DNA of 64,000 bases from an uncultured Pseudobdellovibrionaceae bacterium (GTDB lineage Bacteria; Bdellovibrionota; Bdellovibrionia; Bdellovibrionales; JAGQZY01). Numbering within the stretch: the first letter of the stretch is position 1; the number at the start of each line of letters is the position of its first letter. The notes beneath the pieces are model-generated. The model ran no database searches and had not been told where the DNA came from. It was given only the letters and a program-made list of their open reading frames with translations. Shown one piece after another: positions 1 through 64,000 of the stretch. Location: positions 430,019 through 494,018 of the forward strand of contig CAYNTO010000001.1 of assembly GCA_964400355.1 (NCBI GenBank), given 5' to 3'. Made by a program: the position numbers and the translations under genes.

Positions 1-651
1 ACCGGCGACGGTGAGGATGATGATAAGTTTTCTATTAGTATCCATGGCAAAGACGGTATCGTTGTTCAAGGCCGGGGAGCGGAGAAGATCGCGGCGAAAC
101 TTAAAAAATTAGAAAAACTCAACAAGCTGGGCGAAGACTTCGACGACGAAGACTCTGACCGTGCCATGGTTCTCAGTGCTTCGGATACATTCAGTCGCAC
201 GCTCGAAAATGTGCTTGTGCCGATCGCGATCTTTTTGATCGCCTTTGGATTTGCGTGCTACGTGGTTTATAGCAAAACAAAAACGCGCAAAGAAACTTTG
301 GACACCATCCGTATTCTCGCGCAGAACAATCAACCGATTCCACCAGAATTACTTGGGCAAATGAGCACCGGCATGGATCAAATCCTTGGCAAAAACGCCT
401 GGGGCAAATCGTACGATGTGAATTCACTGCAAGGTATTAAATATGTATTCATCGGTCTCGGCATCGCAGGTTTCTTGATTCTTATCGATCGCGGTTGGGT
501 GGGGACAGCATTAGGCTTTATCTTTATCGTGATTGGGGCGTTTCATCTGGTAAAATCCCAGCTGATTCAAAAACAGCAGGAATTAAAGAAATCCGAAGTT
601 CCAGCAGCGCCTGTAGCCACTCCGAACACAAACACTCCGAGCATTCCGTAA
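1..651 (+). CDS. membrane protein, 5' end outside window (partial)
   Basis: Frame 1 is open from nt 1 (TGDGEDDDKFSISIHGKDG...) into track ORF 166..651. Two hydrophobic segments are present (VLVPIAIFLIAFGFACYVV; VFIGLGIAGFLILIDRGWVGTALGFIFIVIGAF). It lies directly upstream of an ECF sigma gene. No family recognised. Confidence 0.55.
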   Translation, partial: TGDGEDDDKFSISIHGKDGIVVQGRGAEKIAAKLKKLEKLNKLGEDFDDEDSDRAMVLSASDTFSRTLENVLVPIAIFLIAFGFACYVVYSKTKTRKETLDTIRILAQNNQPIPPELLGQMSTGMDQILGKNAWGKSYDVNSLQGIKYVFIGLGIAGFLILIDRGWVGTALGFIFIVIGAFHLVKSQLIQKQQELKKSEVPAAPVATPNTNTPSIP

Positions 652-667
652 GCGGATCGAGGCGAAA

Positions 668-1192
668 ATGTCTGAGGACTCTGAGCTCCTACTGAGAATC
701 GTCGCTGCAGACGATCGAAAAGCCTTCGAGGCGATTCTCAGAAAATATCAATCTCCTATCCGAGCGTTCTTCCGAAAAATGTGCGGGGGAGATGGAGAGC
801 TTGCCGACGACCTTTCGCAGGAGACGTTTTTAAAAGCCTATCGTGGAATTCGTTCCTACAACCATCAGGCCAAGTTTCTCACTTGGCTTTATGCGATCGC
901 TAAAAACACCTACTTTGAACATTTGCGCCGTGGTGAAAAATTCGAAGAGTGGGCCGAAGATGACACTGCAGCGACGTCCACCACAGATTCCCGTTTGGAC
1001 ATCGCCAAGTGTATGCTACAATTGCAACCAGAGGAACGATTAGTGCTCACGTTGGCGTACAGCGAGGGCTTGTCGCAAACGGAAGTGGCTGAACTTTTAG
1101 AGATGCCGCTAGGTACGGTGAAAACCCATACCCTGCGCGCCAAAGAAAAATTAAAAGCCCTTTTGCAACCTTACCAAGAGAGATCCGTATGA
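668..1192 (+). CDS. ECF-type RNA polymerase sigma-70 family factor
   Basis: 174 aa. Region 2-like DLSQETFLKAYRGIRSY and region 4 HTH LSQTEVAELLEMPLGTVKTHTLRAKEKLKALL. ATG at 668 is preceded by GAGG. Confidence 0.9.
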   Translation: MSEDSELLLRIVAADDRKAFEAILRKYQSPIRAFFRKMCGGDGELADDLSQETFLKAYRGIRSYNHQAKFLTWLYAIAKNTYFEHLRRGEKFEEWAEDDTAATSTTDSRLDIAKCMLQLQPEERLVLTLAYSEGLSQTEVAELLEMPLGTVKTHTLRAKEKLKALLQPYQERSV

Positions 1193-1548
1193 TGAACGAT
1201 CAAGAACTCGATAACTTATTGAATGATTTTTTATCCTCGAGCGATGTGCCAGCCGACAAGGCCTCGAACGATACGTTCGTTCAGAGCGTGATGGTCTCTC
1301 TGCCGCGTGAATCCAAGCTGGTGTGGATTCGCGATGCTGTTCCTGCGGCTCTGTTGTTTGTTGCGATGCTTGCCGTGTGGAAGATAAAAATTCTCACACC
1401 GGCGGCGCTGTGGTCATTGAGCACGCACGGCCTTAGCTATTTGCAAAGCCAATGGCACATGCTTTCGCCAACGTCGGTGATGGCCCTTTTTGGTGGAGCG
1501 CTACTCTTGCTCTGCTACTACACCTACGAGACCATCTCCGAGATCTAA
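1189..1548 (+). CDS. putative membrane-anchored anti-sigma factor
   Basis: ATGA start/stop overlap with the sigma gene indicates translational coupling. 119 aa with a central TM segment (AVPAALLFVAMLAVWKI). No zinc-binding HxxxCxxC motif. Function inferred from position only. Confidence 0.45.
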   Translation: MMNDQELDNLLNDFLSSSDVPADKASNDTFVQSVMVSLPRESKLVWIRDAVPAALLFVAMLAVWKIKILTPAALWSLSTHGLSYLQSQWHMLSPTSVMALFGGALLLLCYYTYETISEI

Positions 1549-1591
1549 AACCAAAGTTTCAGCGTGTGGAGAGCGTCTCGCGTGGTGTTGA

Positions 1592-3106
1592 TCACTCGCA
1601 GAGGGGAATTCTGATTTCCATGCTGTTGAGTTTAAAATTGCGCAGCAGCGCCAGAGCATAGACCTCGGAACTTTGCTCGAGCTTTAGTTGAGAAACATCG
1701 CGGTTCCAATCATCGAGCGCCTCACAACTAAAATCCATATACGAGAAGAGCGATTTTCTGGATTTTTCGCATTTTTTAATGAGCTCAGAATACTTACTAA
1801 CCGCATCGACGGCTCCGGGAAACTGTTTATCACTAGTTAGGGCCACAATTTCATTGGAAGTTTCGAGAACTTTAAATTTAAGAACTTGTTTTTCGCTTTC
1901 GATCTTCGAGCTGTCGTGCTTCCATATTTTTAGGTGAAGAGCTGGTATGTAGAGTGTGTTGTCACCCGGCAGTTTTTTACGGTCGATACAGGTCACATTG
2001 TCGTAGAACATGAATTTCGCCATGGCCTTTTTATAGGTGTCCATTAACGGTAGCGAGAATATTGGCTCTTCGCCAGCCTGATAAATCAATTGAGAGATAT
2101 CAATAGCACTCTCCTCACCACTCACATAACTTTTGTGCGTGTCGGGAGTTTGAAACGCGGGATTCACAATTCTAAAATTATCACCATACTCGTTGCCGCG
2201 GTTAAAGTATGTGAGATTTTCAAGGGCATCCATAAATTGAGGTGTCGACTTAAACTCGCAGTCCGCATGCGGGGTCCGCAAGTACGGGATGCAGCTACCG
2301 TTGGTGCCGCCAGCAATATTGTCGGAGCTTCCAGAGGCGTAGCTGATAACACCTGTGAGTCGGTCCGCGGTATTGAATATTCCAGATCCAGAATTACCGT
2401 TGATAATTTTGTCTGCGCAGCCTTGTGCGGAGTAGAGTGAAGAGAAAGCACTGTAAAAGAATTCTTGCATTGAAGATTGGCGGTTGAGAGTGCAGGTGTT
2501 CTTGTGGATCACGCCGCTCACCTTAATGTAGTCGCCCGAACTATCGAGGGCGTAGCGCACCGGATAGGCGGTAAATTTTTCGCCGTGCTGAAGGCCCGCT
2601 TCTGTTTCGATAAGAGGTGCCTGGCGTGCAATGGATCCTGTAAAAGTCATCACCGACCAATCGGGTCGCATCACTTGATCGTCTTTGCTCACATCGTGAT
2701 CGGAAAAATCCACGATTTGATCACATTCCAAAGTTTGCGCCGGCAGAGACTGCGTTGCTGGAAACTTAAATTTGATACGGCCTTTGCAGCTTTTGCCCTT
2801 AGACACTAAATCAGAGACCAAGCAGTGCCTGTTTGCGAGAATTCGGTTTTGGCCGATGTAGGTGACCGAACACACATTGACATAGTAGCTATCCCATTTT
2901 TCCGTGTAGGTCGTCATTCCGCCAACATATTGTGGGCATTCTCCGGAACAGCTCACTCTGCTGGTCTCAAAGACTTTTACTGCGGTTGGACGATCTTCAA
3001 ACTTAAAGGTTTGCGTTTTATCATCACTACCGCCAGAGCACGCCGTGAGAACCAGTAAAAGACCGCAAGCGATGAGGATACGCGAAGCACGGAAATTGGT
3101 AAGCAT
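1592..3106 (-). CDS. trypsin-like (S1 family) serine protease lipoprotein with large C-terminal extension
   Basis: Lipoprotein signal LLLVLTACSGG. His-box-like ILANRHCL and Ser-box-like GNSGSGIF (compare GDSGGP). About 200 further residues have no recognisable family. Confidence 0.65.
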   Translation of the reverse strand: MLTNFRASRILIACGLLLVLTACSGGSDDKTQTFKFEDRPTAVKVFETSRVSCSGECPQYVGGMTTYTEKWDSYYVNVCSVTYIGQNRILANRHCLVSDLVSKGKSCKGRIKFKFPATQSLPAQTLECDQIVDFSDHDVSKDDQVMRPDWSVMTFTGSIARQAPLIETEAGLQHGEKFTAYPVRYALDSSGDYIKVSGVIHKNTCTLNRQSSMQEFFYSAFSSLYSAQGCADKIINGNSGSGIFNTADRLTGVISYASGSSDNIAGGTNGSCIPYLRTPHADCEFKSTPQFMDALENLTYFNRGNEYGDNFRIVNPAFQTPDTHKSYVSGEESAIDISQLIYQAGEEPIFSLPLMDTYKKAMAKFMFYDNVTCIDRKKLPGDNTLYIPALHLKIWKHDSSKIESEKQVLKFKVLETSNEIVALTSDKQFPGAVDAVSKYSELIKKCEKSRKSLFSYMDFSCEALDDWNRDVSQLKLEQSSEVYALALLRNFKLNSMEIRIPLCE

Positions 3107-3267
3107 GTGGAAAAACCCCTTTGCAGTTACAAAAGGTTAGAGCAAGGGCTATGCCGTTGCGCAGCGATTATAGGGATCAATAGCAGTAGGGTTCGACTAG
3201 GCGGTGCGGGGGATGTTCAAACCTTTGACGTCTCGATTCGAGACGCGGGAGGGCGGGTGCAAAAGAC

Positions 3268-3300
3268 ACAAAAAAACCCACTCGGGAAGGAGTGGGTTTG
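3268..3300 (-). terminator. rho-independent terminator downstream of 3332..3898
   Basis: On the minus strand, stem AAACCCACTC / GAGTGGGTTT with a 6-nt loop is followed by a T-run (the plus-strand A-run 3270..3276). Confidence 0.6.
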
Positions 3301-3331
3301 GACCTCTTCAAAGTTTAGGGAGAAGAAGGTT

Positions 3332-3898
3332 TTAGATTCTTTTTTTATTTGTAGTGGTACCGACGTTTTTCCAAGAGAAGCTCTTGATCATTTTGTTGCA
3401 TTCATTCAGAGATGTTTTGAATGAAGCGATGTGATCACGGCAGGTCATGAGCACGGCGCGATTGTCTTTCATAAAGATCACTTGGCGCAATTGGCGTTTT
3501 TTAGCCGGATTTACAAGGTCCACCACGTAGCCATCTTGGCCATTCATGGCGAATTTTTTAGAACCTTTTACGTCGAAACCAAATTTTGGATACTCTTTTG
3601 TCCAACGTTTTACGTAATCAGAAATTTCCATAGGCTTGCTGAGCTTGTCCACGCGCACCGTCAGAGTGGCGCGCATTTTATTGCGCACTTCTGGTGAACG
3701 GAACATGGTCGCGATGTAGCGCGTGTTCTTTGGTGGGCGCGACTGAATCCAATCCGACGATGCGGTTGCAATTTGAAAGCCGTGCGGTGATTGATACACG
3801 CCGAGCTTTGGTTTTGCTTTGCTGCCGGCACCCGGAATTGGGGCTGCGTTAGAGAGGTTGAAGGAAAGGATTGTGATTAAGAATAGGAGTGTTTTCAT
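3332..3898 (-). CDS. secreted hypothetical protein
   Basis: Track ORF 3332..4081 trimmed to the internal Met starting MKTLLFLITILSFNLSNAAP (signal peptide). No family recognised. Confidence 0.55.
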   Translation of the reverse strand: MKTLLFLITILSFNLSNAAPIPGAGSKAKPKLGVYQSPHGFQIATASSDWIQSRPPKNTRYIATMFRSPEVRNKMRATLTVRVDKLSKPMEISDYVKRWTKEYPKFGFDVKGSKKFAMNGQDGYVVDLVNPAKKRQLRQVIFMKDNRAVLMTCRDHIASFKTSLNECNKMIKSFSWKNVGTTTNKKRI

Positions 3899-4001
3899 AT
3901 TCAAAAGTCTAACAAGACGTTGGATTGCTTTGCAAGAGCGGCACTCGAAATCGTAACCAAAGAGCTCGACCTGTGTCGTGGTCTGCGAAAAGGGAGCGTC
4001 G

Positions 4002-5045
4002 CTATTTCGTTTTGCGCGCGTGCTGTAAAGCTTTAGCATACAAACTGTAGGGGAAAAGCTGAGAGAATTCAGAGAGTTCAAACAAACTTTGAGTCGGAGA
4101 GTGTTGCGAGCTTACTTTTGTTGGAGAGCTATCGACCTTGGTATAGATCTGGTAGCGCGTAATGGCGTGCTTGAAGTCGAAGTTCTTTGGCGGCACAGGC
4201 AATCGTTCCAGGGTGCCGGGAAAGATCTTTGAGTTTTTCAAAAATGGCGCGTAAGTGTTATCGACCATGACGACTTTATTTTTCTGAATATGAATCTTGG
4301 GGGTCCAAAGCAGCACTTCCATTTTGGGTCGCGGCTTTTGCAATGGGCGCAGGCCAACAGTGCGTTTTTTAAGCGCCACGCACTCCTGCATCCATGGGCA
4401 CAGCAAGCAGGAGGGAGATTTAGGAGTGCACACCGTGGCTCCCAATTCCATCAATGCCTGATTCACCACAGCGCTGCTGTTGGCCTGGGCGAGCGCATCG
4501 GATTTTTCTTGAAAGAGGTTGCGACCTTTTGTGGACCACCACGGCTCCGCAATATCAAATACGCGCGAGAGCACGCGAATCACATTGCCATCGACAACAC
4601 CCACTTGTTCGCCGAAAGCAAAGCTGGTGACGGCGCGGGCGGTGTAGGGACCAAAACCGGGATAATCTATCAAGGTCGCCCATGTTTTTGGAAACTCCAC
4701 TTGAGACAACTGCTGCGCCGCTTTGAGAATATTGCGGGCTCGCGAATAGTAGCCAAGGCCGGCCCACAGCGCATACACATCTTCAATTTTAGCACTGCCG
4801 AGAGAGGAGAGGTTGGGAAAGCGCTTTAAAAATTTTTGATAAAAAGGAATCACCGCCTGCGAAGTGGTCTGTTGGAGCATGATCTCCGATATCCAAATGG
4901 CGTAAGGGTCTGTAGTGTTGCGCCACGGGAGATCGCGATGTCCCGCTCTGTACCATGTTGTTAATTTGTTCGCGAGTGTGGCCGGCGTGGTCATAATGGA
5001 GGGTTTTTTTGCGGGTTTCTTCGCAGCGACGGGCTTTCGACTCAT
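4002..5045 (-). CDS. mutY: A/G-specific adenine DNA glycosylase MutY
   Basis: LPWRNTTDPYAIWISEIMLQQT helix-hairpin-helix region, FeS loop CTPKSPSCLLCPWMQEC and a NUDIX-like C-terminal half. Start taken at MSRKP (ATG 5045, AGGGA 7 nt upstream). Track ORF extends to 5114. Confidence 0.85.
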   Translation of the reverse strand: MSRKPVAAKKPAKKPSIMTTPATLANKLTTWYRAGHRDLPWRNTTDPYAIWISEIMLQQTTSQAVIPFYQKFLKRFPNLSSLGSAKIEDVYALWAGLGYYSRARNILKAAQQLSQVEFPKTWATLIDYPGFGPYTARAVTSFAFGEQVGVVDGNVIRVLSRVFDIAEPWWSTKGRNLFQEKSDALAQANSSAVVNQALMELGATVCTPKSPSCLLCPWMQECVALKKRTVGLRPLQKPRPKMEVLLWTPKIHIQKNKVVMVDNTYAPFLKNSKIFPGTLERLPVPPKNFDFKHAITRYQIYTKVDSSPTKVSSQHSPTQSLFELSEFSQLFPYSLYAKALQHARKTK

Positions 5046-5152
5046 GATGTCCCTATTTTTAAACTCTACCGCTGCGCCAGACAAGGAAAACAGCATGACT
5101 CTCGAGGGCGACACTCCTAAACTAAGTAAAGAATTTTTTGAGAGAGGTGTCT

Positions 5153-6115
5153 ATGAAGTTTGAGCCCATTCCTGGCCGAGAAATGCCCCGTTTTGCCGGT
5201 ATTAAAACGTTTTTCCGTTTGCCCCATGTGGAGCTGGACGCTCCCTACGACCTGGGAATTGTGGGAGTGCCGTTTGACGGATCGCTGTCCTACCGCCCGG
5301 GAGCCCGGTTTGCGCCCACGCGCATTCGTGAAGTTTCGGCTTTGGGCCGCGTGTACCACTGGGAGCGCCAAAGAAATTTCACAGAGAGTATCAAAGTCGC
5401 CGACATTGGCGATTGCCCGACTGTGCCGATCGATGTGATGAAGACGTACGAAGCCATCGAAAAACATTTTGGTAAAATCATATCTTTGAAAAAGAAATTT
5501 ATTTCCGTGGGCGGCGACCACTCCACAACGCTTCCCATTCTGCGCGCGCTTCATAAAAAACACAAAAAGCCTCTCGCGTTCATTCATTTTGACGCGCATT
5601 TGGACACGTATCCAGCGGCGTGGGGTTGCGAGTACCATCACGGCTCGTTTCTGCGTCATGCCATCGAAGAAGGTTTGGTCGACGGTTCCCTCACGTTCCA
5701 GTTTGGACTGCGCGGCCCGTTGGCCGGAAAAGACGATCTGGATTTTATTAAAAAGTACAAACTCAACAGTTGGACAGTGGCGGATTTGCGTGGCTCTCCC
5801 ATCGAAACATTCACTCGCAAAGTGAACAAAATGGTGGGCAATACTCCGGCTTATATTTCCTATGACACCGATTGCCTCGATCCCGCTTATGCGCCGGGCA
5901 CCGGAACTCCGGTCGTGGGTGGGTTAACGACCTATGAGACGCAGCAAATTTTGCGCGGACTCCATCTTAAAAATTTGATAGGTGCCGATATCGTTGAGGT
6001 GTCTCCGCCTTACGATCATGCCGATATCACCAGTCTTGCAGCGGTGGATGCGATGTTTGAGTTGATTCATATCTTCGCCCAAGCACAAAAACCTTCGGCA
6101 TCGCAAAAACGTTAA
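5153..6115 (+). CDS. speB: agmatinase-family ureohydrolase
   Basis: Arginase-family Mn motifs GGDHS, HFDAHLDTY and SYDTDCLDPAYAPGTGTP. ATG at 5153 follows GAGAGG. Exact substrate (agmatine versus guanidino acid) not determinable. Confidence 0.8.
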   Translation: MKFEPIPGREMPRFAGIKTFFRLPHVELDAPYDLGIVGVPFDGSLSYRPGARFAPTRIREVSALGRVYHWERQRNFTESIKVADIGDCPTVPIDVMKTYEAIEKHFGKIISLKKKFISVGGDHSTTLPILRALHKKHKKPLAFIHFDAHLDTYPAAWGCEYHHGSFLRHAIEEGLVDGSLTFQFGLRGPLAGKDDLDFIKKYKLNSWTVADLRGSPIETFTRKVNKMVGNTPAYISYDTDCLDPAYAPGTGTPVVGGLTTYETQQILRGLHLKNLIGADIVEVSPPYDHADITSLAAVDAMFELIHIFAQAQKPSASQKR

Positions 6116-6125
6116 GGAACTTGCC

Positions 6126-6875
6126 ATGCGAATTTTCTGGGGACTAGTGAGTATGGTGCTTTCGCTGGGGCTCACGTGGATGATTCAAACGGGCCGACTG
6201 CAGAGCACACATCCCGTACCGGGCCTAGAGGGTAAAAGCTGGGCCGATTTAGATCCACGCAAACTTATAAGCAGTTACAAGGGTTCTATCACCGACGCGC
6301 AACTGCGCGTGAATAATTTGATGGATGGCAAGTTCGCAGAGAATCGAGCCGATGGCCAATTGCAGGAGTTGCAAAAGGACATTAATGCCGTCTCGGGTAC
6401 GGACGCAAATAAGACTTCTGGAGAGCCAGCGAAAAAGCCAACGGCCCCCACACGTGCGTTGTCTCCCAGCGGTGCGCGACCGGACCAAATCGTCTATAGG
6501 TATTCGATGGACATCGTGCGTGCTTCTGAAAAAGTTCTCCCGTCCTTTTTAGGAGAGTGGATCAGTTTTCCGCCTGATCCTGCGCATCTCTTGAGCCTTA
6601 AGATTTCTGCTCCCGGATCTATTTCGAAAATGAGTTTGCGCCATGGAAATTTGCAAAAAAGTTATGCCGACAGCCACGGCCTGGTGTGGATTGAGGCCGA
6701 GACACGGCAGAACCTCATACCAATAACAGATTACGCATATTTGCATATTGAGAGGATTCAAAATGCCGATGAACCCCTTCTCAAAGCCACAGTTTTTCAA
6801 CAAGGCAATGTGGGAACCACATTTCATCCTTCCGCCACATTCGAATTGCATATCACTGGCGATGCGCAAAACTGA
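6126..6875 (+). CDS. hypothetical N-terminally anchored protein
   Basis: 249-aa ORF with N-terminal hydrophobic segment IFWGLVSMVLSLGLTWMI. No family recognised. Confidence 0.5.
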   Translation: MRIFWGLVSMVLSLGLTWMIQTGRLQSTHPVPGLEGKSWADLDPRKLISSYKGSITDAQLRVNNLMDGKFAENRADGQLQELQKDINAVSGTDANKTSGEPAKKPTAPTRALSPSGARPDQIVYRYSMDIVRASEKVLPSFLGEWISFPPDPAHLLSLKISAPGSISKMSLRHGNLQKSYADSHGLVWIEAETRQNLIPITDYAYLHIERIQNADEPLLKATVFQQGNVGTTFHPSATFELHITGDAQN

Positions 6876-7013
6876 ATCTTAGTCTAAGAGGCGGTCGAAC
6901 ACCGCTCAGAAATCAGGACTTGAGGCTGTCTTATTTTAAGACAAATGCATCGAATTCCTAGTCGTTGGAACACTCTGTAAGTACAATAAAAGTGAACGTC
7001 GGGGGACATTCGT

Positions 7014-8669
7014 TTGCAAAAATTTTGGGTAGTTCCGTTTATTCTTATATGCACTATACCATTGATGTTCCAAAATTGCGGAGCGCCCACGTCTTATCAT
7101 AAAACTTTGGGCATAACAAAAATGTGCGCACGCGACGAGGCGCCGAAGTACCGTCCGACACTTTTAACTAAGCTCGAAGTCGCTAACGTTGTAGCGGATC
7201 TATTCCCATCGGAATACAGCGCCGATAGTGCACTGAGAACAGCAATTGCGAATCTTCCTGAACTCAACGCCGAACAGATCGTCAATGGGTCTTCATACAA
7301 AGAGAACAATTCGGGGATCATGCCGAGCGATGCGTACCTCTCGGGGCTACTCGATATCGCGGATCTTCTCTATAGTCGCTATGCTCAAAGTTCCGCTTAC
7401 ACCCAAAACTGCGGCGGTTCGGACGATGCCAAGTGCTATAATTATGTGTACCAGGATGTGATCGAAAGTTTGTGGCGGCGACCGCTCACTGAATTAGAGG
7501 CGGCAGAATTTCAGAAGATCATGAAGCAAGGCGGGACGATCGGCTCGCGGGTCAATACAGTTTTTACCGTTGCACTCACTTCGCCGCAGTTTTATTACAA
7601 AAATTATCTGCCTAAAGATGGCCACCAGATGCTAGCCCACTATGAGAACTACTTTTTAGCGTCGCGCTTGTCCTTTTTTCTCTACAATTCTGTTCCTGAT
7701 GAGGAGCTGTACCGAGCTGCGGGATCGGGTGCACTTTCCAACACATCAAATCTGGTCGCTCACGTTGATCGACTCCTGCAAAATCCCGTCTACATGTCGC
7801 GATTTATTCGCTACACGATTGGAGAATGGATTCAACTCGATCAGGATTTGTTGAGCACACACGTGGTCACAAACCAAGAGGGCGTATCTCTGGGAGTTTC
7901 TGCGATGGCGGAGCAACAGTACTTGCAGCTCGAAGCGCTATTTAAGGAAAATGCCAACCTCTCCCAGTTCCTTTACGGCTCGAATGTGTTTATGAATAAG
8001 GCCACGGCCAAGTTCTTGGGGCTTAACCCCGATGAACACAGCGACAACTTTTCGCGAGTGCCCGCGTCCGCGGCTAAAAACCTTTATGCCAGCTACTTTG
8101 CAAGCCCCCACTTTGCGAAAAACACGGTGACATCGTCGACACCCACAAAAACACGAGTGACAGCACGGGGAATTCCAATGGTTAAAGACTTTTTATGTGG
8201 GAACATTCCGGTCAATGAGGTTTCTCCAGAGCTTCAGAATTCGGTCTTGGGCCCCAACGCCGCTTCGCTCACTCAGATTCAGGTGGCGCGGATTCGGAGT
8301 TCGGCGACCGCTTGCAGTTCGTGTCACAAAGACGTGGACCGCGTGGGCGCTGGCATGGAGTTCGTCGATGCGTTTGGTAAACCGCGTTTCGCATATCCCG
8401 ACAGCACTCCTATTCAGATTCACATGACACTTTCCGAGCAAAAACCTGCTCCTATTACCAGCTTTGATCAGTTCCTGCAGGCGCTTTCCGGCGATGAACG
8501 TTTGCATGCATGCTTTGTAAAAAAAATTGCTACAAAAGTAGCGGCTATGCACATTCAATCGGAACAACCATGTGTTACAAACGCACTCAAAGTTCACCGC
8601 GGTCAGGGCTTGCGCGATTACATCAAAACAATTGTGGGATCTAAGTTTTTCGACACGGTTGCAAAGTAA
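7014..8669 (+). CDS. DUF1592/DUF1588-type haem-motif envelope protein (lipoprotein)
   Basis: TTG start with lipobox PLMFQNCG. CxxCH motif in SSATACSSCHKDVDRVGAGMEFVDAFG. Size (551 aa) and pairing with a downstream Tat-signal DUF1552-like gene fit the usual arrangement of this family pair. Family call is from memory of its signatures. Confidence 0.6.
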   Translation: MQKFWVVPFILICTIPLMFQNCGAPTSYHKTLGITKMCARDEAPKYRPTLLTKLEVANVVADLFPSEYSADSALRTAIANLPELNAEQIVNGSSYKENNSGIMPSDAYLSGLLDIADLLYSRYAQSSAYTQNCGGSDDAKCYNYVYQDVIESLWRRPLTELEAAEFQKIMKQGGTIGSRVNTVFTVALTSPQFYYKNYLPKDGHQMLAHYENYFLASRLSFFLYNSVPDEELYRAAGSGALSNTSNLVAHVDRLLQNPVYMSRFIRYTIGEWIQLDQDLLSTHVVTNQEGVSLGVSAMAEQQYLQLEALFKENANLSQFLYGSNVFMNKATAKFLGLNPDEHSDNFSRVPASAAKNLYASYFASPHFAKNTVTSSTPTKTRVTARGIPMVKDFLCGNIPVNEVSPELQNSVLGPNAASLTQIQVARIRSSATACSSCHKDVDRVGAGMEFVDAFGKPRFAYPDSTPIQIHMTLSEQKPAPITSFDQFLQALSGDERLHACFVKKIATKVAAMHIQSEQPCVTNALKVHRGQGLRDYIKTIVGSKFFDTVAK

Positions 8670-8678
8670 GAGGAAACG

Positions 8679-9968
8679 ATGACACGACGACAGTTTTTAG
8701 ATCAGTTTCAGAAGATGTGTGTGGCCTATGGGATATCGAGTATCCTGAGCGAACACGCCTTTGCGCAAAGTGCGACACCCACACGTATGGTGAATTTTGT
8801 GATCAAATACACCGGCGGAACGACAACAACTGACGACGTGGGCGGATGGACGACAAGCGAAACTCTCTCACCCCTCGCCAGTTATGCCACACGACTTGTT
8901 GTTCCGCTGGGACTCAATTCCCAATTCCATGCGCCGATGAACTCCCATGCTGCACCTCAAGTGAGTGCGCTTTCCGGTTCAATGACGGGATTCGTAATGT
9001 ACGAGACCGAATACCCCACTGGCAATCTAAAAAACTTTACAGAAGGCGGTGGAAAATCCATCGACGTGCTTATCGGTGAAAAACTCAAATCCCAGCATCA
9101 GTCAGCCATTCCTTATTTGCTAATGACCAACAATACGCTGGATTATCTGGAGTGCACACATCGCACCTCTTCCTGGGGGGCGAACGGCCAAGTGCTCTCC
9201 TCTATTTCAACCATCAGTGACTTGACCGCAGAAATCAACAGCCGCCGTTCCACCTGCGAACGCTTTTCCAAAGATATTTACACGCGCAGGCTCAAGGCCA
9301 TGGAGTATGTGAAATCTCTAAACAAGATCTATTCCGACAGCTACGTGATCAACCAGGAACGGTTTGAGGACTTACAAGCCAAGCTGCAAAGTAATGCAAC
9401 CAAATACAACAAAGACATCACGAACATAGACAATCGTGGCGGTGTGCAGGTGAGCTGTGAAGACATAGCCGTTGTTTCAGTGGTAGAAAATACTCACAGT
9501 GATCAAGCCAATTTTAATACCAAGATGGATAGAATGTACGATCTCGGAATCATGGCCTTTCAGCAAAATATCACCCGTGTTCTTACTTACAATCTCTACA
9601 TGCAAGACACTCACGACACCTCTCACTATATCAGCGACAATTCCATTGCGAGGTACTATGCGGCCTCGCGCTTTATGCAGGCCTCTGTCGCCCGGTTTCT
9701 TGCCAAACTTTCAAGTAGCGGACTTTTTGATGAGACATTGATCTTCTGCAATGCTGGATCCTGCGCGAGCAACGAGGTTCACAACTACGAAAACTTGTCG
9801 ACGTACATTATCAACGGTGGCAAATCGGGTACGGCGGGAAGTCCATCGGCGAAACTCCCTGTGGGAGCCGTGCATTTGGATATATTGAACAAATTCGGAA
9901 TTGCCTATTCTACATACGGTGGCAGTGACCATATTTATGGTTCCGCCCGCAAAGGAAACTTTTTCTAA
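8679..9968 (+). CDS. DUF1552-type protein with twin-arginine signal
   Basis: MTRRQFLDQF... Tat-like N-terminus, 429 aa, 10 nt after the preceding gene. Family assignment rests on architecture and pairing. Confidence 0.6.
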   Translation: MTRRQFLDQFQKMCVAYGISSILSEHAFAQSATPTRMVNFVIKYTGGTTTTDDVGGWTTSETLSPLASYATRLVVPLGLNSQFHAPMNSHAAPQVSALSGSMTGFVMYETEYPTGNLKNFTEGGGKSIDVLIGEKLKSQHQSAIPYLLMTNNTLDYLECTHRTSSWGANGQVLSSISTISDLTAEINSRRSTCERFSKDIYTRRLKAMEYVKSLNKIYSDSYVINQERFEDLQAKLQSNATKYNKDITNIDNRGGVQVSCEDIAVVSVVENTHSDQANFNTKMDRMYDLGIMAFQQNITRVLTYNLYMQDTHDTSHYISDNSIARYYAASRFMQASVARFLAKLSSSGLFDETLIFCNAGSCASNEVHNYENLSTYIINGGKSGTAGSPSAKLPVGAVHLDILNKFGIAYSTYGGSDHIYGSARKGNFF

Positions 9969-9987
9969 AGGTTTGGCCGCAGTACTA

Positions 9988-10356
9988 TTACAGTGGGATG
10001 CTGTTGATCCACGTTACCATCGTGGCCAGCTCACCGGCGGTGAGGGCCACATCTTGGGGCATATTTTTGGGTCCACCGGGACCGGCGCTGCCGGTCAAGC
10101 GGTAATAGATCAGTGAATTTTCGGGGTCGCCAGGAACCACTAAGCCCTGATCGAGGAGTTGTTGTTCGGTTTTGGTGTGGTAGTCATGATAGTGGCAACT
10201 GGTGCACTTTGCAGCCATCACCGTAACGGCCGCGATGAACTCCGGCGTTCCCGTTAAGTTCGGGCCGCCATCTGTGGAGCTGGAGTTTTCCGTTTGCAGA
10301 CAACCGCTCAGGAAAAAACTCGAAATAAAAACGATCACCAGGTTTTTCACAGTCAT
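9988..10356 (-). CDS. small c-type cytochrome lipoprotein
   Basis: Lipobox FFLSGC and a single haem motif CTSCHYHDYH. 122 aa, 5 nt downstream of the YceI-like gene. Confidence 0.7.
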   Translation of the reverse strand: MTVKNLVIVFISSFFLSGCLQTENSSSTDGGPNLTGTPEFIAAVTVMAAKCTSCHYHDYHTKTEQQLLDQGLVVPGDPENSLIYYRLTGSAGPGGPKNMPQDVALTAGELATMVTWINSIPL

Positions 10357-10361
10357 TTTTC

Positions 10362-10850
10362 CTATTTCACGGGAAGTGTAACTGTGACGAGAGCTTCGTC
10401 TTTTACGCCGATTCCCATGTAGCGCACTTTTTCGATTTTAAAATCCTCCAGAGATATCTTGAACTCCGCGGTCAATTTTTTTCCATCGAGTTTGTAGGTA
10501 CCCGTGACCTCTTTTTGAATGCCTTTCACCACAATGGTGCCTTTGCCTTTGCCATTCTTACCAACGGCTTTGATCAATTTTGCCGTGGGATGAGTGTCCA
10601 CCTCGAGACGTTCTTTCATGTGCTTGTCTCTCAGTTCCATGCCGGTCTTAAGGCTTTTAATGTCCACTTCTACATTTTCGGCGCTCACCGTGTCGCCATT
10701 GACAGTGGCGAAACCCTTTACCTTAGCGGTTTTTGCACTGAAACTTCCGGGTGTGAGTTTGAAATCGACCTGAACGCCCGCATTTTGAGCGTGAACCACT
10801 ACCGCGAACACCATGGAGCTTACAAATAAAATTGCCGAACGTGCTGTCAT
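10362..10850 (-). CDS. YceI-like periplasmic protein
   Basis: Signal peptide, then a YceI signature region (SLKTGMELRDKHMKERLEVDTHPTAKL). GAGGAGG RBS upstream of the ATG at 10850. Confidence 0.8.
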   Translation of the reverse strand: MTARSAILFVSSMVFAVVVHAQNAGVQVDFKLTPGSFSAKTAKVKGFATVNGDTVSAENVEVDIKSLKTGMELRDKHMKERLEVDTHPTAKLIKAVGKNGKGKGTIVVKGIQKEVTGTYKLDGKKLTAEFKISLEDFKIEKVRYMGIGVKDEALVTVTLPVK

Positions 10851-10902
10851 TCTGCCTCCTCAAGCTTGTCACCAGTGTCTATCATAGCTAGAATTCTTGC
10901 AA

Positions 10903-12045
10903 ATGCCACGCCTCTGTCTCATGTTTGGACTCCTTTTTTCTGCTGCGACCGCTCAGGGGTATCCTCAGTTCATCGGGTATAAATATTCTTCCTGCCTCAC
11001 GTGCCACTACAATAGTCATGGAAATGGCCCTATCAATGACTATGGGCGCGCTGTGTGGGCCTCGGAAATTGCGGGCCGAATGTTTGCTGGCAATAAAACC
11101 GCGGAGCAGCTGGGAGAATCTTCCGGGTTCCTCGGAAAAAAGCAAATGCCGTGGTGGATTCGCCCCGGCGTAAAAGCTCGTCAGCTTTTCGTACGCACGA
11201 ACCCTGGAGTGGAACGCAACATCACCATGCAGGCCGATGTGAACGCCGCCATTTTCCTCGACGAAGACCAAAAGAAAACCATCGTTGCCAGTGTGGGCTA
11301 TGTTCCCGAGCCTTTTCGGTTACAAAACTCAGGTGAAAAAGTCGACACCATGATTTCTCGCGAACATTATTTTCGCTACCAAATGAAAGATGAGCTGTGG
11401 TTGTCGGTGGGCATGATGGACAAAGTGTATGGCATTCGCCACTCCGATCACACCGCCTTTAGCCGCTCGCGCACAGGGATTGCGCAGAACGATCAAACCC
11501 ACGGACTGGTGGCTCACTATATCGGATCCAATTATGAATATGCCGGTCATATTTTTATGGGAAATCTGTATCAAGACTCGGAGCTTCGTCAAAAAGGCGC
11601 GTCGGGTATGTTTGAATTTGATGTTCGCGAAGCGTTTCGCGTGGGAACATCGGTATTGATGTCGTCCAACAGTTTTGTGGATCATCAGCGCTTGGCTGTG
11701 CATTCCAAATACGGTTTAGGGCATGGCTCGGCGCTGTTGTTTGAGATGGGGCTGATCAAAAACTCTCCGAAGACAGGTGATTCAAGCCAGGGCTATTATA
11801 TTTTTTCGGAAGCGATTCAAAAGGTCGTGCGCGGTTACCATATTTTTGCCAACGGGCAGTCGTACAAGTCCGACATGACATCCGCAAATCCAGACGTGGT
11901 GCGCTTAGGCGCGGGGCTACAGGCTTTTCCCATGCAGCGGGTAGAGTTGCGCATTGAGGTACAGAACGAACGCTTGATCACTAACGCCGCGACAATTGCG
12001 CCCGACACATGGGCCTTTTTAGCGCAATTGCATTTGTCATTGTAG
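10903..12045 (+). CDS. secreted CxxCH-motif protein with beta-barrel-like body
   Basis: ATG at 10903 gives signal peptide MPRLCLMFGLLFSAATAQG. It is followed immediately by YSSCLTCHYNSHGNGPINDYG. The remainder has alternating-hydrophobic, aromatic-rich, OMP-like sequence. Confidence 0.55.
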   Translation: MPRLCLMFGLLFSAATAQGYPQFIGYKYSSCLTCHYNSHGNGPINDYGRAVWASEIAGRMFAGNKTAEQLGESSGFLGKKQMPWWIRPGVKARQLFVRTNPGVERNITMQADVNAAIFLDEDQKKTIVASVGYVPEPFRLQNSGEKVDTMISREHYFRYQMKDELWLSVGMMDKVYGIRHSDHTAFSRSRTGIAQNDQTHGLVAHYIGSNYEYAGHIFMGNLYQDSELRQKGASGMFEFDVREAFRVGTSVLMSSNSFVDHQRLAVHSKYGLGHGSALLFEMGLIKNSPKTGDSSQGYYIFSEAIQKVVRGYHIFANGQSYKSDMTSANPDVVRLGAGLQAFPMQRVELRIEVQNERLITNAATIAPDTWAFLAQLHLSL

Positions 12046-12053
12046 GACGCGAG

Positions 12054-12674
12054 ATGAAAACTCTGTGGATCATTCAGTTAGCCGCGTGTGTAGGAGCGAT
12101 TTTTTGTTCCTCTATTTCCCAGGCGCAGTTGAAGCCGCGACGAGTGAAAGCGGGCGTGATGAAAGAAAATTATCGCCAAGTTCACGTGGGTTACCATATG
12201 TGGCAAGAGAAAATTGATGTGTCTTCTGACGGTGTAGATGCCATGATGCTCACTCATTTCCATGGCGTGCGGCTCGGTTATTCCTCTCATCGCCCGAGTA
12301 GCAGTAACGTGCGTTGGGTCACGGTTTATGGTGCGGATTTGGGGTTGGGTCTCGCAAAGGGCGCGGCCACAGCACCCCTCACAGACCAGGTGGAGTCCCA
12401 AGGCTGGGTATCAGCGACTGTGTACCCCGGGCTCATTTATCGGTCCACGTCCAAATCGGAATTGGGCATCCAACTGCCACTGGTTTATCGCAACATCCAA
12501 TGGAAGCTCGATAAACCCTTCGAAGCAGATCGCTCGAGCTCCTTCTCCGCCGGTGTCACCGCCATCTATATCAATCGTTTCACGTTGCAAAACTCCATGT
12601 CGATCACGCTCACCCATCAGGCGGTGTGGAAGTCCACCGTTTGGGGTATTGGGTATCAAATCGATTTCCGCTAG
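12054..12674 (+). CDS. secreted beta-barrel-like hypothetical protein
   Basis: Track ORF trimmed to MKTLWIIQLAACVGAIFCSSISQAQ (signal peptide). About 180-aa body with OMP-like alternating pattern, ending in an aromatic-rich GIGYQIDFR. Confidence 0.5.
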   Translation: MKTLWIIQLAACVGAIFCSSISQAQLKPRRVKAGVMKENYRQVHVGYHMWQEKIDVSSDGVDAMMLTHFHGVRLGYSSHRPSSSNVRWVTVYGADLGLGLAKGAATAPLTDQVESQGWVSATVYPGLIYRSTSKSELGIQLPLVYRNIQWKLDKPFEADRSSSFSAGVTAIYINRFTLQNSMSITLTHQAVWKSTVWGIGYQIDFR

Positions 12675-12684
12675 CGAACTTGTG

Positions 12685-13461
12685 CTAGCGAAGAGTTTGC
12701 GCAAGGTCATTCGCTCTTGAAGTTGCCACCGAAATGGATTTGGCAAAACGCTTGGGATTTTTCGGATTTTTTGCAATGGCCGCCTCGGCAGCTTTTAATG
12801 CGCGATCGGCTTTTTCCAGTTGTTTTGGACTTCGTTCTGCCGCTCCTCTGACTGTAGATGCGCCGAGCGACTGCCGGATTGTACCGAGATACTTCGACTG
12901 AAGGGTGGCCACATAGAGTTGCTTGTATCGAGCCGTGATGCCCTTGAGATCCTCAGGATCATGATTCGGAAAGTCCGAAGTAATAAACTTGAGATCGTCG
13001 TCGATATTCACAAACTCGGTACTCTCTGCCGGTAAAGTTTTTACTCCCGCGGATAGACACTCGTCTCGTGCCGCCAATGTTTCCTGAAACTGTGGGCGAA
13101 GAGTTGCGGCCCGTTTTTGAGCATCCTCTAGGGGCTTTTCAACCAACTCCACCATTTTATCCAAGTCAGTGAGTTCCTCTGGGTCATCGAGCACGTTCCC
13201 CAGTGTCGAGAGATTCCAAGTGGCATCAGTAAAGAGGTCCGAGGCGAGCACTGACGTCCCCTGGGCATCTTGTTTTTCAACGGCGCGGCTGAGCCGATCG
13301 AATTGTTTTTTGCCACTGGCCTTAAGAGCAGCGGCCTGGGATTCCGACAGGGGAGGCGTTGTGGAGCAGGCACTTGCAAATACAGTGATAATGAGTGCCG
13401 CAAGTAGTTGGGTGAATGGGTTTCGCTGGCTTTGAGATTCGGTGGTGGAGTACTTACTCAT
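12685..13461 (-). CDS. helical lipoprotein, function unknown
   Basis: Lipobox VFASACS. The remainder is Ala/Lys/Glu/Leu-rich and predicted helical. Confidence 0.55.
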   Translation of the reverse strand: MSKYSTTESQSQRNPFTQLLAALIITVFASACSTTPPLSESQAAALKASGKKQFDRLSRAVEKQDAQGTSVLASDLFTDATWNLSTLGNVLDDPEELTDLDKMVELVEKPLEDAQKRAATLRPQFQETLAARDECLSAGVKTLPAESTEFVNIDDDLKFITSDFPNHDPEDLKGITARYKQLYVATLQSKYLGTIRQSLGASTVRGAAERSPKQLEKADRALKAAEAAIAKNPKNPKRFAKSISVATSRANDLAQTLR

Positions 13462-13666
13462 GGGGTGCCCTGCTCTTGATGTGTGTTTTTGAACTCTAGA
13501 GTCCTTCCACCCTAAATTCTACAACAGTGGTGACTCTAAATATCTCTAGGGACTGATTAGTAATTGTGGAGAAATCCAAGAAATTCGTGAATAGGTGCCC
13601 GGATAGCTATGGGGTCAGATAGGTAGCAGGCAGGCGCCAGGCACCGCATGGTCTGTAGGCGCAGGC

Positions 13667-13685
13667 CACTTCCGTAGCGGAAGTG
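13667..13685. repeat. REP-like palindrome CACTTCCGTAGCGGAAGTG
   Basis: Perfect 8-bp arms around a TAG centre, intergenic. The same core recurs at 28555..28579, with degenerate copies at 28712..28734, about 28795, 14365..14385 and 26976..26996. Confidence 0.6.
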
Positions 13686-13780
13686 ACTATAGCTTTGGGA
13701 TATGATTGACATAGCAACTATCAATTTTAACTATGGCGGTAGTTTTGCTAATACTCTCTTCAGGAAAAGGGAGGATCTTT

Positions 13781-14341
13781 ATGAAATCTATTATAATTTT
13801 ACTAGGTATGTTTTTTAGTCTTCACACTCAGGCCCAGTCGGTGCCTCCGCCAGCGGATCTAAAGCTGGTGAGCTTGGTGAATTTTGGTTTGCCGGCCCTA
13901 GCAGTGACGAACGTGTACGACAAAGTGCACGTGGTTTTGGATTCGGCGCTGTTGAATTACAGTGATAAAAATTTCGGCTTCGACCAGCTAGAAAATTATC
14001 AGGTGGAACTGACCAAAATGTTTCAAATGGACAGAGTCTCCGCACTCATTGTGAGCTTTGAACGCTCTGATTGTATCGTCGATAGCGCACAAAATGACGT
14101 TTTCTACTGTAAAGCGAACGGCCCGCGGGTAGTGATGGCTGCAGAAACCGATTTCTCAGGAAACGTTATCTCCACGAGCACGGTCAGTGTGATCGTCGAA
14201 GACGTGGATGTGAGCGTTCGTAAGGTGATAACCATTGAGCCCGGTTTCAGCGATACACGTTTTACAGTAGTTGCCCGCGTGTTTTTACCTACAGTGACGC
14301 TGTATTTGCAAAAAAGCAATCTGGCCAAACCCCAGTTTTAA
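13781..14341 (+). CDS. secreted hypothetical protein
   Basis: Track ORF trimmed to MKSIIILLGMFFSLHTQAQ. AAAGGGAGG RBS lies 6-7 nt upstream. Confidence 0.55.
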   Translation: MKSIIILLGMFFSLHTQAQSVPPPADLKLVSLVNFGLPALAVTNVYDKVHVVLDSALLNYSDKNFGFDQLENYQVELTKMFQMDRVSALIVSFERSDCIVDSAQNDVFYCKANGPRVVMAAETDFSGNVISTSTVSVIVEDVDVSVRKVITIEPGFSDTRFTVVARVFLPTVTLYLQKSNLAKPQF

Positions 14342-14343
14342 AA

Positions 14344-14386
14344 CTTCCTAGAGCGCAAGCTCTATCACTTCCCGTGGAGCCGTGCG
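14344..14386 (+). repeat. 43-nt direct repeat, copy A (pairs with 26955..26997)
   Basis: CTTCCTAGAGCGCAAGCTCTATCACTTCCCGTGGAGCCGTGCG matches copy B at 39 of 43 positions by hand alignment. It contains hairpin TAGAGC-GCAA-GCTCTA and a degenerate REP core. Confidence 0.6.
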
Positions 14387-14406
14387 CACCTGCGCACGGT
14401 TTTTTT
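14380..14406 (+). terminator. rho-independent terminator
   Basis: CCGTGCGC-ACCT-GCGCACGG stem-loop followed by TTTTTTT. Confidence 0.75.
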
Positions 14407-14473
14407 GCGGTTGACACTGTGCTCGAGGGATTAAAGGTTCTCTTACGTACATGCGCACGTTAATATTTTAGAT

Positions 14474-14965
14474 ATGAAGTTTGCCATGGATGTTACGCCA
14501 GGAAATAACAATGTGATCGTGGAAATAGCCGGCTATTTTGATGAGCACGCCGTACTATCGATAGATTTTCTGAACAACCTCACCGCTCCAGCGGACATTC
14601 ACGTGAGCTTCGAGCACCTTGTCTACATCAATTCGGTAGGGGTGCGCACGTGGATTCGATGGCTACAGACCGTAGAGAAAGTGGGACATGTTACACTTCA
14701 CCGATGTCCGGTGATCTTCGTGAGATCGCTCAATACTGTCTACGGAATGGTCAACACGCGCATGAAGGTGCAAAGCTTTTACGTTCCGTTTTACGATCCC
14801 GATTCGCAACAACGCCGCAATCTACTCATGGTGCACGGTACCGATTTTTTTGACGACGGCTCGTTGGTTATACCTTCGGTTAAAAATGACAACGATGTGG
14901 ATTTGGAATTAGATGTGCCCGAAACATATTTCACATTTTTGAACCATCAAAAGATAAAAAAATAA
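14474..14965 (+). CDS. STAS-like (SiaC / anti-sigma-antagonist-like) protein, paralogue 1
   Basis: 163 aa, paralogous to 25569..26039 (roughly one third identical by eye). STAS-type switch motif LVYINSVGVRTWIRWL (compare DSSG of SpoIIAA) plus a conserved C-terminal extension of about 70 aa (FYVPFYDP...VKNDNDVDLELDV..YFTFL). Confidence 0.6.
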   Translation: MKFAMDVTPGNNNVIVEIAGYFDEHAVLSIDFLNNLTAPADIHVSFEHLVYINSVGVRTWIRWLQTVEKVGHVTLHRCPVIFVRSLNTVYGMVNTRMKVQSFYVPFYDPDSQQRRNLLMVHGTDFFDDGSLVIPSVKNDNDVDLELDVPETYFTFLNHQKIKK

Positions 14966-15041
14966 CTCCGCATAAAAAATAAAATGACTCATATCGAGAC
15001 ACTTCGCTCATGCGATTTCTTGGACTGCCGATAGGTCTAGT

Positions 15042-15596
15042 ATGCGTAGAGCATTACGGCAAACAGTGCCGCTTTTATTGGTAGTCCCTTTTCTGATTTC
15101 TTGCGGTAAGGTCGCGGAAAATTGGGCGGGCATTCGCGAAGGGATCATTGATCTTTCCGATATTTTTACGGTGGTTTCTAAAACTACCGCTACGGCCGAT
15201 GGCTTTGATGAGTCGGAGCTTGTCATTCGAGTGCACGATAAAAACGGAACACCTAAAGAAAACAGAACGGTGTCTTTTTCAGCTGCGGTTGAGGCTGGTG
15301 TCAATCACATTTCATGTACCCCTTCGGATGCGCAAGGCCTGATCGTTTGTAAGGTCCGCGCCCATCGCGACGGAGTTAAAAATTTAAAAATGGCCGGGCG
15401 CGAACAGACAGTGCAATTGGAATTCACCCGCTCCTTTGACCAAGCTGCGCTGCTAGTGGATGAGGCGGGTGGCAGCCATATGACCACTGCAGCCGGTGGA
15501 GATCTGGTCACTGCAACTGCCGGTAAAAAATGGAGTCCGCCTTTAGTCACCCAGTCCGAAGCCACGTTGAGGGCGGACGTAAGTGTTGTATTTTAG
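15042..15596 (+). CDS. lipoprotein with bacterial Ig-like (Big_1/invasin-like) domain
   Basis: Lipobox PFLISCG. VVSKTTATADGFDESELVIRVHDKNGTPKENRTVSFS resembles invasin/intimin Ig-like repeats. Confidence 0.6.
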   Translation: MRRALRQTVPLLLVVPFLISCGKVAENWAGIREGIIDLSDIFTVVSKTTATADGFDESELVIRVHDKNGTPKENRTVSFSAAVEAGVNHISCTPSDAQGLIVCKVRAHRDGVKNLKMAGREQTVQLEFTRSFDQAALLVDEAGGSHMTTAAGGDLVTATAGKKWSPPLVTQSEATLRADVSVVF

Positions 15597-15712
15597 ACCA
15601 AACCTCGAAGTTTCTGTATTGGAGAAAATAAACTCTTAATATTTTCTCGTTTTGGGGCGCTCCAAAGGAGAATTCTCTCAATAATATTCGTGAAGCTCCG
15701 ATAAATATTAAA

Positions 15713-18700
15713 ATGCTGAAATTTTTGAGGAATCTCCCATTCATCGCCGCGAGCTTGCTCTTTGTGGTCGCATCTCAGCGGGTTCTCGCTCAGGTGCCGG
15801 AGACCTTCGTTTATCAAGGTCAAATTCTTAAAAACGGCACCACTCCCCTCGAAGCCGATCCGGTTCTGTTCCGCGTTCAAATTCTGTCTCAGACCAATGA
15901 TTGCATTCTGTTCGAGGAACAGCACTCGATCAATATGCTGGGCTCCTCGGGCGTTTTCAGTTTGAACGTCGGCGCTGGCATGCGTTCGGGCACGGACTAC
16001 GAGGATACCTCGAGTCTTACGAATGTATTTAGAAACGGCCAGTTGTTCACGGTCACTCATTGCACATCGGGCACAGCGTACAATGCGTTAGCAAATCATA
16101 CACGTAAGATGCGGATCAGCTACAACGATGGCAGCGGTTACGTAACTATCGCACAAGATTTTCACATGCAAGCCACACCTTTTGCATGGTACGCCAACAG
16201 TCTTCAGGGATTAACGCCGACAAATTTTGTACAGACCAATGCGGGACAAAATGTAACGCAGGCCAATCTCGAAACTCTCCTGGGCGGCACGAACTACACG
16301 AATCTTTTAGCTCTCGCTAGTGGTTCGAGTCCGTCATATGTGCAAGTGGGTACCAACGGTGCCAGTCTCCCCAGTTTTTCTACCGATCCTGTTTCTCCAA
16401 CGGAAGGCATGATTTGGTTCAACCAAACTACCAATAAAATCACCTTTCATGATGGAACTGGAATTCAAGAAATGAACACGAGCACTATCGATACCACCAA
16501 GCTTCCTCTTGCTGGCGGTACACTTACGGGCCCACTGGAACTGGGCGGAGCGCTCGATGCGGCGTCATTTGATCTTTTGAATGTGGGGCATATCACTATT
16601 GCCAATCAACACACGTTGCGTTTGGGTCGTTATGACAATCCCCAACAGACAGCGCTCTTACTCACTTTGGGCGTGGGGCATGCGGGTACAACTTGGTACA
16701 ATACGGATACCAACAAGCTTATGTATTGGACAGGAACAGCGTCACGCGAAGTGATTGATAACCTCACTCCGGGCGGTGATCATGGTGTGCTTACTGGTTT
16801 GGGCGACGACGATCATACACAATATGCCGCTCTTGCCGGTCGTGCTTCGGGTCAAAACCTGCGCGGTGGCACTGTGCCGAGTGGGAATCTAACGTTGGAA
16901 TCGACCACCGATGCGACAAAAGGTTTTGTTATTCTGCAGCCCAATGGTGGCAATGTAGGTATTGGAACGACCAATCCACTCTCTCTGTTGCATGTGAGTG
17001 GAACTGTTGGCTCCAGCGGTAACGATTCTGGATTCGAACTCCGTGATCGAAACAATATAAACTCTACCACACTTATGTATATGAATGCAGGCGCCTTTCA
17101 TTTCTACGAAGGCGGGGTGCATGGGGTAACCCTGGATGCATCCAACTCTCGACTAGGAATCGGTTTGAACAACTTTGTTAGCCATCTGAATCATGCCATT
17201 ATCTTGGGAGCTGGGTCGGACAACATCATCACCGCAGAACCGAACTGGACGGATCCTGGAAGAGATATTTCTTTAATAGCCGGTAGCCCTAATTCTGGTC
17301 ATAACGATCTTGATGGCGGAAAGTTGATCTTAAGCTCTGGCGGATCCACAGGCGTGGGAGAGTCCCAGATAGAATTTAAAACAGCCACGGCCGGCGTTTC
17401 CGGCTCGGCGCCAAATGCTCCTACCCTCAAGATGGTTGTAACCAGTGATGGCAGGGTGGGGATTGGTTCTGCGACTCCGCAATCGCTTCTCGATGTGGCC
17501 GGTATCATCCGCGCGGAGCAGATCTGCGATGAGACCGGATCTAACTGCAAAGATATATCCACAGGCTGGAGTACCGGTAACGTATCGACATCGCGTGCGA
17601 TCAACACCAATACAGGATCAGCGCTAACGGGCGGCGGTGATTTGTCCGCAGATCGCAATCTGGCGGTGAATGTGGACAACACAGGTATTGAGATTGATTC
17701 CAATGCATTGAGATTGAAAGATTTGGGAGTAAGCACAGGGAAGCTCGCCAACACTTCCGTAACGGAAGCGAAGCTTGCGAACAATGCGGTAACCAGCGCG
17801 AAGATCGTTGACGGCACTATTGTAAGTGCAGATGTGGACAACGTAAGTATCGGCAAGATCTCCAATGCTCCGGCTGAGTACTTTACCTACATGCCTGCAG
17901 GCAGTGAATGTACAGATGGATATGTGCTCAAGTGGACTTCCAGTGATCGTTGGGAATGTTCAACGGACCTGGTAGGTTCCACGGATCACGGTGCACTTAC
18001 GGGCCTCGGCGATGACGATCACACACAATATGCACTTCTCGCAGGTCGCGGAGCAGGACAAAACTTGCGCGGTGGCACTGCCGCCAGTGCGAATCTCACT
18101 CTCGAATCCACATCGGATGTCACAAAAGGCTACGTGCTTTTACAACCTAGTGGTGGGAGCGTCGGTATTGGTACTACAGCTCCGCATGCTTCCGCTGTTA
18201 TGCAAATGGCTTCTACGACCAAAGGTTTTTTGCCGCCAAGAATGACGAGAGCGCAACGCAACGCCATCGGCACTCCGACTCAGGGACTAATGGTCTTCAA
18301 TACTGACGATAGCACCTTGGATTACTATAGTGGTTCAGCTTGGTTGAGTCTAAATGGATCCCCCAAATACATGAAGCTTGGAATGTCGGGCGTTCAAACG
18401 GTTGATTTACATTCAGTCGTAGCGTTTGATTCAATAAGGTCCAATGGTGGCATGACGACATCCGCAAACGGAATCCAACTCAAGGCCGGCGTTACCTACA
18501 GACTGGAAGCGGCGGTAAATTCCTTTTCCTCCGATTCAAGCAATTTTCTTGGCTATCAGTTGCACGACGGGACTTCTTATTTTGGACAGGCAGCTTATAC
18601 TTCTGAACCAGAAAATGCCAATTATGGATTTAAAGCTCATCTGTTGGAGTTCTACACTCCGATCGCGGATGTCACAGTGACAGTAAGAATCATTGACGAC

Positions 18701-20458
18701 TCTATCGGGACGGGCCAGATTCACAGCGCGTGGAATACTTATTTTGTTGCTCAAGAAGTGGTGCCGTCTGGCCCCGGTGGTGGTGGTGGCAATGACAACA
18801 TGGGTAACCATGCCGCTAGTCAAAATCTCGCGTTGTCAGGATTCTGGCTTTCAAACGATGGCAATGCCGAAGGAATTAGCATAAGTAATTCTGGCAATGT
18901 GGGTATCGGATCCGATTCTCCAAACGCTCTCCTCGATGTTGCCGGTATTGTTCGCGCGCAACAGATTTGCGATGAAGCCGGTGCCAACTGTAAAGACATC
19001 TCCACAGGCTGGGGTGGTGGTGGAGACATGGATGGTGTGACCACGCATGCGACCACGTCTGGTCTATTAGGTGGCGCCACCAGTGGCACTGCCGACTTGA
19101 GCGTAGACACCGACAACTCCACGATTGAAATCAGCGGCTCCAATAAAGTGCGAATTAAAGATTTAGGTGTCACCTCCGCAAAAATCGCGGACAACGCCAT
19201 CACCTCTGCAAAAATAAATGATGGCGCGATCATGAACGCGGATATCAACGCTTCGGCGGCCATAGCCTGGAGCAAGATCGATAAAACCGGCGCTGCTGCG
19301 GGCGACGTAGGAGCTGTACCAAGTTCCAGAACTATAGCGACATCAGGAACATCGGGTTTGAGCGGTGGGGGAGACCTCACGGCGAATCGTTCACTTTCGG
19401 TGAACGTCGATGACACCACTGTAGAGCTCAACGCAAATGCACTAAGAGTGAAAGACAGCGGCATCACCAGTGCAAAGATCGCAAATGGCACTATCGTGAA
19501 TGCCGACATCGGCGGCGTGAATATTAGCAAGATCAACAGTGCCGCAACCGAGTACTTTACCTATATGCCAAACGGTGCCGAGTGTACCGATGGCTATGTG
19601 CTGAAGTGGACATCGAGCAATCGCTGGGAGTGTGCGACCGACATCGGTGTGACCGATCACGGCACCCTCGGGGGTCTTGGTGACGACGACCACACACAGT
19701 ACGCGCTGCTCGCTGGCCGCACTACAGGCCAAAATCTTCGCGGTGGCACGGCCGCCAATGCAAATCTCACATTAGAATCCACTTCGGACTCCACTAAAGG
19801 ATTTGTTCTCTTGCAGCCCAATGGTGGATATGTGGGCATTGGTGTTGCGACGCCCACATCGACGCTCGATGTGGCAGGTACGATCAATGCGGCCGGAAAT
19901 TTAACTACCAATTCTCTGCTCGCCATCGACAACGTGGGCGCATTGCCCAACGGAATGCTGTTTTCGTTTCGTTCCCACGGCGTGGAGGCCGGTTTCATCA
20001 TGACCTATACCGCCGATGAGTTGAACGGTGATATGCAGTTCTCAACACAGACTGCCGGCACCACGACTGAGAAGATGCGCATTCTCGCCAATGGCAATGT
20101 GGGTATCGGAACAGGGGTTCCTTTGACAAAATTGGATGTGGACGGCGCGATCAAGTCGGAAGCGGTATCCAATGCCGGGACTACGATCGACTTTCTAACG
20201 GGCAACATTCAGTACACCAGTTCTTCATGCACAGGATTTACGTTGAACAATTTGAAGAGTGGAGCAGTTTACACGCTGATCGTTCAAGGGACGGCGGGCG
20301 GCACGTGCTCGTTCACACCTTTTTCGGGAACTGGCTCTGGATCACTTACTCTCAAAACGGGTTCGGTAGGACTCATACAAACTGCAAGCACCCATATGGT
20401 GTTCTCCTTCATGGTGGCGGGTAGTTACGTTTACGTGACGTCGGTGGACGGGTACTAG
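15713..20458 (+). CDS. giant secreted modular fibre/adhesin (phage-tail-fibre-like, MAT-fibre-like)
   Basis: 1581 aa with signal peptide MLKFLRNLPFIAASLLFVVASQRVLAQ. Three DHG.L.GLGDDDHTQY...NLTLEST.D.TKG.V.LQP.GG.VGIG modules. Two Cys-neck motifs ICDE.G.NCKDISTGW. SAKI.DG repeat tracts. KGFLPPRMT..QR.AI..P..GLMVFNTDD knob motif. Confidence 0.85.
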   Translation: MLKFLRNLPFIAASLLFVVASQRVLAQVPETFVYQGQILKNGTTPLEADPVLFRVQILSQTNDCILFEEQHSINMLGSSGVFSLNVGAGMRSGTDYEDTSSLTNVFRNGQLFTVTHCTSGTAYNALANHTRKMRISYNDGSGYVTIAQDFHMQATPFAWYANSLQGLTPTNFVQTNAGQNVTQANLETLLGGTNYTNLLALASGSSPSYVQVGTNGASLPSFSTDPVSPTEGMIWFNQTTNKITFHDGTGIQEMNTSTIDTTKLPLAGGTLTGPLELGGALDAASFDLLNVGHITIANQHTLRLGRYDNPQQTALLLTLGVGHAGTTWYNTDTNKLMYWTGTASREVIDNLTPGGDHGVLTGLGDDDHTQYAALAGRASGQNLRGGTVPSGNLTLESTTDATKGFVILQPNGGNVGIGTTNPLSLLHVSGTVGSSGNDSGFELRDRNNINSTTLMYMNAGAFHFYEGGVHGVTLDASNSRLGIGLNNFVSHLNHAIILGAGSDNIITAEPNWTDPGRDISLIAGSPNSGHNDLDGGKLILSSGGSTGVGESQIEFKTATAGVSGSAPNAPTLKMVVTSDGRVGIGSATPQSLLDVAGIIRAEQICDETGSNCKDISTGWSTGNVSTSRAINTNTGSALTGGGDLSADRNLAVNVDNTGIEIDSNALRLKDLGVSTGKLANTSVTEAKLANNAVTSAKIVDGTIVSADVDNVSIGKISNAPAEYFTYMPAGSECTDGYVLKWTSSDRWECSTDLVGSTDHGALTGLGDDDHTQYALLAGRGAGQNLRGGTAASANLTLESTSDVTKGYVLLQPSGGSVGIGTTAPHASAVMQMASTTKGFLPPRMTRAQRNAIGTPTQGLMVFNTDDSTLDYYSGSAWLSLNGSPKYMKLGMSGVQTVDLHSVVAFDSIRSNGGMTTSANGIQLKAGVTYRLEAAVNSFSSDSSNFLGYQLHDGTSYFGQAAYTSEPENANYGFKAHLLEFYTPIADVTVTVRIIDDSIGTGQIHSAWNTYFVAQEVVPSGPGGGGGNDNMGNHAASQNLALSGFWLSNDGNAEGISISNSGNVGIGSDSPNALLDVAGIVRAQQICDEAGANCKDISTGWGGGGDMDGVTTHATTSGLLGGATSGTADLSVDTDNSTIEISGSNKVRIKDLGVTSAKIADNAITSAKINDGAIMNADINASAAIAWSKIDKTGAAAGDVGAVPSSRTIATSGTSGLSGGGDLTANRSLSVNVDDTTVELNANALRVKDSGITSAKIANGTIVNADIGGVNISKINSAATEYFTYMPNGAECTDGYVLKWTSSNRWECATDIGVTDHGTLGGLGDDDHTQYALLAGRTTGQNLRGGTAANANLTLESTSDSTKGFVLLQPNGGYVGIGVATPTSTLDVAGTINAAGNLTTNSLLAIDNVGALPNGMLFSFRSHGVEAGFIMTYTADELNGDMQFSTQTAGTTTEKMRILANGNVGIGTGVPLTKLDVDGAIKSEAVSNAGTTIDFLTGNIQYTSSSCTGFTLNNLKSGAVYTLIVQGTAGGTCSFTPFSGTGSGSLTLKTGSVGLIQTASTHMVFSFMVAGSYVYVTSVDGY

Positions 20459-20469
20459 GAGATGCTCCG

Positions 20470-21228
20470 ATGAAACGAAGGGATTTCATAATTGGCGCCA
20501 CGGCAGGTTTGCTTTACCCGCAGCTTTCAAAAGCGCAAACGCTACCATTCGCAAATTGGAATAAGAACGTTGCTTCGACGGCCACTATCCAGCGGACAGA
20601 CGGGGACACAGATACCGGCTCTACAAATTACTCCTTCTCCTCAAAAAGTATTGGAAGCGCCTCTTCCGATCGCTTGATCGTCGTCGTGGCATCTCTGAAA
20701 AACGACAACAACAGCACAACGCCCAATCCAACGTGCACAATCGCAGGCGGCGCCGCCACGCGAGTCGTTTTGGCCCATCAGGTTCCCAGTTCCTGGTGCG
20801 CTACATTTGCTATATTTTCTCGTGCCGTGCCCACGGGTACCACGGCGACCATTGCGATTAACAACTCTTCGCTCAATCAGACGTGCTGTATCGATGTGTA
20901 TGCTCTCAAAAATCTACGCTCGCATGCTCCCATCGTTGTGCGATCCACGGTAAAGGAAACCGGCACCAATACCACCTCCGACAACTTGACCTTTGGGACC
21001 CGTTACGGAGGCGTTGGCGTTGTTGGTATCTCCGATCCTTCGGCCACCAATCGCACCTATACTTGGACAAATGCAACCAAGGATTCCGAAGAATTTTTAG
21101 TGAGTGCGCAGAACTCCAGCGCGGCTCGCTTTACTGTCGCCTCGGGAGCGGCCGCATTCACCACCGTCACTGTTTCGATCAATATTAGCACGGAGACTTA
21201 TGCTTTTGGCGGCGCTTTCTGGCGCTAA
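20470..21228 (+). CDS. Tat-signal hypothetical protein coupled to the fibre gene
   Basis: MKRRDFIIGATAGLLYPQLSKAQ. AGGAG overlaps the fibre stop codon, and the ATG lies 11 nt after that stop. Ser/Thr/Asn-rich body with no recognised family. Confidence 0.6.
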   Translation: MKRRDFIIGATAGLLYPQLSKAQTLPFANWNKNVASTATIQRTDGDTDTGSTNYSFSSKSIGSASSDRLIVVVASLKNDNNSTTPNPTCTIAGGAATRVVLAHQVPSSWCATFAIFSRAVPTGTTATIAINNSSLNQTCCIDVYALKNLRSHAPIVVRSTVKETGTNTTSDNLTFGTRYGGVGVVGISDPSATNRTYTWTNATKDSEEFLVSAQNSSAARFTVASGAAAFTTVTVSINISTETYAFGGAFWR

Positions 21229-21239
21229 AAACAGAGGAT

Positions 21240-21276
21240 CACAGCTCCATTTTTTTACATAAATGAGCTGTGTTTT
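21240..21276 (+). terminator. candidate terminator between convergent genes
   Basis: CACAGCTC ... GAGCTGTG 8-bp stem with a 17-nt AT-rich loop, followed by TTTT. The large loop lowers confidence. Confidence 0.4.
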
Positions 21277-21322
21277 GAGCTCTCAAGTAGCGGAGTTGGT
21301 CGACGACTTTGACGAACTGCCC

Positions 21323-23125
21323 TTAGTTTGCAGTAGCGCGGCGTTTGATCACCACCACCGACACGTCGTCGGGGAGCGGAATGTCGCCCCTATAGGTATT
21401 GAACTCTTCAAGAGTGGCGGCCGAAACTTCTTTTGCAGATTTTAAAAATGTGATTTTTTTCGCGAGTTTTTTTCCAAAGCGCAGCTCGCTCAGAACTTGG
21501 CCATCGGGGCGTTCGATGGAAAAGAGGCCGTCGGTGTATATCACCAAAGTGTCTTGCGGACTCAGCGTGAACGACTGTTCGCGAAGGGTGCTGGGGATAT
21601 TATCGCCAATGCGGGCACTCGCCATCATGTGAACGTTGTCGACTTCGTAGCCGCCGTAATCTTTGTAGCGCATGAGATAGGGAGGTTCGTGACCGGCGTT
21701 CACGAAAGTTACATCTCCGGTTTTTGAATGGACGCGGTAGAGCTGGCCCGTCATCAACACCTCTTGGCGAGAGCAGCTGTAAACCGCATGATCCCAAATT
21801 CGCATCATTTCCAGTAATGGAATGTTTTCGTTTTCAATTCGAGAAAAAATTGAACGGGCGGCGGCGGTGATAAGTGCAGCTGGTGTTCCGTGGCCGGTGG
21901 CATCTGCAACGGCTACGTAAATGTACTCACCCTGCTGAAAGTAATACCACCAGTCACCACCACACTCGCTCGACGTCATTACGGTTCCGAAGACTTCGAT
22001 GGAATTGAAAGCATGGGATGATTGTTCCGGCAAAAGTTTTTCCTGTACATATGCCGCGGTCTTTAATTCCGCTTCCATGCGCGCTTTTTCGCGGGTTTCC
22101 AGGAGCAAACGTTGAATTTCGCGGATCATGCGACCAAAAGCGCCGGCCAATATACCGATTTCATCTTGAGATTGAATTTTGGGCCGATCGTCGAAAGTGC
22201 CTTCGGCGATTTCTTCGGCCCAGGCGGTGATGATTTTTAATCCGCTCGTCAGGAGCCTTGCCAAGGTGAGTGCGATTATCGTGAGAGCGAAAAAAGAAAG
22301 GACTAAGAAAATCAGAGAACGCGTGAACAACACATTGAGCGCTCCTAATGCCTCCGCCTCCGGAGTGAGAGACACCAATCGCAGTTTGTACGCCTTCATC
22401 TCTGTTTGGCTCATCAGAAAACGATGATCGTTATCGGTCACCAACTTGGTTTGCTCCACGCCTTCGGAGGATCGCGTTTTCGCCACATTCAAGAAGGTTT
22501 GTGGCTGAAGACCGCGCATATCAGAAACCGCCAAGATCGACATGTCCGTGTTCGACGTGTCTGAGAGAAGAGCGATAGAGTTCATCATGTCGGGTGTAGG
22601 GAGTAAATCCTTCGTCAACACCGCCAGACGAATTTGATATGTCCCGCGCGGGCCTTGATCGTACTTGAGACTTAATAGGAAGGTGTCTTTATTGATAAGG
22701 CGCAGATCCGCTTCGCCTACTCCTTTTGCGAATGTTTCCGCCACTGGCGGTAGTAATGACGGAACCTTCTCCAAACGAAATACGCTCTGTTTTGCCGTTT
22801 GATTCCAAAGTTCGATGGCCATCAAGTTTTTCTCGTCTTTAAAAATCTGTTGTCCCGCGGAATTCGGACGCCCCAAGTTGGGATCATAGGTGGCCACAAT
22901 GCTGCGTGCGGCGAGTAAAGACATTGCCAATTTACTCTCCACTTCGCTCTTAACCGATTGCAGGCGGGAATTTTGCGCGTCGAAGACGTAAGAGATTTTG
23001 TCGTTTTCGAAAACATTCTTGGCGATCAGAACGTACGATAAAATAAATACAAGACCGGTAGCGATCAACGCAAGAGTGAGTTTCCATTTGATGGAGGCGC
23101 TCTTCAGCAGATTTAATAATGCCAT
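21323..23125 (-). CDS. membrane sensor PP2C (SpoIIE/RsbU/SiaA-like) phosphatase with HAMP domain
   Basis: TM1, a periplasmic region of about 270 aa, TM2, HAMP (AEEIAEGTFDDRPKIQSQDEIGILAGAFGRMIREIQ), then PP2C motifs GGDWWYYF, ADATGHGTPAAL and YTDGLF. Start is ATG 23125 (MALLNLLKSASIKWKL), overlapping the upstream gene by 13 nt. Confidence 0.85.
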   Translation of the reverse strand: MALLNLLKSASIKWKLTLALIATGLVFILSYVLIAKNVFENDKISYVFDAQNSRLQSVKSEVESKLAMSLLAARSIVATYDPNLGRPNSAGQQIFKDEKNLMAIELWNQTAKQSVFRLEKVPSLLPPVAETFAKGVGEADLRLINKDTFLLSLKYDQGPRGTYQIRLAVLTKDLLPTPDMMNSIALLSDTSNTDMSILAVSDMRGLQPQTFLNVAKTRSSEGVEQTKLVTDNDHRFLMSQTEMKAYKLRLVSLTPEAEALGALNVLFTRSLIFLVLSFFALTIIALTLARLLTSGLKIITAWAEEIAEGTFDDRPKIQSQDEIGILAGAFGRMIREIQRLLLETREKARMEAELKTAAYVQEKLLPEQSSHAFNSIEVFGTVMTSSECGGDWWYYFQQGEYIYVAVADATGHGTPAALITAAARSIFSRIENENIPLLEMMRIWDHAVYSCSRQEVLMTGQLYRVHSKTGDVTFVNAGHEPPYLMRYKDYGGYEVDNVHMMASARIGDNIPSTLREQSFTLSPQDTLVIYTDGLFSIERPDGQVLSELRFGKKLAKKITFLKSAKEVSAATLEEFNTYRGDIPLPDDVSVVVIKRRATAN

Positions 23126-25374
23126 CGAATCACCATGAATCCTTCGCCCAGTCCCTCGCGATATGGCAGGCCTAACGGCGACGCCGTCTTTACACTTCCT
23201 GCTTCGAATAAGTGCAATCGATATCCACCACCAACAGCCCACTTGCGGTCGAAATAATAGTTCAGATTCCCAGTAAGCTCGTATTTTTGGCTGGAGTCAA
23301 ATCCATATCCTACAAGCGCTTCACCCGATAGATCCCAATAACGGTAGAACGGAAACAAAACGCCCAATCCCACTTTTGCCAAATTATATCCCGGTGAGAA
23401 CAATTGCGTGCCGCTGTTTTTGTAGTATTCGTAGCCGGCGATGAACGAAAGCTCAGAGCGAATGAGCGAATGCAGTGGATTGCTAGGGCCATACCACCGG
23501 TAGCGGTAGCGAGCTTCCACATGCAGCGGGGAATTGGACCCACTGGCCGCATCTTCGGAGCCGGCCACTTTGGCTTTCGCGAGGCCTTCAAGGCCATGGT
23601 GCTCTTTCCATTGAAGCCAGCGCAAACCTAATGTGTAGATACTCGGCGACGTCGTGCCCTGGCTGGCTTGATCCGCGGAAAACATGGAGAACTGGCCGGT
23701 CTCAACCGAAAAGCGGGAACGCAAATAATTGCGATTGTATTCTGCAGGTTTGCTGGAAAATGTCTGGCTCAACACGGGCACACTGGAAACATTGCGGGCG
23801 TGCACCGGGGCTGTCGTCTCGGGCGTGTAAACTTCGATTATAGCCCTGCTGACTTTCTTGGCTTTGCGGCCAAACTGATCCTGCGCAGTAAAAGCCACCT
23901 GGTAAATGCCGGCTTTATTCCAATTGAGCGAGTACGGAGAATTTTGAATCGTTTCTTCTTTGAGAACTGTTTCGGCGGAGTCAGTAATGCGGACGTCGTA
24001 CTTCCACAAGCGGTGAGAATTGTCCCAGTGTAGAGATACTGGAGTGTTTTCAGGAATTCGAATTTTAGATTTCGCAAGCTGTGGAGCCTCGGGAAAAGGC
24101 GGTCGCACCACTTTCACGGTGCGTGTGTCGGACACATGCGACAGCTGTAAGCGTTCATTCACTCCGCGAACGCGCAAGTACAATGTTTGTGGTTGTGTGG
24201 CGTTGAGCGAAATCTCCGCCGTCGATTGCCAGCTCACCTTTGTCGATGCGCGGGTGAACTCGGGAGATGTGGAAAGTTCCAGTAAATAATTCTTCCAAAT
24301 TCCGCCGACCGTTCCGTGAATTTGTACATCCTGGCCGAGCAGATACACCGTTTTTGCGGCGACAGTGATTTGTGGTGGGAGATCATCAAGAGGCAGCGAC
24401 TCTACGGTGAACTGATGGGGGTTGGACCACGTCTTTCCATCTACAGACAAGCGATAAAAATTCCCTCCGCGCACTGTCTGCGCAAAGAAGGCCTGCTTTT
24501 TATTTTGCGACTCCGAAAACGTCGATACAATCGCTGTGAATTCGCGGTCCGTCGACAACTCGCCGTAAACAGTGGAGGCCAAGAATTTATTCTCCCACTT
24601 TACAGGACCGGCGAAGGCCACCAGCTGCTTCGGCATGGCTCGCTGTACGAGTGCGCCATTGCTCTTTTCAAAAAAATCGTAGAGTTCATCGGTACGCCGG
24701 TAAATCGGTGCGCCGGCAATTGCCACCACGGCTTCTTGATCGACGACGGGCATATTCATCACCGGACGAGTGAGCGTATTGAGGGCCAACGATTTGTTTT
24801 TCTCAAGTGTCACGCTTCTGTTATTTGAGCGCACCGACGCATTTCCTTTGACGAGACGGATTTCTGGAGACTTGTTTTTGGAGAACACCACTTCTACTTG
24901 AGCATCGCTACCGTCGAACTCGAGTATCTCACCCTGAGCGGCGATGCGCATTTTACCCTGGATGTTAAGTTTGAAATTACCAAAAACCATGTTCGGAATT
25001 TGCACGCTGTTTTCACTGATAAACTTAATCAGCGAGTTCTGCTCGAGCGCAATCTCTTTGCCATTCGCCACTTTAATTTTCAATTTAGAACGCTTACCCG
25101 TAAACACGCTGTCGCCAGAATGGATGTCGGAACTCAAATCGGCTTTATTCCAAGTGAAGGAGGAGCTGAGACGACGGCGCACATCGTTTTCAGAATGAAC
25201 GATTTCGCCGATAATGCGACCCGAGTTTTGTGATGGTGAATTGTGGAAAAAGACCGAGAAGAGATCATCAGAAAACAAAAGTGCGCTACACACCAAAATT
25301 CCCAAAAGGCTTGTGATCAGAATCGCGCGATCTCTGCGATCGCTGTCTGCATTTTTAGACTGTGATGGTTTCAA
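23113..25374 (-). CDS. FecR-domain protein with Ig/FN3-like middle and C-terminal beta-barrel-like domain
   Basis: TTG start. N-terminal hydrophobic anchor AILITSLLGILVCSALLF. FecR-like GDSVFTGKRSKLKIKVANGKEIALEQNSLIKF. The last 220 aa or so are aromatic/Gly-rich alternating strands ending GFMVIRWHY. Confidence 0.6.
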   Translation of the reverse strand: MKPSQSKNADSDRRDRAILITSLLGILVCSALLFSDDLFSVFFHNSPSQNSGRIIGEIVHSENDVRRRLSSSFTWNKADLSSDIHSGDSVFTGKRSKLKIKVANGKEIALEQNSLIKFISENSVQIPNMVFGNFKLNIQGKMRIAAQGEILEFDGSDAQVEVVFSKNKSPEIRLVKGNASVRSNNRSVTLEKNKSLALNTLTRPVMNMPVVDQEAVVAIAGAPIYRRTDELYDFFEKSNGALVQRAMPKQLVAFAGPVKWENKFLASTVYGELSTDREFTAIVSTFSESQNKKQAFFAQTVRGGNFYRLSVDGKTWSNPHQFTVESLPLDDLPPQITVAAKTVYLLGQDVQIHGTVGGIWKNYLLELSTSPEFTRASTKVSWQSTAEISLNATQPQTLYLRVRGVNERLQLSHVSDTRTVKVVRPPFPEAPQLAKSKIRIPENTPVSLHWDNSHRLWKYDVRITDSAETVLKEETIQNSPYSLNWNKAGIYQVAFTAQDQFGRKAKKVSRAIIEVYTPETTAPVHARNVSSVPVLSQTFSSKPAEYNRNYLRSRFSVETGQFSMFSADQASQGTTSPSIYTLGLRWLQWKEHHGLEGLAKAKVAGSEDAASGSNSPLHVEARYRYRWYGPSNPLHSLIRSELSFIAGYEYYKNSGTQLFSPGYNLAKVGLGVLFPFYRYWDLSGEALVGYGFDSSQKYELTGNLNYYFDRKWAVGGGYRLHLFEAGSVKTASPLGLPYREGLGEGFMVIRWHY

Positions 25375-25568
25375 CGAATTCGCCCTTGTTGGTCAAATAT
25401 CAATATATATCTTTTTGCCAAACTGATGAATTTTTCATTCCATCTTTAGAGGGAAAGTGGATAAAGGTAGAGGTCGAGTTTTGAAAATGAAAGCCGGAAT
25501 ACACTCATGCCGTAGAAAGGTCGCGTAGAGGTTGGCAATGTTTCCCCGCTTGGTATGATTAAAAGGTA

Positions 25569-26039
25569 ATGAAACCATTCAGCACCTTAACTGAAATCAC
25601 ACCAACGGAAACCACGATCAAGGTCTTCGGTTATATCAATGAGTTTGCGCAATTCCCGGCATTTCCCACGACACCTAAGGTGATTGTGGATACGGAAGGC
25701 GTGACGGGAATGAACTCCGTAGGTACACGCAACTGGTGCAACTGGTTCGAGGGCGTGGGTCCGTCAACAAAAATTCTTCTTAGACACTGTCCCATCATAT
25801 TGGTAAAGAGTTTCAACCAGGTGAAGGGAAGTTATCCCAAACTTGCGGATGTGGAATCGTTCGCTGTTCCTTATTACTCGCCGTCGACCGATGAGGCGCG
25901 CAACGTATTTTTTAACAAAGGCACTGAGTACGTTAATGGTAAGGTCAATCTTCCACTCGTCAAAGACAATGACGGAAATGCCATGGATCTCGATGTGGAT
26001 CCACAAGCCTATTTCGCGTTCCTCGACAGACGCACGTGA
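25569..26039 (+). CDS. STAS-like (SiaC / anti-sigma-antagonist-like) protein, paralogue 2
   Basis: 156 aa with switch motif VTGMNSVGTRNWCNWF. It has the same C-terminal extension as paralogue 1 (FAVPYYSP...VKDNDGNAMDLDV..YFAFL). A kinase-like gene follows 14 nt downstream. Confidence 0.6.
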   Translation: MKPFSTLTEITPTETTIKVFGYINEFAQFPAFPTTPKVIVDTEGVTGMNSVGTRNWCNWFEGVGPSTKILLRHCPIILVKSFNQVKGSYPKLADVESFAVPYYSPSTDEARNVFFNKGTEYVNGKVNLPLVKDNDGNAMDLDVDPQAYFAFLDRRT

Positions 26040-26052
26040 GCACAGCCTACGT

Positions 26053-26952
26053 ATGATTTCAATCTATGACAGATATATTCAGTTCTTCCCAGAAAATTCG
26101 CGAGATGCGCTAAAGTCCTTGTTGCGATCCATCGAAACGGTTCTTTTGCCTTCGGAAGCGCATTTGGCTACTAAAGTTCTCCGTCGCGAGAACACAATCG
26201 TCGTATTGGAAAAAGGTGGAATGATCGAGTGTTTGCCTTTGATCGCCCTGGGTTTTCAACACTTTCTGCATTCATCCCGTGAGGACTTTTCACAGGAGCT
26301 TCTGGCCACCGCGATTATGATCAGCAAACCCAAATCATTCGCGAACGATCCGTTCGCTTTCTTTTTTAACGGACTTCGTGCATCTCCCGATCCGGCTCAC
26401 CAAAATATGCGCTGTACGTTTTCGAAAAACTCGGAAAAGTTGGCTCAACTTCAAAAGTTGGATGAGTTTTTAAAAACGCATCCCAAGGGTGCACGTCTTT
26501 CCGAGGTGATTGTGCAAGTGGCCGACGAGATGATCAGCAACGCTTTGTTCAGTGCACCCCGCGACAGACAGAATTTGGCTATGTATCAACATTTGCCCAG
26601 AACAAGCGATGTGAGCATGGCCGAAGGAAAAGAAGTGACTTTTTTTTCCTCCATGAATGATGAGCGCATCATTGTTGGTTGCGAAGACCTGTACGGCAGT
26701 ATGGACAGGGATCACATCATTAAAAATTTAAAGCGCATTTTTGATGGAGAACTCACAAAACCACACATGGGTTCCGCCGGCGCCGGTTTTGGCCTCCGCT
26801 ACATGATCGAAAACTCAGCCAGTTTTTACATGTACTGTGAACGCAACACGCGATCGGTGGTGGCTTGTGGATTCCTGCTCAAGGGAATGCGCTCGAACCT
26901 CACCATCGATCGCCATCTGCATATCGGGATACCCCAAGCGCCTCAGTTTTAG
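26053..26952 (+). CDS. RsbW/SpoIIAB/SiaB-like serine kinase (HATPase_c-like) with unknown N-terminal domain
   Basis: Track ORF 25843..26952 trimmed to ATG 26053 (MISIYDRYIQ). N-box-like VADEMISNALFSAP and G2-box-like GSAGAGFGLRYMIENS. The N-terminal 130 aa or so are unassigned. Confidence 0.6.
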   Translation: MISIYDRYIQFFPENSRDALKSLLRSIETVLLPSEAHLATKVLRRENTIVVLEKGGMIECLPLIALGFQHFLHSSREDFSQELLATAIMISKPKSFANDPFAFFFNGLRASPDPAHQNMRCTFSKNSEKLAQLQKLDEFLKTHPKGARLSEVIVQVADEMISNALFSAPRDRQNLAMYQHLPRTSDVSMAEGKEVTFFSSMNDERIIVGCEDLYGSMDRDHIIKNLKRIFDGELTKPHMGSAGAGFGLRYMIENSASFYMYCERNTRSVVACGFLLKGMRSNLTIDRHLHIGIPQAPQF

Positions 26953-26954
26953 AC

Positions 26955-26997
26955 CTTCCTAGAGTGAAAGCTCTATCACTTTCCGTGTAGCCGTGCG
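26955..26997 (+). repeat. 43-nt direct repeat, copy B (pairs with 14344..14386)
   Basis: CTTCCTAGAGTGAAAGCTCTATCACTTTCCGTGTAGCCGTGCG. It begins 3 nt after a stop codon, just as copy A does. Confidence 0.6.
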
Positions 26998-27018
26998 TGC
27001 AAACGCGCGGCTATTTTT
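26991..27018 (+). terminator. rho-independent terminator (weaker)
   Basis: CCGTGCG-TGCAAA-CGCGCGG stem (one G-U pair) followed by CTATTTTT. Confidence 0.5.
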
Positions 27019-27070
27019 AGCTAAAAGGGGCGTCACGTTTTGGTCGAATCGCGGTGGAGCGGCAGCGAAC

Positions 27071-28483
27071 TTATTGCGGTTTAAAGCGATAGATATGGCC
27101 ATCTCGCGAACCCACTACAATATGACCATTCCATACGGCGGGAGTGCTCTCGATGCAGCCTCCCGATTGCATTTTGAAGTGGCTCAACTCTTGGGGCGCC
27201 ATCGGGTTGTCGATGTTGTAGATTTTAAATCCACCGGGAGAGCATGTACCCACGAGCAAGCGATTGCCGATAACGATCGGCGACGACCAGGCGTGGAAGC
27301 CGATATCGAGAGTGGAGACGACCTCACCAGTTTCTTTGCTCACAGTGAGGAGATCGCCTTTGTGGGTGGCGGCGTAAATCACATCTTTACCAAGGGCGGG
27401 TGTGGCCCACAAACCGCCGACAGTGTTGTTGCCGGTGCGCACGTCGACCTTCCAGACGAGGGGGTTTTCTTTGTCGTACGGGTTGAGTTTTACCAGCTGG
27501 CCCACATCACGCGCTTGTTTGAGGAATCGCTCGTATTCGGCGGCCACATAAACAAAGCCATCGCTGTCCACCATCGGTGTGGCGTCCACATCATCGCCCA
27601 TCCAAAAATCGAACACGATTTCTGGTAAAAGATCTTTCACGTTTTTCAGATCTACGCCGAGTACACGACCCGCAGAGTTGGTCATGTACACGCGGCTTTC
27701 AAAAAGGGCCACAGAACTTTCGATGCTCGCGTTGCGATCGCCCGCATTTTGCAGCAGTTCTTTGTTCCAACCGCGCATACGCGCCTGAATCTCGGGCTTT
27801 ACACTCACTTTTCCCTGAGCATCCATTTGACGATTTAACTTCCAAGTGTAGAACCATCCGTTTTCGCCGCCGAAGATAAGATGATCGTTCACCACCGAAG
27901 AGTTACCATCCCAATCGTTGTTCCAAATGGTTTCGGGCACGCCGTCTTTAGCGTCGAGCGCCCAAATAAGTTCGGCCTCTTGGTTTTGCAGAGAGAGAAT
28001 GCGGTATTTGTTATCGCGCGAACCAAAGTACATCAGCGGAAAGCCATTGGGGTCGATGGTCACTGAGCCTTTGATGATGTCGCCGGTTTTGAATGGCTTG
28101 CGCGTGGCCTCGCCGGTTTCGAAATCGATAAAGTGGACGGAGCGATCATAAGTGCCAACGATAATTTCCATGCGGCCATCGGGGCGTTTCCAAATAGCGG
28201 GTTGGCCCGTCCATCCGCTGCCACACCAGGTTTTCCCATCGGATTGCGCACACATTCCACTTTTCGGGTAACGCCAATCCACTTGGTAGGCGTCGGCGAG
28301 CGGTCCTTGCCCGTACCAAGTGCGCGTGGGGTTGCCACGAAACTGGAGCAAACCTTCTGCCTCACCCCAAGGTTGTCCTACACTAGAAGGGGCGACATAC
28401 ACGTCGATCGCAAGCGCAGAAATAGAAAAGGAAAAACCAGCAAGAGCGAGAGATATTTTTTTAAGCATGAGCAATTTGTACAT
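27071..28483 (-). CDS. secreted PQQ-like / BamB-like beta-propeller repeat protein
   Basis: Signal peptide LALAGFSFSISALA. Repeated W/G-rich blades (GQPAIW, GGENGWFYTW, VGGLWATPA, VVGSRDGHIYRF) typical of PQQ-like propellers. Confidence 0.7.
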   Translation of the reverse strand: MYKLLMLKKISLALAGFSFSISALAIDVYVAPSSVGQPWGEAEGLLQFRGNPTRTWYGQGPLADAYQVDWRYPKSGMCAQSDGKTWCGSGWTGQPAIWKRPDGRMEIIVGTYDRSVHFIDFETGEATRKPFKTGDIIKGSVTIDPNGFPLMYFGSRDNKYRILSLQNQEAELIWALDAKDGVPETIWNNDWDGNSSVVNDHLIFGGENGWFYTWKLNRQMDAQGKVSVKPEIQARMRGWNKELLQNAGDRNASIESSVALFESRVYMTNSAGRVLGVDLKNVKDLLPEIVFDFWMGDDVDATPMVDSDGFVYVAAEYERFLKQARDVGQLVKLNPYDKENPLVWKVDVRTGNNTVGGLWATPALGKDVIYAATHKGDLLTVSKETGEVVSTLDIGFHAWSSPIVIGNRLLVGTCSPGGFKIYNIDNPMAPQELSHFKMQSGGCIESTPAVWNGHIVVGSRDGHIYRFKPQ

Positions 28484-28554
28484 CGCGCGCGGTGGGTCCG
28501 AAAGAGGCGGTGAAATCTCTCTAGGAGTGTCTAAAGTTTAGGAAGTGGGCGTGT

Positions 28555-28579
28555 GTTCACTTCCGTAGCGGAAGTGAAC
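28555..28579. repeat. REP-like palindrome, extended copy
   Basis: GTTCACTTCCG-TAG-CGGAAGTGAAC, with perfect 11-bp arms, intergenic. A half-site GGAAGTGGG sits just upstream at about 28541. Confidence 0.65.
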
Positions 28580-28711
28580 GTGAGGGCTATCTAGCTAAAA
28601 TCATAAAAGATTTGCGAATTGTCGCTGCTATTTCCAGATTCCATTTTTCGCCCACGAACATAAACGCCAGCGAAGATCACTGCCGTTCGATCTTCAAACT
28701 GGAACCGGATA

Positions 28712-28734
28712 TTCACCACCGTAGCGGAAGTGAA
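28712..28734. repeat. REP-like palindrome, degenerate copy
   Basis: TTCACCACCGTAGCGGAAGTGAA, with the left arm carrying 2 mismatches. Further half-sites lie at about 28762 (CGTTGAAGTGAA) and about 28795 (CACCCGCTACGGATGG). Confidence 0.5.
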
Positions 28735-28822
28735 GGTGTTCAAAAGGAATGCGCATTGCCGCCGTTGAAGTGAATGAATGAGCGTGCGTGTGTACACCCG
28801 CTACGGATGGCGCAGCTCTAAA

Positions 28823-28843
28823 CCAAAAGGTGCCTGGCACCTT
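28823..28843 (-). terminator. alaS terminator
   Basis: The minus strand reads AAGGTGCCAGGCACCTTTT, a hairpin plus T-run, about 25 nt after the alaS stop. The same 19-mer forms the recA terminator. Confidence 0.7.
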
Positions 28844-28867
28844 ACGTTTTTGGCACCTGACGGGCGA

Positions 28868-31537
<2,670 letters not shown>

Positions 31538-31546
31538 GACGTGTCC

Positions 31547-31990
31547 TTAAAATTCGCCAATGATTTTGGCGACTGTTTGGGTGTCGAAACCGCGGTTCTT
31601 TAAAAACTGCGCGATCTTTATTTTGTCAGTTTCATTTTTATCTGCCGGATTGGATTTTGACAATTTGGAAAAGTGCGATTGGAGCAGTTTTTGGGCTTTT
31701 TCCAGTTCCAGTTCTGCGTCAATCGGCAGTGGGGGCAGACCCTTGGCTTCGAGATATTGCACAATGTACAAATAGCCCTTGTTTTTGCGATGGAGTGCTT
31801 CTGTCACCTTGGCGGCCATTTTTTCGTTAGAAAGCAACCAGCCGGCCGCCTCGGCGGCATCGAGCGCATGGGCGATCTCATTTTCCGAATACTCTAGTCG
31901 TTGCAGCTTAGTGGTGAGATCTTGGCGGGAGTGGTCGCTAATGGCGAGATAATCTATGATCTTGTCGCGCGCGGATTTTTTAACTTTCAT
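31547..31990 (-). CDS. recX: recombination regulator RecX
   Basis: Three-repeat helical protein, e.g. SRQDLTTKLQRLEYSENEIAHALDAAEAAGWL and KIAQFLKNRGFDTQTV. Start taken at ATG 31990 (MKVKK). A TTG at 32026 would overlap pilT by 23 nt. Confidence 0.7.
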   Translation of the reverse strand: MKVKKSARDKIIDYLAISDHSRQDLTTKLQRLEYSENEIAHALDAAEAAGWLLSNEKMAAKVTEALHRKNKGYLYIVQYLEAKGLPPLPIDAELELEKAQKLLQSHFSKLSKSNPADKNETDKIKIAQFLKNRGFDTQTVAKIIGEF

Positions 31991-32003
31991 GAGTGTGGAG
32001 ATC

Positions 32004-33185
32004 TCATGACTTCTTTTTGATATCAATCTCTAGTTTAGAGCCTTCAGTTTTCCAAGTGGAGCTGATGCCAGTGGATGTATTTATATTTTCTTCCCAGTCG
32101 GACTGGACGCCCGACTGGATCCCTTTGAGTTTGAGATTGAAATTGTCTGGGTTGCTACAGTTGGCCAGCGCTTCCTCGATGGTCACGTAACCTTTGGCAA
32201 CCAGCTTGAGCAAGCTTTGGTCGAAACTACGCATACCCGATTCTTTAGCACTGGTTTCCAGTGCGTCGCGAATGCCGCCTGTTTTTTCTGGATCTTCGAT
32301 CATTTCTTTTACGCGTTGGTTATTCACTAAAATTTCCGTGGCGGGAATTAAACCTTGGCCATCTTTGCGCGTGAGTAGGCGTTGGCTCACCACAGCCTTT
32401 AAAACCGCAGCCAGTTGGCGCCGCACTTGTTCGTGTTGATGCGGGGGAAATTGCGCGATGATGCGGTTGATGGTTTCTTGCGCATCCATGGTGTGCAGAG
32501 TGGAAAACACCAAGTGACCGGTTTCGGCGGCGAGCATCGCGGTTTCGATCGTCTCTCTGTCGCGCATCTCGCCGAGTAAAATCACATCCGGGTCTTGGCG
32601 AAGAGTGGCGCGCATAGAATCCGAAAAAGAACGCATATCCACACCCAACTCGCGCTGAGAGACAATACTTTTGCGATCCTTAATGAGATATTCAATGGGA
32701 TCTTCCAGAGTAATGATGTGCAAATTCTTTGTTTGATTGATGTGATTGACCATCGCCGCAAGTGTCGTCGATTTTCCGCTCCCCGTAACGCCCGTCACTA
32801 GCACCAGGCCGCGTTCGTTCTCGGCAATGTACTTTACTGTTTGCGGGAGGTGGAGTTCGTCGATGGTGGGTACATTCTGATTGATCACGCGAATGACAAA
32901 GCGGGTGGAGCTGCGTTGGCGAAAAACGTTCACGCGAAAGCGCGCCACACCTTTTATCTCTAAACCCTTGTCCAACTCGAGGTGCTCCGCCAAGCGGCGC
33001 AGTTCCTCTGGTGTGAGAATGGACTGTACCATTTTTTCCATTTGTTCTGCGGTGATTGGGAACGACTGCGGACTGAGAGGACGAAGCATTCCGAACTTAC
33101 GCACTACCGGTACGAGTCCGACTTTTAGATGAATATCGCTTGCGCCCAGTTCGGCCGCTTGTTTGAGAATATCGTTCATTTCCAT
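32004..33185 (-). CDS. pilT: type IV pilus retraction ATPase PilT family
   Basis: ELGASDIHLKVG N-terminus, Walker A GVTGSGKSTTLAAM, Asp box, Walker B ILLGEMRD and His box TGHLVFSTLHT. Start at MEMNDIL (33185, or 33179). Track ORF extends to 33302. Confidence 0.85.
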   Translation of the reverse strand: MEMNDILKQAAELGASDIHLKVGLVPVVRKFGMLRPLSPQSFPITAEQMEKMVQSILTPEELRRLAEHLELDKGLEIKGVARFRVNVFRQRSSTRFVIRVINQNVPTIDELHLPQTVKYIAENERGLVLVTGVTGSGKSTTLAAMVNHINQTKNLHIITLEDPIEYLIKDRKSIVSQRELGVDMRSFSDSMRATLRQDPDVILLGEMRDRETIETAMLAAETGHLVFSTLHTMDAQETINRIIAQFPPHQHEQVRRQLAAVLKAVVSQRLLTRKDGQGLIPATEILVNNQRVKEMIEDPEKTGGIRDALETSAKESGMRSFDQSLLKLVAKGYVTIEEALANCSNPDNFNLKLKGIQSGVQSDWEENINTSTGISSTWKTEGSKLEIDIKKKS

Positions 33186-33351
33186 AGGGCTGATCTCATT
33201 ATTGCGATAAGGACAAGCAGTGTCGACAACATTTTTAGACGAAGCCCAGAGAACACCTTTGCGACGCGAGCTCTCGGCGCTTGATTTCATGTCGGTACTC
33301 ATCGATTCTCTGAACTTGCGCTCAAACGCGGGGGATTTTATTCATAGGTTA

Positions 33352-33792
33352 ATGCACAAAATCAGCACCTTCTTGGCCAAGGGTCTAGGTTTGGGCTACA
33401 TTCCGTGGGCGCCGGGCACTTGGGGCAGCCTTTTGGGAGTTTTGCTGGTACATTTCTTAGGAAATAATTTGTGGCTGTGCCTTGCTGTTTTTCTATTGAG
33501 CTACATAATTATTTGGCACTACGAATCCCGCGCGAAGACGCACGATGAATCGCAGGTGGTGATTGACGAAATATCAGGCATCTTTTTTACGTTCTTGTTT
33601 GTGCCTCTTTCGTTGCCCATTCTGGCAGCAGGTTTTGTGCTCTTCCGTATTTTCGATATATTCAAGCCATTTCCAGTGGGTTGGGTCGATCGCAATATGG
33701 GCGGATCATTAGGCACCCTTTTAGATGACGTGATTGCAGGCGCTATGAGTTGCCTCTGCCTGCAAATCGTTATTTATTTGCAGTGGCTATGA
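33352..33792 (+). CDS. pgpA: phosphatidylglycerophosphatase A
   Basis: GLGYIPWAPGTWGSLLGV and DEISG motifs in a polytopic membrane protein. Start at ATG 33352 (MHKISTFLAKGLG). Confidence 0.8.
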   Translation: MHKISTFLAKGLGLGYIPWAPGTWGSLLGVLLVHFLGNNLWLCLAVFLLSYIIIWHYESRAKTHDESQVVIDEISGIFFTFLFVPLSLPILAAGFVLFRIFDIFKPFPVGWVDRNMGGSLGTLLDDVIAGAMSCLCLQIVIYLQWL

Positions 33793-34271
33793 TAGAAGAC
33801 ATCGTTAAAGAATTGAGCGCGAGAGGGCAAACCGTGTTTTGCGCGGAGAGCTGCACCAGTGGAAAACTGGCGGCGGCGTTCGGCGATATTCCTGGCGTGT
33901 CGCGTGTATTTTTAGGTTCCCTTGTTGCGTATTCCAATGCAATAAAGGAAGATGTGTTGGGCGTTAAATCCGCCACAGTAAAGAGTTTGGGAGCCGTAAG
34001 CGCTCCGACCGCAATCGAAATGGCACGACGGGCGAAAGTGCTTTCGAAGGCGACGTGGACTCTGGCCGTTACCGGAATTGCCGGTCCGTCTGGAGGATCT
34101 GTGGAGAAACCCGTGGGCACGGTTTTCTTCGCCATCGTTGGCCCAGGTGTTGAAGAGTGGGTCAAGTGCCGGTTCGACGGCGATCGCGCACAAGTGCAAG
34201 ACAAAGCCGTAGAGTACGCTATCAATTTATTAAACACTTACCTATTTAGGGGGAAGAATTATGGACGCTAA
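33789..34271 (+). CDS. CinA-family nicotinamide-nucleotide amidohydrolase domain protein
   Basis: [20 protein letters not shown]...[17 protein letters not shown]...GAVS signature of the CinA C-terminal (PncC) domain. ATGA overlap with the pgpA stop. The 3' end overlaps the recA start by 11 nt. Confidence 0.8.
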
Positions 34272-35415
34272 AAATAAATCAGACAAATTGGAAAAGTTAA
34301 AAGCTTTAGACCTGGCCGTATCCACTATCGAAAAACAATTCGGTAAAGGTTCGATCATGCGTTTGGGCTTAAACGAAAAACTCCACGACAATGTTGCCGT
34401 TATTCCATCGGGTGCATTGAGCTTGGATCTGGCTCTTGGAATTGGTGGCTACCCACGCGGTCGCATCGTCGAGATCTACGGACCTGAGAGCTCGGGCAAA
34501 ACAACGTTGGCTCTAACCGCCATCGCTGAATCACAAAAATTGGGTGGCGTGGCCGCTTTCGTCGATGCAGAGCACGCTTTGGACGTGACCTATGCTCGCA
34601 AACTTGGTGTGAACACTGAAGACGTGTTGATCTCTCAACCCGACACCGGTGAGCAAGCCCTCGAAATCGTAGAAACCCTCGTGCGCTCTGGCGCTATCGA
34701 CATTTTGGTGGTGGATTCTGTGGCAGCACTCACTCCACGTGCCGAGATCGAAGGCGACATGGGCGATAGTCACATGGGTCTTCAAGCGCGTTTGATGTCG
34801 CAAGCTCTTCGTAAGCTCACTGCGGCTATCAACAAGAGCAACTGTACGCTCATCTTCATCAACCAAATTCGTATGAAGATTGGTGTGATGTTTGGTAACC
34901 CTGAGACAACTACAGGTGGTAACGCCCTTAAGTTTTACTCGTCTGTTCGTTTGGATGTACGCCGTATCGGTGCCATCACGTCTGGCGAAGAGACTGTGGG
35001 TAACCGCACAGCTGTCAAAGTGGTGAAGAACAAAATGGCTCCTCCTTTTGCGAAAATTGAATTCGATATTATGTACGGCGAAGGCATTTCGGCCGAAGGC
35101 GACATTTTGGATTTGGGCGTGAAGTTCGAAATCATCGAAAAATCTGGCGCCTGGTACAGCTACCAAGGCGAGCGCATGGGTCAAGGCCGCGATAACTCCA
35201 AAGTTTTCCTCAAAGAAAACCCAAAGATTATGACGGAAGTGCGCAACAAGATCTACGCCCTCAAAGGTATCGCTGTTCAAAAATTGGCAGAAGAGCCAAC
35301 AAAAGACGAGCTCAAAGAGTCGAAGCTCGAGGCCAAAGATGACGCGCCGGCAGCTCCTGCGAAAGAAGGCAAGAAGCCCGCAAAAGCGGGTGCACGTCCG
35401 TCGCCAGCACACTAG
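34261..35415 (+). CDS. recA: recombinase RecA
   Basis: GPESSGKTT Walker A and the canonical core ([15 protein letters not shown]1/L2 loops). 384 aa with an unusual K/P/A-rich C-terminal tail. Confidence 0.97.
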
Positions 35416-35420
35416 TCCGA

Positions 35421-35439
35421 AAGGTGCCAGGCACCTTTT
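35421..35439 (+). terminator. recA terminator
   Basis: AAGGTGCC-A-GGCACCTT followed by TT(A), 6 nt after the recA stop. Identical 19-mer to the alaS terminator. Confidence 0.7.
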
Positions 35440-35455
35440 AGTCTAGCAACGCGTC

Positions 35456-35607
35456 GGTTGCGTCTCTATTCTGCGCTTTTAGTATTTTGCATTTTGAGCG
35501 GACGGCCATCCATGGCCTGCGCACTCGTCGGCGTTGCCGATCGCGTCCCGCTCTCGTGAGCCCGCTCTAAATACAAAATACTAAAAGCGCAGAATAGAGA
35601 CGCAACC
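35456..35607. repeat. long inverted repeat (34-bp perfect cores, about 46-bp arms with 2 mismatches, about 60-84-nt spacer)
   Basis: Left core 35456..35489 is GGTTGCGTCTCTATTCTGCGCTTTTAGTATTTTG. Right core 35574..35607 is its exact reverse complement, verified base by base. Confidence 0.85.
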
Positions 35608-36023
35608 TTTATTGCGTGGGAGGGCGGGTGTTGGGTTGGAGCCGGACTCGCGCGAAGCGTTCAGTATTTTGACGATTACAAGGTTGTAGAGTGCGGTAAA
35701 ATCTCCACCCATCGGGTGTCCTTGTTTAAGTATTTATATTTACTAAATCATAAACAATATTGATTAACAACTAAGGTTAATTCAAAAATGATGCGAAGAT
35801 GAGAAAGCCAGCACGAACGAGTCTTGTCGGCGGCGCATGGCATTTAAATCTATTTAACGATTAAAAAAATTTTATCTATTCTTCTAGACTGTACGAGGGG
35901 ACTAAAAGCAAATATTAGCTTTGCCAATATAAACTTTTCTAATTTACTATAGAAACACAAATTGAGTTTACTAAAGACGACCACGCAGGACGCGTGTTCT
36001 GGCAGTGGGTTCAGGAGTGCAAC

Positions 36024-36344
36024 ATGGATGTTCTGTTGGTTTTGATGTTGGTGGGTTTGACAGGGTTGTCATTGAGATACATCCGAGCTGTACGCCGTCT
36101 TAAAAAGGCAGAGATGCAGTTAGAGCAAGTTTTTCAGGAACAGTTTCCCGACGAGCAAGTGCGACTCGGGGGACTCGCGCGCTACCGTCAGTACAACAAC
36201 TTACTCAACACCGATGAGTCCCGGGCTCTACTCAATGAAGCGGAAAAGTGGATTCGTCGCTCGCAGCTCAAATTTTCATTGGCGCTTACGGTCGCGCTGT
36301 TATGGATCATTTGCTACGTGTGGACTTACGGTATTGCCGGTTAA
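36024..36344 (+). CDS. small two-TM membrane protein (hypothetical)
   Basis: ATG 36024 preceded by AGGAG at 7 nt. MDVLLVLMLVGLTGLSL and LALTVALLWIICYVWTYGIAG hydrophobic ends flank a charged helix. No family recognised. Confidence 0.4.
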   Translation: MDVLLVLMLVGLTGLSLRYIRAVRRLKKAEMQLEQVFQEQFPDEQVRLGGLARYRQYNNLLNTDESRALLNEAEKWIRRSQLKFSLALTVALLWIICYVWTYGIAG

Positions 36345-36373
36345 CAAGTCCTGCAATGGCTGCTGCGCGCATT

Positions 36374-39300
36374 TTAGGTGGCAGAATTGATCCAAACACC
36401 GAGTACCGTGCTCAAATTGTTGAGATTGACGGGCTTTGACAAATAATCATTAGCTCCGGCTTCGATACACTTTTCGTGATCTTCGCGCATGGCTTTTGCG
36501 GTGAGCGCAATGATTGGAATTTTTCGAACGCGAGGATCTTCATCTTTACGCAGGGTACGCATCGCCTCAAAGCCATCCATCTTAGGCATCATGATATCCA
36601 TCAGGACGATGTCGATATCTGTATGTTCCTTAACTGCGGCGACACCCTCGAGACCATTGCGGGCCATGCGCACATTAAAGCCTTTCGATTCGAGGGCATT
36701 GGTCAATGCAAACACATTTCGGATGTCATCGTCGACAATAAGTACAGTTTTCCCGGCAAAGGAGTGCGCTTGAGAGCGCAGTTTAGAAATCATCAATTGC
36801 TTGTCGCCAGGAAGCATGGACTCAATTCGGTGTAAGAATAAGTTCACTTCATCGAGTAGGCGCTCTGGAGAACGTACGCCTTTTATAATGATGCTCTCGG
36901 AGTACTTGCGTAGGTATTCTTCTTCTTCAAACGATAGATCCTTACCGGTGTAGATCACTATGGGTGGGAGCGAAATCTCCATTTCGCGCAGTTTGTCTAA
37001 GAGATCGTGGCCGGACATATCTGGCAAGCTCAAATCCAAAACCACGCAATCGATGCCTTCGGTTTGTAGGGCGACAATTGCTTCTTTTCCAGTCTTTACG
37101 GGTTGAACGACGATGTCGTCGCCGGCAATAAGTTCGGTTATTGCCTTTAATTGGACGGCATCATCTTCAACAACAAGCACACTGCGCATCTTTGCGGAAA
37201 GCATCTTTTGAATGCGACCGATAGCTGAGCGCACTTTTTCGATGGTCACTGGTTTTGTGAGATACCCGAGTGCACCCATACGCAGAGCATTCTGTTGAAA
37301 ATCCATCGCAGAGATCATATGCACCGGTACGTGGCGTAGGCGCGAGGATTTTTTAATGGTCTCCAAAATAGAAAGGCCACTCACACCCGGAAGTTTTATA
37401 TCGAGGAGAATCGCGTCTGGGACATAGCGCTCTAAAATGGCCATTGCGATGTCGCCATCTTCGGCCTCGAGCACCTGAAATCCGTTGGCCACGGCGACAC
37501 CGACAATAGAAGCGCGAAACTGAGCCTCATCTTCTACAACTAAAATGGTCTTTGCCGCTTTCTTCAATTTACCAATGGCTTCTGTTGCGAGCGCTTCCAA
37601 ATATTCGGAGCGAGGCGCCGTGACCTGCGAGGCTGTCGGCGCGGGCTTTTGCTCAGCCATTATGTAGTTGTTCTCAATCGCTAGTGAGTCGTGTTTTACG
37701 GTCTCCAGCTGAGTCGGAATGGTGAGGTAAAATGTGCTGCCCTTGCCCTCTTCACTCTCAAGGGCGATGCTGCCTCCCAATAAGGCTGCGAGTTCGCGCG
37801 ATATGGTAAGACCCAAACCTGTGCCACCATATTTTCGGCTGATGGAGCTATCGGCCTGTTCAAAGGCCTCAAAAATTAAACTTTGGCGATCTGCCGGAAT
37901 TCCGACTCCGGTATCGGTTACGGCGAAAGTAATAGTGTCCTTTTTCAAAGAAAGCTCCGCTGTGAGCTTCACGCCGCCTGACTCGGTGAACTTAATGGCG
38001 TTAGAAATAAAATTTCGAAGTATCTGCTCCACGCGCTGGCGATCCGTAGAAAGTACAAAATCGTCGATGTCCCCTTTGGTAGTGATTTCAAATTTAAGAT
38101 GCTTCGCATCCATTTGCGGAGTGAATGTGCGTTTCTTCGATGCGAGCAACGACTTCAGAGAGAATTTGTCCGCACGCACGGCAAGTTTACGCGCTTCAAT
38201 TTTTGAGAGATCGAGAATATCACTGATGAGAAGCAATAAATCATTTCCGGCATTATTTATGGATCTGGCAAATTCTTTTTGCTGCTCGGTCAGCGTGCCT
38301 TCCTTGTTTTCAATAAGGAGCGTTGATAGAATCATCAAACCATTGAGCGGAGTGCGTAGCTCATGAGACATTTTAGCCAGAAAATCCGATTTATACTGTG
38401 TAGACTTTGCCAGGTCGCGCGCTTTCGCCTCCAATTCCAATTGTGTGACATTGAGATCGCGATTGCGAGTCGAGAGCGTCTCCTGCTGCGCTACAAGGGC
38501 GCGCGTTTGAGCTTCGAGCTCCTCGTTATTGGTGCGCAGTTCCTCTTGTTGCGATTGCAATTCCTCTGACTGAGCTTGTGTTTCTTCGAGAAGATCCTTG
38601 AGCCGCGCGCGCGTGAGCGCGGCATTGACGCTAGTGCCGATTGTTTCCAGTGTGTGGTTCAACACATCGCGGACGTCTTCGCTGATTGCTTGAAAAGATG
38701 CCATTTCCAGAATCCCGATGACATTCCCCTGAAAGCTAATCTTTGCGATCGCGATACTTCGCGGGAGCGATTCTCCAAGAGATGTGGATAGATGCCAAAA
38801 ATCTTTTGGCACTTTGTCGACGATCCAAAATCCATCCCGCTTGAGAGCCGTAGTGAACAAAGTAGAACTCACTGGAATAACCTTGCTGTCACTTTCGTCT
38901 TTAACTCCCAAGCTCGATAGAGCAACCAGCGTGTGATCCGAGTTATAGATTAGCAATCGACCAGCAAGAAACCCAAATTTTTCCGTAAGGTACTGAATAA
39001 TTTTGTCCGCTGTTTCGCGGGCGCGTTCATCGTTGAGGGCCAGTTGAGCGATTTCTGATACTACGGAATTTGTAAACGCTGCGGCGGTTGCACGGCGTTG
39101 GTAGCGGAGAATCTGTTGAGCCCCCAGAATTATACCGGCAATGCTCAGCACACTTGTCAGTAAAAGCACGGTGTAAAAGGTGATTCGGCTGCGTTCTGCG
39201 GCGAGCGTCCTGGGCGCGAGTAGCGCCTGTTCTTCGTCGCGCATGTTTTGCAATTGTTCTTCGAGAAGCTGCAAGGTCGCTTTACTGCCTAATGAGAGCT

Positions 39301-39709
39301 CATGGAGCTCTTGGGTTGTTTTTTTGTCCTTTGCAAGAGTGTACATGTTTCTTAGGAGTTCAAATTTTTTAGTTAACAAGTTATCTAGAGCAGTACATTG
39401 CTCCTGCTGTCGCGGATTATCCAGCGTCATCATTCTAATACGATTCGAGTGGAGGAAGGCTTCGCTCTCGGCCTTTGCGAGATCGGCGCGATGATCCAGG
39501 TGCGGGCTACCCATTTGATTGGCGATACTCGCTTCGCCGTCTTTAACGGAGGAGGACACCAATTGGAGTTCGCTCAATACGCGATTGGTGTGGGCAACCC
39601 ACCAGGAATTGTTACTCACATTGGTAAAGTGGTAGAGAAGTAATCCCGCATTAAATGCCAGGAGAATGACAAGGGCGCAGACGACAATGATAACGGATTT
39701 TCGATTCAT
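36374..39709 (-). CDS. hybrid sensor histidine kinase (CHASE3-like, GAF-like, HisKA, HATPase_c, three receiver domains)
   Basis: H-box FLAKMSHELRTPLNG, N/G boxes (RNFISNAIKFT, DTGVGI, GGTGLGL). Three REC domains carry phospho-acceptor contexts ILLDIKLPG, VVLDLSLPDMSG and VLMDIMMPKMDG. Start at ATG 39709 (MNRKSVIIVV). Confidence 0.9.
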   Translation of the reverse strand: MNRKSVIIVVCALVILLAFNAGLLLYHFTNVSNNSWWVAHTNRVLSELQLVSSSVKDGEASIANQMGSPHLDHRADLAKAESEAFLHSNRIRMMTLDNPRQQEQCTALDNLLTKKFELLRNMYTLAKDKKTTQELHELSLGSKATLQLLEEQLQNMRDEEQALLAPRTLAAERSRITFYTVLLLTSVLSIAGIILGAQQILRYQRRATAAAFTNSVVSEIAQLALNDERARETADKIIQYLTEKFGFLAGRLLIYNSDHTLVALSSLGVKDESDSKVIPVSSTLFTTALKRDGFWIVDKVPKDFWHLSTSLGESLPRSIAIAKISFQGNVIGILEMASFQAISEDVRDVLNHTLETIGTSVNAALTRARLKDLLEETQAQSEELQSQQEELRTNNEELEAQTRALVAQQETLSTRNRDLNVTQLELEAKARDLAKSTQYKSDFLAKMSHELRTPLNGLMILSTLLIENKEGTLTEQQKEFARSINNAGNDLLLLISDILDLSKIEARKLAVRADKFSLKSLLASKKRTFTPQMDAKHLKFEITTKGDIDDFVLSTDRQRVEQILRNFISNAIKFTESGGVKLTAELSLKKDTITFAVTDTGVGIPADRQSLIFEAFEQADSSISRKYGGTGLGLTISRELAALLGGSIALESEEGKGSTFYLTIPTQLETVKHDSLAIENNYIMAEQKPAPTASQVTAPRSEYLEALATEAIGKLKKAAKTILVVEDEAQFRASIVGVAVANGFQVLEAEDGDIAMAILERYVPDAILLDIKLPGVSGLSILETIKKSSRLRHVPVHMISAMDFQQNALRMGALGYLTKPVTIEKVRSAIGRIQKMLSAKMRSVLVVEDDAVQLKAITELIAGDDIVVQPVKTGKEAIVALQTEGIDCVVLDLSLPDMSGHDLLDKLREMEISLPPIVIYTGKDLSFEEEEYLRKYSESIIIKGVRSPERLLDEVNLFLHRIESMLPGDKQLMISKLRSQAHSFAGKTVLIVDDDIRNVFALTNALESKGFNVRMARNGLEGVAAVKEHTDIDIVLMDIMMPKMDGFEAMRTLRKDEDPRVRKIPIIALTAKAMREDHEKCIEAGANDYLSKPVNLNNLSTVLGVWINSAT

Positions 39710-39845
39710 ACTTACGGGACTAGCCACAATTTTTACCTCTGAGACGAATTGCAATATCGCGAAGAAGAATCAACGCTATCGCAGCCCGCTGGCAAAGGCA
39801 AGCGGGTGGCGGCGCCGACGGGAGGAGTTGATTGTGAAGTTTTTG

Positions 39846-41006
39846 TCAAAGCAAAGCGTGGAGCTTTTTGATCACCGATTCTCGGTTCTGTTTATTTACT
39901 ACAAGCGTTAAGTTTGTGCTGTCCTGAAGAATGTCGTGAACGCGTTCTCCGTCTATGCATTTCATCGCCTGCGGGAGCAGATCAGACGACACGGCTCCGT
40001 GGCAGGTCATGGTTACAGTCGATAGTTCCTCAAAGTGAGTTGCGCCCATCGACTTGTAGTCGGCGCTTGTGCCTTCGCCCACCACCAATAGGCGAGTCTG
40101 AGTATCGGTAGCATGAGCGGCAAGCAATTGTGGGTAAGGAAGCTCTTTGTCTTTGTAAGTGTTAAAGAATGTCTGTACCAGTTGGGCCGGCTCGGTTTTT
40201 GCAAAAAAAATGCGATGGACATTTTTGTGGCTATTGATGGAAAGTATTTTCTGTTCTTCGATCATAAGGTCAACTCCGTGTACCAGGGTTTTTTCGTTGG
40301 GATTTTCAAAGTGGGAAAGCCGTAGGGGAATTTGCAGCACGCCAGCGAGTTCGGCTGCGCGATAGTGAAGTACTTTTCCGCCCCAATAGGTCATATCCAT
40401 CAGATGTTTGTAAGTGAGTTCAGGTAAATGTTTTGCGGAAGAAACCACTTTGGGATCGGCAGAAAACACGCCGCCGACATCCTTTTTGAAATCACAAATC
40501 TTACTTTTAAAGTGCGCGGCCATTGCCACAGCAGTGGTGTCGGAGCCGCCGCGGCCGAGAGTGGTCACTTCCTTTTCTTTTTCCGAAACGCCCTGGAAAC
40601 CGGCGAGGACGACCAGTTCTCCTTTTTTTAAATGTTGCTCGAGGCGAACTGGACGTGTGGCTTGGATGCGAGCATTGCCATGAGAGTTGTCGGTAATGAT
40701 TCCGGCCTGACTCCCGGTGAGGGAAATCGCTGGAACACCACGATCATTCAAGGCCAGGCTGAGCAGCGCCATTGAGATGCGCTCGCCCGAAGTCAGTAAC
40801 ATGTCCAATTCTCGACGCTTTGGCTTTGGTGCTACGGATTGCGCCAACTGAATCATATCGTCGGTGGTTTTGCCCATCGCGCTCACAACGACAATAATGG
40901 GGGAAGGGTCTGCTTGCTTTTCTGCCAAGAGGTAATCGGCAACAAATTTAATTTTTTCGATATCTGATAGGCTCGCCCCACCAAATTTATAGACCCTTAC
41001 GTGCAT
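39846..41006 (-). CDS. lysC: aspartate kinase
   Basis: VYKFGGASL and VVVSAMGKTTDDM kinase motifs, GRGGSDTTA, and a C-terminal ACT-like region. Confidence 0.9.
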   Translation of the reverse strand: MHVRVYKFGGASLSDIEKIKFVADYLLAEKQADPSPIIVVVSAMGKTTDDMIQLAQSVAPKPKRRELDMLLTSGERISMALLSLALNDRGVPAISLTGSQAGIITDNSHGNARIQATRPVRLEQHLKKGELVVLAGFQGVSEKEKEVTTLGRGGSDTTAVAMAAHFKSKICDFKKDVGGVFSADPKVVSSAKHLPELTYKHLMDMTYWGGKVLHYRAAELAGVLQIPLRLSHFENPNEKTLVHGVDLMIEEQKILSINSHKNVHRIFFAKTEPAQLVQTFFNTYKDKELPYPQLLAAHATDTQTRLLVVGEGTSADYKSMGATHFEELSTVTMTCHGAVSSDLLPQAMKCIDGERVHDILQDSTNLTLVVNKQNRESVIKKLHALL

Positions 41007-41247
41007 CCCTCATGTATAGCCGAACTCCTATCACCGGTCCAGTTGCATAAAGATACCGGTTTAAAAAACACTAAAATTTTTGCCCTGATCTTTGATCCAA
41101 AGTGGGACGGTGGAGGCGTTATCATTATTCAAAATTGATGTTTTTATGGAAGAATAAGAGGGTTGCCATCGTTCAGGAATTCCATGGGATTGGGCACTCT
41201 GGTTATGTGGCCAGGTTTTGAACGGTGTTTCACCAAGGAGGGCTGAA

Positions 41248-42960
41248 GTGCGCATGTGGGCGATCGTTATTGCGGCATTGATAATAGGCGGATGTGTTAG
41301 TTCCAAAAAAGACGGGTTTACGCGCTTCAAAGAAGCCGCCAGTTCAGGTCAAAGTTGCGGCAAGCTCCTCAAAAAATTGCCGGTTCAAAAGGAATCGCAA
41401 ACGTGGTCAGCGGCTCAACAGCAGTCCGTTGAGTTTGCGTACACCACTTGCTTAACGGGTTACCGCGATCTGGCCTCACACGCTTCGGCAATCGAATTCG
41501 TAAAAACTGTGTTTGAAGAACTCGGTGTGCAATACAAAGAAAACACCGAAAAGGGCAGTGTGTCTTTGGTTGGAAGCCTCGAGCCGAACTCCCCAAAAGA
41601 AACCGTCATGATGGTACATGCCACCGATATGATCAATGCTCAAATGATAGACCAAGGCCAGAAAGTTCCGCTATGGGGACAGTCCAATTCCAATTCGCGC
41701 GCTCTCGGTGTGTTGCAGATGATGGCGATGGCATTCGCCTATAAAAAGAAACCTGAGGAGCGCAAATTCAATTTGGCGTTAGCGGTCACCGAACAAGGTC
41801 AATGGAAAGGTGTCGCGAACGATTTTAAAAAAATCACCATTGTGTTGAATGAGGGCGGGCACGCATTTTCTAAACAAAATAAAAATATGTTTCTTATAGG
41901 CAGTGAACAAAAGGGTGGTGCGTGGTTACGCATTCGCCACAAATCACCTGATCGTCTGCTTTCTCATTTAGACAATCTGCTCGCCGTGTTTATGCCCCAT
42001 GAGCCACGCGATTTTAGTGGGCCCGGCAAATGCCACTTGGTGACCATGAACACCAGCGATCAGCAGATCAATTTGGTTCCCAATCGTGTAGAGATGATGA
42101 TCCGTTGTAAAGGCGTCTCGGGCAGCGTTGTTGGCCAAGCATTTGGCCACTCGAATGTATCGATTCATTTGCGCCCCGAAAGTGACATGTACAAGGTGTC
42201 GCTGGAAATTGCCCATCCAAAAGAAAACAAGTATGGCCAGCTCTCAGCCCTACAGATGGCTGCGCAGGGCCTTCAAAAACTTTCTATTATTCCGTTTCGA
42301 GACTGGTCTTTTGAGCAACCTCAATTTTACGGACACCAGCGAACTCCGGCTTCGGTCAATTTCGTCAGTAAAGCAAAGAACGTTTACCCCCAACAATCGG
42401 ATTGGGAAGGCCTGCTCTGGGATCTGGATGAATCGGGCGAGTGGTCCGGGGTTTCTGCGAACATCTCGCCCGCTAAACGCGACGGACCGGAAAAATTATT
42501 TCGCACTTCCTGTTCATGGACGGGCTTTCATGCCGATCAAGAAGGAGCGGAGGCTTTGGTAGATTGCCGTTTGGCGCGCTCCTCGGGCCGCTTGGGAGCG
42601 TTGGAAGATCAGGACGCTAAGGATTTTATTGCCGCCATTCAAAAGCGCGCTAAAGATCCATCATTACAAATTGAAATGATTAAAGGTTGGAATTCGATCA
42701 CCAGTGAAAGCACTCACAAGTTTATTGATTTCGCAAAAGAACAAATTAAAAAAATCTATCCTTCCAGTGAAACCACGACTTGGATGTCGCCGGCGTCGAC
42801 GGTGGTGTACTCCGAAAAGTCTAAGATTCCCACCTATGGTTTCAACCCAATATTGCGCGAGGATATTCTCGAGTTGAACGACAAAACGATCACCCAAGAT
42901 CAGATATTTACTGCCAATCAAATTTATTCAGGCGCGATTTCACGCCTGATTGCTTACTAA
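41248..42960 (+). CDS. lipoprotein, weak resemblance to M20/M28 metallopeptidase fold
   Basis: AAGGAGG lies 7 nt before GTG 41248 (ATG 41254 is the alternative). Lipobox ALIIGGCVSS. VMMVHATDMI and LNEGGHAF vaguely recall M20 metal-ligand segments but look degenerate. The functional call is weak. Confidence 0.5.
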   Translation: MRMWAIVIAALIIGGCVSSKKDGFTRFKEAASSGQSCGKLLKKLPVQKESQTWSAAQQQSVEFAYTTCLTGYRDLASHASAIEFVKTVFEELGVQYKENTEKGSVSLVGSLEPNSPKETVMMVHATDMINAQMIDQGQKVPLWGQSNSNSRALGVLQMMAMAFAYKKKPEERKFNLALAVTEQGQWKGVANDFKKITIVLNEGGHAFSKQNKNMFLIGSEQKGGAWLRIRHKSPDRLLSHLDNLLAVFMPHEPRDFSGPGKCHLVTMNTSDQQINLVPNRVEMMIRCKGVSGSVVGQAFGHSNVSIHLRPESDMYKVSLEIAHPKENKYGQLSALQMAAQGLQKLSIIPFRDWSFEQPQFYGHQRTPASVNFVSKAKNVYPQQSDWEGLLWDLDESGEWSGVSANISPAKRDGPEKLFRTSCSWTGFHADQEGAEALVDCRLARSSGRLGALEDQDAKDFIAAIQKRAKDPSLQIEMIKGWNSITSESTHKFIDFAKEQIKKIYPSSETTTWMSPASTVVYSEKSKIPTYGFNPILREDILELNDKTITQDQIFTANQIYSGAISRLIAY

Positions 42961-42961
42961 C

Positions 42962-44710
42962 TTATTGCTGGACGGGGACATCAAACCGCGGCAGTGGCAG
43001 ACCTGGTAATCCCAGGTCTGGAGCGGGTGCGATCAATGCGGGGGCGGTCTCCTGGCGGGTGACGTAGTCGCTTGAGCGAGTCATGTCATCGACAACGCGC
43101 GTGAGAGACTCCACCCAGTCCTCGGTGATCACTACCGGTGCTGGAGGTGCGGCTGCCGCACCTCCAGCGGGATCCGCTATGTAGCTCGGCATCATTGCGC
43201 GATAGTTGGTAAACATGTGCGAAGCGTAGCGCAGATCTTTGAGAGCCTTGCTGGCACACACATCTCCTATGCCTTCTGCTGCCGCGCCGTGCTTGCGCTT
43301 TTCGTACCACTTGGCCTCTTTAAAGAAGGTGCAATAGTTGTCAACCACGTCGGTGGCGATTCCAAAGTAGCGTCCCAAGTTTTGCAATTTATCAAAATAG
43401 GTTTCAATGGCGGCGCGATCGTCTGCATTCACTTGATCACGGGCAATATCCAACGACTCTAAAATTTGCCCGTAGTATTCAAAGGTGTCGCCCCAAACAG
43501 TGCCACCCCAGTTGAGCCGCGGCCACTTTATACCAGGGTAGGAGTTTTTCAGCACACGTAGAGTGTACACCACGCCCATCAGGTGATTGTCGAGGTGACT
43601 GTTCCACTCTCGGGCTTCGACGATGAGTTGCTTTAAAAACAACGGACCCTGTTCGGTCACCATAAACTTTTGAATGCTGAGCATTTCCGAGCCGATGTCT
43701 TCCAATCCCAGATCTGCCTTTAAATTATTGTCCTCAAGGGAACGAACGCGCAGTGGAATCCAAGTGAGCGTCTTTAGAGAACGATACGTGTGCGTGCCAA
43801 GGCGCTCGGTGTAAAGCTTGTCGATCTGTTTAGCAATGGCGGCGATTTTATTTTCAAAAGCCACAGCCCAGATATCTTGAGTCTTAATCTCTTTTTCCGT
43901 TTTTCTCTCGCGCGCCTTTGTAGACTCTTCTTCAACCAGAAGAATGATTTCGCGGCACTCGGGGCAATTGTCGCGCAGAATTCCAATCTGTTTTTCGAGA
44001 ACACCCTGAAGTTGCATCAATCGAGAAACAGACTCGTAGGGATTGACCAGTTTTTCCAGTTCGCGGCGGTAGTCAAAAAGCGAGCACATACTATCGGCAT
44101 AAGCCATACGTTGCTCGACGTCTTTGAACTTGTAACCTTGGCGGTTTTCTTCGATAGTTTTCATCGCTTTGAGAAAACCGGTGATCACATCGCCGGCCAC
44201 TTGAATGGTCATGCCTGTTTCCGGGCCGCCGATCACCGAAAGAATTTTTGAACCTTCGCCGATGAGACTGGTCACGAATTCCAGAGACATGCCCTGTTTG
44301 TCTTCGTCGAAGCAGGCATCATTCCCGGTAAGTACAGCGAGAAGATTGGAAGTCGTCACAGTGACTTTCTCCACGTAGCTCTCCACGCGTTTTTGCTCGG
44401 CATCGGTAAGGCCTTGAGATTGGCCTTTTGTAATGAGGGCCATAATGTTATCGCGTTCGGCAGTTACCAGATTGGAGAGGTCGCTCACGTCCGCGGTAAT
44501 GCCTTTGCAGTTGGCTTCTTCCTTGATGGCTTTTTTGAGTTCGAGTAGTTTTTTGCGAAAATCTTTAATGGCTTCGTTGGAAGCGGGACACTGGAGCACC
44601 GGAAATGAGGAGTACCCTGTTTCCTCAGTTTCGTTGTCGACCGGTACTTGTGCAAAGGTGTTGGTTGAAAATATCCCCAATACAAGAATAAGTGCAATGC
44701 GCAGATTCAT
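42962..44710 (-). CDS. secreted helical Cys-containing hypothetical protein
   Basis: GGGAGG RBS. MNLRIALILVLGIFSTNTFAQ signal peptide. 582 aa, mostly helical-looking, with a Pro/Ala-rich C-terminus. No family recognised. Confidence 0.6.
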   Translation of the reverse strand: MNLRIALILVLGIFSTNTFAQVPVDNETEETGYSSFPVLQCPASNEAIKDFRKKLLELKKAIKEEANCKGITADVSDLSNLVTAERDNIMALITKGQSQGLTDAEQKRVESYVEKVTVTTSNLLAVLTGNDACFDEDKQGMSLEFVTSLIGEGSKILSVIGGPETGMTIQVAGDVITGFLKAMKTIEENRQGYKFKDVEQRMAYADSMCSLFDYRRELEKLVNPYESVSRLMQLQGVLEKQIGILRDNCPECREIILLVEEESTKARERKTEKEIKTQDIWAVAFENKIAAIAKQIDKLYTERLGTHTYRSLKTLTWIPLRVRSLEDNNLKADLGLEDIGSEMLSIQKFMVTEQGPLFLKQLIVEAREWNSHLDNHLMGVVYTLRVLKNSYPGIKWPRLNWGGTVWGDTFEYYGQILESLDIARDQVNADDRAAIETYFDKLQNLGRYFGIATDVVDNYCTFFKEAKWYEKRKHGAAAEGIGDVCASKALKDLRYASHMFTNYRAMMPSYIADPAGGAAAAPPAPVVITEDWVESLTRVVDDMTRSSDYVTRQETAPALIAPAPDLGLPGLPLPRFDVPVQQ

Positions 44711-44835
44711 ATAACCTCCCACCTGGTAAGAATCTCAAGTCAGGGACAATCTATATGGAACGCGGTGGTGGAGGAAGAGCAGGCATGACGAGGGTGAAAT
44801 AATTCCCTGGCGAACAGAGATTTTTACATCGTTCT

Positions 44836-45723
44836 CTAGAGATGTTTTTTGTAGCTCTTGTTCACGCGATATTCGTTTACGTACTTCATCAAGTCGGCCA
44901 CCTTTGGCGCTAATAGCGGTCCCCCCGTTTTTTCGGAGATAGACGTGCCAACAATAACGGCGTCGACGAGGGGTAAGATATCGGGCGCATTGTCTCTGGA
45001 AAAACCCGAGCCCACAACAACTGGCACGGAGCGGACCCCTTTGCGCGCCTTTGCCAGTCTTTTGAGATCTGGTGATGAACCCGATTGCGAGCCCGACACG
45101 ATAACGCCATTACTGCCTAGCAGCTGTGCGGTTTTAGCCGATTGATCGATGGAAATTTTTGGATTGATCATCTTTGAGTACTTCACCTGAATGTCGGTAA
45201 GTAGAACCACGTTCTCGGCGTTCAGTTCCTTGCGGTATTTGATAAGCCCTTCGGGATCAATGGGCACTGTAATATCATTGGCTTCGACCTCATCGCTAAA
45301 GAAATCGATACGCACAAATTGAGCTTGAGAAGCCTTAGCCAACTTGAGTGTGGCGCCCGGGAAGTGCCAGAGAATCTCCACGCCGATAACCAGATTGGGA
45401 TAGCTTTCGATGACTTTGCGAGTGAGAGCGGCCATCATCTCTTGTTCCCACTGGGGAATTTCACGACTGAGGATTTCACCGCCGCGAAACTCAATCAGCA
45501 GACCGTCCATCTTGCCGTCGGTGGCAATGCGCGCTTGTTCTAAAAGCCATTTTTCGGCGGGAGTGTATGAGTTGGGTTTTAAACGCTCCACCATTATGGC
45601 GGCGATCACCGGTTTGGAGTTTTTAAACAGGCGCATGAATTCATTGGCCTGCGCGCTTTGCAGAGGCAGAAAGAGGGGCGAAAGAAAAAGTGACGTTAAA
45701 AGGATCCAAGATGATTTTGTCAT
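44836..45723 (-). CDS. TIM-barrel-like protein (BtpA/SgcQ-like) with N-terminal signal peptide
   Basis: LLTSLFLSPLFLPLQSAQA signal-like N-terminus. C-terminal PVVVGSGFSRDNAPDILPLVDAVIVGTSISEK resembles the phosphate-binding end of BtpA/SgcQ-type barrels. Family call is tentative. Confidence 0.45.
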   Translation of the reverse strand: MTKSSWILLTSLFLSPLFLPLQSAQANEFMRLFKNSKPVIAAIMVERLKPNSYTPAEKWLLEQARIATDGKMDGLLIEFRGGEILSREIPQWEQEMMAALTRKVIESYPNLVIGVEILWHFPGATLKLAKASQAQFVRIDFFSDEVEANDITVPIDPEGLIKYRKELNAENVVLLTDIQVKYSKMINPKISIDQSAKTAQLLGSNGVIVSGSQSGSSPDLKRLAKARKGVRSVPVVVGSGFSRDNAPDILPLVDAVIVGTSISEKTGGPLLAPKVADLMKYVNEYRVNKSYKKHL

Positions 45724-45765
45724 AGTCTGGATTTACCATTGAAGGCGTGTGCGGGCCATCAAAAA

Positions 45766-47229
45766 TTACTGGGTGAGAAGCCGTTGTAACAGGCGCGGGA
45801 GGCCTTTGAGGAGATCGGACGGCATCAAGGAATTGGGGTGGTTTTTTTGAACCCACAGGTCCGCCATCCATCCGTGAAGATAGGCCCCACTCAGCGCAGC
45901 TAACGGCGCGCTCAAACCCTGAGCTCGCAAACCAGACACTATGCCGGTGAGCACGTCTCCGCTACCGGCTTTCGCAAGCGCCGCATTGCCCGTGGGTATA
46001 ATAAAGACATTGCCCTCGACGGCCACCAAGGTGCGAAATCCCTTGAGAACAACGATTGCGCCCAAGGCCTTGGCCGCGTCTCTTGCGTGTTGCGGGCGAT
46101 TTGACTCGATAGTGGTCACGTCGCGAATTTTCAGAAGTCGCGAAAGCTCTTTGGTGTGTGGGGTGAGTATCCAGTCCGATCGTAGAGCTATTTTTGGCGA
46201 TGCGTAAGCGATGTTTGTGAGTGCATCGGCATCCAGAATCACCTTTTCGATGTGATTGGCATGGAGCAAACGCAACTGGGATTCTTGCTCGCTGCCTGTG
46301 CCCCAGCCGGGCCCCACAGCGTAGGTGAACCTGTTATCAATGGGAGATCTCTTTTCCACAAGAAGTTCAGGAACATCGCTAAAAACTGCGGAATCCTCCG
46401 ATTGCAAACTCACATAGCCGCTTCCCACACGGTATGCGGCGCGCGCTGTAAGAAGGGCAGCGCCCCACATTCCGGGGCTGCCCGCCCATACCTTCACGTG
46501 ACCATGAGTGGATTTATTGGATGTACTTTTTCTATTAGGGAACGCCGCTACAAAATCGCGATGGGTGAATACAAAGTGAGAGTTGGCGTGTGCGGTAACG
46601 GCCTCTTTTGAAAACCCAATGTTCAGTTTATGCACGCGGCCGCAAACGCGCGGGCCGTCTTGAATGAGTTGCCCGAGTTTTCGAACTCCAAATGTGAGTG
46701 TGTGATCAGCTTCCACGGCTGCGCCGCGAACGGCTCCAGTGTCGGCGTCCAGTCCACTGGGAATATCGAGACTTATGGTCTGTGAGCGGCCGGCGCGGCG
46801 CAAGCGATTGAGCTCTTCGATGAGTTGCGCGAGAGATCCGTGGATCTCTTTGCTCAAACCAATTCCAAAGAGGGCATCAATGTAAACGTCAGCTGCCGGC
46901 AAGACGCCCGAAAATTTTTTTACTGGAGCATTCACATTTTTGATTTGGTGATTGAGTGCGTTAGTTCTCGGCGGAACCACACTGTAACATTCGCTGCGCC
47001 TATAATTTTTGGCCAACAACTCGCGGAAGACAACGACTCCATCGCCGCCGTTATTACCTGAGCCGCACAGTATCACAAATTTTGTGTATTTATCGGGAAA
47101 TAAACTTTGAATTTTTTCTACAGCCGCAAGACCGGCGTTGTTCATTAATCGCAGCTCGGATATAGAGAGCTGCTTTTGTGTCTGTAGATCGATGGTTCGG
47201 GTTTGAGCACGGGTTGCGATGCGTATCAT
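45766..47229 (-). CDS. nnr: bifunctional NAD(P)H-hydrate repair enzyme (epimerase/dehydratase)
   Basis: YjeF-N motif CGSGNNGGDG and the carbohydrate-kinase-like C-terminus with AKAGSGDVLTGIVSG. Start at ATG 47229 (MIRIATRAQ). The track start at 47265 is TTG. Confidence 0.85.
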   Translation of the reverse strand: MIRIATRAQTRTIDLQTQKQLSISELRLMNNAGLAAVEKIQSLFPDKYTKFVILCGSGNNGGDGVVVFRELLAKNYRRSECYSVVPPRTNALNHQIKNVNAPVKKFSGVLPAADVYIDALFGIGLSKEIHGSLAQLIEELNRLRRAGRSQTISLDIPSGLDADTGAVRGAAVEADHTLTFGVRKLGQLIQDGPRVCGRVHKLNIGFSKEAVTAHANSHFVFTHRDFVAAFPNRKSTSNKSTHGHVKVWAGSPGMWGAALLTARAAYRVGSGYVSLQSEDSAVFSDVPELLVEKRSPIDNRFTYAVGPGWGTGSEQESQLRLLHANHIEKVILDADALTNIAYASPKIALRSDWILTPHTKELSRLLKIRDVTTIESNRPQHARDAAKALGAIVVLKGFRTLVAVEGNVFIIPTGNAALAKAGSGDVLTGIVSGLRAQGLSAPLAALSGAYLHGWMADLWVQKNHPNSLMPSDLLKGLPRLLQRLLTQ

Positions 47230-47340
47230 TGCTGTTGTTCTAGACGATTGATTTTTGTGATTCAATCAGATATTCATATTTGTTCACGTAACCCTAAACT
47301 TTTTTTAGTTCGTGTGGGTGGGGAGTAAAGGATTAATACA

Positions 47341-47880
47341 ATGCCGAGTAAGACTCTTGCTCTAAAATCGCATCTACCGCGAGCCTATGCCGAGCTTTTG
47401 CTTCAGGTGGGAAATTTTATGGAACACTGGGGGTTTAAACAGGTTCATGGCCAAGTGTGGGCCTGTGTGTTTCTCTCTGAACATCCCGTAGATGCTCGCC
47501 ATATCATTGAGCATCTTAAAGTTTCAAAGGCAGCAGTGAGTCTCGCTATCAAAGACCTTATCGACTATGAGGTGATTGAGGAATTGGAAAAAACAAAACC
47601 TTCCACCCGTAAATACGTCTCCAATCCCGATCTTTGCGAAGTGATCCTCAACGTTTTACGTGGGCGAGAAAAACCAATGCTCGCTAGCGTGGTGGACACC
47701 GCTCAGGCGTTTTTAGCTCTAGGCTCTGCGGAGCTTCAGCGCGTGCACGTTTCCAGCGAGAGAGTGAAAGAACTAAAGGCCATGGCTACCAGTGCCCACG
47801 AAATTCTCGAGTGCCTGATCAAAAGCCGCGAGGGCAGCTTGGAACCGTTAATGACAGCTCTCACAGCGGAGCCTCATTAG
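47341..47880 (+). CDS. GbsR/MarR-like winged-helix transcriptional regulator
   Basis: FMEHWGFKQVHGQVWACVFLSEHPVDARHIIEHLKVSKAAVSLAIKDLIDYEVI matches the GbsR-type wHTH pattern. Confidence 0.65.
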   Translation: MPSKTLALKSHLPRAYAELLLQVGNFMEHWGFKQVHGQVWACVFLSEHPVDARHIIEHLKVSKAAVSLAIKDLIDYEVIEELEKTKPSTRKYVSNPDLCEVILNVLRGREKPMLASVVDTAQAFLALGSAELQRVHVSSERVKELKAMATSAHEILECLIKSREGSLEPLMTALTAEPH

Positions 47881-49343
47881 TGAAAAAAGCAGATTCGTTC
47901 GGTATTCATTGGTTTCGCCGCGATCTGCGAATAGAGGGAAATGCAGCACTGAGCGCCAATATGCGCAAAAATAGTGGACGCGTTCTCGGTCTATTTTGTT
48001 TCGACTCTCAATTTTTGGCCCGTCCCGATTTTTCTCACAACCGATTCGCTTTCTTTTTGAAAACACTGCAGTCGCTGCGCAAAGATCTGCAAAACTGCGG
48101 CGGTGATCTACTGATTGTCGATGAAGTTCCCGAAAAAGTGTTTCCCGAGCTGTTCAGCTACTGGAAAGCACAGGGGACAAACCTTCCCAATGTGTCTTAC
48201 AGCAGAGACTACGAGCCCTTTGCCATTCAACGCGACGACAAACTTGGCGCTATTTTTAAAAAAAATGAGGTGGAGTTTGAGTCTTTTCGTGATCACCTGG
48301 TCATTGAGCCTACGGAACTCAGCAAAGGCAAACCGGGTGAGTACTACCAGATCTATACACCCTTTGCTAAAAAGTGGTTCGACATCTTCCATTCTGCTGA
48401 GTTTCAAGAACGCATTTCCGCCCAAGCAGGGAGCCTGAGCGGATCGCTCAAGGCCAAGCTTTCTATGAGTTGGAAAGACGTTGTGGAAAAGCCGTTCCCC
48501 TATGTGGATAAGTTGGATCATTTTATCCATGAAAATGCCAAGCACGTTACTGTGCAAATTCCAGATGCTGGGCGCGATGCCGTTAAACAATCTCTCTCTG
48601 TATTTAAAAGAAAACTGAATCTTTACAAGACCAATCGTGATGTGCCAGGCACAGAGGGCACTTCACGTTTTTCCGTCTATTTTAAAAATGGTTCGCTCAC
48701 TACGGCTCAAGCCATTTATCATTTGCAGCTTCAGAAGATCGGTTTTAAGACTGAGAATGGCCCTGCACGATTTCTTAAAGAGCTTGTGTGGAGAGAATTT
48801 TATTACCACATTCTTTACCACCGGCCCGATGTGGAGCATACGGCCTTCCAGGAAAAGTACAAAAAGATAGATTGGTCCAACAATAAGAAATGGTTTGAAA
48901 AGTGGTGTGCAGGTCAAACCGGTTTCCCGATTGTCGATGCGGGTATGCGCGAACTCAATACTACGGGTTGGATGCACAACCGGGTTCGCATGATCGTGTC
49001 TTCGTTTCTCATCAAAGATCTTTTAATCGACTGGCGTTGGGGTGAACGGTATTTCATGGAAAAGCTGATCGATGGCGATCTGGCTCCCAATAACGGGGGT
49101 TGGCAGTGGGCCGCTTCTACAGGCTGCGATGCTCTGCCCTACTTCCGAGTCTTCAATCCGTGGCTGCAGTCACAAAAATTTGACCCACATGGCGAGTACA
49201 TTCGCAAATATGTGCCCGAGCTGAGAAATGTCTCCGATAAAGCGATTCATCGTGAAGAAGAAGATCGCGGCGCTTATGGGTACCCTGAGCCCATGGTGGT
49301 TCACTCTCAGCAAAAAATCAAAGCCATTTCCCTATATAAGTGA
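47880..49343 (+). CDS. phr: deoxyribodipyrimidine photolyase (cryptochrome/photolyase family)
   Basis: GIHWFRRDLRIEGNAAL N-terminus. FAD-binding signature QTGFPIVDAGMRELNTTGWMHNRVRMIVSSFLIKDLLIDWRWGERYF...NNGGWQWAASTG. GTG start shares 1 nt with the regulator stop codon. Confidence 0.85.
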   Translation: MKKADSFGIHWFRRDLRIEGNAALSANMRKNSGRVLGLFCFDSQFLARPDFSHNRFAFFLKTLQSLRKDLQNCGGDLLIVDEVPEKVFPELFSYWKAQGTNLPNVSYSRDYEPFAIQRDDKLGAIFKKNEVEFESFRDHLVIEPTELSKGKPGEYYQIYTPFAKKWFDIFHSAEFQERISAQAGSLSGSLKAKLSMSWKDVVEKPFPYVDKLDHFIHENAKHVTVQIPDAGRDAVKQSLSVFKRKLNLYKTNRDVPGTEGTSRFSVYFKNGSLTTAQAIYHLQLQKIGFKTENGPARFLKELVWREFYYHILYHRPDVEHTAFQEKYKKIDWSNNKKWFEKWCAGQTGFPIVDAGMRELNTTGWMHNRVRMIVSSFLIKDLLIDWRWGERYFMEKLIDGDLAPNNGGWQWAASTGCDALPYFRVFNPWLQSQKFDPHGEYIRKYVPELRNVSDKAIHREEEDRGAYGYPEPMVVHSQQKIKAISLYK

Positions 49344-49356
49344 TTATCCAAAAAGT

Positions 49357-50679
49357 TTACTTTTGGACGACAAGCATTTTTTTCCAGTAGGGCGTTAAGT
49401 CGATAGCCACTTCCATACGCCGTAAGATATTAAAGATGCCACCGAGTTTTCGGTGAAGCAGAATAATGTGTTTTGGGGGAGAAGAGTATTTGAGACTGTT
49501 GGTGAATGAGCGGCCAATGGTAATGCTCCTTTTAGCATAGTCTTTATTGGCAAAATGAAAGGGCTGAAGGCCTTCAGAAAAAGGTTCCAGCGAATTCTTC
49601 ATAAACTGCAAATATTTTTGCTGTGTCTCTTCGTCTTCACGCGGATCTATGAGGCCGAACGAAAAGGACTTCGCGAGAATCTGTTTGTCGTCGCCAGTAT
49701 TGAGCGCCATAAGAATTTCGCAGTACTCTCGCACAAAGGTTTTGTCGTAGTGGCGGGCGGCACCAAAATCGAGGAGTACCAGTTCGCAATTGTTGCGCAC
49801 CAAAAAATTACCGTAGTTGGGATCGGTCTGCACCAATCCCCATTCGAAAAATTCGCGACAATAGAGATCTAAAATCAAATGAGCAATGTACTCGCGTTGT
49901 GAGAGTGAGGGCTTTGATTCAATCCATTCGCGCAAAGACACGCCCTCTTCAAAACTCATAGTCAATACGGAACTGGTCGACAATTCGGGAATTGCTTGTG
50001 GAACTTTGTAATAGTTGGTGAGGTCGGCCGCCGCGATACGCTCACGATAATCGGTCATGAGACTCAGTTCGCGTTCGTAGTCGGTTTCCTGCACGAGCAC
50101 CGTCTCGAATTCCGCAAACAGCGGCTGAAGATCCATTTTTTTTCCAGAAACAGAAAGAAATGCGCCCGCAACACGGCGGAGAATAGCGAGATCGGAGTGA
50201 ATGCTATCGCGCACACCAGGGTATTGCACCTTGATCGCCAATTTTTCGCCATTGCGATAAGCCACATGGACTTGTCCAATACTCGCAGCGGAATGCGCCT
50301 TTTCATCGATTTGCACTGACTTTCTTTGCGCTGCAGACCACTGCTGTTCGAGGACGCCCTCCACCGATGAGAACGGCGTCAGCTCCGCTGTGCTTTGCAA
50401 TTGGGAAAGGACGTCGGTGACTTCTTTGGGAAGAATGTCGCTACTGTCTAGGCTCATCAGTTGCCCGACCTTCATTGCAGCGCCCTTTAATTGAGAGAGG
50501 CTTTCGGCTAAAATCTTGGCCTGCTGAACACGCATCTTGATCTTTTCAGGGGCGTGGTCTTCAAAATTTTGGCTGACCGTTTCTTTGATTTTTTGCGTGA
50601 ACTCATGTCCAGCAATTCGGCTGGCCGTATTGAGCAGTTGAACAGAGCGTGAGAATACGGATTTTTTGAAGTTAGCCAC
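49357..50679 (-). CDS. ABC1/UbiB-family atypical kinase
   Basis: AASIGQVHVAYRNGEKLAIKVQYPGV and TDPNYGNFLV...LLDFGA kinase-like motifs. GTG start. Confidence 0.8.
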   Translation of the reverse strand: MANFKKSVFSRSVQLLNTASRIAGHEFTQKIKETVSQNFEDHAPEKIKMRVQQAKILAESLSQLKGAAMKVGQLMSLDSSDILPKEVTDVLSQLQSTAELTPFSSVEGVLEQQWSAAQRKSVQIDEKAHSAASIGQVHVAYRNGEKLAIKVQYPGVRDSIHSDLAILRRVAGAFLSVSGKKMDLQPLFAEFETVLVQETDYERELSLMTDYRERIAAADLTNYYKVPQAIPELSTSSVLTMSFEEGVSLREWIESKPSLSQREYIAHLILDLYCREFFEWGLVQTDPNYGNFLVRNNCELVLLDFGAARHYDKTFVREYCEILMALNTGDDKQILAKSFSFGLIDPREDEETQQKYLQFMKNSLEPFSEGLQPFHFANKDYAKRSITIGRSFTNSLKYSSPPKHIILLHRKLGGIFNILRRMEVAIDLTPYWKKMLVVQK

Positions 50680-50736
50680 GGTAGGGATATATCATCTTCC
50701 ACCACACACGGCAAAGGTTAGCGCAGATTGTGGCAA

Positions 50737-51543
50737 TTACTCCACAGTAAAAGAAACGGTGCCCACCTTCTCTAGGCGCGCTCGTGCAATCTGCCCTTTC
50801 TCGAGTGCTATTGCGGTTGTGGCGGCTCCGGCAAGGACAATGCTGCCTTTTGGAAGCGCGCGACCATCCTGGCTCAGCAGGCTGACGAGCTCACAAAGGG
50901 ATTTTAGTGGATTGCCGAGTATGGCGCCGCCCGTAGCAGTTTCCTGAACGACATCGCCCGTAAGCAATTCGATTTTTAGTGAAGACCAGTCGAGAATCGT
51001 CGCTGCTGGAACGCTTTCGCCGAGCACGAAATGGGAGGACGATGCATTATCGGCAATCACATCTGGCAGCGAAAAATATTTAAACCCCTGGTATCGGGAA
51101 TCGAGGATTTCCAGCGCAACACCGATGCGATCGCAAACTCCGGGAACGTCCTCCACGTTGAGGGAGCCCGAGAGTTCGCGGTTGGTGATAAAATAAATTT
51201 CCGGTTCGGTTTTTGGGTGAAGGCGTTTCTCTAACGAAAATGCCGCCAAGTTTTTTACCTGCATCACATCAGTTAAAACTCCAAAAATAGGGGTATGAAG
51301 CCCCATTTGATCCATCTTGGCTTTGGAGGTCAGTCCCATTTTATAGCCGATCACTTTTTCGCCACTTTCGAGGCGCAGTTCGATACCGCGGTTCTGCACT
51401 TTATAACTATCTGCGAGACTGTATTCTCCATGTATTTTCGAGAACGGCTCGACCTCCGCGGTGTTGAGTCGCGCTCGGTGCAACGTATGTGCAAAAGATT
51501 CGATCTGATCTACGGTAAGGCTTTTATCAGCTGGGTTTTTCAT
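50737..51543 (-). CDS. 2-oxopent-4-enoate hydratase / 4-oxalocrotonate decarboxylase family protein
   Basis: MhpD/XylI-like pattern (YKVQNRGIELRLESGEKVIGYKMGLTSKAKM; PKTEPEIYF). Diverges from the kynurenine operon. Start at ATG 51543. Confidence 0.65.
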   Translation of the reverse strand: MKNPADKSLTVDQIESFAHTLHRARLNTAEVEPFSKIHGEYSLADSYKVQNRGIELRLESGEKVIGYKMGLTSKAKMDQMGLHTPIFGVLTDVMQVKNLAAFSLEKRLHPKTEPEIYFITNRELSGSLNVEDVPGVCDRIGVALEILDSRYQGFKYFSLPDVIADNASSSHFVLGESVPAATILDWSSLKIELLTGDVVQETATGGAILGNPLKSLCELVSLLSQDGRALPKGSIVLAGAATTAIALEKGQIARARLEKVGTVSFTVE

Positions 51544-51681
51544 AGTGAAAAGAACTCTAAAACACGGTGGTTTGCTTGTCCAGAGGTCAAATAAACTTGC
51601 CTCTATCTGGACGGTGAGGGTAAAACCAATTGGACCCAAATCGCGATAACCGACACTGTGTGGCTAATGCCCCGGGTGCTT

Positions 51682-52317
51682 ATGAACTTCGAAACTAAAA
51701 ACATTTTTGATATTTCTCCAGAAATCTCGGCAAGCACCGCCGTGTTCCCGGGTGATACTGTATTTTCACAAACTGTTCTGATGGATTGCAAAAAGGGTGA
51801 CAACATTGGTTTGTCTGCATTTACAACCACTCCGCACATTGGTGCGCACACCGATGCTCCCAACCACTACCATGCAGATGGTAAAGGGATTTCTGAGCGC
51901 AGTCTGGACTTTTATTTGGGAGAGTGCCAAGTGATTGCAGTCGATGTGCCACGCGGTGAACGCGTGCGACTGAGACACATATCGAGCACCCACATTCTGG
52001 CACCGCGAGTTCTTTTTAAAACTCGTTCTTTTCCAAACCCCAATAAGTGGAACCAGGATTTCAATTCCCTATCTGGTGAAGTGATTGATGCTTTGGCCGC
52101 GCAGGGCGTGCGTTTGGTCGGAATTGACACGCCTTCCATTGATCCCGCCGACGACAAAAAACTCGAGGCTCACCACCGCGTTCATCACAACGACATGGCT
52201 ATATTGGAAGGCATTGTGCTCGATAATGTTCCCGAAGGCCGGTATGTTCTGATCGCGCTACCGTTAAAAATGAAAAATTTAGATGCCTCACCGGTGCGAG
52301 CCGTGTTGATGGGTTAA
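51682..52317 (+). CDS. kynB: kynurenine formamidase (cyclase family)
   Basis: FDISPEIS..VFPGD and the HIGAHTDAPNHY zinc motif of the cyclase/arylformamidase family. Operon context supports the call. Confidence 0.8.
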   Translation: MNFETKNIFDISPEISASTAVFPGDTVFSQTVLMDCKKGDNIGLSAFTTTPHIGAHTDAPNHYHADGKGISERSLDFYLGECQVIAVDVPRGERVRLRHISSTHILAPRVLFKTRSFPNPNKWNQDFNSLSGEVIDALAAQGVRLVGIDTPSIDPADDKKLEAHHRVHHNDMAILEGIVLDNVPEGRYVLIALPLKMKNLDASPVRAVLMG

Positions 52318-52333
52318 TGAGGTCAGTGAAATT

Positions 52334-53803
52334 ATGAAGTCTGTAAATTCAATTCAAAAAATTCAAAATTATATCGGTGGGGAGCTGGTCGATGCCATTA
52401 GCGGCAAAACGCTCCAAAATTTTGAACCAGCCACAGGCTTACCGACCTCAACCATTCCTGCAAGTGGAGTGGAGGATGTGGATCGCGCCGTAGAGGCCGC
52501 GCAAAGAGCGTTTCCTGCATGGAGCGCGCTAACTATCAATGAGCGTTCCGCTATTCTGCGCAAACTTTCACAGATCATCGAAGACAATCGGGATGAACTG
52601 GCTCTCGCTGAGACCATCGACAACGGAAAACCGATCGACGTGAGCCGTTCGATCGATATTCCACGCTCCTCCTACAATTTTCGGTTCTATGCGGATGCAA
52701 TCACACAGTTCTCGGGAGAGAGTTATGTGACGTCATCGTCCACATTTAACTACATTCGCCACGATCCTATCGGTGTGGTGGGATGTATCTCGCCGTGGAA
52801 CCTTCCACTGTATTCATTCACCTGGAAAGTGGCGCCAGCGATGGTGGCCGGGAACTGCGTGGTTGCTAAGCCCTCAGAAGTGACGCCACTGACGGCCTAT
52901 TTGTTCTCGCAGCTCTGTCAGGAGGCGGGATTGCCACCGGGAGTGTTGAATATCGTGCATGGCACAGGGGCCGATGTGGGAACGCGCATCTCAAATCATC
53001 CCGACATCCGCGCCATCACATTTACGGGGAGCACTGTAACCGGCGAAAAAATCGCCGCCATTGCCGCGCCAAAATTTAAAAAGCTAGCCCTCGAAATGGG
53101 CGGTAAAAATCCAACTATCGTTTTTGCCGATTGTGAGTTCGAAAAAACTGTGAGCGAGGTTGTACGCGCAGCCTTCTCCAACCAAGGCCAAATTTGTTTG
53201 TGCGGTTCGCGCATATTTATACATAAAGATATTTTTGAAAAATTTGTCGGTGCGCTGGTCGAAAAAACAAAGTCTCTAAAAATGGGCGACCCACTATTGC
53301 CAGGAACTCAGCAGGGTGCGGTCGTTTCAAAAGCTCAGTTCGACAAAGTTCTGGGCTACATTGATCTCGCCAAAAAAGAGGGTGGGTCGGTACTTTGTGG
53401 AGGTAAGGCGGCACGTGTGGATGGCCGTTGCGAAAATGGCTGGTTTATTGAACCCACGCTCATTTCAGGCCTCACGAACAACTGCCGCACCAATCAAGAG
53501 GAAATTTTTGGTCCAGTAGCCGTTGTTATTCCTTTTTCCAGCGAAGACGAAGTGACCCGTGCCGCCAACGATGTGAAGTATGGCTTGTCGGCCAGCGTGT
53601 TTACCCAAGATATTTCTCGTGCCCACCGTATGGCAAAAAATATTCATAGCGGCGTTGTGTGGATCAACACTTGGATGAACCGCGATTTGCGCACGCCGTT
53701 TGGAGGCATCAAGGAATCGGGCATGGGTCGCGAGGGCGGCATGGAAGCATTGCGTTTTTTTACCGAACCAAAAACTGTTTGTGTACAGATTGGAGAGCAG
53801 TAA
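52334..53803 (+). CDS. aldehyde dehydrogenase, probable 2-aminomuconate-6-semialdehyde dehydrogenase
   Basis: ALDH motifs LEMGGKNP and catalytic Cys in GQICLCGSR. Substrate inferred from neighbours ACMSD and HAO. Confidence 0.75.
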   Translation: MKSVNSIQKIQNYIGGELVDAISGKTLQNFEPATGLPTSTIPASGVEDVDRAVEAAQRAFPAWSALTINERSAILRKLSQIIEDNRDELALAETIDNGKPIDVSRSIDIPRSSYNFRFYADAITQFSGESYVTSSSTFNYIRHDPIGVVGCISPWNLPLYSFTWKVAPAMVAGNCVVAKPSEVTPLTAYLFSQLCQEAGLPPGVLNIVHGTGADVGTRISNHPDIRAITFTGSTVTGEKIAAIAAPKFKKLALEMGGKNPTIVFADCEFEKTVSEVVRAAFSNQGQICLCGSRIFIHKDIFEKFVGALVEKTKSLKMGDPLLPGTQQGAVVSKAQFDKVLGYIDLAKKEGGSVLCGGKAARVDGRCENGWFIEPTLISGLTNNCRTNQEEIFGPVAVVIPFSSEDEVTRAANDVKYGLSASVFTQDISRAHRMAKNIHSGVVWINTWMNRDLRTPFGGIKESGMGREGGMEALRFFTEPKTVCVQIGEQ

Positions 53804-53805
53804 TT

Positions 53806-54219
53806 ATGAAGATCGATTCGCAGCGCGCCCCCGAACCCGTCGGCCTCTATCCCCATGCTCGTCGCGTGGGAAACTTGCTTTTCCTATCGGGCGTTGGGCC
53901 ACGAGAGCGTGGCTCCAAAAAGATTCCAGGAGTCGAACTCGATGAGAATGGCAATATCGTGTCCTACGATATCGAAGCTCAATGCCATTCGGTGTTTAAA
54001 AACGTACGTTTGGTTTTAGAAGATGCTGGGCTTCAGTGGGAAAATCTCGTCGACGTCACAGTTTTTCTCACCAATATGAAGGCTGATTTTCCGATCTATA
54101 ATCGTATTTACGGTGAATATTTTAAATCCAATCTTCCCTGCCGAACAACTCTCGAAATCGGCGCGCTTCCCACACCCATCGCCATCGAGTTGAAGTGCAT
54201 TGCGGAGATCCCATCGTGA
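53806..54219 (+). CDS. RidA/YjgF family protein, probable 2-aminomuconate deaminase
   Basis: APEPVGLYPHARRVGNLLFLSG...CRTTLEIGALPTPIAIELKCIA RidA signature. Track ORF trimmed to ATG 53806. Confidence 0.75.
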   Translation: MKIDSQRAPEPVGLYPHARRVGNLLFLSGVGPRERGSKKIPGVELDENGNIVSYDIEAQCHSVFKNVRLVLEDAGLQWENLVDVTVFLTNMKADFPIYNRIYGEYFKSNLPCRTTLEIGALPTPIAIELKCIAEIPS

Positions 54220-54743
54220 GAGTTCCCCTCAACCTTCACAAATGGATTGCCGAAAACCGCCACACCTTGAAGCCGCCGGTGGCCAACAAACTTATTTGGG
54301 AGGACGGCGAGTTTATGGTTTTTATCGTGGCGGGACCAAATGGCCGTACTGATCTGCATTTGAATAGCGGCGAGGAATTTTTTTATCAGATCGAGGGAGA
54401 TGTTTTTTTAAAGACCTGGCAGAATGAAATCTTTAAAGACGTATGGATCCGCGAAGGAGAGATTTACTTGTTGCCTGCAGGTCTTCCTCACTCTCCGCAA
54501 CGTCCTGCCGACACAGTTGGACTGGTGATCGAGCGCAAACGGGTTGAGGGCGAGATGGACGGGTTAATGTGGCGTTGTCCTCAGTGTAAGAATAAGATGT
54601 ACGAAGAGTTTTTTCATCTCACCAACATCGTTACGCAGTTTAAGCCTGTGTTTGATCGTTTTTTTAATAGCGAACACTCGACCTGCAAAAAGTGCGGGCA
54701 TCAATTAACCAAGGAAAGTTCCTTTAAACCCGAAAATGTTTAA
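54216..54743 (+). CDS. 3-hydroxyanthranilate 3,4-dioxygenase
   Basis: Cupin core DLHLNSGEEFFYQIEGDV...LLPAGLPHSPQR plus a C-terminal rubredoxin-like CPQC...CKKC site. GTGA overlap with the preceding stop. Confidence 0.85.
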   Translation: MRVPLNLHKWIAENRHTLKPPVANKLIWEDGEFMVFIVAGPNGRTDLHLNSGEEFFYQIEGDVFLKTWQNEIFKDVWIREGEIYLLPAGLPHSPQRPADTVGLVIERKRVEGEMDGLMWRCPQCKNKMYEEFFHLTNIVTQFKPVFDRFFNSEHSTCKKCGHQLTKESSFKPENV

Positions 54744-55752
54744 AATCGATATCCACACTCATATTCTACCTAAAGATCTGCCAGACTGGAAAAGTATGCT
54801 CGGCTATGGCGGTTTTATTCGCCTCGACCATCACAAATCGTGTAGCGCGCGGATGCTTAAGGATGATGGAACTTTTTTTCGTGAAATTGGCGACAACTGC
54901 TGGGATCCCCATGTGCGGATGAAGGACTGCGATGCCGTAAACGTCAACGTGCAGGTGCTATCTACTGTGCCCGTAATGTTCAACTACTGGACGCGGGCAG
55001 AGCACGGATACGATATATCCCGCTTTCTCAATGACCACTTAGCCCAAGTTTGTGCGGCTCACCCAAAACGTTTCGTCGGTTTAGGCACGGTGCCGCTTCA
55101 AGATACAACATTGGCAATTCACGAATTAGAACGCTGCATGAAGAGCTTGGGTTTAAGAGGCGTAGAGATTGGCAGCCATGTGAATGGAAAAAATTTGGAT
55201 CACCCCGACCTCTTCGATTTTTTTGCGTCCGCTCAAGAGATGGGCGCGAGCATTTTTGTGCATCCGTGGGATATGCTCGGCGGCGATCGCCTCAAAGACT
55301 ACTGGCATCCATGGTTGATCGGCATGCCGACAGAACTTGCAATTGCTATTAGCTCCCTTATCTTTGGAGGCGTGCTGGAAAAATTGCCAAAGCTCAAGAT
55401 TGCATTTGCTCATGGAGGCGGATCTTTTCCGGGAATCCTCGGGCGATTGGAGCATGGTTTTTTGGCACGACCAGATTTGGTCGCTGTTCGCAATAAAAAA
55501 TCTCCACGCGAGTATTTGGATCGCATTTATGTGGATTCACTGGTTCATGATCCTCAAGCGCTCAAATATTTACTGGATGTGTTCGGAGAAAATCGCATTG
55601 CCATGGGGACAGACTATCCATTTCCGTTGGGAGAAGAAATTCCGGGAAAATTGATACTTGATTGCAAAGAATTTTCGGCAAAAACAAAAGAGCGATTGTT
55701 GAGTGGTACGGCGCTCGAGTGGTTAGGTATGAACAGAAAGGATTTCCAATGA
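54736..55752 (+). CDS. 2-amino-3-carboxymuconate-6-semialdehyde decarboxylase (amidohydrolase_2)
   Basis: KIDIHTHILP metal motif, HPWD, FAHGGGSFP and MGTDYPFPLGE. Overlaps the HAO gene by 8 nt. Confidence 0.85.
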   Translation: MFKIDIHTHILPKDLPDWKSMLGYGGFIRLDHHKSCSARMLKDDGTFFREIGDNCWDPHVRMKDCDAVNVNVQVLSTVPVMFNYWTRAEHGYDISRFLNDHLAQVCAAHPKRFVGLGTVPLQDTTLAIHELERCMKSLGLRGVEIGSHVNGKNLDHPDLFDFFASAQEMGASIFVHPWDMLGGDRLKDYWHPWLIGMPTELAIAISSLIFGGVLEKLPKLKIAFAHGGGSFPGILGRLEHGFLARPDLVAVRNKKSPREYLDRIYVDSLVHDPQALKYLLDVFGENRIAMGTDYPFPLGEEIPGKLILDCKEFSAKTKERLLSGTALEWLGMNRKDFQ

Positions 55753-57014
55753 TAGAGACCGCAAAAAAATTAGATAGCAATGACTCTCTCAAGGGATTAC
55801 GTCAGGAATTCCTGTTTCCTCAACAGGGCAATGGACAACCTTATATCTACCTGTGTGGAAACTCTCTGGGGCTTCAACCCAAGGCAACCAGACAATACAT
55901 CAATGAGGAATTGGAGGATTGGGCCAAGTATGGAGTGGAAGGCCACTTCGAGGCGCGCCGCCCATGGTTGCCGTATCACGAATTTGTGACGGAATCGCTC
56001 GCTCGTATTGTTGGCGGCAAGACCGAAGAAGTGGTTGCGATGAATTCGCTCACAGTGAATTTACACATCCTCATGACCAGTTTCTATCGCCCTACGAAAA
56101 CTCGTTTTAAAATCGTTATCGAAGGCAATGCTTTTCCGTCGGACCAATATGCTGTGGCATCACAGGCGCGGCTGCACGCTAAAAATATTGGCTTTGATCA
56201 CAGCACCTCGATCATTGAGGTGTTCCCGCGTGATGGCGAAACTTATATTCGCAGCGACGACTTCTTGGACACTTTAGAAAAACACAAAGATCAAATTGCT
56301 CTGGTGCTCCTTGGTGGTGTGAACTATCTGAGTGGGCAGTTGTTCGATATCAAAAAAATCTGTCATAAGACCCGCGAGATAGGTGCGGTCTTTGGTGTCG
56401 ATCTCGCTCATGCGGCGGGCAATGTGGAACTGGATCTTCATGGTTGGGATGTGGATTTTGCGTCGTGGTGTTCGTACAAATATTTAAACTCCGGTCCCGG
56501 AGGCATTTCGGGCGTTTTTGTGCATCAGCGGCATTTGGGTAAAAAAGATATTCCACGTTTCGAAGGTTGGTGGGGACACGACAAAGTGACTCGCTTTAAA
56601 ATGGGTCCTGTATTTGAACCGATGGCTACCGCTGAAGCGTGGCAGTTGAGCAATCCACCGATTTTTCAGTTGGCCGCACTTAAAGCCTCGCTGGATATTT
56701 TTGACAAAGCCACCATGCCATCTATTCGCAAGAAATCTCAAGCGCTCACTGGTTATTTGTGGGATCAGCTGCAAACATTACCGCGTGACTTTGTAGATGT
56801 CTTTACACCCGCCGACGGCGCCCAGCGAGGCGCACAACTTTCGTTAAAACTGCGCAATGGTACCAAAGACATGGTGGCATCGCTGCGCAAAGACGGAGTG
56901 ATTTGCGATTTTCGCGAACCCAACATCATTCGGGTGGCGCCAACTGCTTTGTACAATTCTTTTGAAGACTGCTTTCACTTCGTCGAAGGATTAAGAAAAT
57001 ATGCCGGTCAATAA
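55749..57014 (+). CDS. kynU: kynureninase
   Basis: IYLCGNSLGLQPK, DLAHAAGN and the PLP-lysine context SWCSYKYLNSGPGG. ATGA overlap with the ACMSD stop. Confidence 0.9.
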   Translation: MIETAKKLDSNDSLKGLRQEFLFPQQGNGQPYIYLCGNSLGLQPKATRQYINEELEDWAKYGVEGHFEARRPWLPYHEFVTESLARIVGGKTEEVVAMNSLTVNLHILMTSFYRPTKTRFKIVIEGNAFPSDQYAVASQARLHAKNIGFDHSTSIIEVFPRDGETYIRSDDFLDTLEKHKDQIALVLLGGVNYLSGQLFDIKKICHKTREIGAVFGVDLAHAAGNVELDLHGWDVDFASWCSYKYLNSGPGGISGVFVHQRHLGKKDIPRFEGWWGHDKVTRFKMGPVFEPMATAEAWQLSNPPIFQLAALKASLDIFDKATMPSIRKKSQALTGYLWDQLQTLPRDFVDVFTPADGAQRGAQLSLKLRNGTKDMVASLRKDGVICDFREPNIIRVAPTALYNSFEDCFHFVEGLRKYAGQ

Positions 57015-58383
57015 GATCGATAAAAAACAAACCGTCACCATTATCGGCGCAGGTCTGGTGGGATCGCTCCTCACCATTAATTTAGCTCGCCGCGGATTCG
57101 CAGTCCAGGTGTATGAGCGTCGTTCGGATCCGCGCGCGCAGCGCCGGCTGGGCGTAGTGGGAGAAGGCCGATCCATCAATTTAGCCATCTCCACGCGTGG
57201 CTTATCGGCTTTAGAAAAGATCGGTCTGGCAGAACCAGTTCGCGAAGAGGCCATCCCCATGCGCGGACGTCGACTTCATGCCAAAAATGGAGAGTTGGCC
57301 TATCAGGCTTACGGGAGTGACGATTCGCAGGCGATCAATTCTATTTCACGCGGTTGGCTCAATATGTTTTTACTCGATGAGGCGGAGAAGTACCCGAACG
57401 TGAAGCTTCATTTTCAGTTTAAACTGCATGGAGTTGATCCACTCAAAAAAGCCATGCAGATGATCGACGTGAGTGCCAACAAAGAGCGCCAGGTGTACTA
57501 CGATATGTTGTTGTGCACCGATGGTTCCGGCTCAGCCGGTCGCCATTCTTTGCTGGAAAAGGGCATTGTCCAGCAGAGCGAAGAGGAGCTTTCACATGGC
57601 TATAAAGAGTTTGTTATGGCCGCAAAAGCTCCTGGGGAATTCAAGATGGACGTGAATGCGTTGCACATTTGGCCGCGCGGCCCTTATATGATGATTGCGC
57701 TTCCAAATAGCGACGGCAGTTACACCTGTACGCTTTTTTTGAGCCACAAAGCCAATAAACACTCTTCCTGTGCCTTTGAGAGTTTAGATGGCGACGAAAA
57801 AATTCAAACTTTTTTCCAGTCCGAATTTCCCGATTTTTGCCAATTCGTTCCTGATTATCTCGAGCAGTTCCATGCCCATCCTACTGGCCGCATGGTCACT
57901 GTTAAATGTGCGCCGTGGGGTAAAGGTTCCATCCAAATGATGGGCGATGCTGCGCACGCTATAGTGCCGTTCTTTGGGCAAGGTATGAATGCGGGATTCG
58001 AAGATGTGGAGGTTTTTGGAGAGCTGCTTGATAGACATTCCGACTGGGACGAATTGTTCGCGGAGTTTTTTGAGCGCCGCAAGGAAAACGTGGACGCTAT
58101 TGCAGATATGGCTGTGGAGAACTTTGAGGAGATGTCGGCAAAGACGGCCGATGAGAAATTTTTGTATCAAAAAAAGGTGGAAAAGCTTTTACACGATAAA
58201 TTTCCCGATCTTTACACCTCTCGCTACTCGATGGTGAGTTTTAGCAAAACACCGTACAAAGTAGCCCACGATTTGGGAAAAAAACAAAATATAGTGCTCG
58301 AAAAAATAACCGAAAAGCATTTTCCCAATCTCGACATTGATTACGATTACGCGCGCGGTTTGATTCAGGAACATTTGCAGTAA
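57001..58383 (+). CDS. kmo: kynurenine 3-monooxygenase
   Basis: FAD fingerprint VTIIGAGLVGSLL, GDAAHAIVPFFGQGMNAGFEDV. Overlaps kynU by 14 nt. Confidence 0.9.
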   Translation: MPVNKIDKKQTVTIIGAGLVGSLLTINLARRGFAVQVYERRSDPRAQRRLGVVGEGRSINLAISTRGLSALEKIGLAEPVREEAIPMRGRRLHAKNGELAYQAYGSDDSQAINSISRGWLNMFLLDEAEKYPNVKLHFQFKLHGVDPLKKAMQMIDVSANKERQVYYDMLLCTDGSGSAGRHSLLEKGIVQQSEEELSHGYKEFVMAAKAPGEFKMDVNALHIWPRGPYMMIALPNSDGSYTCTLFLSHKANKHSSCAFESLDGDEKIQTFFQSEFPDFCQFVPDYLEQFHAHPTGRMVTVKCAPWGKGSIQMMGDAAHAIVPFFGQGMNAGFEDVEVFGELLDRHSDWDELFAEFFERRKENVDAIADMAVENFEEMSAKTADEKFLYQKKVEKLLHDKFPDLYTSRYSMVSFSKTPYKVAHDLGKKQNIVLEKITEKHFPNLDIDYDYARGLIQEHLQ

Positions 58384-58426
58384 GAGAGATTTTTGCTTTA
58401 TAGCGAGATCTCAAGAAGGAGTGAAA

Positions 58427-59164
58427 ATGGAACTAGGAATTCAAGGTAAAAAGGCTATCGTTTTTGGAGCGTCGTCGGGCCTCGGCAAGGCTGTGGCGAA
58501 AGCACTTGCGCAAGAAGGAGTTGATGTAGCTATAGGAGCACGCACTGAGGAAAAACTCCGAGCCGCATTAAAAGAAACGGCAGCAAAGTACTCCTCGACG
58601 GTGGACATGAGTTTGTCTGGTTCGGCAAAACAGTTCACCGTGCAGACCATGGAAAAACTGGGCGGTGCTGACATTGTAGTGATCAATACGGGCGGCCCAC
58701 CGAAAGGTCATTTTGAAGCGGTAACCGAAAGCCAGTGGAATGACGGATACCAATCGCTGTGGCTTTCGACCATCGATGTTATCAATGCGGTATTACCCAC
58801 TATGAAGAAAAACAAATGGGGTCGAATTCTTCTTATCACATCGGCCGCTGCCAAAGAACCGATTGCAGAGCTGACGATCTCCAATGGATTTCGCGCAGGC
58901 CTCCTGGGTCTTGCTCGTTCCCTCAGTCACGAAGTGGCGCCCTATGGAATTACGGTGAACTCGTTGTTACCGGGTCATACCGACACGGAACGACTGACCA
59001 ATCTTGGTATAGATAAATCAAAAATCATCGCCCATATTCCAGCCGGGCGACTGGGCACTACCAAAGAGTTTGGCGCATTGGGGGCCTTTCTAGCGTCGGA
59101 CCTTGCAGGTTTTATTACTGGCCAGGCCATAGTGGCCGATGGCGGGGTACAACGAGGAATCTAG
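58427..59164 (+). CDS. SDR-family oxidoreductase
   Basis: GKKAIVFGASSGLGKAVA cofactor motif, NTGG, and a classical SDR layout. AAGGAG lies 5 nt before ATG 58427. Confidence 0.8.
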   Translation: MELGIQGKKAIVFGASSGLGKAVAKALAQEGVDVAIGARTEEKLRAALKETAAKYSSTVDMSLSGSAKQFTVQTMEKLGGADIVVINTGGPPKGHFEAVTESQWNDGYQSLWLSTIDVINAVLPTMKKNKWGRILLITSAAAKEPIAELTISNGFRAGLLGLARSLSHEVAPYGITVNSLLPGHTDTERLTNLGIDKSKIIAHIPAGRLGTTKEFGALGAFLASDLAGFITGQAIVADGGVQRGI

Positions 59165-59784
59165 CGGAAGTTTCTATTTTCGAAAAATCGAATGCAGTCA
59201 TTGAGGTTTCCTGGTGGAACATCAATAGCTTTTAAGCTTTTAGTCCACGCCGGCGGCGTAAAGCGCGGTGAGTGCTGATACAGATAGTAGTTAAAAGTAT
59301 TCTCAGGCAGGGTGTTTGAGAACTTGCCTTGATCGATCTGCTGTGCCCACTGAACGGTTTTTTCCCACAATTTTGATTTTTCCGGACATAAAAACTGTGC
59401 AACTGCCGACTCCTTATAGAAATGTAAGGATGATGCAAACTGCGAATCCTTAAAAATCACATCTTCAATATTTCCGTCTTTTTTAATGCGTTGATCGAGC
59501 ACGCTAGCGATGTGGTGTGAGATATCTATGTGGCGATCCTGGCATTTGGCGCCACTGGCTATGGTTTCCGCATAAATCAGACGTGCAAGGATCTCAGCAC
59601 GCGGAGTTTTATTTTTTTGAAATAGCCGACGAAAGTGTTTGTAGCTTCGGTCCGCTTTCGATTTTTCGAGTGGCCTGGCTTCGAAGCAAATAGGCTGTGG
59701 CGACTCGGGGGGAGCGTATTTTGTCCCTTGCGTTTGTGCCGAAGAGATAAGGGTGGCAAAAAAAGCGGTGAGAAGCACACTCAT
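59161..59784 (-). CDS. secreted cell-wall hydrolase (SleB/Hydrolase_2-like)
   Basis: Signal peptide MSVLLTAFFATLISSAQT. ILARLIYAETIASG...IASVLDQRIKK...DVIFKDSQFAS resembles the SleB-type hydrolase signature. Its stop overlaps the SDR stop in CTAG. Confidence 0.5.
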   Translation of the reverse strand: MSVLLTAFFATLISSAQTQGTKYAPPESPQPICFEARPLEKSKADRSYKHFRRLFQKNKTPRAEILARLIYAETIASGAKCQDRHIDISHHIASVLDQRIKKDGNIEDVIFKDSQFASSLHFYKESAVAQFLCPEKSKLWEKTVQWAQQIDQGKFSNTLPENTFNYYLYQHSPRFTPPAWTKSLKAIDVPPGNLNDCIRFFENRNFR

Positions 59785-59786
59785 TA

Positions 59787-60296
59787 CTAACGACCGACGT
59801 GCAATTGTGCGTCGTCTCTCAATTGTGTCCGCATTTCTTCGGGATCGCGCTTGCGTCCCTCAAACGTGATCCAATCGATTTTCATCTTTTCCATATTGGC
59901 TTTTGCCAGCGCACCTGCTTGGTGCGCATCAGCCGTGGTCATTTTTTCTACTTGGGAGCGCTTGAATTTCCACTGCACACCGGGATACGAGGCGCGCGGA
60001 TCATGACTGTCTTCGGGATACATCAGACTGTGCCAAAAGCCATCGAAACTTCCGTAGGATTTCCCTCGATAAGTAAAAGGCGCGGTATCTGGGTTTGCCA
60101 CTGCGCCCTCATCTACAGTTGCGCTCGTACTTTCTGTTTGGAAAAGCTCTTGACGCTGCTCGGGCCCCCACACGGCTTCAGGATAGACCATTGATGGCGC
60201 GTCCCGTTTGGCTTTCATTGACGAGCATCCCACCGTTAAAAAAAGTAAGGCGAGAGGAACAGAAAAGTTGCGGAGTTTAAAAAGTGCGTTCGACAT
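59787..60296 (-). CDS. lipoprotein, function unknown
   Basis: Lipobox LFLTVGCSS, 169 aa, 2 nt upstream of the hydrolase gene. Confidence 0.5.
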   Translation of the reverse strand: MSNALFKLRNFSVPLALLFLTVGCSSMKAKRDAPSMVYPEAVWGPEQRQELFQTESTSATVDEGAVANPDTAPFTYRGKSYGSFDGFWHSLMYPEDSHDPRASYPGVQWKFKRSQVEKMTTADAHQAGALAKANMEKMKIDWITFEGRKRDPEEMRTQLRDDAQLHVGR

Positions 60297-60405
60297 GTGA
60301 CCCAGTATTTCGCATTTTATCAGTTCTGTCGAATATTAAGAAAATGGGAAGGTGTCTCTCTGGTGGCGATTTGCCGCCATCCAGCGTGAACGAAGAGCGG
60401 GGGCA

Positions 60406-61842
60406 TTAGCTGGCTTTGAGTCTGTACTTGGCTGAGCCTTCGATTTTTTCGACGATATCTTCGTCTTTAATGTCTTTAAATAGGCGGTAAATCTTATGTT
60501 TGGAGAGCGGTACTACGTTTTCGAGATCGGCCACACTGAACGGGCGATCACCGATAGCATATTTGATAATGTGCGCGAGGACTTCTTGGCGACTCTCAAA
60601 AATCATTTGCGGGTAAATAGTCACTGAGGTCGCCTCTTTAAGGCGCAGACGGTATCCGTATATAGTGGATTCCAATCGGAGACCCATGTCGGACTCCTCA
60701 ATAAATTTTTGCAGCTTTGCAGTGAGCGCGTAAATTTTTTTCGGTGAAGAGATGGGGTTATACACTTCACCACAAAACAAATAATCAAAAATGCGGGGGA
60801 TGGACCACGGCCGGTAGCCATCGGCCAGGAATAGCAGAAATAAACGATGCAGAAGCATACCCGACGGGAGTTTCTCCGAGAACATCTGCAGTGGATCTAT
60901 ATTCGATGTGCTTTCGCCTCGCGCCAACTGGTAGGTACCCATCGATTCGAACTCTAATCCCGTCTGCAAACGCATGCGCTGGCGATATCCCTCATACGGC
61001 GTGCTAAAATAGACTTGTTTGAGAAGTTCAGTGTTCTTTTGGAAGCGCGCGATGTGATAATCAAAATCGCGCAATGTTTCCCAGTGCAGGGACTTCCTTA
61101 TTTCGCGCTTAAGGCTCGAAATGGCATCCATGTTGAATTCGCCGTCTGCAGCTTCGGTTACAAGTTGCCATTTTTTAATAAATAACGAGGTGTTGCTCTG
61201 TTGGTCGCCGCTGAGTTTGAGAGCTTCGTCAAAAATGGTCTCGGCTTTTTTAAAGTCACCCTGCAGGAGATGGAATTGGCCGAGCAGCTCTCTGTAATTG
61301 AGGAAAAACTGAAAATAATTTTTTGCATCCATCTTCGAAAGGTAACCGATCTCCCTGGAGGCTTCATCAAAAAGTCCCAAGAACAAACTGCACGACGCCA
61401 AATTGAGGTGCGCGACGATAGATTCCCGTTCGTTCAGAGAGAAATTATGAATGTGAGCGAGCAGGTGTTGGCGGGCTGCCGCATAATTCCACTCGTGTAC
61501 TTCGGCATACGCCAGATAAAGTGACTGGTCTTTTCCTTGTCCCGAGCGCTCAAGAAGTAATTTACTTTGGCGGACCAATCCAATTTTGCGAATAGAGGAT
61601 GCGTACTCAAGCAAATCCTCTTGTGATGGAGATGTGGTGCCGTAAACGTTGCCTTGAAGGATATGAATCGCCTCGTTGTACATATGACAACGACGCGCGA
61701 TGCGCGCGTAGTGCCGACGCACGTCCTTAGGAAGGCTTTCCACATCAAGGGCCTTAATTGTTTTTCGAGGTATATCGAGCTGAAACCCATCCACTGCGGA
61801 TTCCAACTCCTGTACCAGAATGAGATGTTTATTGGCCGACAT
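60406..61842 (-). CDS. TPR-like repeat protein with C-terminal OmpR/PhoB-type winged-helix region(s)
   Basis: The N-terminal 300 aa or so are helical-repeat (TPR-like, e.g. FKKAETIFDEALKL). The C-terminus has KIYALTAKLQKFIEESDMGLRLESTIYGYRLRL (trans_reg_C-like), then a second wHTH-like end (FSVADLENVVPLSKHKIYRLFKDIKDEDIV). No receiver domain. Confidence 0.5.
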   Translation of the reverse strand: MSANKHLILVQELESAVDGFQLDIPRKTIKALDVESLPKDVRRHYARIARRCHMYNEAIHILQGNVYGTTSPSQEDLLEYASSIRKIGLVRQSKLLLERSGQGKDQSLYLAYAEVHEWNYAAARQHLLAHIHNFSLNERESIVAHLNLASCSLFLGLFDEASREIGYLSKMDAKNYFQFFLNYRELLGQFHLLQGDFKKAETIFDEALKLSGDQQSNTSLFIKKWQLVTEAADGEFNMDAISSLKREIRKSLHWETLRDFDYHIARFQKNTELLKQVYFSTPYEGYRQRMRLQTGLEFESMGTYQLARGESTSNIDPLQMFSEKLPSGMLLHRLFLLFLADGYRPWSIPRIFDYLFCGEVYNPISSPKKIYALTAKLQKFIEESDMGLRLESTIYGYRLRLKEATSVTIYPQMIFESRQEVLAHIIKYAIGDRPFSVADLENVVPLSKHKIYRLFKDIKDEDIVEKIEGSAKYRLKAS

Positions 61843-61886
61843 TTGCTTATTTATCGGTTTTTGTGGAGAATAGTTGCATGGGGGCC

Positions 61887-62345
61887 ATGAAGAAACTCTT
61901 CCTTACCTGTATTTTGGTCGGTACCTGTGTTCCACTTTTTCAGAATTGTGGGCAACAAGGTGCTTTGCACGGTAATGGTGACCCCTACGAATCCGATCCT
62001 GTCCTGGACATTGGTGATGATTTTAATACTGAACTGCCCGGGTCACCCGTAAGCGGAACAGCTCCAGTTGTTCGTTCCTGTACTCCGGTTGGATCCGGTG
62101 GCAAGATTTCCAAAGTGATCTTTCAGTCTTTAGATGCCGCGAACAATCAGATTCGAATAATCACCACAGACTCTAAAGAACGCTCAGTGATCGCGAGCAG
62201 TTCCAGTACTTCTGTCACAATGGATTTGCAGTACGATTCGGGCATTCGCGTTAAACGCGTGGATATTTTTGCATATAGTGTTACACTGTATGTAGAAAAA
62301 TCGGGTGTGACGACCTCAGAACAGCTCTCTTGCGTGTTCCCTTAG
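61887..62345 (+). CDS. lipoprotein, function unknown
   Basis: MKKLFLTCILVGTCVPLFQNCG, the same FQNCG lipobox as 7014..8669. 152 aa. Confidence 0.55.
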   Translation: MKKLFLTCILVGTCVPLFQNCGQQGALHGNGDPYESDPVLDIGDDFNTELPGSPVSGTAPVVRSCTPVGSGGKISKVIFQSLDAANNQIRIITTDSKERSVIASSSSTSVTMDLQYDSGIRVKRVDIFAYSVTLYVEKSGVTTSEQLSCVFP

Positions 62346-62419
62346 CACACTTTTTTGTTTTTTCCATTCTCACACAGACACAATAGTTTTTGCTTCTCGC
62401 TGCCATAAATTATTTTTTT

Positions 62420-62448
62420 TTGCGCACTCCTTCAGAGTTCGATATTCT
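62420..62448 (+). promoter_or_regulatory. candidate sigma70-type promoter
   Basis: TTGCGC - 17 nt - TATTCT, preceded by a T-rich tract (TTATTTTTTTTT). Purely a sequence match. Confidence 0.3.
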
Positions 62449-62486
62449 GACTATGGTTTTCTGAAGCCTGAAGGGAGGTGGTGCCT

Positions 62487-62543
62487 ATGACAGAACAGAT
62501 AAGAAGTTGTGGGCTCCTCCATTTTAATGGAGGAGCTTACTAG
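62487..62543 (+). CDS. candidate 18-codon small ORF (MTEQIRSCGLLHFNGGAY)
   Basis: Strong SD GGGAGGTGG 8 nt upstream of the ATG. The ORF contains a 10-bp hairpin (62513..62536). A terminator lies 40 nt downstream. It could equally be a non-coding sRNA. Confidence 0.25.
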   Translation: MTEQIRSCGLLHFNGGAY

Positions 62544-62582
62544 AAGATCGGCGAACCGTGCGAATAGCACCGCTAAGCCTTT

Positions 62583-62612
62583 AGGCGACACGAAAGTGTC
62601 GCCTATTTTTTT
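62583..62612 (+). terminator. rho-independent terminator
   Basis: AGGCGACAC-GAAA-GTGTCGCCT (9-bp stem, GNRA loop) followed by A and TTTTTTT. Confidence 0.75.
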
Positions 62613-62630
62613 GCCATTTTAGAGCGGAAA

Positions 62631-63338
62631 TCACAGCGAATCGTGAGCTGAATTTTTAATCAAAGAGTCCGCCTCTTTTCCTAAATAGCGGTCAATCAAA
62701 CCATGCACGGCGTAGATCACTGGAGTAAGTGCGATAGCGATCAGAAGTTTGTAAGAATAATTTGTTAATGCCACATTGAAGAATTCATTGCTCGAAATTT
62801 TACCCGGTAGCCAAAATGCGATACCGATTATAATGAGACTATCGATCATCTGCGAAACAATGGTCGATCCGGTGGTGCGCAACCACAATAATCGCGAGCC
62901 CGTCTTTTCGCGAACAAACCAAAATACCGTAACGTCGATGAGCTGAGACACCGTAAAGGCAATGACGCTTCCAAATATGATCCATAGGGATTGTCCAAAC
63001 ACAGTGCGAAAGGTTTCGTCGTTAACGGGTGAGAAGTCGGCAGCTGGAACCGCCACTGCAATAGCGAGTACTATGAAACAATAGATAATCATGGCGGTGG
63101 TCATCCACGTGATGCGCCTAACGCCCTCTTTGCCAAAATATTCATTCATGATATCGGTGGCGACGAGAACGATTGGCCAAGGAATAACCCCAATAGATGC
63201 CGCGGGTTTCCCAATCCATGGAATATCCAGCGGAATAAATATGAGTTTCCCACCAATCAGCTCGGCGAGCACGGCATTGGTGATAAAAAAAGCTGCAAGC
63301 AATAGATAGATGGTGTCTCGTCGGTTTTGTAACTTCAT
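62631..63338 (-). CDS. yhhQ: queuosine-precursor transporter family (YhhQ/VUT, DUF165)
   Basis: Polytopic membrane protein with the YhhQ-like pattern (AAFFITNAVLAELIGGKLIF..., VSQLIDVTVFWFVRE, TGSTIVSQMIDSLIII). Start at ATG 63338 (MKLQNRRD). Confidence 0.75.
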   Translation of the reverse strand: MKLQNRRDTIYLLLAAFFITNAVLAELIGGKLIFIPLDIPWIGKPAASIGVIPWPIVLVATDIMNEYFGKEGVRRITWMTTAMIIYCFIVLAIAVAVPAADFSPVNDETFRTVFGQSLWIIFGSVIAFTVSQLIDVTVFWFVREKTGSRLLWLRTTGSTIVSQMIDSLIIIGIAFWLPGKISSNEFFNVALTNYSYKLLIAIALTPVIYAVHGLIDRYLGKEADSLIKNSAHDSL

Positions 63339-63534
63339 ATTATTGGAAAGATACCTCGGGCCATAGGGGTAGGCTACAGTTCTTTTTGTTCGGCGCGGTA
63401 CCACGGTGTTTCAGTTCTATACAATTGGCAAAGCAAAAAATGAAAAATGAATCATTATGAGACGTTTTTTTTGCAATTATCTGGGTGTCGTTCATACCCC
63501 CGAATTTGAGAAACTATATGTATTGGGGGCAATT

Positions 63535-64000
63535 ATGAAAACTTATAAGAATATTTTAATGGGATTGGTGTTAGCAGTGAGTACAGTGAACTGCGAGAGT
63601 GGTAAAAACAACGGTGGGTTTACTCCCGTACCGCTGCCACAGCCATGCACGGGTGACAATTGTATTACGGATTTAGATATTGAATCCACACCGGAGAAGA
63701 TTTCGTATTTTGATGGGGGCTGGTATGGACTACCGAATGTTCCGAATTGGCGCTTGAAAGTGGATATCGACCGCTCGGGAAACAAAATCAATGCAAAGGT
63801 GCAAACACCCAGCTGTACTGTGGCCGGAACTATTACAGCTAAGGATTATGTGGCGCTCGATACAGCCATGCTGAATGTGGCGACCAAAGTGGATGAGGTG
63901 TCCATGGTGGATGGCGGCGATGAGGTGATCACAGTTACCGAAGACGGCGTTATTTCAAAACTTTTTTTAAAAACTGGTGACTCTTCGTATAGAAAACCTG
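63535..64000 (+). CDS. lipoprotein, 3' end outside window (partial)
   Basis: Not in the ORF track because it has no stop in the window. Hand translation from ATG 63535 gives MKTYKNILMGLVLAVSTVNCESGKNNGGFTPVPLPQPCTGDNC...GDSSYRKP, open to nt 64000. Lipobox AVSTVNC. Confidence 0.6.
   Translation, partial: MKTYKNILMGLVLAVSTVNCESGKNNGGFTPVPLPQPCTGDNCITDLDIESTPEKISYFDGGWYGLPNVPNWRLKVDIDRSGNKINAKVQTPSCTVAGTITAKDYVALDTAMLNVATKVDEVSMVDGGDEVITVTEDGVISKLFLKTGDSSYRKP

Follow-up and report, generated by a model that had tools for sequence, protein, structure and literature searches.

A predicted mosaic adhesive trimer fibre with an uncharacterised, widespread C-terminal domain

The window (the whole 64,000-nt stretch of DNA analysed here) contains a gene for a 1581-aa protein whose sequence supports its assignment to the NS74 type within the mosaic adhesive trimer (MAT) family. 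It ends in a 98-aa tip, an uncharacterised, widespread C-terminal domain with no solved structure. We consider it probable that the product is a trimeric, surface-held NS74 MAT fibre whose portable C-terminal tip most likely touches a prey-surface epitope. Within this account, the analysis itself establishes the family membership, the module map, the mosaic of cassettes, and the tip's fold class and distribution.

Family membership and modular architecture

The protein starts at an ATG codon and, on inspection only, aa 1–26 look like a Sec signal, with a basic n-region, a hydrophobic core and a cleavage site between VLA and Q (MLKFLRNLPFIAASLLFVVASQRVLA followed by QV). The NCBIfam model Bdello_MAT_N (NF053851) matches aa 18–176 at 133.6 bits (E 5.2e-39, profile positions 4–161 of 162), where the curated cutoff is 60 bits, and the N-terminal domain shares 68–80% identity with the N-termini of its ten nearest relatives among Bdellovibrionales fibres. 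MATs are displayed on the cell surface (PMC10769870) and have a conserved β-rich base of ~130 aa directly after the signal peptide and an exchangeable C-terminal tip (Caulton et al. 2024, PMC10769870). Peptidase_S74 (PF13884), a C-terminal domain with an SDxxxK catalytic motif, had no match in the protein at E ≤ 1, and because this domain is absent the fibre is classed as an NS74 MAT. The initial annotation had likened the protein to Bdellovibrio MAT fibres, and that reading is borne out by an N-terminus that passes Bdello_MAT_N, a stalk homologous to those of crystallised MATs, close relatives in the Bdellovibrionota, and the absence of phage neighbours. The 12 cysteines fall into six within-module pairs, the pattern expected of an exported protein. 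A promoter and terminator scan gave nothing over shuffled expectation. The modules are listed in Table 1.

Table 1. Modules of the fibre gene, with nucleotide positions in the window.
Feature	Residues	Position	Strand	Basis
NS74-type MAT fibre gene, whole	1581 aa	15713..20458	+	ORF listing
Signal peptide, MLKFLRNLPFIAASLLFVVASQRVLA before Q	1–26	15713..15790	+	Read by eye
MAT N-terminal β-rich domain, Cys64/Cys117	18–176	15764..16240	+	NCBIfam NF053851
Proximal stalk	177–335	16241..16717	+	Common to other MATs, PHROG 16122
Unit A copy 1 and capping loop (DHG..GLGDDDHTQYA...LQPNGGNVGIG)	336–441	16718..17035	+	Self-similarity, motif at aa 415–426
β-helix-like stalk segment	442–575	17036..17437	+	Alignment to Bd2133 8ond, self-similarity
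Capping loop and Cys-neck 1, Cys605/Cys612	576–620	17438..17572	+	Motif, fragment BLAST
SAK-type repeats leading to EYFTYMP...ECTDGYVLKWTS..RWEC knot, Cys733/Cys749	621–757	17573..17983	+	Motif, PHROG 28766
Unit A copy 2	758–839	17984..18229	+	Motif, fragment BLAST, capping-loop motif
KGFLPPRMT..QRNAI..GLMVFNTD motif before internal knob	840–884	18230..18364	+	Shared with P0012, P0003 and many relatives
Internal globular all-β domain (knob)	~885–1020	18365..18772	+	Slot in relatives, AF2 model; orphan by sequence
Gly-rich linker PSGPGGGGGNDNMGNH	1021–1036	18773..18820	+	Read from sequence
Capping loop and Cys-neck 2, Cys1086/Cys1093	1037–1101	18821..19015	+	Motif, fragment BLAST
Two SAK-type tracts and second EYFTYMP...RWEC knot, Cys1291/Cys1307	1102–1314	19016..19654	+	Motif, PHROG 2012
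Unit A copy 3	1315–1396	19655..19900	+	Motif, fragment BLAST, capping-loop motif
Last β-helix segment and final capping loop	1397–1483	19901..20161	+	Alignment to Bd1334/Bd2133, PHROG 9942
Tip domain, 98 aa, Cys1506/Cys1532	1484–1581	20162..20455	+	AF2 β-sandwich, family profile

The repeated modules of the initial annotation are all in frame where it had placed them: three ~75-aa units starting at nt 16778, 17984 and 19655 (aa 356, 758 and 1315), two Cys-necks (aa 591–620 and 1072–1101) and two SAK...EYFTYMP...RWEC tracts (aa 664–751 and 1241–1310). Internal repeats were scored by BLAST of protein fragments against the protein itself. By this measure, aa 336–441, 738–839 and 1315–1396 are alike (the best 60-aa fragments reach up to 80–86% identity, with E 2e-30 to 7e-32), as are aa 576–660 and 1057–1139 (up to 70% identity, E 2e-21) and aa 687–800 and 1245–1357 (up to 84% identity, E 5e-34), and aa 553–600 are similar to aa 1441–1481. 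Compared end to end, the copies have 52–74% amino-acid identity and 64–72% DNA identity, and the longest exact DNA run between copies is ≤16 nt. Such diverged DNA copies with short exact runs exclude an assembly artefact, as had been proposed, and identify the repeats, on sequence grounds, as an old intragenic duplication.

Six capping-loop motifs, VG[IVL]G...P...[LVMA], begin at aa 415, 582, 817, 1063, 1374 and 1463, and all match the published MAT consensus V-G-G/N-π-x-x-P-x-x-x-L (PMC10769870). In a phmmer search of the PDB, two regions of the fibre (aa 355–463 and 1386–1518) aligned to the crystal constructs of Bd1334 and Bd2133; the C-terminal stalk alignment is to 8oml (Bd1334, E 1.5e-9), 8on4 (Bd1334) and 8ond (Bd2133), and aa 355–463 align with the Bd2133 β-helix in 8ond. 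The proximal stalk has 38–46% identity to other MATs. Four stalk segments match PHROG families, namely 16122 (virion structural protein, aa 224–285), 28766 (tail fibre, aa 621–706), 2012 (minor tail protein, aa 1123–1193) and 9942 (tail fibre, in the last β-helix segment).

The HD100 NS74 MATs Bd2133 (8ond/8ok3) and Bd1334 (8oml/8on4) share with the fibre the MAT N-terminal domain after a signal peptide (read by eye in the fibre), an alignable β-helix stalk with VGIG..P..L capping loops, and a small β-rich C-terminal tip without S74. The fibre differs from both in being ~450–550 aa longer and in having duplicated connector cassettes and an internal globular domain. Their β-sandwich tips also differ from its tip in both sequence and fold (no Foldseek match at E ≤ 10).

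The C-terminal tip and its distribution

The statement in the initial annotation that the last ~190 aa match nothing stands for aa 1484–1581, the 98-aa tip, but does not stand for aa 1386–1483, which are β-helix stalk with a capping loop. The AF2 model of the tip, a monomer prediction, is a β-sandwich (pLDDT 92.5, pTM 0.84). As first described, the tip is without assignment: it has no match in Pfam, NCBIfam or PHROG, and no significant sequence or fold match in the PDB. The phmmer matches of the fibre in the PDB end at the stalk with none on the tip, the tip profile returned only sub-threshold Ig/FN3 noise there (E ≥ 0.3), and a Foldseek search with the tip model returned nothing at E ≤ 1e-3 and no MAT entry at E ≤ 10. 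A comparison with characterised Bdellovibrio fibre tips, which had been suggested as a check, covered Bd2133 and Bd1334 (β-sandwiches), Bd2439 and Bd2734 (TNF-like) and Bd2740 (C-type lectin), and none of these solved MAT tips matches.

Two other assignments were rejected. An Ig/FN3 domain gave only sub-threshold sequence matches (E 0.3–2) and no Ig/FN3 fold match, and a C-terminal secretion or sorting domain (e.g. a T9SS CTD) gave no NCBIfam or Pfam match; the tip is found only on fibres, a restriction drawn from the capping-loop residues that are kept just upstream of it in 84–93% of 190 copies.

Another NS74 MAT with an uncharacterised small β-rich tip is Bd2872, a short HD100 MAT of 626 aa which a Tn-seq screen identified as required for predation (PMC6561027). 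Its tip, described as a ‘novel beta-rich domain’, is not crystallised, and was compared with the fibre's tip by description and by an indirect profile search. When that search was seeded with short tip-bearing fibres, the HD100/109J proteins returned were only of the S74 type, without the fibre's tip, which argues weakly against the Bd2872 tip being the same domain.

The C-termini of uncultured Caudovirales tail fibres in BFVD (A0A6J5RPZ0, A0A6J5PLU7 and A0A6J7X800) have the same predicted β-sandwich as the tip. There were 85 BFVD matches at E ≤ 1e-3 (TM 0.6–0.73, probability 1.00), but sequence identity to the tip is only 14–24% and the phage domains are themselves predicted and uncharacterised. 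This fold likeness, along with the PHROG tail-fibre families that match stalk segments, would fit a gene for a structural tail fibre belonging to a prophage, a tailocin or a contractile injection system. We regard that origin as highly improbable, since the protein combines an apparent Sec signal peptide (read by eye) with a cellular MAT_N domain, none of the 10 flanking ORFs matches a phage structural PHROG family, and the gene is set among housekeeping and signalling genes. The neighbours are ordinary chromosomal genes (alaS, a histidine kinase, a HAMP-SpoIIE phosphatase and DUF pairs), and the only flanking PHROG matches are to two families of unknown function, both on the HAMP-SpoIIE phosphatase. 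No tip relatives in IMG/VR were confirmed by tblastn. On the chromosomal neighbours, the lack of phage structural genes and the lack of IMG/VR tip relatives, a prophage origin was rejected.

A profile search places 1,969 representative clusters in the tip family, and in 187 of 190 full-length copies the tip lies at the extreme C-terminus (≤8 aa from the end). Six proteins with the tip also score above the MAT_N cutoff (P0037, P0004, P0268, B. bacteriovorus AZI86_01045, and proteins of B. reynosensis and Bdellovibrio sp. HCB-162), and the tip is also present in cultured B. bacteriovorus Bd16. Genomic loci were sought with a search seeded by an 8-sequence tip alignment over species representatives, a set to which the source genome does not belong; all 30 loci with the tip are in Bdellovibrionota-type genomes. 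As far as sampled, the tip family appears confined to Bdellovibrionota fibres. The idea that the 252-aa ORF downstream of the fibre gene encodes a chaperone or other conserved partner of the fibre was rejected, since it has no tblastn match beside any of the 30 loci.

The taxonomic spread also bears on whether the protein could be a generic phage-derived fibre adhesin of a non-predatory bacterium, with no part in predation. Its stalk modules are shared with fibre proteins in Flavobacteriales, Hymenobacter and Patescibacteria records, and MAT-like proteins do occur in non-predators (PMC10769870). We nevertheless find this explanation very unlikely: the Bdellovibrio-specific NCBIfam model is matched well over its cutoff, the higher-ranking named relatives are nearly all Bdellovibrionales/Bdellovibrionaceae, with the exception of one Nitrosomonas-labelled MAG, and every one of the 30 tip-bearing genomes is of Bdellovibrionota type. 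The relatives point to a Bdellovibrionales origin of the contig, and hence to a host that is presumably predatory. The exact protein sequence is on record once.

Base and tip have different closest relatives. The closest N-terminal relative, P0023, is 57% identical over aa 26–349, yet has S74 at its C-terminus. The two proteins nearest to it at the tip, L001 (70%) and P0037 (about 63–64%), have N-termini that are only ~28–30% identical to that of the fibre, and similarity to them starts at the last capping loop, placing the start of the swapped cassette at ~aa 1461 (nt 20093). Short tip-bearing fibres (~500–730 aa) are common in Bdellovibrio species, and cultured Bdellovibrio MATs bear the tip on fibres of ~500 to >2,700 aa, a range that indicates cassette swapping. 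By these comparisons the fibre reads as a mosaic, with a conserved base and an exchangeable tip cassette.

The internal knob

A globular domain in the middle of the fibre (aa ~885–1020), here called the knob, was absent from the module list of the initial annotation. It occupies a slot with the order unit A, KGFLPPRMT motif, globular knob, poly-Gly linker and Cys-neck. In the relatives P0012, P0003 and P0161 this slot is filled by C1q/BclA_C-type domains (Pfam), and the Gly-rich linker that follows the knob is kept in P0012 and P0003. Among five slot-equivalent domains of relatives, three match Pfam C1q and two match BclA_C, and there are also matches to the PRD1 P5 knob.

The fibre's own copy of the knob has no Pfam match, and hhalign against the C1q-like domains of the relatives gave a probability of 0.2%. 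A pairwise E of 1e-24 between the knob and these domains came from flanking motifs, and homology on that basis was rejected; a query-free HMM, hhalign and phmmer against the PDB all failed to support homology of the knob to C1q. The AF2 model of the knob has a pLDDT of 72 and a pTM of 0.70, with four of the five models <50. It gave 36 matches to TNF/C1q folds at E ≤ 1e-3, although the alignment used included C1q-like sequences and may have biased the model. From this one moderately confident model, we tentatively describe the knob as a TNF/C1q-like jelly roll.

Among the structures matched by the knob model are TNF-like lectins and the tip of Bd2734 (8okw, E 1.4e-5). The TNF/C1q-like domains of Bd2734 and Bd2439 (8okw and 8onf) are terminal, as is the equivalent C1q-like domain of the related fibre P0016, whereas the knob of this fibre is internal and is followed by the Gly-rich linker and a further ~545 aa of fibre.

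Tip function and prey recognition

In the explanation that we favour, the protein would be exported via its Sec signal peptide and held on the cell surface by the conserved N-terminal MAT domain, the presumed anchor to the predator. It would assemble into a long trimeric fibre, as in crystallised MATs, with trimerisation and surface display both expected from family membership. The stalk would consist of duplicated cassettes (unit A with its capping loop in three copies, two disulphide necks, SAK repeats and EYF...RWEC knots) and would carry two globular elements, the internal knob and the disulphide-bonded C-terminal β-sandwich. The terminal cassette, a portable one that occurs on many fibres of Bdellovibrionota, would most likely contact a prey-surface epitope, and the knob too may bind a prey ligand.

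Across 190 tip copies, N1498, G1517, Y1520, F1534, G1570, Y1574 and W1577 are conserved at 95–100%. The family is conserved rather uniformly, with loops not more variable than strands in a sample biased to top-scoring members, and this is no less compatible with a conserved role in structure or folding than with diversifying receptor binding. The tip might therefore be mainly a trimerisation or folding nucleus that replaces the S74 chaperone, with prey binding at the knob or on the β-helix faces. Many phage fibres begin folding at the C-terminus. That precedent, the strictly C-terminal position of the tip and the additional globular domain mid-fibre are all in keeping with such a role, which we nonetheless judge unlikely as the main function. 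Every NS74 MAT that has been crystallised has its C-terminal domain as adhesive tip, and the Bd2439 tip binds GlcNAc and Proteus LPS (PMC10769870). In the fibre's own tip subclade, six otherwise strongly conserved residues are replaced, W1577 included, which resembles a specificity switch. The residues specific to the subclade are S1516, A1518, G1550, Q1556, F1564 and S1577. Folding and binding roles can, moreover, coexist.

Prey contact by the terminal tip remains our preferred reading, and a bolder extension of it, possible but speculative, is that MAT fibres of this clade diversify at two sites: the terminal tip and a conserved internal slot that exchanges lectin-type knobs, with C1q/TNF-like domains in relatives and an orphan domain in this fibre. 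In that case the fibre would have two heads and act as a bivalent adhesin reading two prey epitopes along its length, and the tip would be an important module for prey recognition in Bdellovibrionota that has so far gone unrecognised.

The fibre does not overturn existing knowledge of MATs, and further tip types were explicitly expected by the original MAT paper (PMC10769870). The leading candidates at present for broad prey recognition by Bdellovibrio-like predators are MAT fibres; structures exist for just six MAT tips, and a ligand is known for a single one. The tip family described here is abundant, lies outside Pfam and the PDB, and occurs in tractable cultured strains, making it a practical target for structural and ligand work and for prey-range engineering through tip exchange. 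Should the apparent internal knob slot prove genuine, the mosaic model would gain a second layer.

Family membership, modules and genomic setting of the fibre

The fibre gene is one ORF in the ORF listing of the window (coordinates of all features are collected in the table below). A Pfam scan of the protein, with a Pfam copy that did not contain PF26696.1, gave no significant match, Peptidase_S74 included. NCBIfam returned a single strong match, to NF053851 ‘Bdello_MAT_N’ (133.6 bits; the curated cutoff is 60); a conserved N-terminal domain of this type is the defining feature of mosaic adhesive trimers (the MAT family; Caulton et al. 2024, PMC10769870). Searched by sequence, the PDB yielded MAT crystal constructs only, from Bd1334 (8oml, E = 1.5e-9; 8on4) and Bd2133 (8ond). 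These align to aa 1386–1518 and 355–463, corresponding to the β-helix and capping-loop stalk, and the published MAT capping-loop motif occurs six times in the fibre. The N-terminal score and the alignable stalk bear out the initial annotation, which had likened the protein to Bdellovibrio MAT fibres. From the MAT_N match, the missing Peptidase_S74 domain, the stalk alignment and the capping loops, we classify the protein by sequence as an ‘NS74’ MAT. B. bacteriovorus HD100 has eight NS74 MATs, of 626–1959 aa, and none has the 1581-aa length of the window fibre. The exact protein is found in one database record only (a 558-kb NCBI contig), and no full-length orthologue is present among 5.8 billion clusters, where the best matches have ∼50% identity across ∼20% of the length and are nearly all Bdellovibrionales/Bdellovibrionaceae MAG proteins.

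All the motifs listed in the initial annotation are present, in frame and where it placed them. In fragment-against-whole BLAST, the three copies of the ∼75-aa unit A, matching over aa 336–441, 738–839 and 1315–1396, reach 80–86% identity to one another in their best 60-aa fragments (E = 2e-30 to 7e-32), aa 576–660 and 1057–1139 up to 70% (E = 2e-21), and aa 687–800 and 1245–1357 up to 84% (E = 5e-34), all far above chance. Aligned end to end, the copies are 52–74% identical as protein and 64–72% identical as DNA, with a longest common exact run of ≤16 nt. This divergence upholds the earlier reading of ancient modularity, and identifies the repeats as old intragenic duplications, as opposed to an assembly artefact. 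The N-terminus reads, by inspection, as a Sec signal peptide, and each of the 12 cysteines has a partner in its own module, giving six pairs, as expected of an exported protein. More speculatively, the Asp and His residues of the DHG..GLGDDDHTQYA opening could line the three-fold axis of a putative trimer and bind a metal ion; metal is bound by HxH motifs in some phage fibres.

The fibre gene sits in a chromosomal setting: alaS, a hybrid histidine kinase, a HAMP-SpoIIE phosphatase and DUF1592/DUF1552 pairs lie nearby, no phage structural genes were found around it, and it is the one MAT gene in the 64-kb window. The 252-aa ORF beginning 12 nt past the fibre stop codon matches no Pfam, NCBIfam or PHROG family, and its N-terminus (MKRRDFIIGATAGLL) is twin-arginine-like. 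None of the 30 other tip-bearing genes has it as a neighbour, which makes it an unlikely dedicated partner of the fibre. Directly upstream, the 184-aa lipoprotein-like ORF (LISC lipobox) carries a bacterial Ig-like Big_1 domain barely at the Pfam threshold (35.1 against 34.9 bits) and, more weakly, matches invasin D3. The fibre gene is also flanked by partner-switching components, the HAMP-SpoIIE (PP2C) phosphatase and a weak STAS/anti-sigma-antagonist-like ORF. In a Bdellovibrionales MAG (locus L013, 2063–3907), a phosphatase of 44% identity and a 659-aa MAT bearing the window's tip are ∼2.4 kb apart, which hints at a recurring linkage. The adjoining DUF1592-type and DUF1552 genes form a conserved pair without assigned function, better known from Planctomycetes. 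The 753-aa ORF, without a match in Pfam, NCBIfam or PHROGs, shares ∼130 nt with the start of the phosphatase ORF as annotated; one or the other start codon is therefore probably mis-set.

Coordinates of the fibre, its modules and neighbouring ORFs
Feature	Window position (strand)	Fibre residues
Fibre gene	15713–20458 (+)	1–1581
Bdello_MAT_N domain		18–176
Unit A copy 1 (invariant opening at window position)	16778–16840	336–441
Unit A copy 2 (invariant opening at window position)	17984–18046	758–839
KGFLPPRMT..QRNAI..GL.VFNTD motif	18230–18364	840–884
Knob (∼135-aa all-β globular region)		∼885–1020
Unit A copy 3 (invariant opening at window position)	19655–19717	1315–1396
Terminal tip		1484–1581
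DUF1592/DUF1588/DUF1595 (PSD4/PSCyt3/PSD5) protein	7014–8669 (+)	
DUF1552 (HXXSHH) protein	8679–9968 (+)	
STAS-like ORF	14474–14965 (+)	
184-aa lipoprotein-like ORF	15042–15596 (+)	
252-aa ORF	20470–21228 (+)	
HAMP-SpoIIE phosphatase	21323–23242 (-)	
753-aa ORF	23113–25374 (-)	

The terminal tip as a portable cassette

The initial annotation had treated the last ∼190 aa as a tip with no recognised match. The C-terminal 98 aa are indeed without assignment, whereas aa 1390–1483 are ordinary stalk in the PDB alignment. The tip was found in 22 of the first 120 relatives, every time at the extreme C-terminus, and an exhaustive search of 1.84 billion representative proteins with a profile of these 22 sequences gave 1,969, 1,370 and 270 matches at E-values of 1e-3, 1e-10 and 1e-30, respectively. 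It ends ≤8 residues from the C-terminus in 187 of 190 full-length domain matches, and the capping-loop residues directly upstream are kept in 84–93% of copies, which argues that the domain is the end of a fibre and not a generic sorting signal. A few relatives carry it internally or doubled (P0121, aa 325–423 and 452–551; P0228, aa 1331–1430 and 1747–1850; P0275, aa 750–855 of 1150); the cassette can therefore become internal too, much like C1q-like knobs.

A confident AlphaFold2 model built from the family alignment is a nine-strand all-β domain (pLDDT 92.5, pTM 0.84), and Cys1506 and Cys1532 are each 95% conserved in the family. Foldseek found no PDB match to this model at E ≤ 1e-3 and no solved MAT tip at E ≤ 10, the best match being an Acinetobacter phage tailspike (TM 0.48), and the tip profile gave sub-threshold Ig/FN3 noise only against PDB sequences; the tip thus still matches no characterised one. 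A comparison with predicted structures of viral proteins yielded 85 matches at E ≤ 1e-3 (TM 0.6–0.73, 14–24% identity), in almost every case to the C-terminus of a tail-fibre, collagen-repeat or Mtd-N protein from uncultured Caudovirales. At the sequence level, no PHROG match and no confirmed IMG/VR relative was found. Taken together, these searches point to a phage-fibre-like predicted fold without an experimental representative, and to a family that, at recognisable sequence similarity, is cellular and Bdellovibrionota-associated.

When one genome of each prokaryotic species was scanned, 30 tip-bearing loci emerged, all in Bdellovibrionota-type genomes (counting two MAGs labelled only ‘Pseudomonadota’), with carriers in Pseudobdellovibrionaceae, Bacteriovoracaceae, Bdellovibrio sp. 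HCB-162 and B. bacteriovorus Bd16. The ORFs at these loci range from ∼520 to >2,780 aa, and proteins with both MAT_N and the tip from 376 to 3,247 aa among the sequences compared. Six tip-bearing proteins score above the MAT_N cutoff: those of the named cultured carriers B. bacteriovorus (AZI86_01045, 727 aa), B. reynosensis (504 aa) and Bdellovibrio sp. HCB-162 (1,104 aa), and P0037, P0004 and P0268. From HD100 and 109J, a search seeded with short tip-bearing fibres recovered S74-type proteins only, with the tip absent (Bd2872 and Bd0726 were not compared), and carriage of the tip by HD100 is therefore without support.

In its N-terminus the window fibre is closest to P0023 (57% over aa 26–349; 80% within MAT_N), which ends in an S74 domain. 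The window tip is closest to those of a 657-aa fibre at locus L001 (70%) and of P0037 (63%); the N-termini of these two are just ∼28–30% identical to that of the window fibre, and their similarity to it starts abruptly at the last capping loop, ∼aa 1461. With different nearest relatives for tip and N-terminus, the mosaicism is direct in these alignments, which mark the tip as a portable terminal cassette. The tips of the window fibre, P0037 and L001 form a subclade in which six residues, 82–95% conserved in the rest of the family, are replaced (D1516S, G1518A, P1550G, T1556Q, Y1564F and W1577S/A).

These comparisons establish the family membership, module map, NS74 type and portable, phage-fibre-like terminal cassette. 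By analogy with the characterised MAT family (PMC10769870), the fibre would be exported, anchored by MAT_N and trimeric, with the tip projected towards prey and binding a surface epitope. The main rival is that the tip serves as a trimerisation nucleus. In its favour, the family is uniformly conserved, with loops no more variable than strands in a sample biased to top scorers; this pattern is explained equally well by a diversifying receptor binder, by a ligand class that is conserved, or by a role in folding and registration.

An internal knob

Between unit A copy 2 and the second Cys-neck lie three elements that the initial annotation had passed over, namely a KGFLPPRMT motif, a globular region (the knob) and a poly-Gly linker. 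In a precomputed Pfam listing, PF26696.1 is assigned to the fibre and to every relative sharing the KGFLPPRMT..GL.VYNTD motif. P0003 shares the order unit A, PRMT motif, knob, Gly linker, neck, EYF knot, unit A, and P0012 has it twice; P0161 combines MAT_N and an internal knob with the window fibre's type of terminal tip, and in P0016 the knob is terminal.

The relatives' knobs are C1q/TNF-like (Pfam C1q in three of five, BclA_C in two of five; PRD1 P5 knob at E = 4e-4). The window knob was not found by a knob profile built without it, aligned to the relatives' C1q-like domains with an hhalign probability of 0.2%, and had no phmmer match in the PDB, making it an orphan by sequence. One AlphaFold2 model (pLDDT 72, pTM 0.70; the other four <50) resembles TNF/C1q folds, including the terminal tip of the MAT Bd2734 (8okw, E = 1.4e-5), the TNF-like lectins PLTL and BC2L-C, and phage knobs; its alignment held five sequences, the window copy and four C1q-like relatives, which may have driven this result. 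We therefore accept that the fibre has an internal globular domain and treat the TNF/C1q-like fold of this domain as tentative.

It is conceivable, though on balance unlikely, that diversification of MAT fibres takes place not at the tip alone but also in an internal knob slot, which would make the window fibre a bivalent adhesin. Further MAT tip types were already anticipated (PMC10769870); what is new is a specific, abundant and structurally unsolved tip family, carried by cultured strains too, and evidence for an internal knob slot in MAT fibres.

Follow-up and report, generated by a model that had tools for sequence, protein, structure and literature searches.

The fibre gene in the window, by which we mean the whole stretch of 64,000 nucleotides that was analysed, probably encodes a single surface fibre that is trimeric, exported by the Sec route and of the mosaic adhesive trimer (MAT) type, with two putative binding modules, a TNF-like head in mid-shaft and a distal tip. 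The gene (15713..20458; this and all features below lie on the + strand) is a single ORF of 1581 amino acids with no stop codon or frameshift at the junction behind the head, and its product, a fibre of the MAT family, lacks an S74 peptidase domain. An earlier note on this DNA had described two complete fibres fused head-to-tail. The elements it named, a motif, a globular domain, a Gly linker, an ATG at 18800 and a second shaft unit, are all present in the one uninterrupted reading frame; the second half, however, has neither a signal peptide nor a MAT_N domain, and is therefore not a complete fibre.

MAT family membership and layout of the fibre

A Sec-type signal peptide, MLKFLRNLPFIAASLLFVVASQRVLAQ (15713..15793), was read from the sequence. 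The N-terminal beta-rich domain (residues 18–176, 15764..16240) matched Bdello_MAT_N (NCBIfam NF053851) with 133.6 bits against a cut-off of 60 (E = 5.2e-39) and occurs in one copy only in the protein. Every MAT protein has a signal peptide and then a conserved beta-rich N-terminal domain of ~130 aa, and a capping-loop motif on the edges of beta-helices is a further MAT feature (PMC10769870). Five regular-expression matches to this motif (V-G-G/N-pi-x-x-P-x-x-x-L) were found, at residues 415, 582, 1063, 1374 and 1463, and the capping loop of the modelled tip superposes on the loops of Bd2439, Bd3182 and Bd2133 at 0.7–1.8 Å with 43–54% identity. MAT fibres end in a variable C-terminal tip, an S74 chaperone in some and a non-S74 adhesive domain in others. 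The tip of the window protein is of the non-S74 kind, and a Pfam scan of the protein gave no match to Peptidase_S74 (PF13884; SDxxxK motif); the SDxxxK motif is present in the relatives P0008, P0009, P0013, P0017 and P0034. By these sequence features the protein belongs to the Bdellovibrio MAT family, and its N-terminal domain is presumed, by analogy with the described fibres, to be the anchor on the predator surface (PMC10769870). The 2024 description of MAT fibres presented them as the system, long sought, by which Bdellovibrio recognises prey, and placed specificity in an exchangeable tip at the C-terminus (Caulton et al. 2024, PMC10769870). Nothing significant came from Pfam scans, whether of the complete protein or of its head and tip segments. 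The gene is chromosomal, in a Bdellovibrio-like predatory bacterium, with alaS and histidine kinases nearby; in the loci compared, its neighbours are not conserved beside related fibres.

Motif matches placed a first DDDHTQY module with its capping loop at residues 356–428 (16778..16996). The segment between two capping loops that follows (residues 429–595, 16997..17497; loop motifs at 415 and 582) is probably a triple beta-helix, by analogy with the tip region of Bd3182. Self-comparison and motifs delimited a shaft unit at residues 575–835 (17435..18217), which runs in the order capping loop, Cys box A, neck, SAKI tract, Cys box B, DDDHTQY module 2 and capping loop, and which recurs at residues 1056–1390 (18878..19882), there with DDDHTQY module 3 and an additional neck segment of 76 residues. 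DDDHTQY thus occurs three times (residues 365, 767 and 1324) and each Cys box twice. The repetition of neck, Cys boxes and DDDHTQY shaft unit in the second half, ahead of a different tip, had been noticed before and was confirmed by self-comparison and motif matches. Over the matched stretches the two halves are 50–61% identical in amino acids (BLASTP), and the duplicated units share 71–76% nucleotide identity, indicating that the duplication is real but old.

After the internal head, the chain continues for about 565 residues to a second, unrelated tip. Between the last two capping loops lies a segment (residues 1388–1476, 19874..20140; placed by motifs and inference) that is probably a beta-helix. 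The C-terminal tip (residues 1477–1581, 20141..20455) was modelled as a small beta-sandwich (pLDDT 86.6) with one Cys pair (C1506, C1532). Compared with the PDB, the tip model gave no match for the tip at E <= 1e-3, and its capping-loop part superposes on MAT structures. The tip ends no more than one residue from the C-terminus in 15 of 17 homologues.

Predicted fold and homologues of the internal head

The internal head (residues ~884–1016, 18362..18760) was delimited from its predicted fold and its homologues. Its AlphaFold2 monomer model has a pLDDT of ~95 over the domain, and a Foldseek search of the PDB gave EDA-A1 as the best match (E = 8e-7, TM 0.76), with matches that include 4-1BBL, C1QL1–3, collagen VIII NC1 and BAFF (E = 8e-7 to 1e-5, target TM 0.6–0.77 for the set) as well as 9eul. 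Many phage tail-fibre, C1q and BclA-like models in BFVD also matched. The ten-strand jelly roll of the TNF/C1q superfamily is seen in the predicted structure, so that the C1q/TNF-like jelly roll expected in the earlier note is predicted here with high confidence; the domain is ~133 residues long, not about 150 as had been estimated. Pfam C1q (PF00386) and TNF (PF00229) profiles did not match the head even at E <= 10, a PDB sequence search with a 34-sequence head profile found nothing significant (best an insecticidal protein at E = 0.23 and the PRD1 P5 knob at E = 0.7), and no sequence similarity was detected to the tips of Bd2439 or Bd2734 or to any PDB chain. Going by the model, the head is a member of the TNF/C1q superfamily in fold but not in sequence; its sequences make up a family of their own, in which the core motifs LKAGxTYR, YLGY and FYTPxxD are strongly conserved across internal and terminal copies. 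A further, hidden copy of the head in the protein was rejected, since phmmer gave a single match.

Homologues were collected by an exhaustive HMMER search of 1.84 billion representatives (9370 matches at E <= 1e-3), used instead of an earlier word-index search with the head that had given three motif-only matches; full-length matches to the adaptor motif plus head ranged from E = 1e-38 to 1e-75. The domain thus stands far above chance level. Among 30 representative homologues the head is C-terminal in 11, where it stops precisely at ...ATE[LIM]-stop, and internal in 19. The motif upstream and the head occur together at the C-terminus in only two representatives (P0035 and P0040) and internally in about 12, which contradicts the view that this arrangement normally terminates the polypeptide. 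One terminal-head homologue, of 222 aa, is encoded in the tail module of a siphophage, where the tape-measure gene, Dit and a gene of 354 aa precede it, and by gene context this copy sits in the receptor-binding-protein position. An IMG/VR scan with a phage-like head alignment gave no confirmed locus. The head also forms the tip of the fibre-like proteins P0064 and P0145, and in P0021 the same head is internal and a Pfam C1q domain stands at the end.

The head as an insertion within a shaft repeat

The head is preceded by an adaptor motif, KGFLPPRMT...GLMVFNTDDSTLDYYSGSAW (KGFLPPRMTRAQRNAIGTPTQGLMVFNTDDSTLDYYSGSAW, residues 837–877, 18221..18343), which was modelled as a short helix and a beta-hairpin (pLDDT ~90; H14–18, E28–31, E36–40). 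This motif is a widespread repeat, found by HMMER in thousands of proteins with up to 13 matched stretches per protein. The equivalent stretches in homologues (motifs 59–64% identical) carry the Pfam annotation PF26696 'PTL_trimer', and a literature search for 'PTL_trimer' and 'PF26696' found no papers. Behind the head lies a VP(S/A)GP plus Gly-rich linker (residues 1017–1027, 18761..18793), a putative hinge that is predicted to be disordered, with pLDDT below 50 in its GGGG run. The PSGPGGGGGN stretch reported earlier is part of it, at residues 1018–1027 (18764–18793) rather than at 18762–18795. Comparison with other fibres identified the following stretch, DNMGNHAASQNLALSGFWLSNDGNAEGISISNSGNVGIGSDSPNALLDV (residues 1028–1077, 18794..18943), as a DNLGNH shaft module with a capping loop.

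The earlier note had read this stretch as the N-terminal start of a second shaft. DN(L/M)GNHxAxQN...WLSxDG...GNVGIG is instead an internal shaft module, which elsewhere lies only a few residues behind the KGFLPPRMT/hairpin motif, and no protein in the sets scanned begins with it. When residues 830–1080 were aligned with seven shaft units of other proteins that run from adaptor to DNLGNH, both flanks matched, the head and linker making the single large gap. The same two-part repeat that flanks the head here is found in the large fibre-like proteins P0028, P0048, P0100 and P0118, which have a connector of a few residues where the window protein has the 145-aa head and hinge. As judged from these alignments, the adaptor and the DN(L/M)GNH stretch are the two halves of one widespread shaft repeat, and one such repeat has been cleanly interrupted, between W877 and D1028, by the ~145 residues of head and linker.

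The cassette order motif-head-VP(S/A)GP-Gly-DN(L/M)GNH is kept in nine long representative homologues, and those cassette homologues that could be placed come from Bdellovibrio or its relatives; among them is WP_142695531.1 of Bdellovibrio sp. NC01, a strong match to MAT_N. The five relatives with an SDxxxK motif are internal-head fibres that end in an S74 chaperone, and they carry the cassette as well. A genome scan with an eight-sequence alignment located the cassette in Bdellovibrio sp. HCB117, two Bdellovibrionaceae MAGs and Bacteriovoracaceae (a scan with a single protein gave no confirmed locus). Since it is conserved across genera at 53–63% identity, the cassette long predates the present gene. 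Other loci of predatory bacteria show a similar order with a different head: behind the adaptor come a classical C1q-like domain, then a linker rich in Gly and then further shaft. The recurrence of the window protein's in-frame junction in independent genomes led us to reject a fusion of two genes by faulty assembly or annotation.

These comparisons bear on whether two once-separate complete fibre genes, the first ending at the head and the second starting with MGNH, were joined head to tail. This is very unlikely and largely refuted, although the head does end other polypeptides precisely at ...ATE[LIM], a shaft unit of 260–335 aa is duplicated downstream of it and an in-frame ATG follows the linker. 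The junction is a clean insertion inside one shaft repeat, the module behind the linker begins no scanned protein, the conserved cassette is older than the present gene, and the duplicated units share only 71–76% nucleotide identity. Split versions with a boundary at the linker, which the fusion would lead one to expect, were not found: each of the nine homologous junctions keeps its reading frame, and in the four of them whose locus DNA was read (L001–L004) it passes through without a stop codon. In five homologues that end at the head, the genes downstream are unrelated. The sole split relative (P0274 + P0008) is broken elsewhere than at the linker.

The ATG itself (Met1030, 18800..18802) is not a conserved start codon; its position is occupied by Leu in eight of the nine junction-bearing homologues and by Met in one, which argues against the second fibre ever having begun there. 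The same substitution weighs against internal initiation at 18800, by which the second half would be made as a separate 552-aa protein. The G-rich Gly codons ahead of the ATG (GGTGGTGGTGG) loosely resemble a Shine-Dalgarno sequence, but no promoter or Shine-Dalgarno signal stands out, and the product would lack a signal peptide or anchor. In a promoter and terminator scan, promoter-like sites were at chance level, with none near 18800. We regard internal initiation as extremely unlikely.

Possible roles of the mid-shaft head

The explanation that we favour is a Sec-exported fibre, which we infer to be trimeric, whose shaft is built of repeated modules. One shaft repeat has received, behind its KGFLPPRMT/hairpin adaptor and ahead of its DNLGNH module, a cassette of ~145 residues that consists of a TNF/C1q-like jelly-roll head and a putative VPSGP-Gly5 hinge. 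Past the hinge the shaft resumes with the anciently duplicated neck/Cys-box/DDDHTQY unit and ends in a different, small beta-sandwich tip. The mid-shaft head would then stand about two thirds along the fibre, with the distal tip as the second putative ligand-binding module, and the inserted head and the separate tip would together give one polypeptide two distinct putative ligand-binding modules. The probable benefit would be broader or stronger recognition of prey surface epitopes. The earlier proposal of two receptor-binding heads in series is thus upheld as to two head or tip modules on one polypeptide, and a role in binding is put forward by context, from the copies of this head in the siphophage tail module and at fibre tips, and by analogy: TNF-like MAT tips bind glycans, and Bd2439 binds GlcNAc and Proteus LPS (PMC10769870). 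Neither cleavage nor internal initiation would be required.

The same sequence data would also be consistent with a head that serves structure alone, as a node for folding or registration. The internal domain would then be mainly a trimerisation clamp or folding nucleus rather than a receptor-binding head. C1q/TNF-type heads nucleate the trimerisation of collagenous stalks (C1q, collagen VIII/X NC1), and the structural match of the head to 1o91 is in keeping with such a role, as are the Pfam name PTL_trimer of the preceding motif, the great length of a fibre without an S74 chaperone and the strong conservation of the three core motifs in internal and terminal copies alike. Yet internal-head fibres that do end in S74 carry the cassette too, the same domain is found in the receptor-binding-protein position of a phage and at fibre tips, and many related shaft repeats have no insert. 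We consider a mainly structural role unlikely.

The geometry of the fold also bears on how a binding head could be accommodated in mid-shaft. Both termini of a TNF/C1q fold leave the domain on one face, and a coaxial arrangement of head and then shaft would therefore be awkward; either the three heads would splay as lateral petals, or the fibre would kink or branch at the head. A more speculative reading is a two-stage or branched adhesin, in which the tip would catch a far epitope (O-antigen, capsule), the hinge would fold, the head would meet a deeper epitope and the prey would be reeled in, with the adaptor/DNLGNH junction as a plug-in socket for C1q/TNF-like heads by which prey range could be retuned. 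We consider this reading clearly unlikely.

Cleavage of the exported polypeptide in or close to its Gly-rich linker, which would free the distal half, for example on prey or in a deposited vesicle, seems highly improbable. It would be in line with the predicted disorder of the linker and with the conservation of VP(S/A)GP-Gly, which could mark a recognition site, and MAT proteins relocate to a vesicle left in the prey, S74-type MATs being autoproteolytic (PMC10769870). Against it, Pfam and NCBIfam profile scans found no protease domain or S74 motif in the protein, conserved Pro/Gly linkers are commonly passive hinges, and cleavage is not required by any sequence data.

Relation to known systems

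The architecture with two putative binding modules is a variant within the known MAT family, and its new part is the mid-shaft head with the shaft continuing to another tip. It shares with Bd2439 and Bd2734 the signal peptide, N-terminal domain, capping loops, mosaic distal end and a TNF-like jelly roll, which is adhesive in Bd2439, whereas the TNF-like domain is C-terminal there and internal here (PMC10769870). As far as we could find, neither the text nor the supplement of PMC10769870 mentions heads that are internal or mid-shaft, and a literature search found no paper on internal TNF-like heads in MAT fibres. The inserted head suggests a second diversification site in MAT fibres, a defined socket inside a shaft repeat into which TNF/C1q-like heads are inserted, with another tip beyond. 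If the internal head binds prey, one fibre would be bi-specific; in that case tip counts understate the recognition repertoire, and knock-out and tip-swap experiments must allow for the head. The insertion boundaries from W877 to D1028 are an obvious engineering site for retargeting predators.

A trimeric fibrous stalk with a C1q/TNF jelly-roll head is seen in C1q, C1QL and collagen VIII/X NC1, and Bacillus BclA is a collagen-stalk protein with a C1q-type head. To our knowledge, the head is always the chain end in such proteins, whereas here the chain exits the head and the shaft resumes, and the head has no Pfam C1q/TNF match. In some homologues (P0040, P0005) the head is preceded by collagen-like Gly-X-Y repeats. 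Multi-domain fibres are familiar from phages; the PRD1 P5 knob and the phi812 central spike knob/petal share with the present protein beta-sandwich knobs, module shuffling and, probably, a trimeric fibre, and R-type pyocin fibre knobs and T4 gp34 are further phage-type fibres with knobs or serial globular domains. The sequence match of the head to PRD1 P5 is not significant (E = 0.7). In contrast to the phage fibres, the gene described here is a chromosomal gene of a predatory bacterium, and its product, which has a Sec signal as well as a MAT anchor domain, belongs to no virion.

A mosaic adhesive trimer fibre with a compact domain in its shaft

The fibre gene was read as a single ORF of 1581 codons (15713-20458, + strand), with no stop or frameshift near the junction. 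The window protein begins with a Sec-type signal sequence, and its residues 18-176 match the NCBIfam model NF053851 (Bdello_MAT_N, mosaic adhesive trimer family chimeric fiber protein; E=5e-39, 133.6 bits, cut-off 60 bits). The surroundings of the gene are chromosomal and include alaS, a hybrid histidine kinase and, two genes downstream on the opposite strand, a SiaA-like phosphatase of the HAMP + PP2C/SpoIIE type (21323-23242, - strand). The MAT_N match, the signal sequence and the chromosomal neighbours indicate that the product is a bacterial surface fibre rather than that of a phage gene. Caulton et al. 2024 (PMC10769870) defined the mosaic adhesive trimer (MAT) family in Bdellovibrio bacteriovorus. 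Its members have a signal peptide and a conserved N-terminal domain of ~130 aa, then a long shaft that is trimeric and bears 'capping loops' (V-G-G/N-pi-x-x-P-x-x-x-L). The C-terminal tip can be swapped; it is an S74 chaperone in some members and, in others, a non-S74 adhesive domain, for example a TNF-like fold or C-type lectin (PMC10769870). The capping-loop motif gave five regex matches in the window protein, and a Pfam scan gave no significant match, Peptidase_S74 included.

All the features that an earlier note had reported from the sequence (motif, compact domain, Gly linker, in-frame ATG and repeated modules) were located in the window protein. The adaptor motif KGFLPPRMT...YYSGSAW (residues 837-877) is followed by the compact domain, hereafter the head (residues ~884-1016), the linker PSGPGGGGGN (residues 1018-1027) and the ATG of Met1030 (18800, + strand). 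DDDHTQY occurs three times and each of the two Cys boxes twice, and the shaft unit at 575-835 is repeated at 1056-1390. Since the two halves share 50-61% BLASTP identity over matched stretches and 71-76% nucleotide identity, this duplication is old, and neither recent nor an assembly artefact. Two further hairpin motifs of the type G..W[FY]N......Y[YW].G, lacking the PRMT helix, lie in the proximal shaft (residues 232-248 and 325-341; 16406-16456 and 16685-16735), and a similar stretch gives weak DUF2793 matches in homologues.

The internal domain is predicted to be a TNF/C1q-like head

A HMMER search with residues 837-1020 against 1.84 billion representative proteins gave 9370 matches at E<=1e-3. 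The AlphaFold2 model of the head, based on an alignment of 34 domain copies, had a mean pLDDT of 86.6, with ~95 over the domain and values below 50 at the GGGG run only. When the model was compared with the PDB using Foldseek, TNF and C1q family structures were retrieved, among them EDA-A1 (E=8e-7, target TM 0.76), 4-1BBL, C1QL1-3, collagen VIII NC1 (TM 0.77), BAFF and the phi812 spike knob/petal; matches to predicted viral structures included many phage tail-fibre, C1q and BclA-like proteins. The model thus points to a TNF/C1q-like head, in agreement with the jelly roll that the earlier note had expected and named as support. The head has no Pfam C1q or TNF match and no significant PDB sequence match, and therefore none to the Bd2439 or Bd2734 tips; by sequence it is a family of its own.

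The head lies within a shaft repeat

The stretch after the linker, DN(L/M)GNHxAxQN..., occurs widely as an internal element of shafts. In six proteins (P0028, P0048, P0100, P0118, P0264 and P0075) it stands a few residues past the adaptor hairpin (...GFYYYNGSAW...), often several times per protein, and no protein beginning with it was found among the protein sets scanned. When window residues 830-1080 and seven such adaptor-to-DN(L/M)GNH units were placed in a multiple alignment, both flanks aligned and were separated by one gap of ~145 residues, corresponding to the head plus linker. The adaptor and the apparent restart are therefore two halves of one shaft repeat, with the head spliced between them. 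The end-to-start fusion proposed for this junction was rejected in favour of such an insertion, and a fusion of two complete fibres is unlikely, the window protein having a single signal peptide and a single MAT_N domain.

Internal initiation at ATG 18800, another suggestion of the earlier note, is also unlikely: the position is Leu in 8 of 9 homologous junctions, the product would have no export signal, and promoter-like sites are at chance level, with none close to 18800. Nor were the predicted split genes found, none of the nine homologous junctions being split at the linker; the locus DNA of four (L001-L004) reads through with no stop. Genes downstream of five terminal-head homologues are unrelated (SDR, response regulator, acyl-CoA dehydrogenase, hypothetical protein and phage protein). 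The one split relative, P0274 + P0008 from a Bdellovibrionales MAG, breaks within a DDHTQY module (...DDHTQYVLLAG / MLLQPNGG) rather than at the linker. An unbroken version of 2080 aa exists, and the two-ORF call may be artefactual, from assembly or a frameshift. Cleavage at the linker is likewise unlikely, and no protease domain was found in the window protein.

In further loci of predatory bacteria (Bacteriovoracaceae UBA6200 and Halobacteriovorax marinus) and in one unclassified proteobacterial MAG, the domain after this adaptor is of the classical C1q-like type, and a Gly-rich linker and additional shaft come next. The adaptor motif KGFLPPRMT, annotated as Pfam PF26696 PTL_trimer, is very widespread (517 confirmed genomic loci, mostly Bacteroidota) and precedes many terminal domains (loci L007-L080), among them phage-collar-like, Fib_succ_major lectin-like and Gly-rich ones; a literature search found no publication on PF26696.

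A conserved cassette with variable downstream parts

Nine long representative homologues have the full order of adaptor, head, VP(S/A)GP-Gly linker and DN(L/M)GNHxAxQN...WLSxDG...GNVGIG, and all those that could be placed belong to Bdellovibrio or relatives; one, WP_142695531.1 of Bdellovibrio sp. NC01, is a strong MAT_N protein. The genome scan located this cassette in Bdellovibrio sp. HCB117, two Bdellovibrionaceae MAGs and one Bacteriovoracaceae MAG (UBA6200); the internal head of a Bacteriovorax genome continues differently, and in another Bacteriovoracaceae MAG the insert at this site is divergent. Downstream, relatives carry S74 chaperones, C1q-like tips or other tips. P0008 and P0275, which belong to one 90%-identity cluster and share the internal head, differ in just the tip, an S74 chaperone in P0008 and a C1q-like tip in P0275; P0008, P0275 and P0274 derive from a Bdellovibrionales MAG and an ENA contig. 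The shared cassette and varying downstream parts indicate a conserved, mobile piece of the MAT mosaic, much older than the window gene.

Two head or tip modules on one fibre

In 19 of 30 representative homologues that carry the domain the head is internal; in the other 11 the polypeptide ends exactly with it (...ATE[LIM]-stop). It is terminal in the fibre-like proteins P0064 and P0145, in the latter directly after a Laminin_G_3 lectin domain, in P0040 (collagen-adaptor-head), and in the 222-aa P0083, whose gene follows those for tape-measure, Dit and a 354-aa protein in a siphophage tail module and thus occupies the receptor-binding-protein position. These terminal copies demonstrate that in other proteins the domain does form a genuine head or tip. 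P0021 combines an internal head of the same type with a terminal Pfam C1q domain. Together with P0005 and the C1q-like domains after the adaptor, it shows that heads in series on a single fibre are a recurrent grammar. Phage fibres are well known to carry globular domains in series. The phage-like P0005 (947 aa) has three tandem heads of the same TNF-like type, like beads on a string, joined by short collagen-like GMKGDKGD linkers. The Bdellovibrio sp. LF-bin-57 fibre (L001/P0007) has the internal cassette and a second adaptor motif; its segments 719-847 and 1282-1404, the latter C-terminal, weakly resemble C1q domains, and it may carry three or four heads per chain.

At the distal end of the window protein, residues 1477-1581 were modelled as a small beta-sandwich (pLDDT 86.6) with no PDB match at E<=1e-3. 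The capping loop before it superposes on those of Bd2439, Bd3182 and Bd2133, and in 15 of the 17 homologues found the tip lies no more than one residue from the C-terminus. Two different head/tip modules are thus present on the fibre.

We consider it fairly probable that the gene encodes one trimeric MAT fibre, anchored via its N-terminal domain, in which a Gly hinge would hold a TNF-like head mid-shaft and a distinct tip would sit at the distal end, giving two putative prey-binding modules. The main rival, in which the head is mainly structural and serves trimerisation or registration, seems rather improbable. Chains with the TNF/C1q fold enter and leave the head on the same face, which would suit an inserted domain. 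By this geometry, either the shaft would run on unbroken with three heads placed laterally around it, or the fibre would kink or branch where the head is a trimer. The MAT family and TNF-like folds as MAT tips are already known (PMC10769870); neither the text and supplement of that paper nor the searchable literature was found to describe a head inserted internally at a defined socket of the shaft.

ORFs adjoining the fibre gene

A 252-aa ORF (20470-21228, + strand) starts 12 nt past the stop codon of the fibre gene, with which it may be co-transcribed; it has a twin-arginine-like N-terminus (MKRRDFIIGATAG...), has no NCBIfam match and is absent beside related fibre genes. Directly upstream, a 184-aa ORF (15042-15596, + strand) with a lipoprotein-like N-terminus (...LISCGK) has no family match. 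Long antisense ORFs of 155-238 aa within or overlapping the fibre gene (17299-17865, 18820-19536 and 15593-16060, - strand) are probably spurious by-products of biased, repetitive coding sequence.

Follow-up and report, generated by a model that had tools for sequence, protein, structure and literature searches.

A kinase, a STAS-like protein and a membrane phosphatase are encoded together in the genome of an uncultured Pseudobdellovibrionaceae bacterium, next to a gene for a FecR-like envelope protein, and no output gene is visible beside them. Partner switching is a familiar means of regulation; the question raised by this locus is which target the switch acts upon. The window designates the whole stretch of DNA analyzed (64,000 nucleotides). 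The locus exists as predicted and represents a divergent form, so far undescribed, of a known mechanism. In the reading preferred here (probability of roughly 0.7), which is drawn from sequence comparisons and predicted structures, the four genes would form a single envelope-to-cytoplasm partner-switching module whose target is most likely a signaling enzyme encoded away from the locus. The features considered are the following:

14474..14965, plus strand: STAS2, paralogue of STAS1 (163 aa)
15713..20458: MAT adhesive fiber gene
21323..23125, minus strand: sensor phosphatase, TM-periplasmic-TM-HAMP-PP2C (600 aa)
23113..25374, minus strand: FecR-like envelope protein (753 aa)
25375..25568: divergent intergenic region separating the FecR-like/PP2C and STAS1/kinase units (194 nt)
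25569..26039, plus strand: STAS1, STAS-fold switch protein (156 aa)
26053..26952, plus strand: kinase with an N-terminal domain and a GHKL domain (299 aa)
26987..27014, plus strand: hairpin resembling an intrinsic terminator, 35 nt past the kinase stop

The four open reading frames of the original prediction are all present at these coordinates. The same four genes are found in independent gene calls from two further assemblies of this genome, with 600, 753, 156 and 319 aa. In the last of these calls the kinase starts at the ATG in position 25993; the ATG at 26053 is preferred because all 20 kinase homologues (20/20) begin there. The TAA stop of the FecR-like gene overlaps the ATG of the phosphatase gene by 13 nt, as had been claimed, and the 13-nt gap between the STAS1 stop and the kinase ATG agrees with a kinase start placed 14 nt after STAS1. 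Ahead of STAS1, a sigma-70-like match in the plus strand (25532..25559, TTGGCA-16-TATGAT with an upstream TG) fits 10 of 12 positions and has the top score in 15 kb, the region as a whole containing fewer matches than shuffles; a promoter at this position is only suggestive. A repeat scan of the intergenic region yielded nothing notable. The hairpin located after the kinase gene has a 12-bp stem with seven G-C pairs and a T-run, and is a strong terminator-like element predicted to close the two-gene STAS1-kinase unit. An open reading frame at 26993..27628 was rejected as a third gene of this operon: it lies beyond the terminator, overlaps a PQQ-propeller gene on the opposite strand and is not called in the independent annotations. 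A cluster look-up of the window proteins returned neither names nor accessions.

The identity of the kinase and of STAS1 rests on predicted structures and motifs, because no curated sequence model reaches either protein. The AlphaFold model of the kinase (pLDDT 88.8, pTM 0.88) is matched by Foldseek, with a probability of 1.0, to SpoIIAB (1til_E, with a TM of 0.79 on the target, and 1tid_A), RsbW (6m37) and UsfX (8ih8). The N box (Q155, D158, E159 and N163), the G1 box (D212-x-x-G215 and S216) and the G2 box (G245-x-G247) are invariant. By fold and motifs the protein belongs with the SpoIIAB/RsbW-type GHKL serine kinases, kinase activity being predicted, in agreement with the initial assignment as RsbW-like. 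The kinase had no match in Pfam (E ≤ 5, including HATPase_c_2 and HATPase_c), in NCBIfam or, by phmmer, in the PDB sequences, and an hmmsearch with the family profile found none in the PDB sequences. A fused relative (P0252) matches Pfam HATPase_c with an E of 0.0019. The extra N-terminal domain previously noticed (alpha/beta, about 110 aa, with no Pfam match) is present, but it is a feature of the whole family and nothing special to the window copy.

The model of STAS1 has a pLDDT of 95.2 and its top Foldseek matches, all with a probability of 1.0, are SpoIIAA (1thn_B/1th8_B), RsbV (6m36), RsfB (8ih8) and 4qtp, which bears out its description as STAS-like. The model contains a loop in place of the STAS helix alpha-1 and an additional C-terminal beta-ribbon domain of 60 aa. 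Within the motif I-N-S-x-G-x-R-x-W, Ser50 is the first residue of helix alpha-2 (residues 50-61), and N49, S50, G52, R54 and W56 are invariant across 121 sequences of the family. Ser50 is consequently the predicted phospho-acceptor and STAS1, by its modeled fold and its motif, the putative STAS-fold substrate of the kinase. At least two CxxC motifs are found in the C-terminal half of 75 of 120 family members; the extension would be a zinc ribbon in most relatives, with the cysteines lost in STAS1. Searches of STAS1 against Pfam (E ≤ 5; STAS models PF01740 and PF13466), NCBIfam (E ≤ 0.1; TIGR00377) and the PDB sequences gave no match, and the profile of its family reaches the STAS proteins MlaB and TM1442 only weakly (E 0.005-0.01). 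A homologue search with the single sequence retrieved four matches; an alignment built from locus translations retrieved 485. The kinase-STAS family is invisible to Pfam and NCBIfam despite its 2359 kinase cluster representatives (E ≤ 1e-3) and at least 485 STAS homologues.

The second STAS paralogue of the original prediction is real. STAS2 shares 34% identity with STAS1 (BLASTP E 5e-28), matches the HMM of the STAS family with an E of 8e-43 and carries the same motif, with Ser54. Its matches to TIGR00377 (E 0.0087, 15.9 bits for a cut-off of 53) and STAS_2 (E 0.12) are sub-threshold. A six-frame scan of the window detected one kinase and two STAS genes. STAS2 has no kinase of its own and is located upstream of a Big_1 gene and of the MAT fiber gene. 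STAS2 probably serves this one kinase as a further substrate; at 13 other loci, too, at least two STAS genes accompany a single kinase.

The phosphatase, on the other hand, is recognized by curated models. Pfam SpoIIE (1.7e-30, 106.9 bits for a cut-off of 25) and HAMP (3.7e-10, 40.4 bits for a cut-off of 25) match it and two hydrophobic segments, at approximately 14-39 and 258-301, complete the architecture that had been proposed. The order is a TM segment, a periplasmic domain of about 220 aa with no match in a Pfam search, a second TM segment, a HAMP domain, a coiled coil and a SpoIIE-type PP2C domain. The metal-binding motifs GGDW(389), DATGHG(408), TDG(531) and DDVS(586) are intact, and the protein looks like an active membrane PP2C that combines a HAMP domain with a sensor domain on the periplasmic side.

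The FecR-like protein contains a single hydrophobic segment (15-44). Its N-terminal 205 aa match Pfam FecR (PF04773) with an E of 2.6e-4 and 21.8 bits, below the cut-off of 24, and a weak PKD match (E 0.006) is also present. The C-terminal 233 aa match OMP_b-brl (PF13505) with an E of 0.016 and 15.8 bits (cut-off 28.7), contain 16% of aromatic residues and end in IRWHY, with a terminal Tyr; their amphipathic-beta enrichment is 42, versus 23 ± 9 in shuffles (about 2 sd). The label of FecR/barrel protein is plausible, yet both matches are sub-threshold. The layout suggested by the sequence is an N-terminal signal or anchor, a FecR-like beta domain, an Ig/PKD-like middle part and possibly a C-terminal outer-membrane beta-barrel. 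The stretch ahead of the hydrophobic segment amounts to some 15 residues and includes no cytoplasmic anti-sigma domain, and no ECF sigma gene was found nearby in the scanned part of the window (approximately 4-45 kb).

Homologues of the FecR-like N-terminal domain adjoin PP2C or kinase genes in loci L013, L020, L033, L043, L055, L060, L063 and L091; in L020 the homologue scores 21.4 bits with Pfam FecR and terminates in GIGF. Kinase-centered searches place a FecR-like gene near the module in nine of about 90 loci. A metagenome search with a five-sequence alignment as query added loci L095-L097 and L099, and in all the metagenome homologues with enough flank the divergent neighbor is the same TM-periplasmic-HAMP sensor. 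A FecR-like HMM run over the loci gave no further members, the 384-aa protein of L093 included. BLASTP ruled out two further FecR-like candidates, encoded after related pairs in L085 (892 aa) and L086 (547 aa).

Conservation of the neighborhood indicates how closely these genes belong together. In 68 of 88 loci the kinase and STAS genes are no more than 700 nt apart, most often overlapping by 4 nt; seven proteins are fusions of the two, and both orders occur among them. In a genome scan, the pair is distributed almost only among Bdellovibrionota and Myxococcota. A PP2C domain is encoded within 7 kb in 26 loci with a strict probe (a count of 36 comes from a looser clustering that also catches fragmentary or spurious frames). 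These neighboring PP2Cs have three architectures (TM-HAMP, REC/PAS and a STK-STAND-GAF giant) and occur in several gene orders. The window phosphatase has full-length homologues beside the kinase/STAS pairs of the Type II clusters described below and of L013 and L091. Folds, motifs, adjacency and fusions agree with the partner-switching logic claimed for the trio. In the wider neighborhood the pair is kept and the PP2C and FecR-like genes recur in shuffled orders; among the closest orthologous pairs the neighbors vary widely.

This variation bears on an alternative in which two unrelated units lie side by side, STAS1 being dephosphorylated by another PP2C encoded elsewhere and the window PP2C having a different substrate. 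The FecR-like/PP2C and STAS1/kinase units are transcribed separately, in divergent directions, and window-type pairs occur in very varied surroundings, many with no reachable PP2C (L003, L085-L087, L092 and L093); in the probe map, 10 of 32 window-type loci have a PP2C domain no farther than 7 kb away. The window PP2C may thus not be the sole phosphatase, or may not be the cognate one. Against a chance arrangement, TM-HAMP-PP2C homologues adjoin the pair, with differing order and orientation, in at least 15 Type II clusters as well as in L011, L013 and L091. Moreover, L091 contains all four genes in a single operon (STAS, kinase, FecR-like, TM-HAMP-PP2C), which supports the link to the FecR-like protein, and L013 and L020 contain partial versions of the set. 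Two unrelated units are considered improbable.

The target of the switch is approached through its relatives. Among the open reading frames of at least 140 aa in approximately 4-45 kb of the window, no sigma factor, GGDEF, EAL or HD-GYP protein was found, and the terminator follows the kinase, which upholds the claim that no output gene is present at the locus. The nearest candidates that had been named, the second STAS protein and the fiber operon, found no support beyond adjacency, and relatives point instead to HPt kinases with CheY-like regulators and to c-di-GMP enzymes. At least 15 clusters from Bdellovibrionales/Oligoflexia (Type II) have the order PP2C, kinase, STAS, PAS-HPt-HATPase, CheY and REC-DUF4388-DnaJ, the STAS match being separated from that of the HPt kinase by no more than some 4-15 nt. 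In L099 the same TM-periplasmic-HAMP sensor is fused straight to the HPt kinase, and the PP2C, the kinase and STAS are missing. In Myxococcota, REC-GGDEF-EAL enzymes flank the kinase-STAS pair, and other c-di-GMP enzymes flank it in L004 (FHA-GGDEF), L011 (REC-HD-GYP) and L001 (HD-GYP). Both kinds of association, with HPt kinases and with c-di-GMP enzymes, were observed in other genomes and at paralogous clusters. A canonical output consistently encoded next to orthologues would have refuted the original prediction; this applies in part, for the paralogous clusters only, and among the closest orthologous pairs no output gene is a consistent neighbor. By association in related clusters, the target is most likely a signaling enzyme encoded elsewhere in the genome, either a c-di-GMP-metabolizing enzyme or a PAS-HPt-HATPase histidine kinase accompanied by regulators of the CheY-like and REC-PATAN-DnaJ kinds. 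It is not a sigma factor encoded at the locus.

A classical anti-sigma arrangement would instead have the kinase sequester an alternative sigma factor encoded elsewhere, with STAS1 as the antagonist and a transcriptional output. The best structural matches (SpoIIAB-SpoIIAA, RsbW-RsbV and UsfX-RsfB) are all anti-sigma/antagonist pairs, and an ECF sigma gene lies divergently upstream in one relative (L004). Nevertheless, L004 is the only one of the related loci with Pfam-annotated neighbors that has a sigma gene beside the pair, clustering the neighbors of 85 loci identified no recurrent cluster as a sigma factor, and the scanned 4-45 kb of the window hold none. The recurrent neighbors are HPt kinases, REC proteins and c-di-GMP enzymes, and the conserved extra N-terminal domain of the kinase is absent from SpoIIAB and RsbW. 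This arrangement is regarded as very unlikely.

Equally little credence is given to a module that would govern, through STAS2 and/or STAS1, the expression or deployment of the MAT fiber and hence prey recognition. STAS2 is directly upstream of the Big_1 and MAT genes, the PP2C gene is oriented convergently toward the end of this operon, a MAT N-terminal match lies about 5 kb from the pair in L011, and a giant He_PIG/Kelch surface protein is encoded directly downstream of the PP2C in L091; yet such neighbors occur in only two or three of about 90 loci, approximately the chance level at an assumed 20 or so fiber genes per genome, no STAS2 orthologue was found beside a fiber gene elsewhere, and the MAT fiber paper does not mention such regulators. 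The fiber link was judged unsupported. A defense-system reading was dropped, since PADLOC defense models gave no match for any of the five proteins.

In the preferred reading of a single module, the kinase would phosphorylate Ser50 of STAS1 (and Ser54 of STAS2) with ATP and hold the switch protein inactive. The periplasmic domain of the phosphatase would sense an envelope or periplasmic cue, and the co-translated FecR-like/Ig/outer-membrane protein probably shares in sensing. Subsequently, the signal would pass through the HAMP domain, activate the PP2C domain and lead to the removal of the phosphate from STAS. The unphosphorylated STAS protein would then bind the kinase and/or, through its C-terminal ribbon, the target protein. 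A more specific version is tentative and rather doubtful: a previously unrecognized trans-envelope system, specific to Bdellovibrionota and Myxococcota, in which the outer-envelope FecR-like/Ig/barrel protein gates the transmembrane PP2C, which acts through a STAS protein bearing a zinc ribbon and the two-domain GHKL kinase on non-sigma targets (for example an HPt kinase/PATAN polarity pathway or c-di-GMP enzymes). If true, such a system would couple envelope or prey contact to predator behavior, possibly including deployment of the neighboring MAT fiber.

Little appears to be established on how Bdellovibrio-like predators convert envelope or prey-contact cues into behavior, and the module offers concrete and testable candidates for this step. 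Literature searches on Bdellovibrio combined with partner switching or STAS retrieved nothing on the window system. The family is concentrated, according to the genome scan, in predatory and social bacteria. The STAS (zinc-)ribbon, the extra kinase domain and the FecR-like partner are unreported for partner switches in the literature searched. The clusters of the family further suggest a possible wiring in which a partner switch connects a membrane sensor with an HPt-type histidine kinase.

Compared with known systems, the FecR-like protein shares with FecA-FecR-FecI a FecR-like periplasmic domain after an N-terminal membrane segment, and in both its gene is coupled to that of a cytoplasmic-membrane signaling protein, an analogy that suggests signal transfer from the outer envelope. 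The window locus differs by lacking the N-terminal anti-sigma domain, the ECF sigma gene and the TonB-dependent transducer; its Pfam FecR match is sub-threshold and the downstream partner is a PP2C and not a sigma factor. The RsbU/V/W and SpoIIE/AA/AB systems of Bacillus provide the best structural matches for the kinase (SpoIIAB, TM 0.76-0.79, and RsbW) and for STAS1 (SpoIIAA and RsbV), and share the serine at the N-terminus of helix alpha-2 and the SpoIIE-type PP2C. The window locus has no sigma target, the Pfam STAS and HATPase_c_2 models miss its proteins, the helix alpha-1 of the STAS fold is a loop in STAS1, which also carries the 60-aa ribbon, and SpoIIAB is only half as large as the kinase.

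The SiaABC(D) system of P. aeruginosa also includes a small STAS-related protein phosphorylated by an anti-sigma-like kinase, and what it controls at the output is an interaction between proteins, not a sigma factor (PMC7647112, PMC8457831). By analogy, the window module would be alike in these three respects, and its phosphatase shares with SiaA the two TM segments, HAMP and PP2C. The closest structure to SiaC, 4QTP (PMC7647112), is also among the top Foldseek matches of STAS1. The SiaA/B/C-like label of the original prediction applies to logic and fold, but the module is not a member of the SiaABC family, the nearest structures being SpoIIAA/RsbV and SpoIIAB/RsbW. The phosphatase matches the SiaA equivalog (NCBIfam NF038263) in its HAMP-PP2C part only, with 65 bits and an E of 5e-18 for a cut-off of 700. 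STAS1 and the kinase gave no match to the SiaB-family kinase or SiaC/DUF1987 in NCBIfam (E ≤ 0.1) or Pfam (E ≤ 5), and the operon, closed by the terminator right after the kinase, holds no SiaD-type diguanylate cyclase, nor is a GGDEF protein found in approximately 4-45 kb. The phospho-site is Thr68 in SiaC and the predicted Ser of N-S-x-G in STAS1. The (zinc-)ribbon extension of STAS, the extra N-terminal kinase domain and the FecR-like envelope partner further set the window module apart.

In the HptB-HsbR-HsbA-HsbD pathway of P. aeruginosa and the BgrU/BgrW/BgrV-BgrR pathway of Sinorhizobium meliloti, a STAS protein either governs a diguanylate cyclase or provides a connection to HPt/two-component signaling (PMC8457831, PMC7647112). 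HsbR combines kinase, phosphatase and receiver domain in one protein, whereas in the window kinase and phosphatase are separate, the phosphatase is a transmembrane sensor and the sequence families differ. The outputs of these pathways match the HPt-kinase, REC and GGDEF-EAL/HD-GYP neighbors of the window family.

The window has a G+C content of about 49% and encodes a protein with the N-terminus typical of the Bdellovibrio mosaic adhesive trimer (MAT) fibre (NCBIfam NF053851, 5e-39), which marks its source as a Bdellovibrio-like predator. The four ORFs of the original prediction are all present, and the same genes, of 600, 753, 156 and 319 aa, are called identically on two independent assemblies of this genome. 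The module and the other genes relevant to it are as follows.

14474..14965, plus strand: STAS2, a STAS1 paralogue (34% identity) that shares its motif, with Ser54
15042..15596, plus strand: Big_1 Ig-like protein of the fibre operon
15713..20458, plus strand: MAT chimeric fibre, 1581 aa
Starting 11 nt past the fibre gene, plus strand: 252-aa ORF, no family match
21323..23125, minus strand: PP2C phosphatase, 600 aa
23113..25374, minus strand: FecR-like protein, 753 aa
25569..26039, plus strand: STAS1, 156 aa
26053..26952, plus strand: kinase, 299 aa (319 aa in the automatic call, with start 25993)
36374..39754, minus strand: hybrid sensor kinase, CHASE3-GAF-HisKA-HATPase plus three receiver domains

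The TAA stop of the FecR-like gene and the ATG of the phosphatase overlap by 13 nt. The kinase ATG at 26053 lies 13 nt past the STAS1 stop, and the equivalent position is the start in 20/20 homologues, not the upstream ATG of the automatic call. STAS1 is immediately preceded by a sigma-70-like match (TTGGCA-16-TATGAT) and the kinase is immediately followed by a strong hairpin with a T-run (26987..27014), so that the two appear to form a two-gene unit. Scanned by HMM in all six frames, the window yields a single kinase gene and just two STAS genes. The fibre operon (15042..21228, plus strand) directly adjoins the module. Elsewhere in the window, ORFs of 382, 221, 258 and 202 aa (10897..14341) and of 580 and 586 aa (41218..44722) have no Pfam match. 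The gene pair at 7014..9968 (plus strand) encodes a DUF1592/DUF1588/DUF1595 (PSD4, PSCyt3, PSD5) protein and then a DUF1552 (HXXSHH) protein, domains first described in planctomycetes.

The phosphatase contains SpoIIE (1.7e-30) and HAMP (3.7e-10) Pfam domains with all the PP2C metal motifs. Its hydrophobic segments (about 14-39 and 258-301) flank about 220 aa that match nothing in Pfam. The FecR-like protein has a single, N-terminal hydrophobic segment, a FecR match that falls short of the cut-off (21.8 versus 24 bits), and a PKD/Ig match also below threshold. The last 233 residues are aromatic-rich, show an amphipathic-beta pattern, end in an aromatic residue and match an OMP beta-barrel below threshold (E 0.016). 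The FecR/barrel label first given to this protein is reasonable but, with every Pfam match below threshold, unproven.

Neither the kinase nor STAS1 has a match in Pfam (up to E 5), NCBIfam or the PDB sequences. A word-indexed search with the kinase retrieves only 21 homologues, from which a confident AlphaFold model was built (pLDDT 88.8, pTM 0.88); the whole family counts 2359 representatives at E<=1e-3 among 1.84 billion cluster representatives. In this model, residues ~115-299 superpose on SpoIIAB (TM 0.76-0.79 on target), RsbW and UsfX, each with a Foldseek probability of 1.0. The invariant residues comprise the GHKL N box (D158-E159-x3-N163), G1 (D212-x-x-G215-S216) and G2 (G245-x-G247). 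An extra alpha/beta domain spans residues 1-110, and its second half (G67...F103) is strongly conserved. Whole-length Foldseek matches to the REC-plus-HATPase proteins LvrC and LvrB give a poor superposition (rmsd >20 A). As no acidic pocket is conserved, the extra domain is not called a receiver.

The STAS1 model (AlphaFold, pLDDT 95.2) has SpoIIAA, RsbV, RsfB and the antagonist 4QTP as its best PDB matches, and the family profile matches MlaB and TM1442 weakly by sequence (E 0.005-0.01). A search with aligned locus translations yielded 485 homologues, not one of which carries a Pfam domain; a few carry the JGI labels 'anti-anti-sigma' or 'MlaB'. The motif I-N49-S50-x-G52-x-R54-x-W56 is invariant in 121 sequences. 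In the model, Ser50 begins helix 50-61, which is where SpoIIAA and RsbV carry their phosphorylated serine. Residues ~97-156 are an added beta-ribbon plus helix. Two CxxC pairs in this ribbon, kept in 75/120 family members, are consistent with a zinc ribbon; all four cysteines are replaced in Bdellovibrio-type copies, including STAS1 and STAS2. The models show the folds, and the catalytic and acceptor motifs are intact.

The coupling of the parts is apparent in related genomes. A profile scan of species-representative genomes gave 80 loci, every one of them in Bdellovibrionota or Myxococcota if a locus with no label but 'Deltaproteobacteria' is counted among the latter, and exact-protein look-ups added thirteen further contexts. 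By probe mapping, 68/88 loci have a STAS gene no more than 700 nt from the kinase gene, the two usually overlapping by 4 nt, and in seven representative proteins the two are fused, as kinase-STAS or STAS-kinase. The strict probe places a PP2C domain within 7 kb in 26 loci; a looser clustering, to which fragmentary ORFs also contribute, raises the number to 36. These phosphatases are of three architectures: TM-HAMP, as in the window; PAS-PP2C downstream of a separate REC gene; and giant STK-STAND-GAF-PP2C. Eight other loci have the FecR-like N-terminal domain beside genes of the module, and its placement relative to them takes four forms. The most telling locus for a functional link is L091, an operon ordered STAS, kinase, FecR-like, TM-HAMP-PP2C, in which the kinase is 38% identical to that of the window and the FecR-like-to-PP2C order is the same. 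In metagenomes, every match to the FecR-like N-terminal domain with enough flank has the same TM-periplasmic-HAMP sensor divergently adjacent (four independent matches, since L094 duplicates L063). Proximity kept despite a shuffled gene order gives good grounds for regarding the four genes as working together.

The giant proteins (about 1400-1740 aa; L002, interrupted by the contig end, L009, L016, L028 and L090) bring together Ser/Thr protein kinase, STAND (AAA_16) NTPase, GAF and PP2C domains. Their genes are divergent from or convergent with STAS-kinase pairs, and they seem to give the same switch an alternative input, from the cytoplasm. Two Bdellovibrionaceae MAGs (L001, L024) have no STAS gene adjoining the kinase. 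In L001, whose flanking genes are HD-GYP and MCP/CheR, an unrelated 171-aa protein (9417-9932; 8% identity to STAS1) lies upstream of the kinase and by eye resembles an HPt domain without the histidine.

The partner-switch interpretation of the original prediction is essentially right in view of the folds, intact motifs and genomic coupling, and a probability of about 0.7 is assigned to the switch itself. The kinase would phosphorylate Ser50 of STAS1 and Ser54 of STAS2. Upon stimulation of its periplasmic domain, possibly relayed by the FecR-like/Ig/outer-membrane protein, the PP2C would strip the phosphate from STAS. The unphosphorylated STAS would then switch partner to the kinase and/or a target, perhaps via the ribbon domain. 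The role of the FecR-like protein as input is tentative, at somewhat less than even odds.

As first noted, no output gene is at hand: sigma factor, GGDEF, EAL and HD-GYP genes are absent between about 4 and 45 kb of the window, and the only other signalling gene within reach is the hybrid histidine kinase, 9.4 kb from the module. Related loci fall into three types. Type I, that of the window, has STAS followed by the kinase, with variable neighbours. These include c-di-GMP enzymes (FHA-GGDEF in L004, REC-HD-GYP in L011, HD-GYP in L001) and, in four pairs (L010, L012, L017, L021), an HPt kinase plus a second kinase/STAS set. Type II occurs in at least 15 Bdellovibrionales/Oligoflexia genomes and in metagenome loci L096 and L097. 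It consists of, in some loci, a divergent FecR-like gene and, in order, TM-HAMP-PP2C, kinase, STAS, a PAS-HPt-HATPase kinase, a CheY-like REC and a REC-DUF4388-DnaJ-TPR protein; the STAS and HPt-kinase matches are ~4-15 nt apart. Type III, mainly from Kofleriaceae and other Myxococcota, has REC-GGDEF-EAL divergent from kinase and STAS. In L099, the sensor normally attached to PP2C (TM-periplasmic-HAMP) is fused directly to the PAS-HPt kinase (5-1840, minus strand), divergent from a FecR-like gene, and PP2C, kinase and STAS are all absent. This domain swap suggests that information in Type II flows from the sensor through PP2C/kinase/STAS to the HPt kinase.

By association with these paralogous clusters, the likeliest output of the window module would be a distally encoded enzyme of the HPt-kinase pathway or of c-di-GMP signalling; taken singly, the HPt-kinase pathway is a doubtful choice, and the c-di-GMP enzymes are equally so. 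A distal sigma factor as target would fit the structural neighbours of STAS1 and the kinase but is improbable, as a sigma gene adjoins the pair only in L004 among the loci with annotated neighbours. Control of the neighbouring MAT fibre operon, which is adjacent in 2-3 loci, hardly seems likely given that chance would yield about as many. That two unrelated units merely lie side by side is a poor explanation, contradicted by L091, L013, L011 and the Type II clusters.

The Type II genes make up a conserved 6-8-gene cluster in Bdellovibrionales/Oligoflexia MAGs (L033-L039, L043, L045, L052, L055, L059, L060, L062, L063, L096, L097), whose PAS-HPt-HATPase kinase gave no HisKA match. The cluster resembles a chemosensory- or polarity-like pathway, so far undescribed, in which a partner switch acts as the gate. 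A PilT/T2SSE-type ATPase is encoded 5 kb from the window kinase (32004..33302, minus strand), and eight Myxococcota loci (L069-L082) have a similar one at ~3.5 kb from their kinase, beside REC-GGDEF-EAL. Synteny among these Myxococcota, together with coincidence, probably explains the resemblance.

Literature searches found no publication on this kinase/STAS family, and tests of the module proteins for Sia family membership with family models (NCBIfam, Pfam) failed. In logic and architecture, the closest system as judged here is SiaABC(D), where the phosphatase is of the 2-TM-HAMP-PP2C type, the kinase is anti-sigma-like, the switch protein is STAS-related and the output is not a sigma factor (PMC7647112, PMC8457831); similar wiring is predicted in Campylobacterota (PMC9239204). 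SpoIIAA/RsbV and SpoIIAB/RsbW are the nearest by fold to STAS1 and the kinase. The mechanism class is known, and the kinase/STAS family is large, unannotated and lineage-restricted; for envelope sensing by predatory bacteria, it supplies candidates that can be tested. It differs from both SiaABC(D) and the Spo/Rsb systems in the ribbon extension of the STAS protein, the extra domain of the kinase, the FecR-like partner and the frequent coupling to an HPt-type kinase.

Follow-up and report, generated by a model that had tools for sequence, protein, structure and literature searches.

The 152-nt inverted repeat that follows recA in the DNA analyzed here, a window of 64,000 nucleotides from a Bdellovibrio-like bacterium, is best explained as a lineage-specific foldback insertion of MITE-like shape whose likely effect is that of a back-up terminator or 3' stabilizer for the recA mRNA; we put the probability of this reading at roughly 40%. 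Insertion, or the remnant of an insertion, is suggested by a combination of features, namely, extra DNA at a junction that varies between relatives, an atypical composition, a lack of coding capacity, the MITE-like shape, and the lack of any family to which the sequence could be assigned. The element would then be a non-coding foldback insertion, perhaps a MITE-like orphan or the relic of such an element, and its molecular effect would most likely be passive, exerted at the RNA level and on the plus strand. We file it as a single example of the bacterial intergenic foldback elements, an orphan in the collections searched.

The element consists of two 46-nt arms, 96% complementary to each other and separated by 60 nt (Table 1). 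A sequence-only reading of this DNA had described an imperfect inverted repeat of 46 bp, perfect over 34 bp and with two inner mismatches, and a repeat search together with exact matching reproduced this architecture and its position. The 34-mer GGTTGCGTCTCTATTCTGCGCTTTTAGTATTTTG occurs exactly at 35456-35489 on the plus strand and at 35574-35607 on the minus strand and, allowing up to three mismatches, nowhere else in the 64-kb window (shuffles giving a match, 0/100). Both mismatches between the arms, T35495/T35568 and C35490/A35573, fall within the inner 12 nt, and the second of them becomes a G-U wobble in minus-strand RNA. In the composition profile the arms are AT-rich and resemble the native spacer. 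The G+C content of the core and of the right flank reaches 0.70 to 0.725, against about 0.49 for the window and 0.15 to 0.3 for the conserved AT-rich part of the spacer, and the G+C-rich center of about 60 nt that had been pointed out earlier is thus real. The small palindromes reported at the two ends are likewise present. On the plus strand, the long stem is followed at once by TTTATT (35608-35613); on the minus strand the next bases are GACGCGTTGC, with no U-tract.

Table 1. Features at and around the inverted repeat downstream of recA (positions in the 64-kb window).
Feature	Position	Strand	Basis and details
recA	34261-35415	+	384-aa ORF; gene upstream of the inverted repeat
Primary recA terminator hairpin, 9 bp	35412-35446	+	AAAGGTGCC.GGCACCTTT then TTAG; found as an inverted repeat
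Left mini-palindrome, GCAAC-GCGTCG-GTTGC	35446-35461		Formed between the flank and the first bases of the arm
Extra DNA relative to L001, ~225 nt	35447-35671		Spans 9 nt left of the inverted repeat, the repeat itself, and 64 G+C-rich nt right of it
Sub-threshold match to TwoAYGGAY (RF01731)	35452-35611	-	Score of 35.1 bits (gathering score, 43); full-length model
Left arm	35456-35501		Repeat search; outer 35456-35489 perfect
Core, 60 nt, G+C-rich	35502-35561		Mini-hairpins 35504-35517 (GGCC-ATCCAT-GGCC), 35519-35546, and 35550-35561
Hairpin GGCC-AUGGAU-GGCC	35504-35517	-	Single AYGGAY/GGA loop, CsrA-site-like; cmscan against RF01731
Right arm	35562-35607		Repeat search; outer 35574-35607 perfect
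Right mini-palindrome, ACGCAA-CCTTTA-TTGCGT	35600-35617		Sequence read, motif scan
Spacer block conserved with L001	35747-35913	+	blastn; putative promoter region of the downstream gene, outside the element
Downstream small gene	35994-36344	+	116-aa ORF, no Pfam family; homologue at L001 2210-2527

The hairpin is far beyond chance. As RNA, either strand of the element folds at about -107 kcal/mol (z, -10.9 for plus and -12.8 for minus), and as DNA it folds at -64.8 kcal/mol (z, -12.2); the core folded alone is just slightly more stable than its shuffles, with a z score of about -2 on both strands. It is the sole inverted repeat of at least 25 nt in the 64-kb window, and among perfect inverted repeats with loops of up to 400 nt in a further 1.44 Mb of bacterial DNA, the longest measured 24 nt. 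Inverted repeats noted in that other DNA lie at L024 1944-2073, L043 7502-7614, and L070 6403-6489, with perfect arms of 22 to 24 nt and loops of 43 to 84 nt.

A structure of this kind could in principle be created by an assembly or library artifact, that is, a foldback chimera rather than genomic sequence. The element occurs once, and its support from a second assembly covers the junction of right arm and flank, with the interior of the hairpin falling outside it. This support comes from a Logan contig of the same organism, L086 (SRR15237804), matched via the small downstream protein, which is 99.98% identical to window positions 35578-46344 and so contains the right-arm/flank junction; one more Logan contig with this junction was reported. 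Its first base corresponds to window position 35578, 30 nt within the right arm, a start that points to a break of the k=31 de Bruijn graph at the perfect 34-bp inverted repeat. The left side is covered by another contig, L087 (SRR15237806), which ends within recA. The element also lies in the middle of the window between normal genes, in a source contig of 558 kb by the RecA record, and its arms differ at two positions and enclose a unique core, neither of which a simple foldback chimera would give. A second assembly and arms that are not identical lead us to regard an artifact as extremely unlikely. As a more general observation, Logan-type assemblies seem to fragment at perfect inverted repeats of at least 31 nt, as short-k assemblies do at long perfect inverted repeats, and the ends of their contigs may point to such elements.

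The closest database proteins to the RecA of the window are those of metagenome-assembled genomes labeled Pseudobdellovibrionaceae, Bdellovibrionaceae, or Bdellovibrionales, the best non-self match being 90% identical. The recA gene ends in a terminator hairpin of its own, with a folding energy of -17.8 kcal/mol (z against shuffles, -3.9) and a U tail of UUUU only. The long inverted repeat begins 10 nt beyond this hairpin, which confirms the placement of the element just after the recA terminator. In the ORF list, the 578-nt spacer downstream of recA (35416-35993) contains no ORF of 60 aa or more, the largest being 43 and 44 aa, as the sequence-only reading had noted for the surroundings of the element.

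A long inverted repeat 3' of recA was absent from all 11 relatives compared (L001 to L007, L046, and L088 to L090), whose RecA proteins are 65 to 90% identical to that of the window. Three of these (L006, L007, and L046) were taken from among the matches listed in a RecA locus search, in which most of the others belonged to unrelated phyla. Only L001 shares the small downstream gene. Its recA spacer measures 365 nt, against 578 nt in the window, and BLAST-supported homology resumes at 35747, with a weaker correspondence, by eye, from about 35672. By this comparison the extra DNA amounts to about 225 nt rather than 152 nt and the inverted repeat sits off-center within it, but L001 (RecA, 90%) is too diverged to fix the boundaries of an insertion. 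The extra DNA could have been what remains of a relative's cargo gene, but neither tblastx nor blastn matched it to the sequence downstream of recA in nine relatives, and this origin was rejected. Within its G+C-rich right flank, 11 nt beyond the right arm, the extra DNA carries GGGAGGGCGGGTGTTGGG (35618-35635, plus strand), the sole canonical G-quadruplex motif on either strand of the 64-kb window when defined as four G3 runs with loops of 1 to 7 nt, for which 0.78 is expected per window.

The locus itself is variable. Between recA and a conserved amino-acid-kinase gene (39846-41006), the window (35416-39845) holds the 116-aa gene and a CHASE3 hybrid histidine kinase gene, while the same interval holds a 226-aa gene in L088, a 255-aa gene in L089 and L090, and a 360-aa gene in L002. 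The differences in gene content place the element at the recA edge of a variable segment, and we infer that it arrived there by insertion. The interval as a whole is a hot spot of gene turnover next to recA, with genes that are mostly unannotatable in L002, L088, L089, and L090.

The main rival to a foldback insertion is a local inverted duplication, in which a template switch or hairpin-primed repair copied part of the spacer in reverse and left a neutral, non-mobile repeat. Such an event would account for a repeat that occurs once and has no target-site duplication (see below), and no homologue was found; the AT-rich arms also resemble native spacer. Possible traces of a local source are the sequence GCGTTCAGTATTTTG at 35657-35671, which matches an arm at 13/15 positions and lies, by eye, at the aligned position of the L001 terminator tail, and CTTTTAGT, which is common to the arm and the recA terminator tail. 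However, these arm-like matches are marginal, with shuffles doing as well in 20/500 cases (for 35657-35671) and in 43/500 cases, and the comparison with L001 is not significant. Derivation of the arms from an ancestral terminator tail was therefore rejected, the local alignments being marginal or not significant against shuffles. Moreover, a duplication leaves the G+C-rich core and right flank unexplained, and no relative is near enough to reveal an ancestral single arm. We consider this origin rather unlikely, if clearly worth bearing in mind.

The sequence-only reading had left the choice open between a MITE-like element, a structured non-coding RNA, a recombinase or transposase site, and a protein-binding site. 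The shape and non-coding nature fit the first of these: terminal inverted repeats, a length (152 nt) below about 500 bp, and no transposase ORF. What could not be found was a second copy, a target-site duplication, or a transposase in the window. In the window, blastn-short and a 34-mer search with up to three mismatches recovered the two arms and otherwise chance 9- to 12-mers. Outside it, an arm 21-mer had no match in the GTDB representative genomes, two different arm 21-mers had none in the JGI metagenomes, and the gapped terminal pattern, a core 20-mer, and an inner-arm 19-mer had none in IMG/VR; distant blastn searches of plasmids and phages gave chance matches only (E of at least 0.1). 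In terms of the copies expected of a MITE or REPIN, the count is thus one in 64 kb and none in the public collections searched. The left flank ends in GCGTC and the right flank begins with TTTATT, with no abutting direct repeat of 2 to 10 nt. A Pfam scan of the 57 ORFs of the window revealed no transposase, integrase, recombinase, invertase, or Y1-transposase domain, and with no other match to the arms either, an autonomous insertion sequence (IS) with matching terminal repeats is not apparent in the 64 kb. Since a target-site duplication is lacking and the copy count is limited to 64 kb, MITE status is not demonstrable. The sequence-only reading had stated that a single, untranscribed copy lacking from all relatives would speak against a MITE or non-coding RNA (ncRNA) family; with one copy in the window and none at this site in the 11 relatives, both family readings are weakened.

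In its general build, the element resembles the Correia, ERIC/IRU, and RUP elements: it measures about 150 nt, ends in long inverted repeats, contains no ORF, lies between genes just past a 3' end, and could form a long RNA hairpin. The long hairpin RNA of such elements could change the termination or stability of mRNA. Correia, ERIC/IRU, and RUP elements are, however, multi-copy, usually show target-site duplications (e.g., TA), and can be linked to an IS family, whereas the element described here is single and lacks a duplication, a parent IS, and any relative in the collections searched. REPINs offer a second parallel. These are inverted REP doublets that are mobilized by RAYT transposases and reach copy numbers in the tens to hundreds; both of their arms are imperfect palindromes of roughly 20 to 25 nt, and a RAYT gene is present. 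Two inverted units joined by a spacer into one long hairpin, palindromes at the ends, and the lack of a target-site duplication are all reminiscent of a REPIN. In contrast, the element has one copy in 64 kb, and the window lacks a Y1-transposase domain.

Conceivably, the repeat acts in cis as DNA, either as the target of a recombinase, invertase, or transposase, in the manner of an inverton or att-like site, or as a protein-bound cruciform. The perfect dyad symmetry, with mini-palindromes nested in the core and at both ends, would suit such a role, as would its location bordering an interval of variable gene content. With one mismatch apiece, the arm ends GTTGCGT and ACGCAAC come close to the integron core-site consensus, GTTRRRY/RYYYAAC. 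Nevertheless, no recombinase, integrase, or invertase domain was detected among the scanned window proteins, the 60 nt enclosed by the 46-bp arms would make a very short segment for site-specific inversion, and the window contains no site matching the inverted repeat at the other edge of the variable interval. It is on such grounds of context and geometry that the recombinase-site, inverton, and attC readings fail, and we hold a role as a cis-acting DNA site to be very unlikely; the recombinase or transposase target that had been suggested finds no transposase, integrase, or invertase in the window to go with it.

Several specific candidates were rejected. An integron attC site has the order R''(RYYYAAC)...R'(GTTRRRY), a stem whose imperfect pairing leaves extrahelical bases, and a setting with intI or a cassette array; in the element the motif order is reversed and the 34-bp pairing is perfect, not bulged, and the window has no integrase domain. 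For an inverton, the core lacks a promoter-like site and the window a recombinase. A retron msr/msd would be accompanied by a reverse transcriptase, of which the window shows no domain, and just 60 nt lie between the arms. A type I toxin was dismissed because the 35-aa frame lacks a Shine-Dalgarno sequence and has its start within the stem. Y RNAs and tRNA-like elements were set aside because Rfam gave no match, and a PacBio adapter because its sequence is different.

At the gathering threshold, Rfam gave no match in the whole 64-kb window, leaving the suggestion of a structured ncRNA family without a family to name. The best match under permissive thresholds was TwoAYGGAY (RF01731; Weinberg et al. 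2010, PMC2864571), on the minus strand, with an E value of 4e-4 to 1e-3 in searches of 281 to 751 nt; it was lost when the whole window was searched. According to its family description, TwoAYGGAY has two AYGGAY loops and a P1 stem that is "often very large," often 24 bp; it is multi-copy in at least one genome, that of Psychromonas, and has been proposed to bind CsrA (PMC4333381). The likeness is evident in the long closing stem (46 bp here) over short hairpins, in the non-coding, intergenic setting, and in one loop identical to the consensus, CCAUGGAUGG, which the cmscan alignment matches exactly. Of the two AYGGAY loops needed, however, the element has one (AUGGAU, 35508-35513, minus strand), the other loops of the core hairpins being AAC and ACGA, and the first hairpin of the model is replaced by an unrelated, branched segment of 43 nt. 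Moreover, the host is Bdellovibrio-like, whereas TwoAYGGAY is known from Clostridia, gamma-proteobacteria, and gut samples, and the lack of homologues in the collections searched leaves the element without covariation.

Control hairpins put the score into perspective. The unrelated inverted repeat of L024 reached 36.7 to 37.7 bits (E, 3e-5 to 5e-5) with a plant microRNA (miRNA) precursor model, that of L043 reached 26.7 bits (E, 2e-3) with an miRNA precursor model, and the plain recA terminator of L004 scored 35 bits against Phe_leader. In other words, the 35.1 bits of the element are what a long hairpin alone earns, and membership in TwoAYGGAY is unsupported; it was rejected on account of the score below the gathering threshold, the single AYGGAY loop, and the equal scores of the controls. 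The spurious miRNA-model matches of L024 and L043 suggest caution with sub-threshold Rfam matches on long hairpins in general.

A minus-strand small RNA of the TwoAYGGAY build, in which a long stem with GGA-loop hairpins would bind and titrate CsrA, is a further rival reading. RF01731 is the best match and spans the full length of the model, very long P1 stems are common in this family, and CsrA binding has been proposed for it (PMC4333381). The exact CCAUGGAUGG loop, together with the one of the two arm mismatches that turns into a G-U pair on the minus strand only, provides weak hints of a minus-strand RNA. Against these stand the score of 35.1 below 43, the single AYGGAY loop, and the scores of 27 to 38 bits, with E values down to 3e-5, of unrelated long hairpins, along with the 35 bits of a terminator. 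The minus strand also lacks a sigma-70-like promoter and has no U-tract beyond the stem, and no homologues were found in any collection searched. Taken together, we judge such an RNA improbable. A crude motif scan detected no csrA-like ORF in the window. More speculatively still, the element might be the first member of a Bdellovibrionota-specific class of foldback RNAs, transcribed from the minus strand and antisense to the recA 3' end, in which a long stem, a three-hairpin junction, and a CsrA-type GGA loop would reflect an architecture, and perhaps an ancestry, related to TwoAYGGAY; we see this as a long shot.

Returning to the plus strand, the preferred reading of a foldback insertion assigns the element an effect on the recA transcript, with which it is presumably co-transcribed. 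A transcript that passes the weak-tailed first terminator would fold into the 46-bp stem with its three small hairpins, followed by UUUAUU. The folded stem should bring RNA polymerase to a halt, keep 3' exonucleases from advancing, and shield the downstream gene. Given the four-U tail of the first terminator and the UUUAUU after the long stem, read-through recA transcripts would be expected to end or be stabilized there. This arrangement is similar to that of a Rho-independent terminator in that a stable stem on the plus strand is followed by UUUAUU, downstream of and co-directional with a gene. A usual intrinsic terminator has a G+C-rich stem of 5 to 14 bp and a loop of 3 to 8 nt and then a U-tract. 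The element differs in its 46-bp stem, which, as the sequence-only reading had remarked, is far beyond what a terminator needs, in its 60-nt branched cap, and in the presence of a conventional terminator 10 nt upstream. The U-rich tail is present on the plus strand only, and a consensus scan did not call the long hairpin.

If the element is merely an orphan foldback insert, its import is small, one more hairpin that landed beyond a terminator and borders a variable interval. Lying on the 3' side of the recA transcript, however, the element would influence how much of a central DNA-repair protein is made if it altered termination or mRNA stability at all. Should the full genome hold more copies, they would define a new MITE/REPIN-like family in a poorly sampled lineage of predatory bacteria, and if the element were transcribed and bound CsrA, it would represent an uncharacterized TwoAYGGAY architecture beyond the Firmicutes and gamma-proteobacteria.

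Other repeats and gene clusters in the window deserve mention in their own right. The 64 kb contain no tRNA genes. An element of 77 nt occurs twice, at 14330-14406 and 26941-27017, with 81% identity between the copies. Each copy begins about 11 nt before the stop codon of one of two unrelated-looking genes (13733-14341 and 25843-26952) and comprises a small hairpin followed by a G+C hairpin with a T-run, which could represent a duplicated 3' element or a small RNA. A palindromic motif, CACTTCCGTAGCGGAAGTG, is found four times, at 13665-13691, 17750-17776, 28556-28582, and 28712-28738. Two of these copies, 156 nt apart, share the spacer upstream of a minus-strand beta-propeller gene (27071-28483), and another precedes the gene at 13733-14341 by about 50 nt; the motif looks like an operator for a dimeric regulator. 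A 1,581-aa ORF (15713-20458) without a Pfam family contains internal paralogous repeats of 68 to 75% identity (16778-19848). Finally, the region 50737-58383 holds a cluster of enzymes of the tryptophan/kynurenine-pathway type in this Bdellovibrio-like genome, including a putative cyclase, an aldehyde dehydrogenase, a RidA-like protein, a 3-hydroxyanthranilate dioxygenase, an amidohydrolase, a kynureninase, and an FAD monooxygenase.
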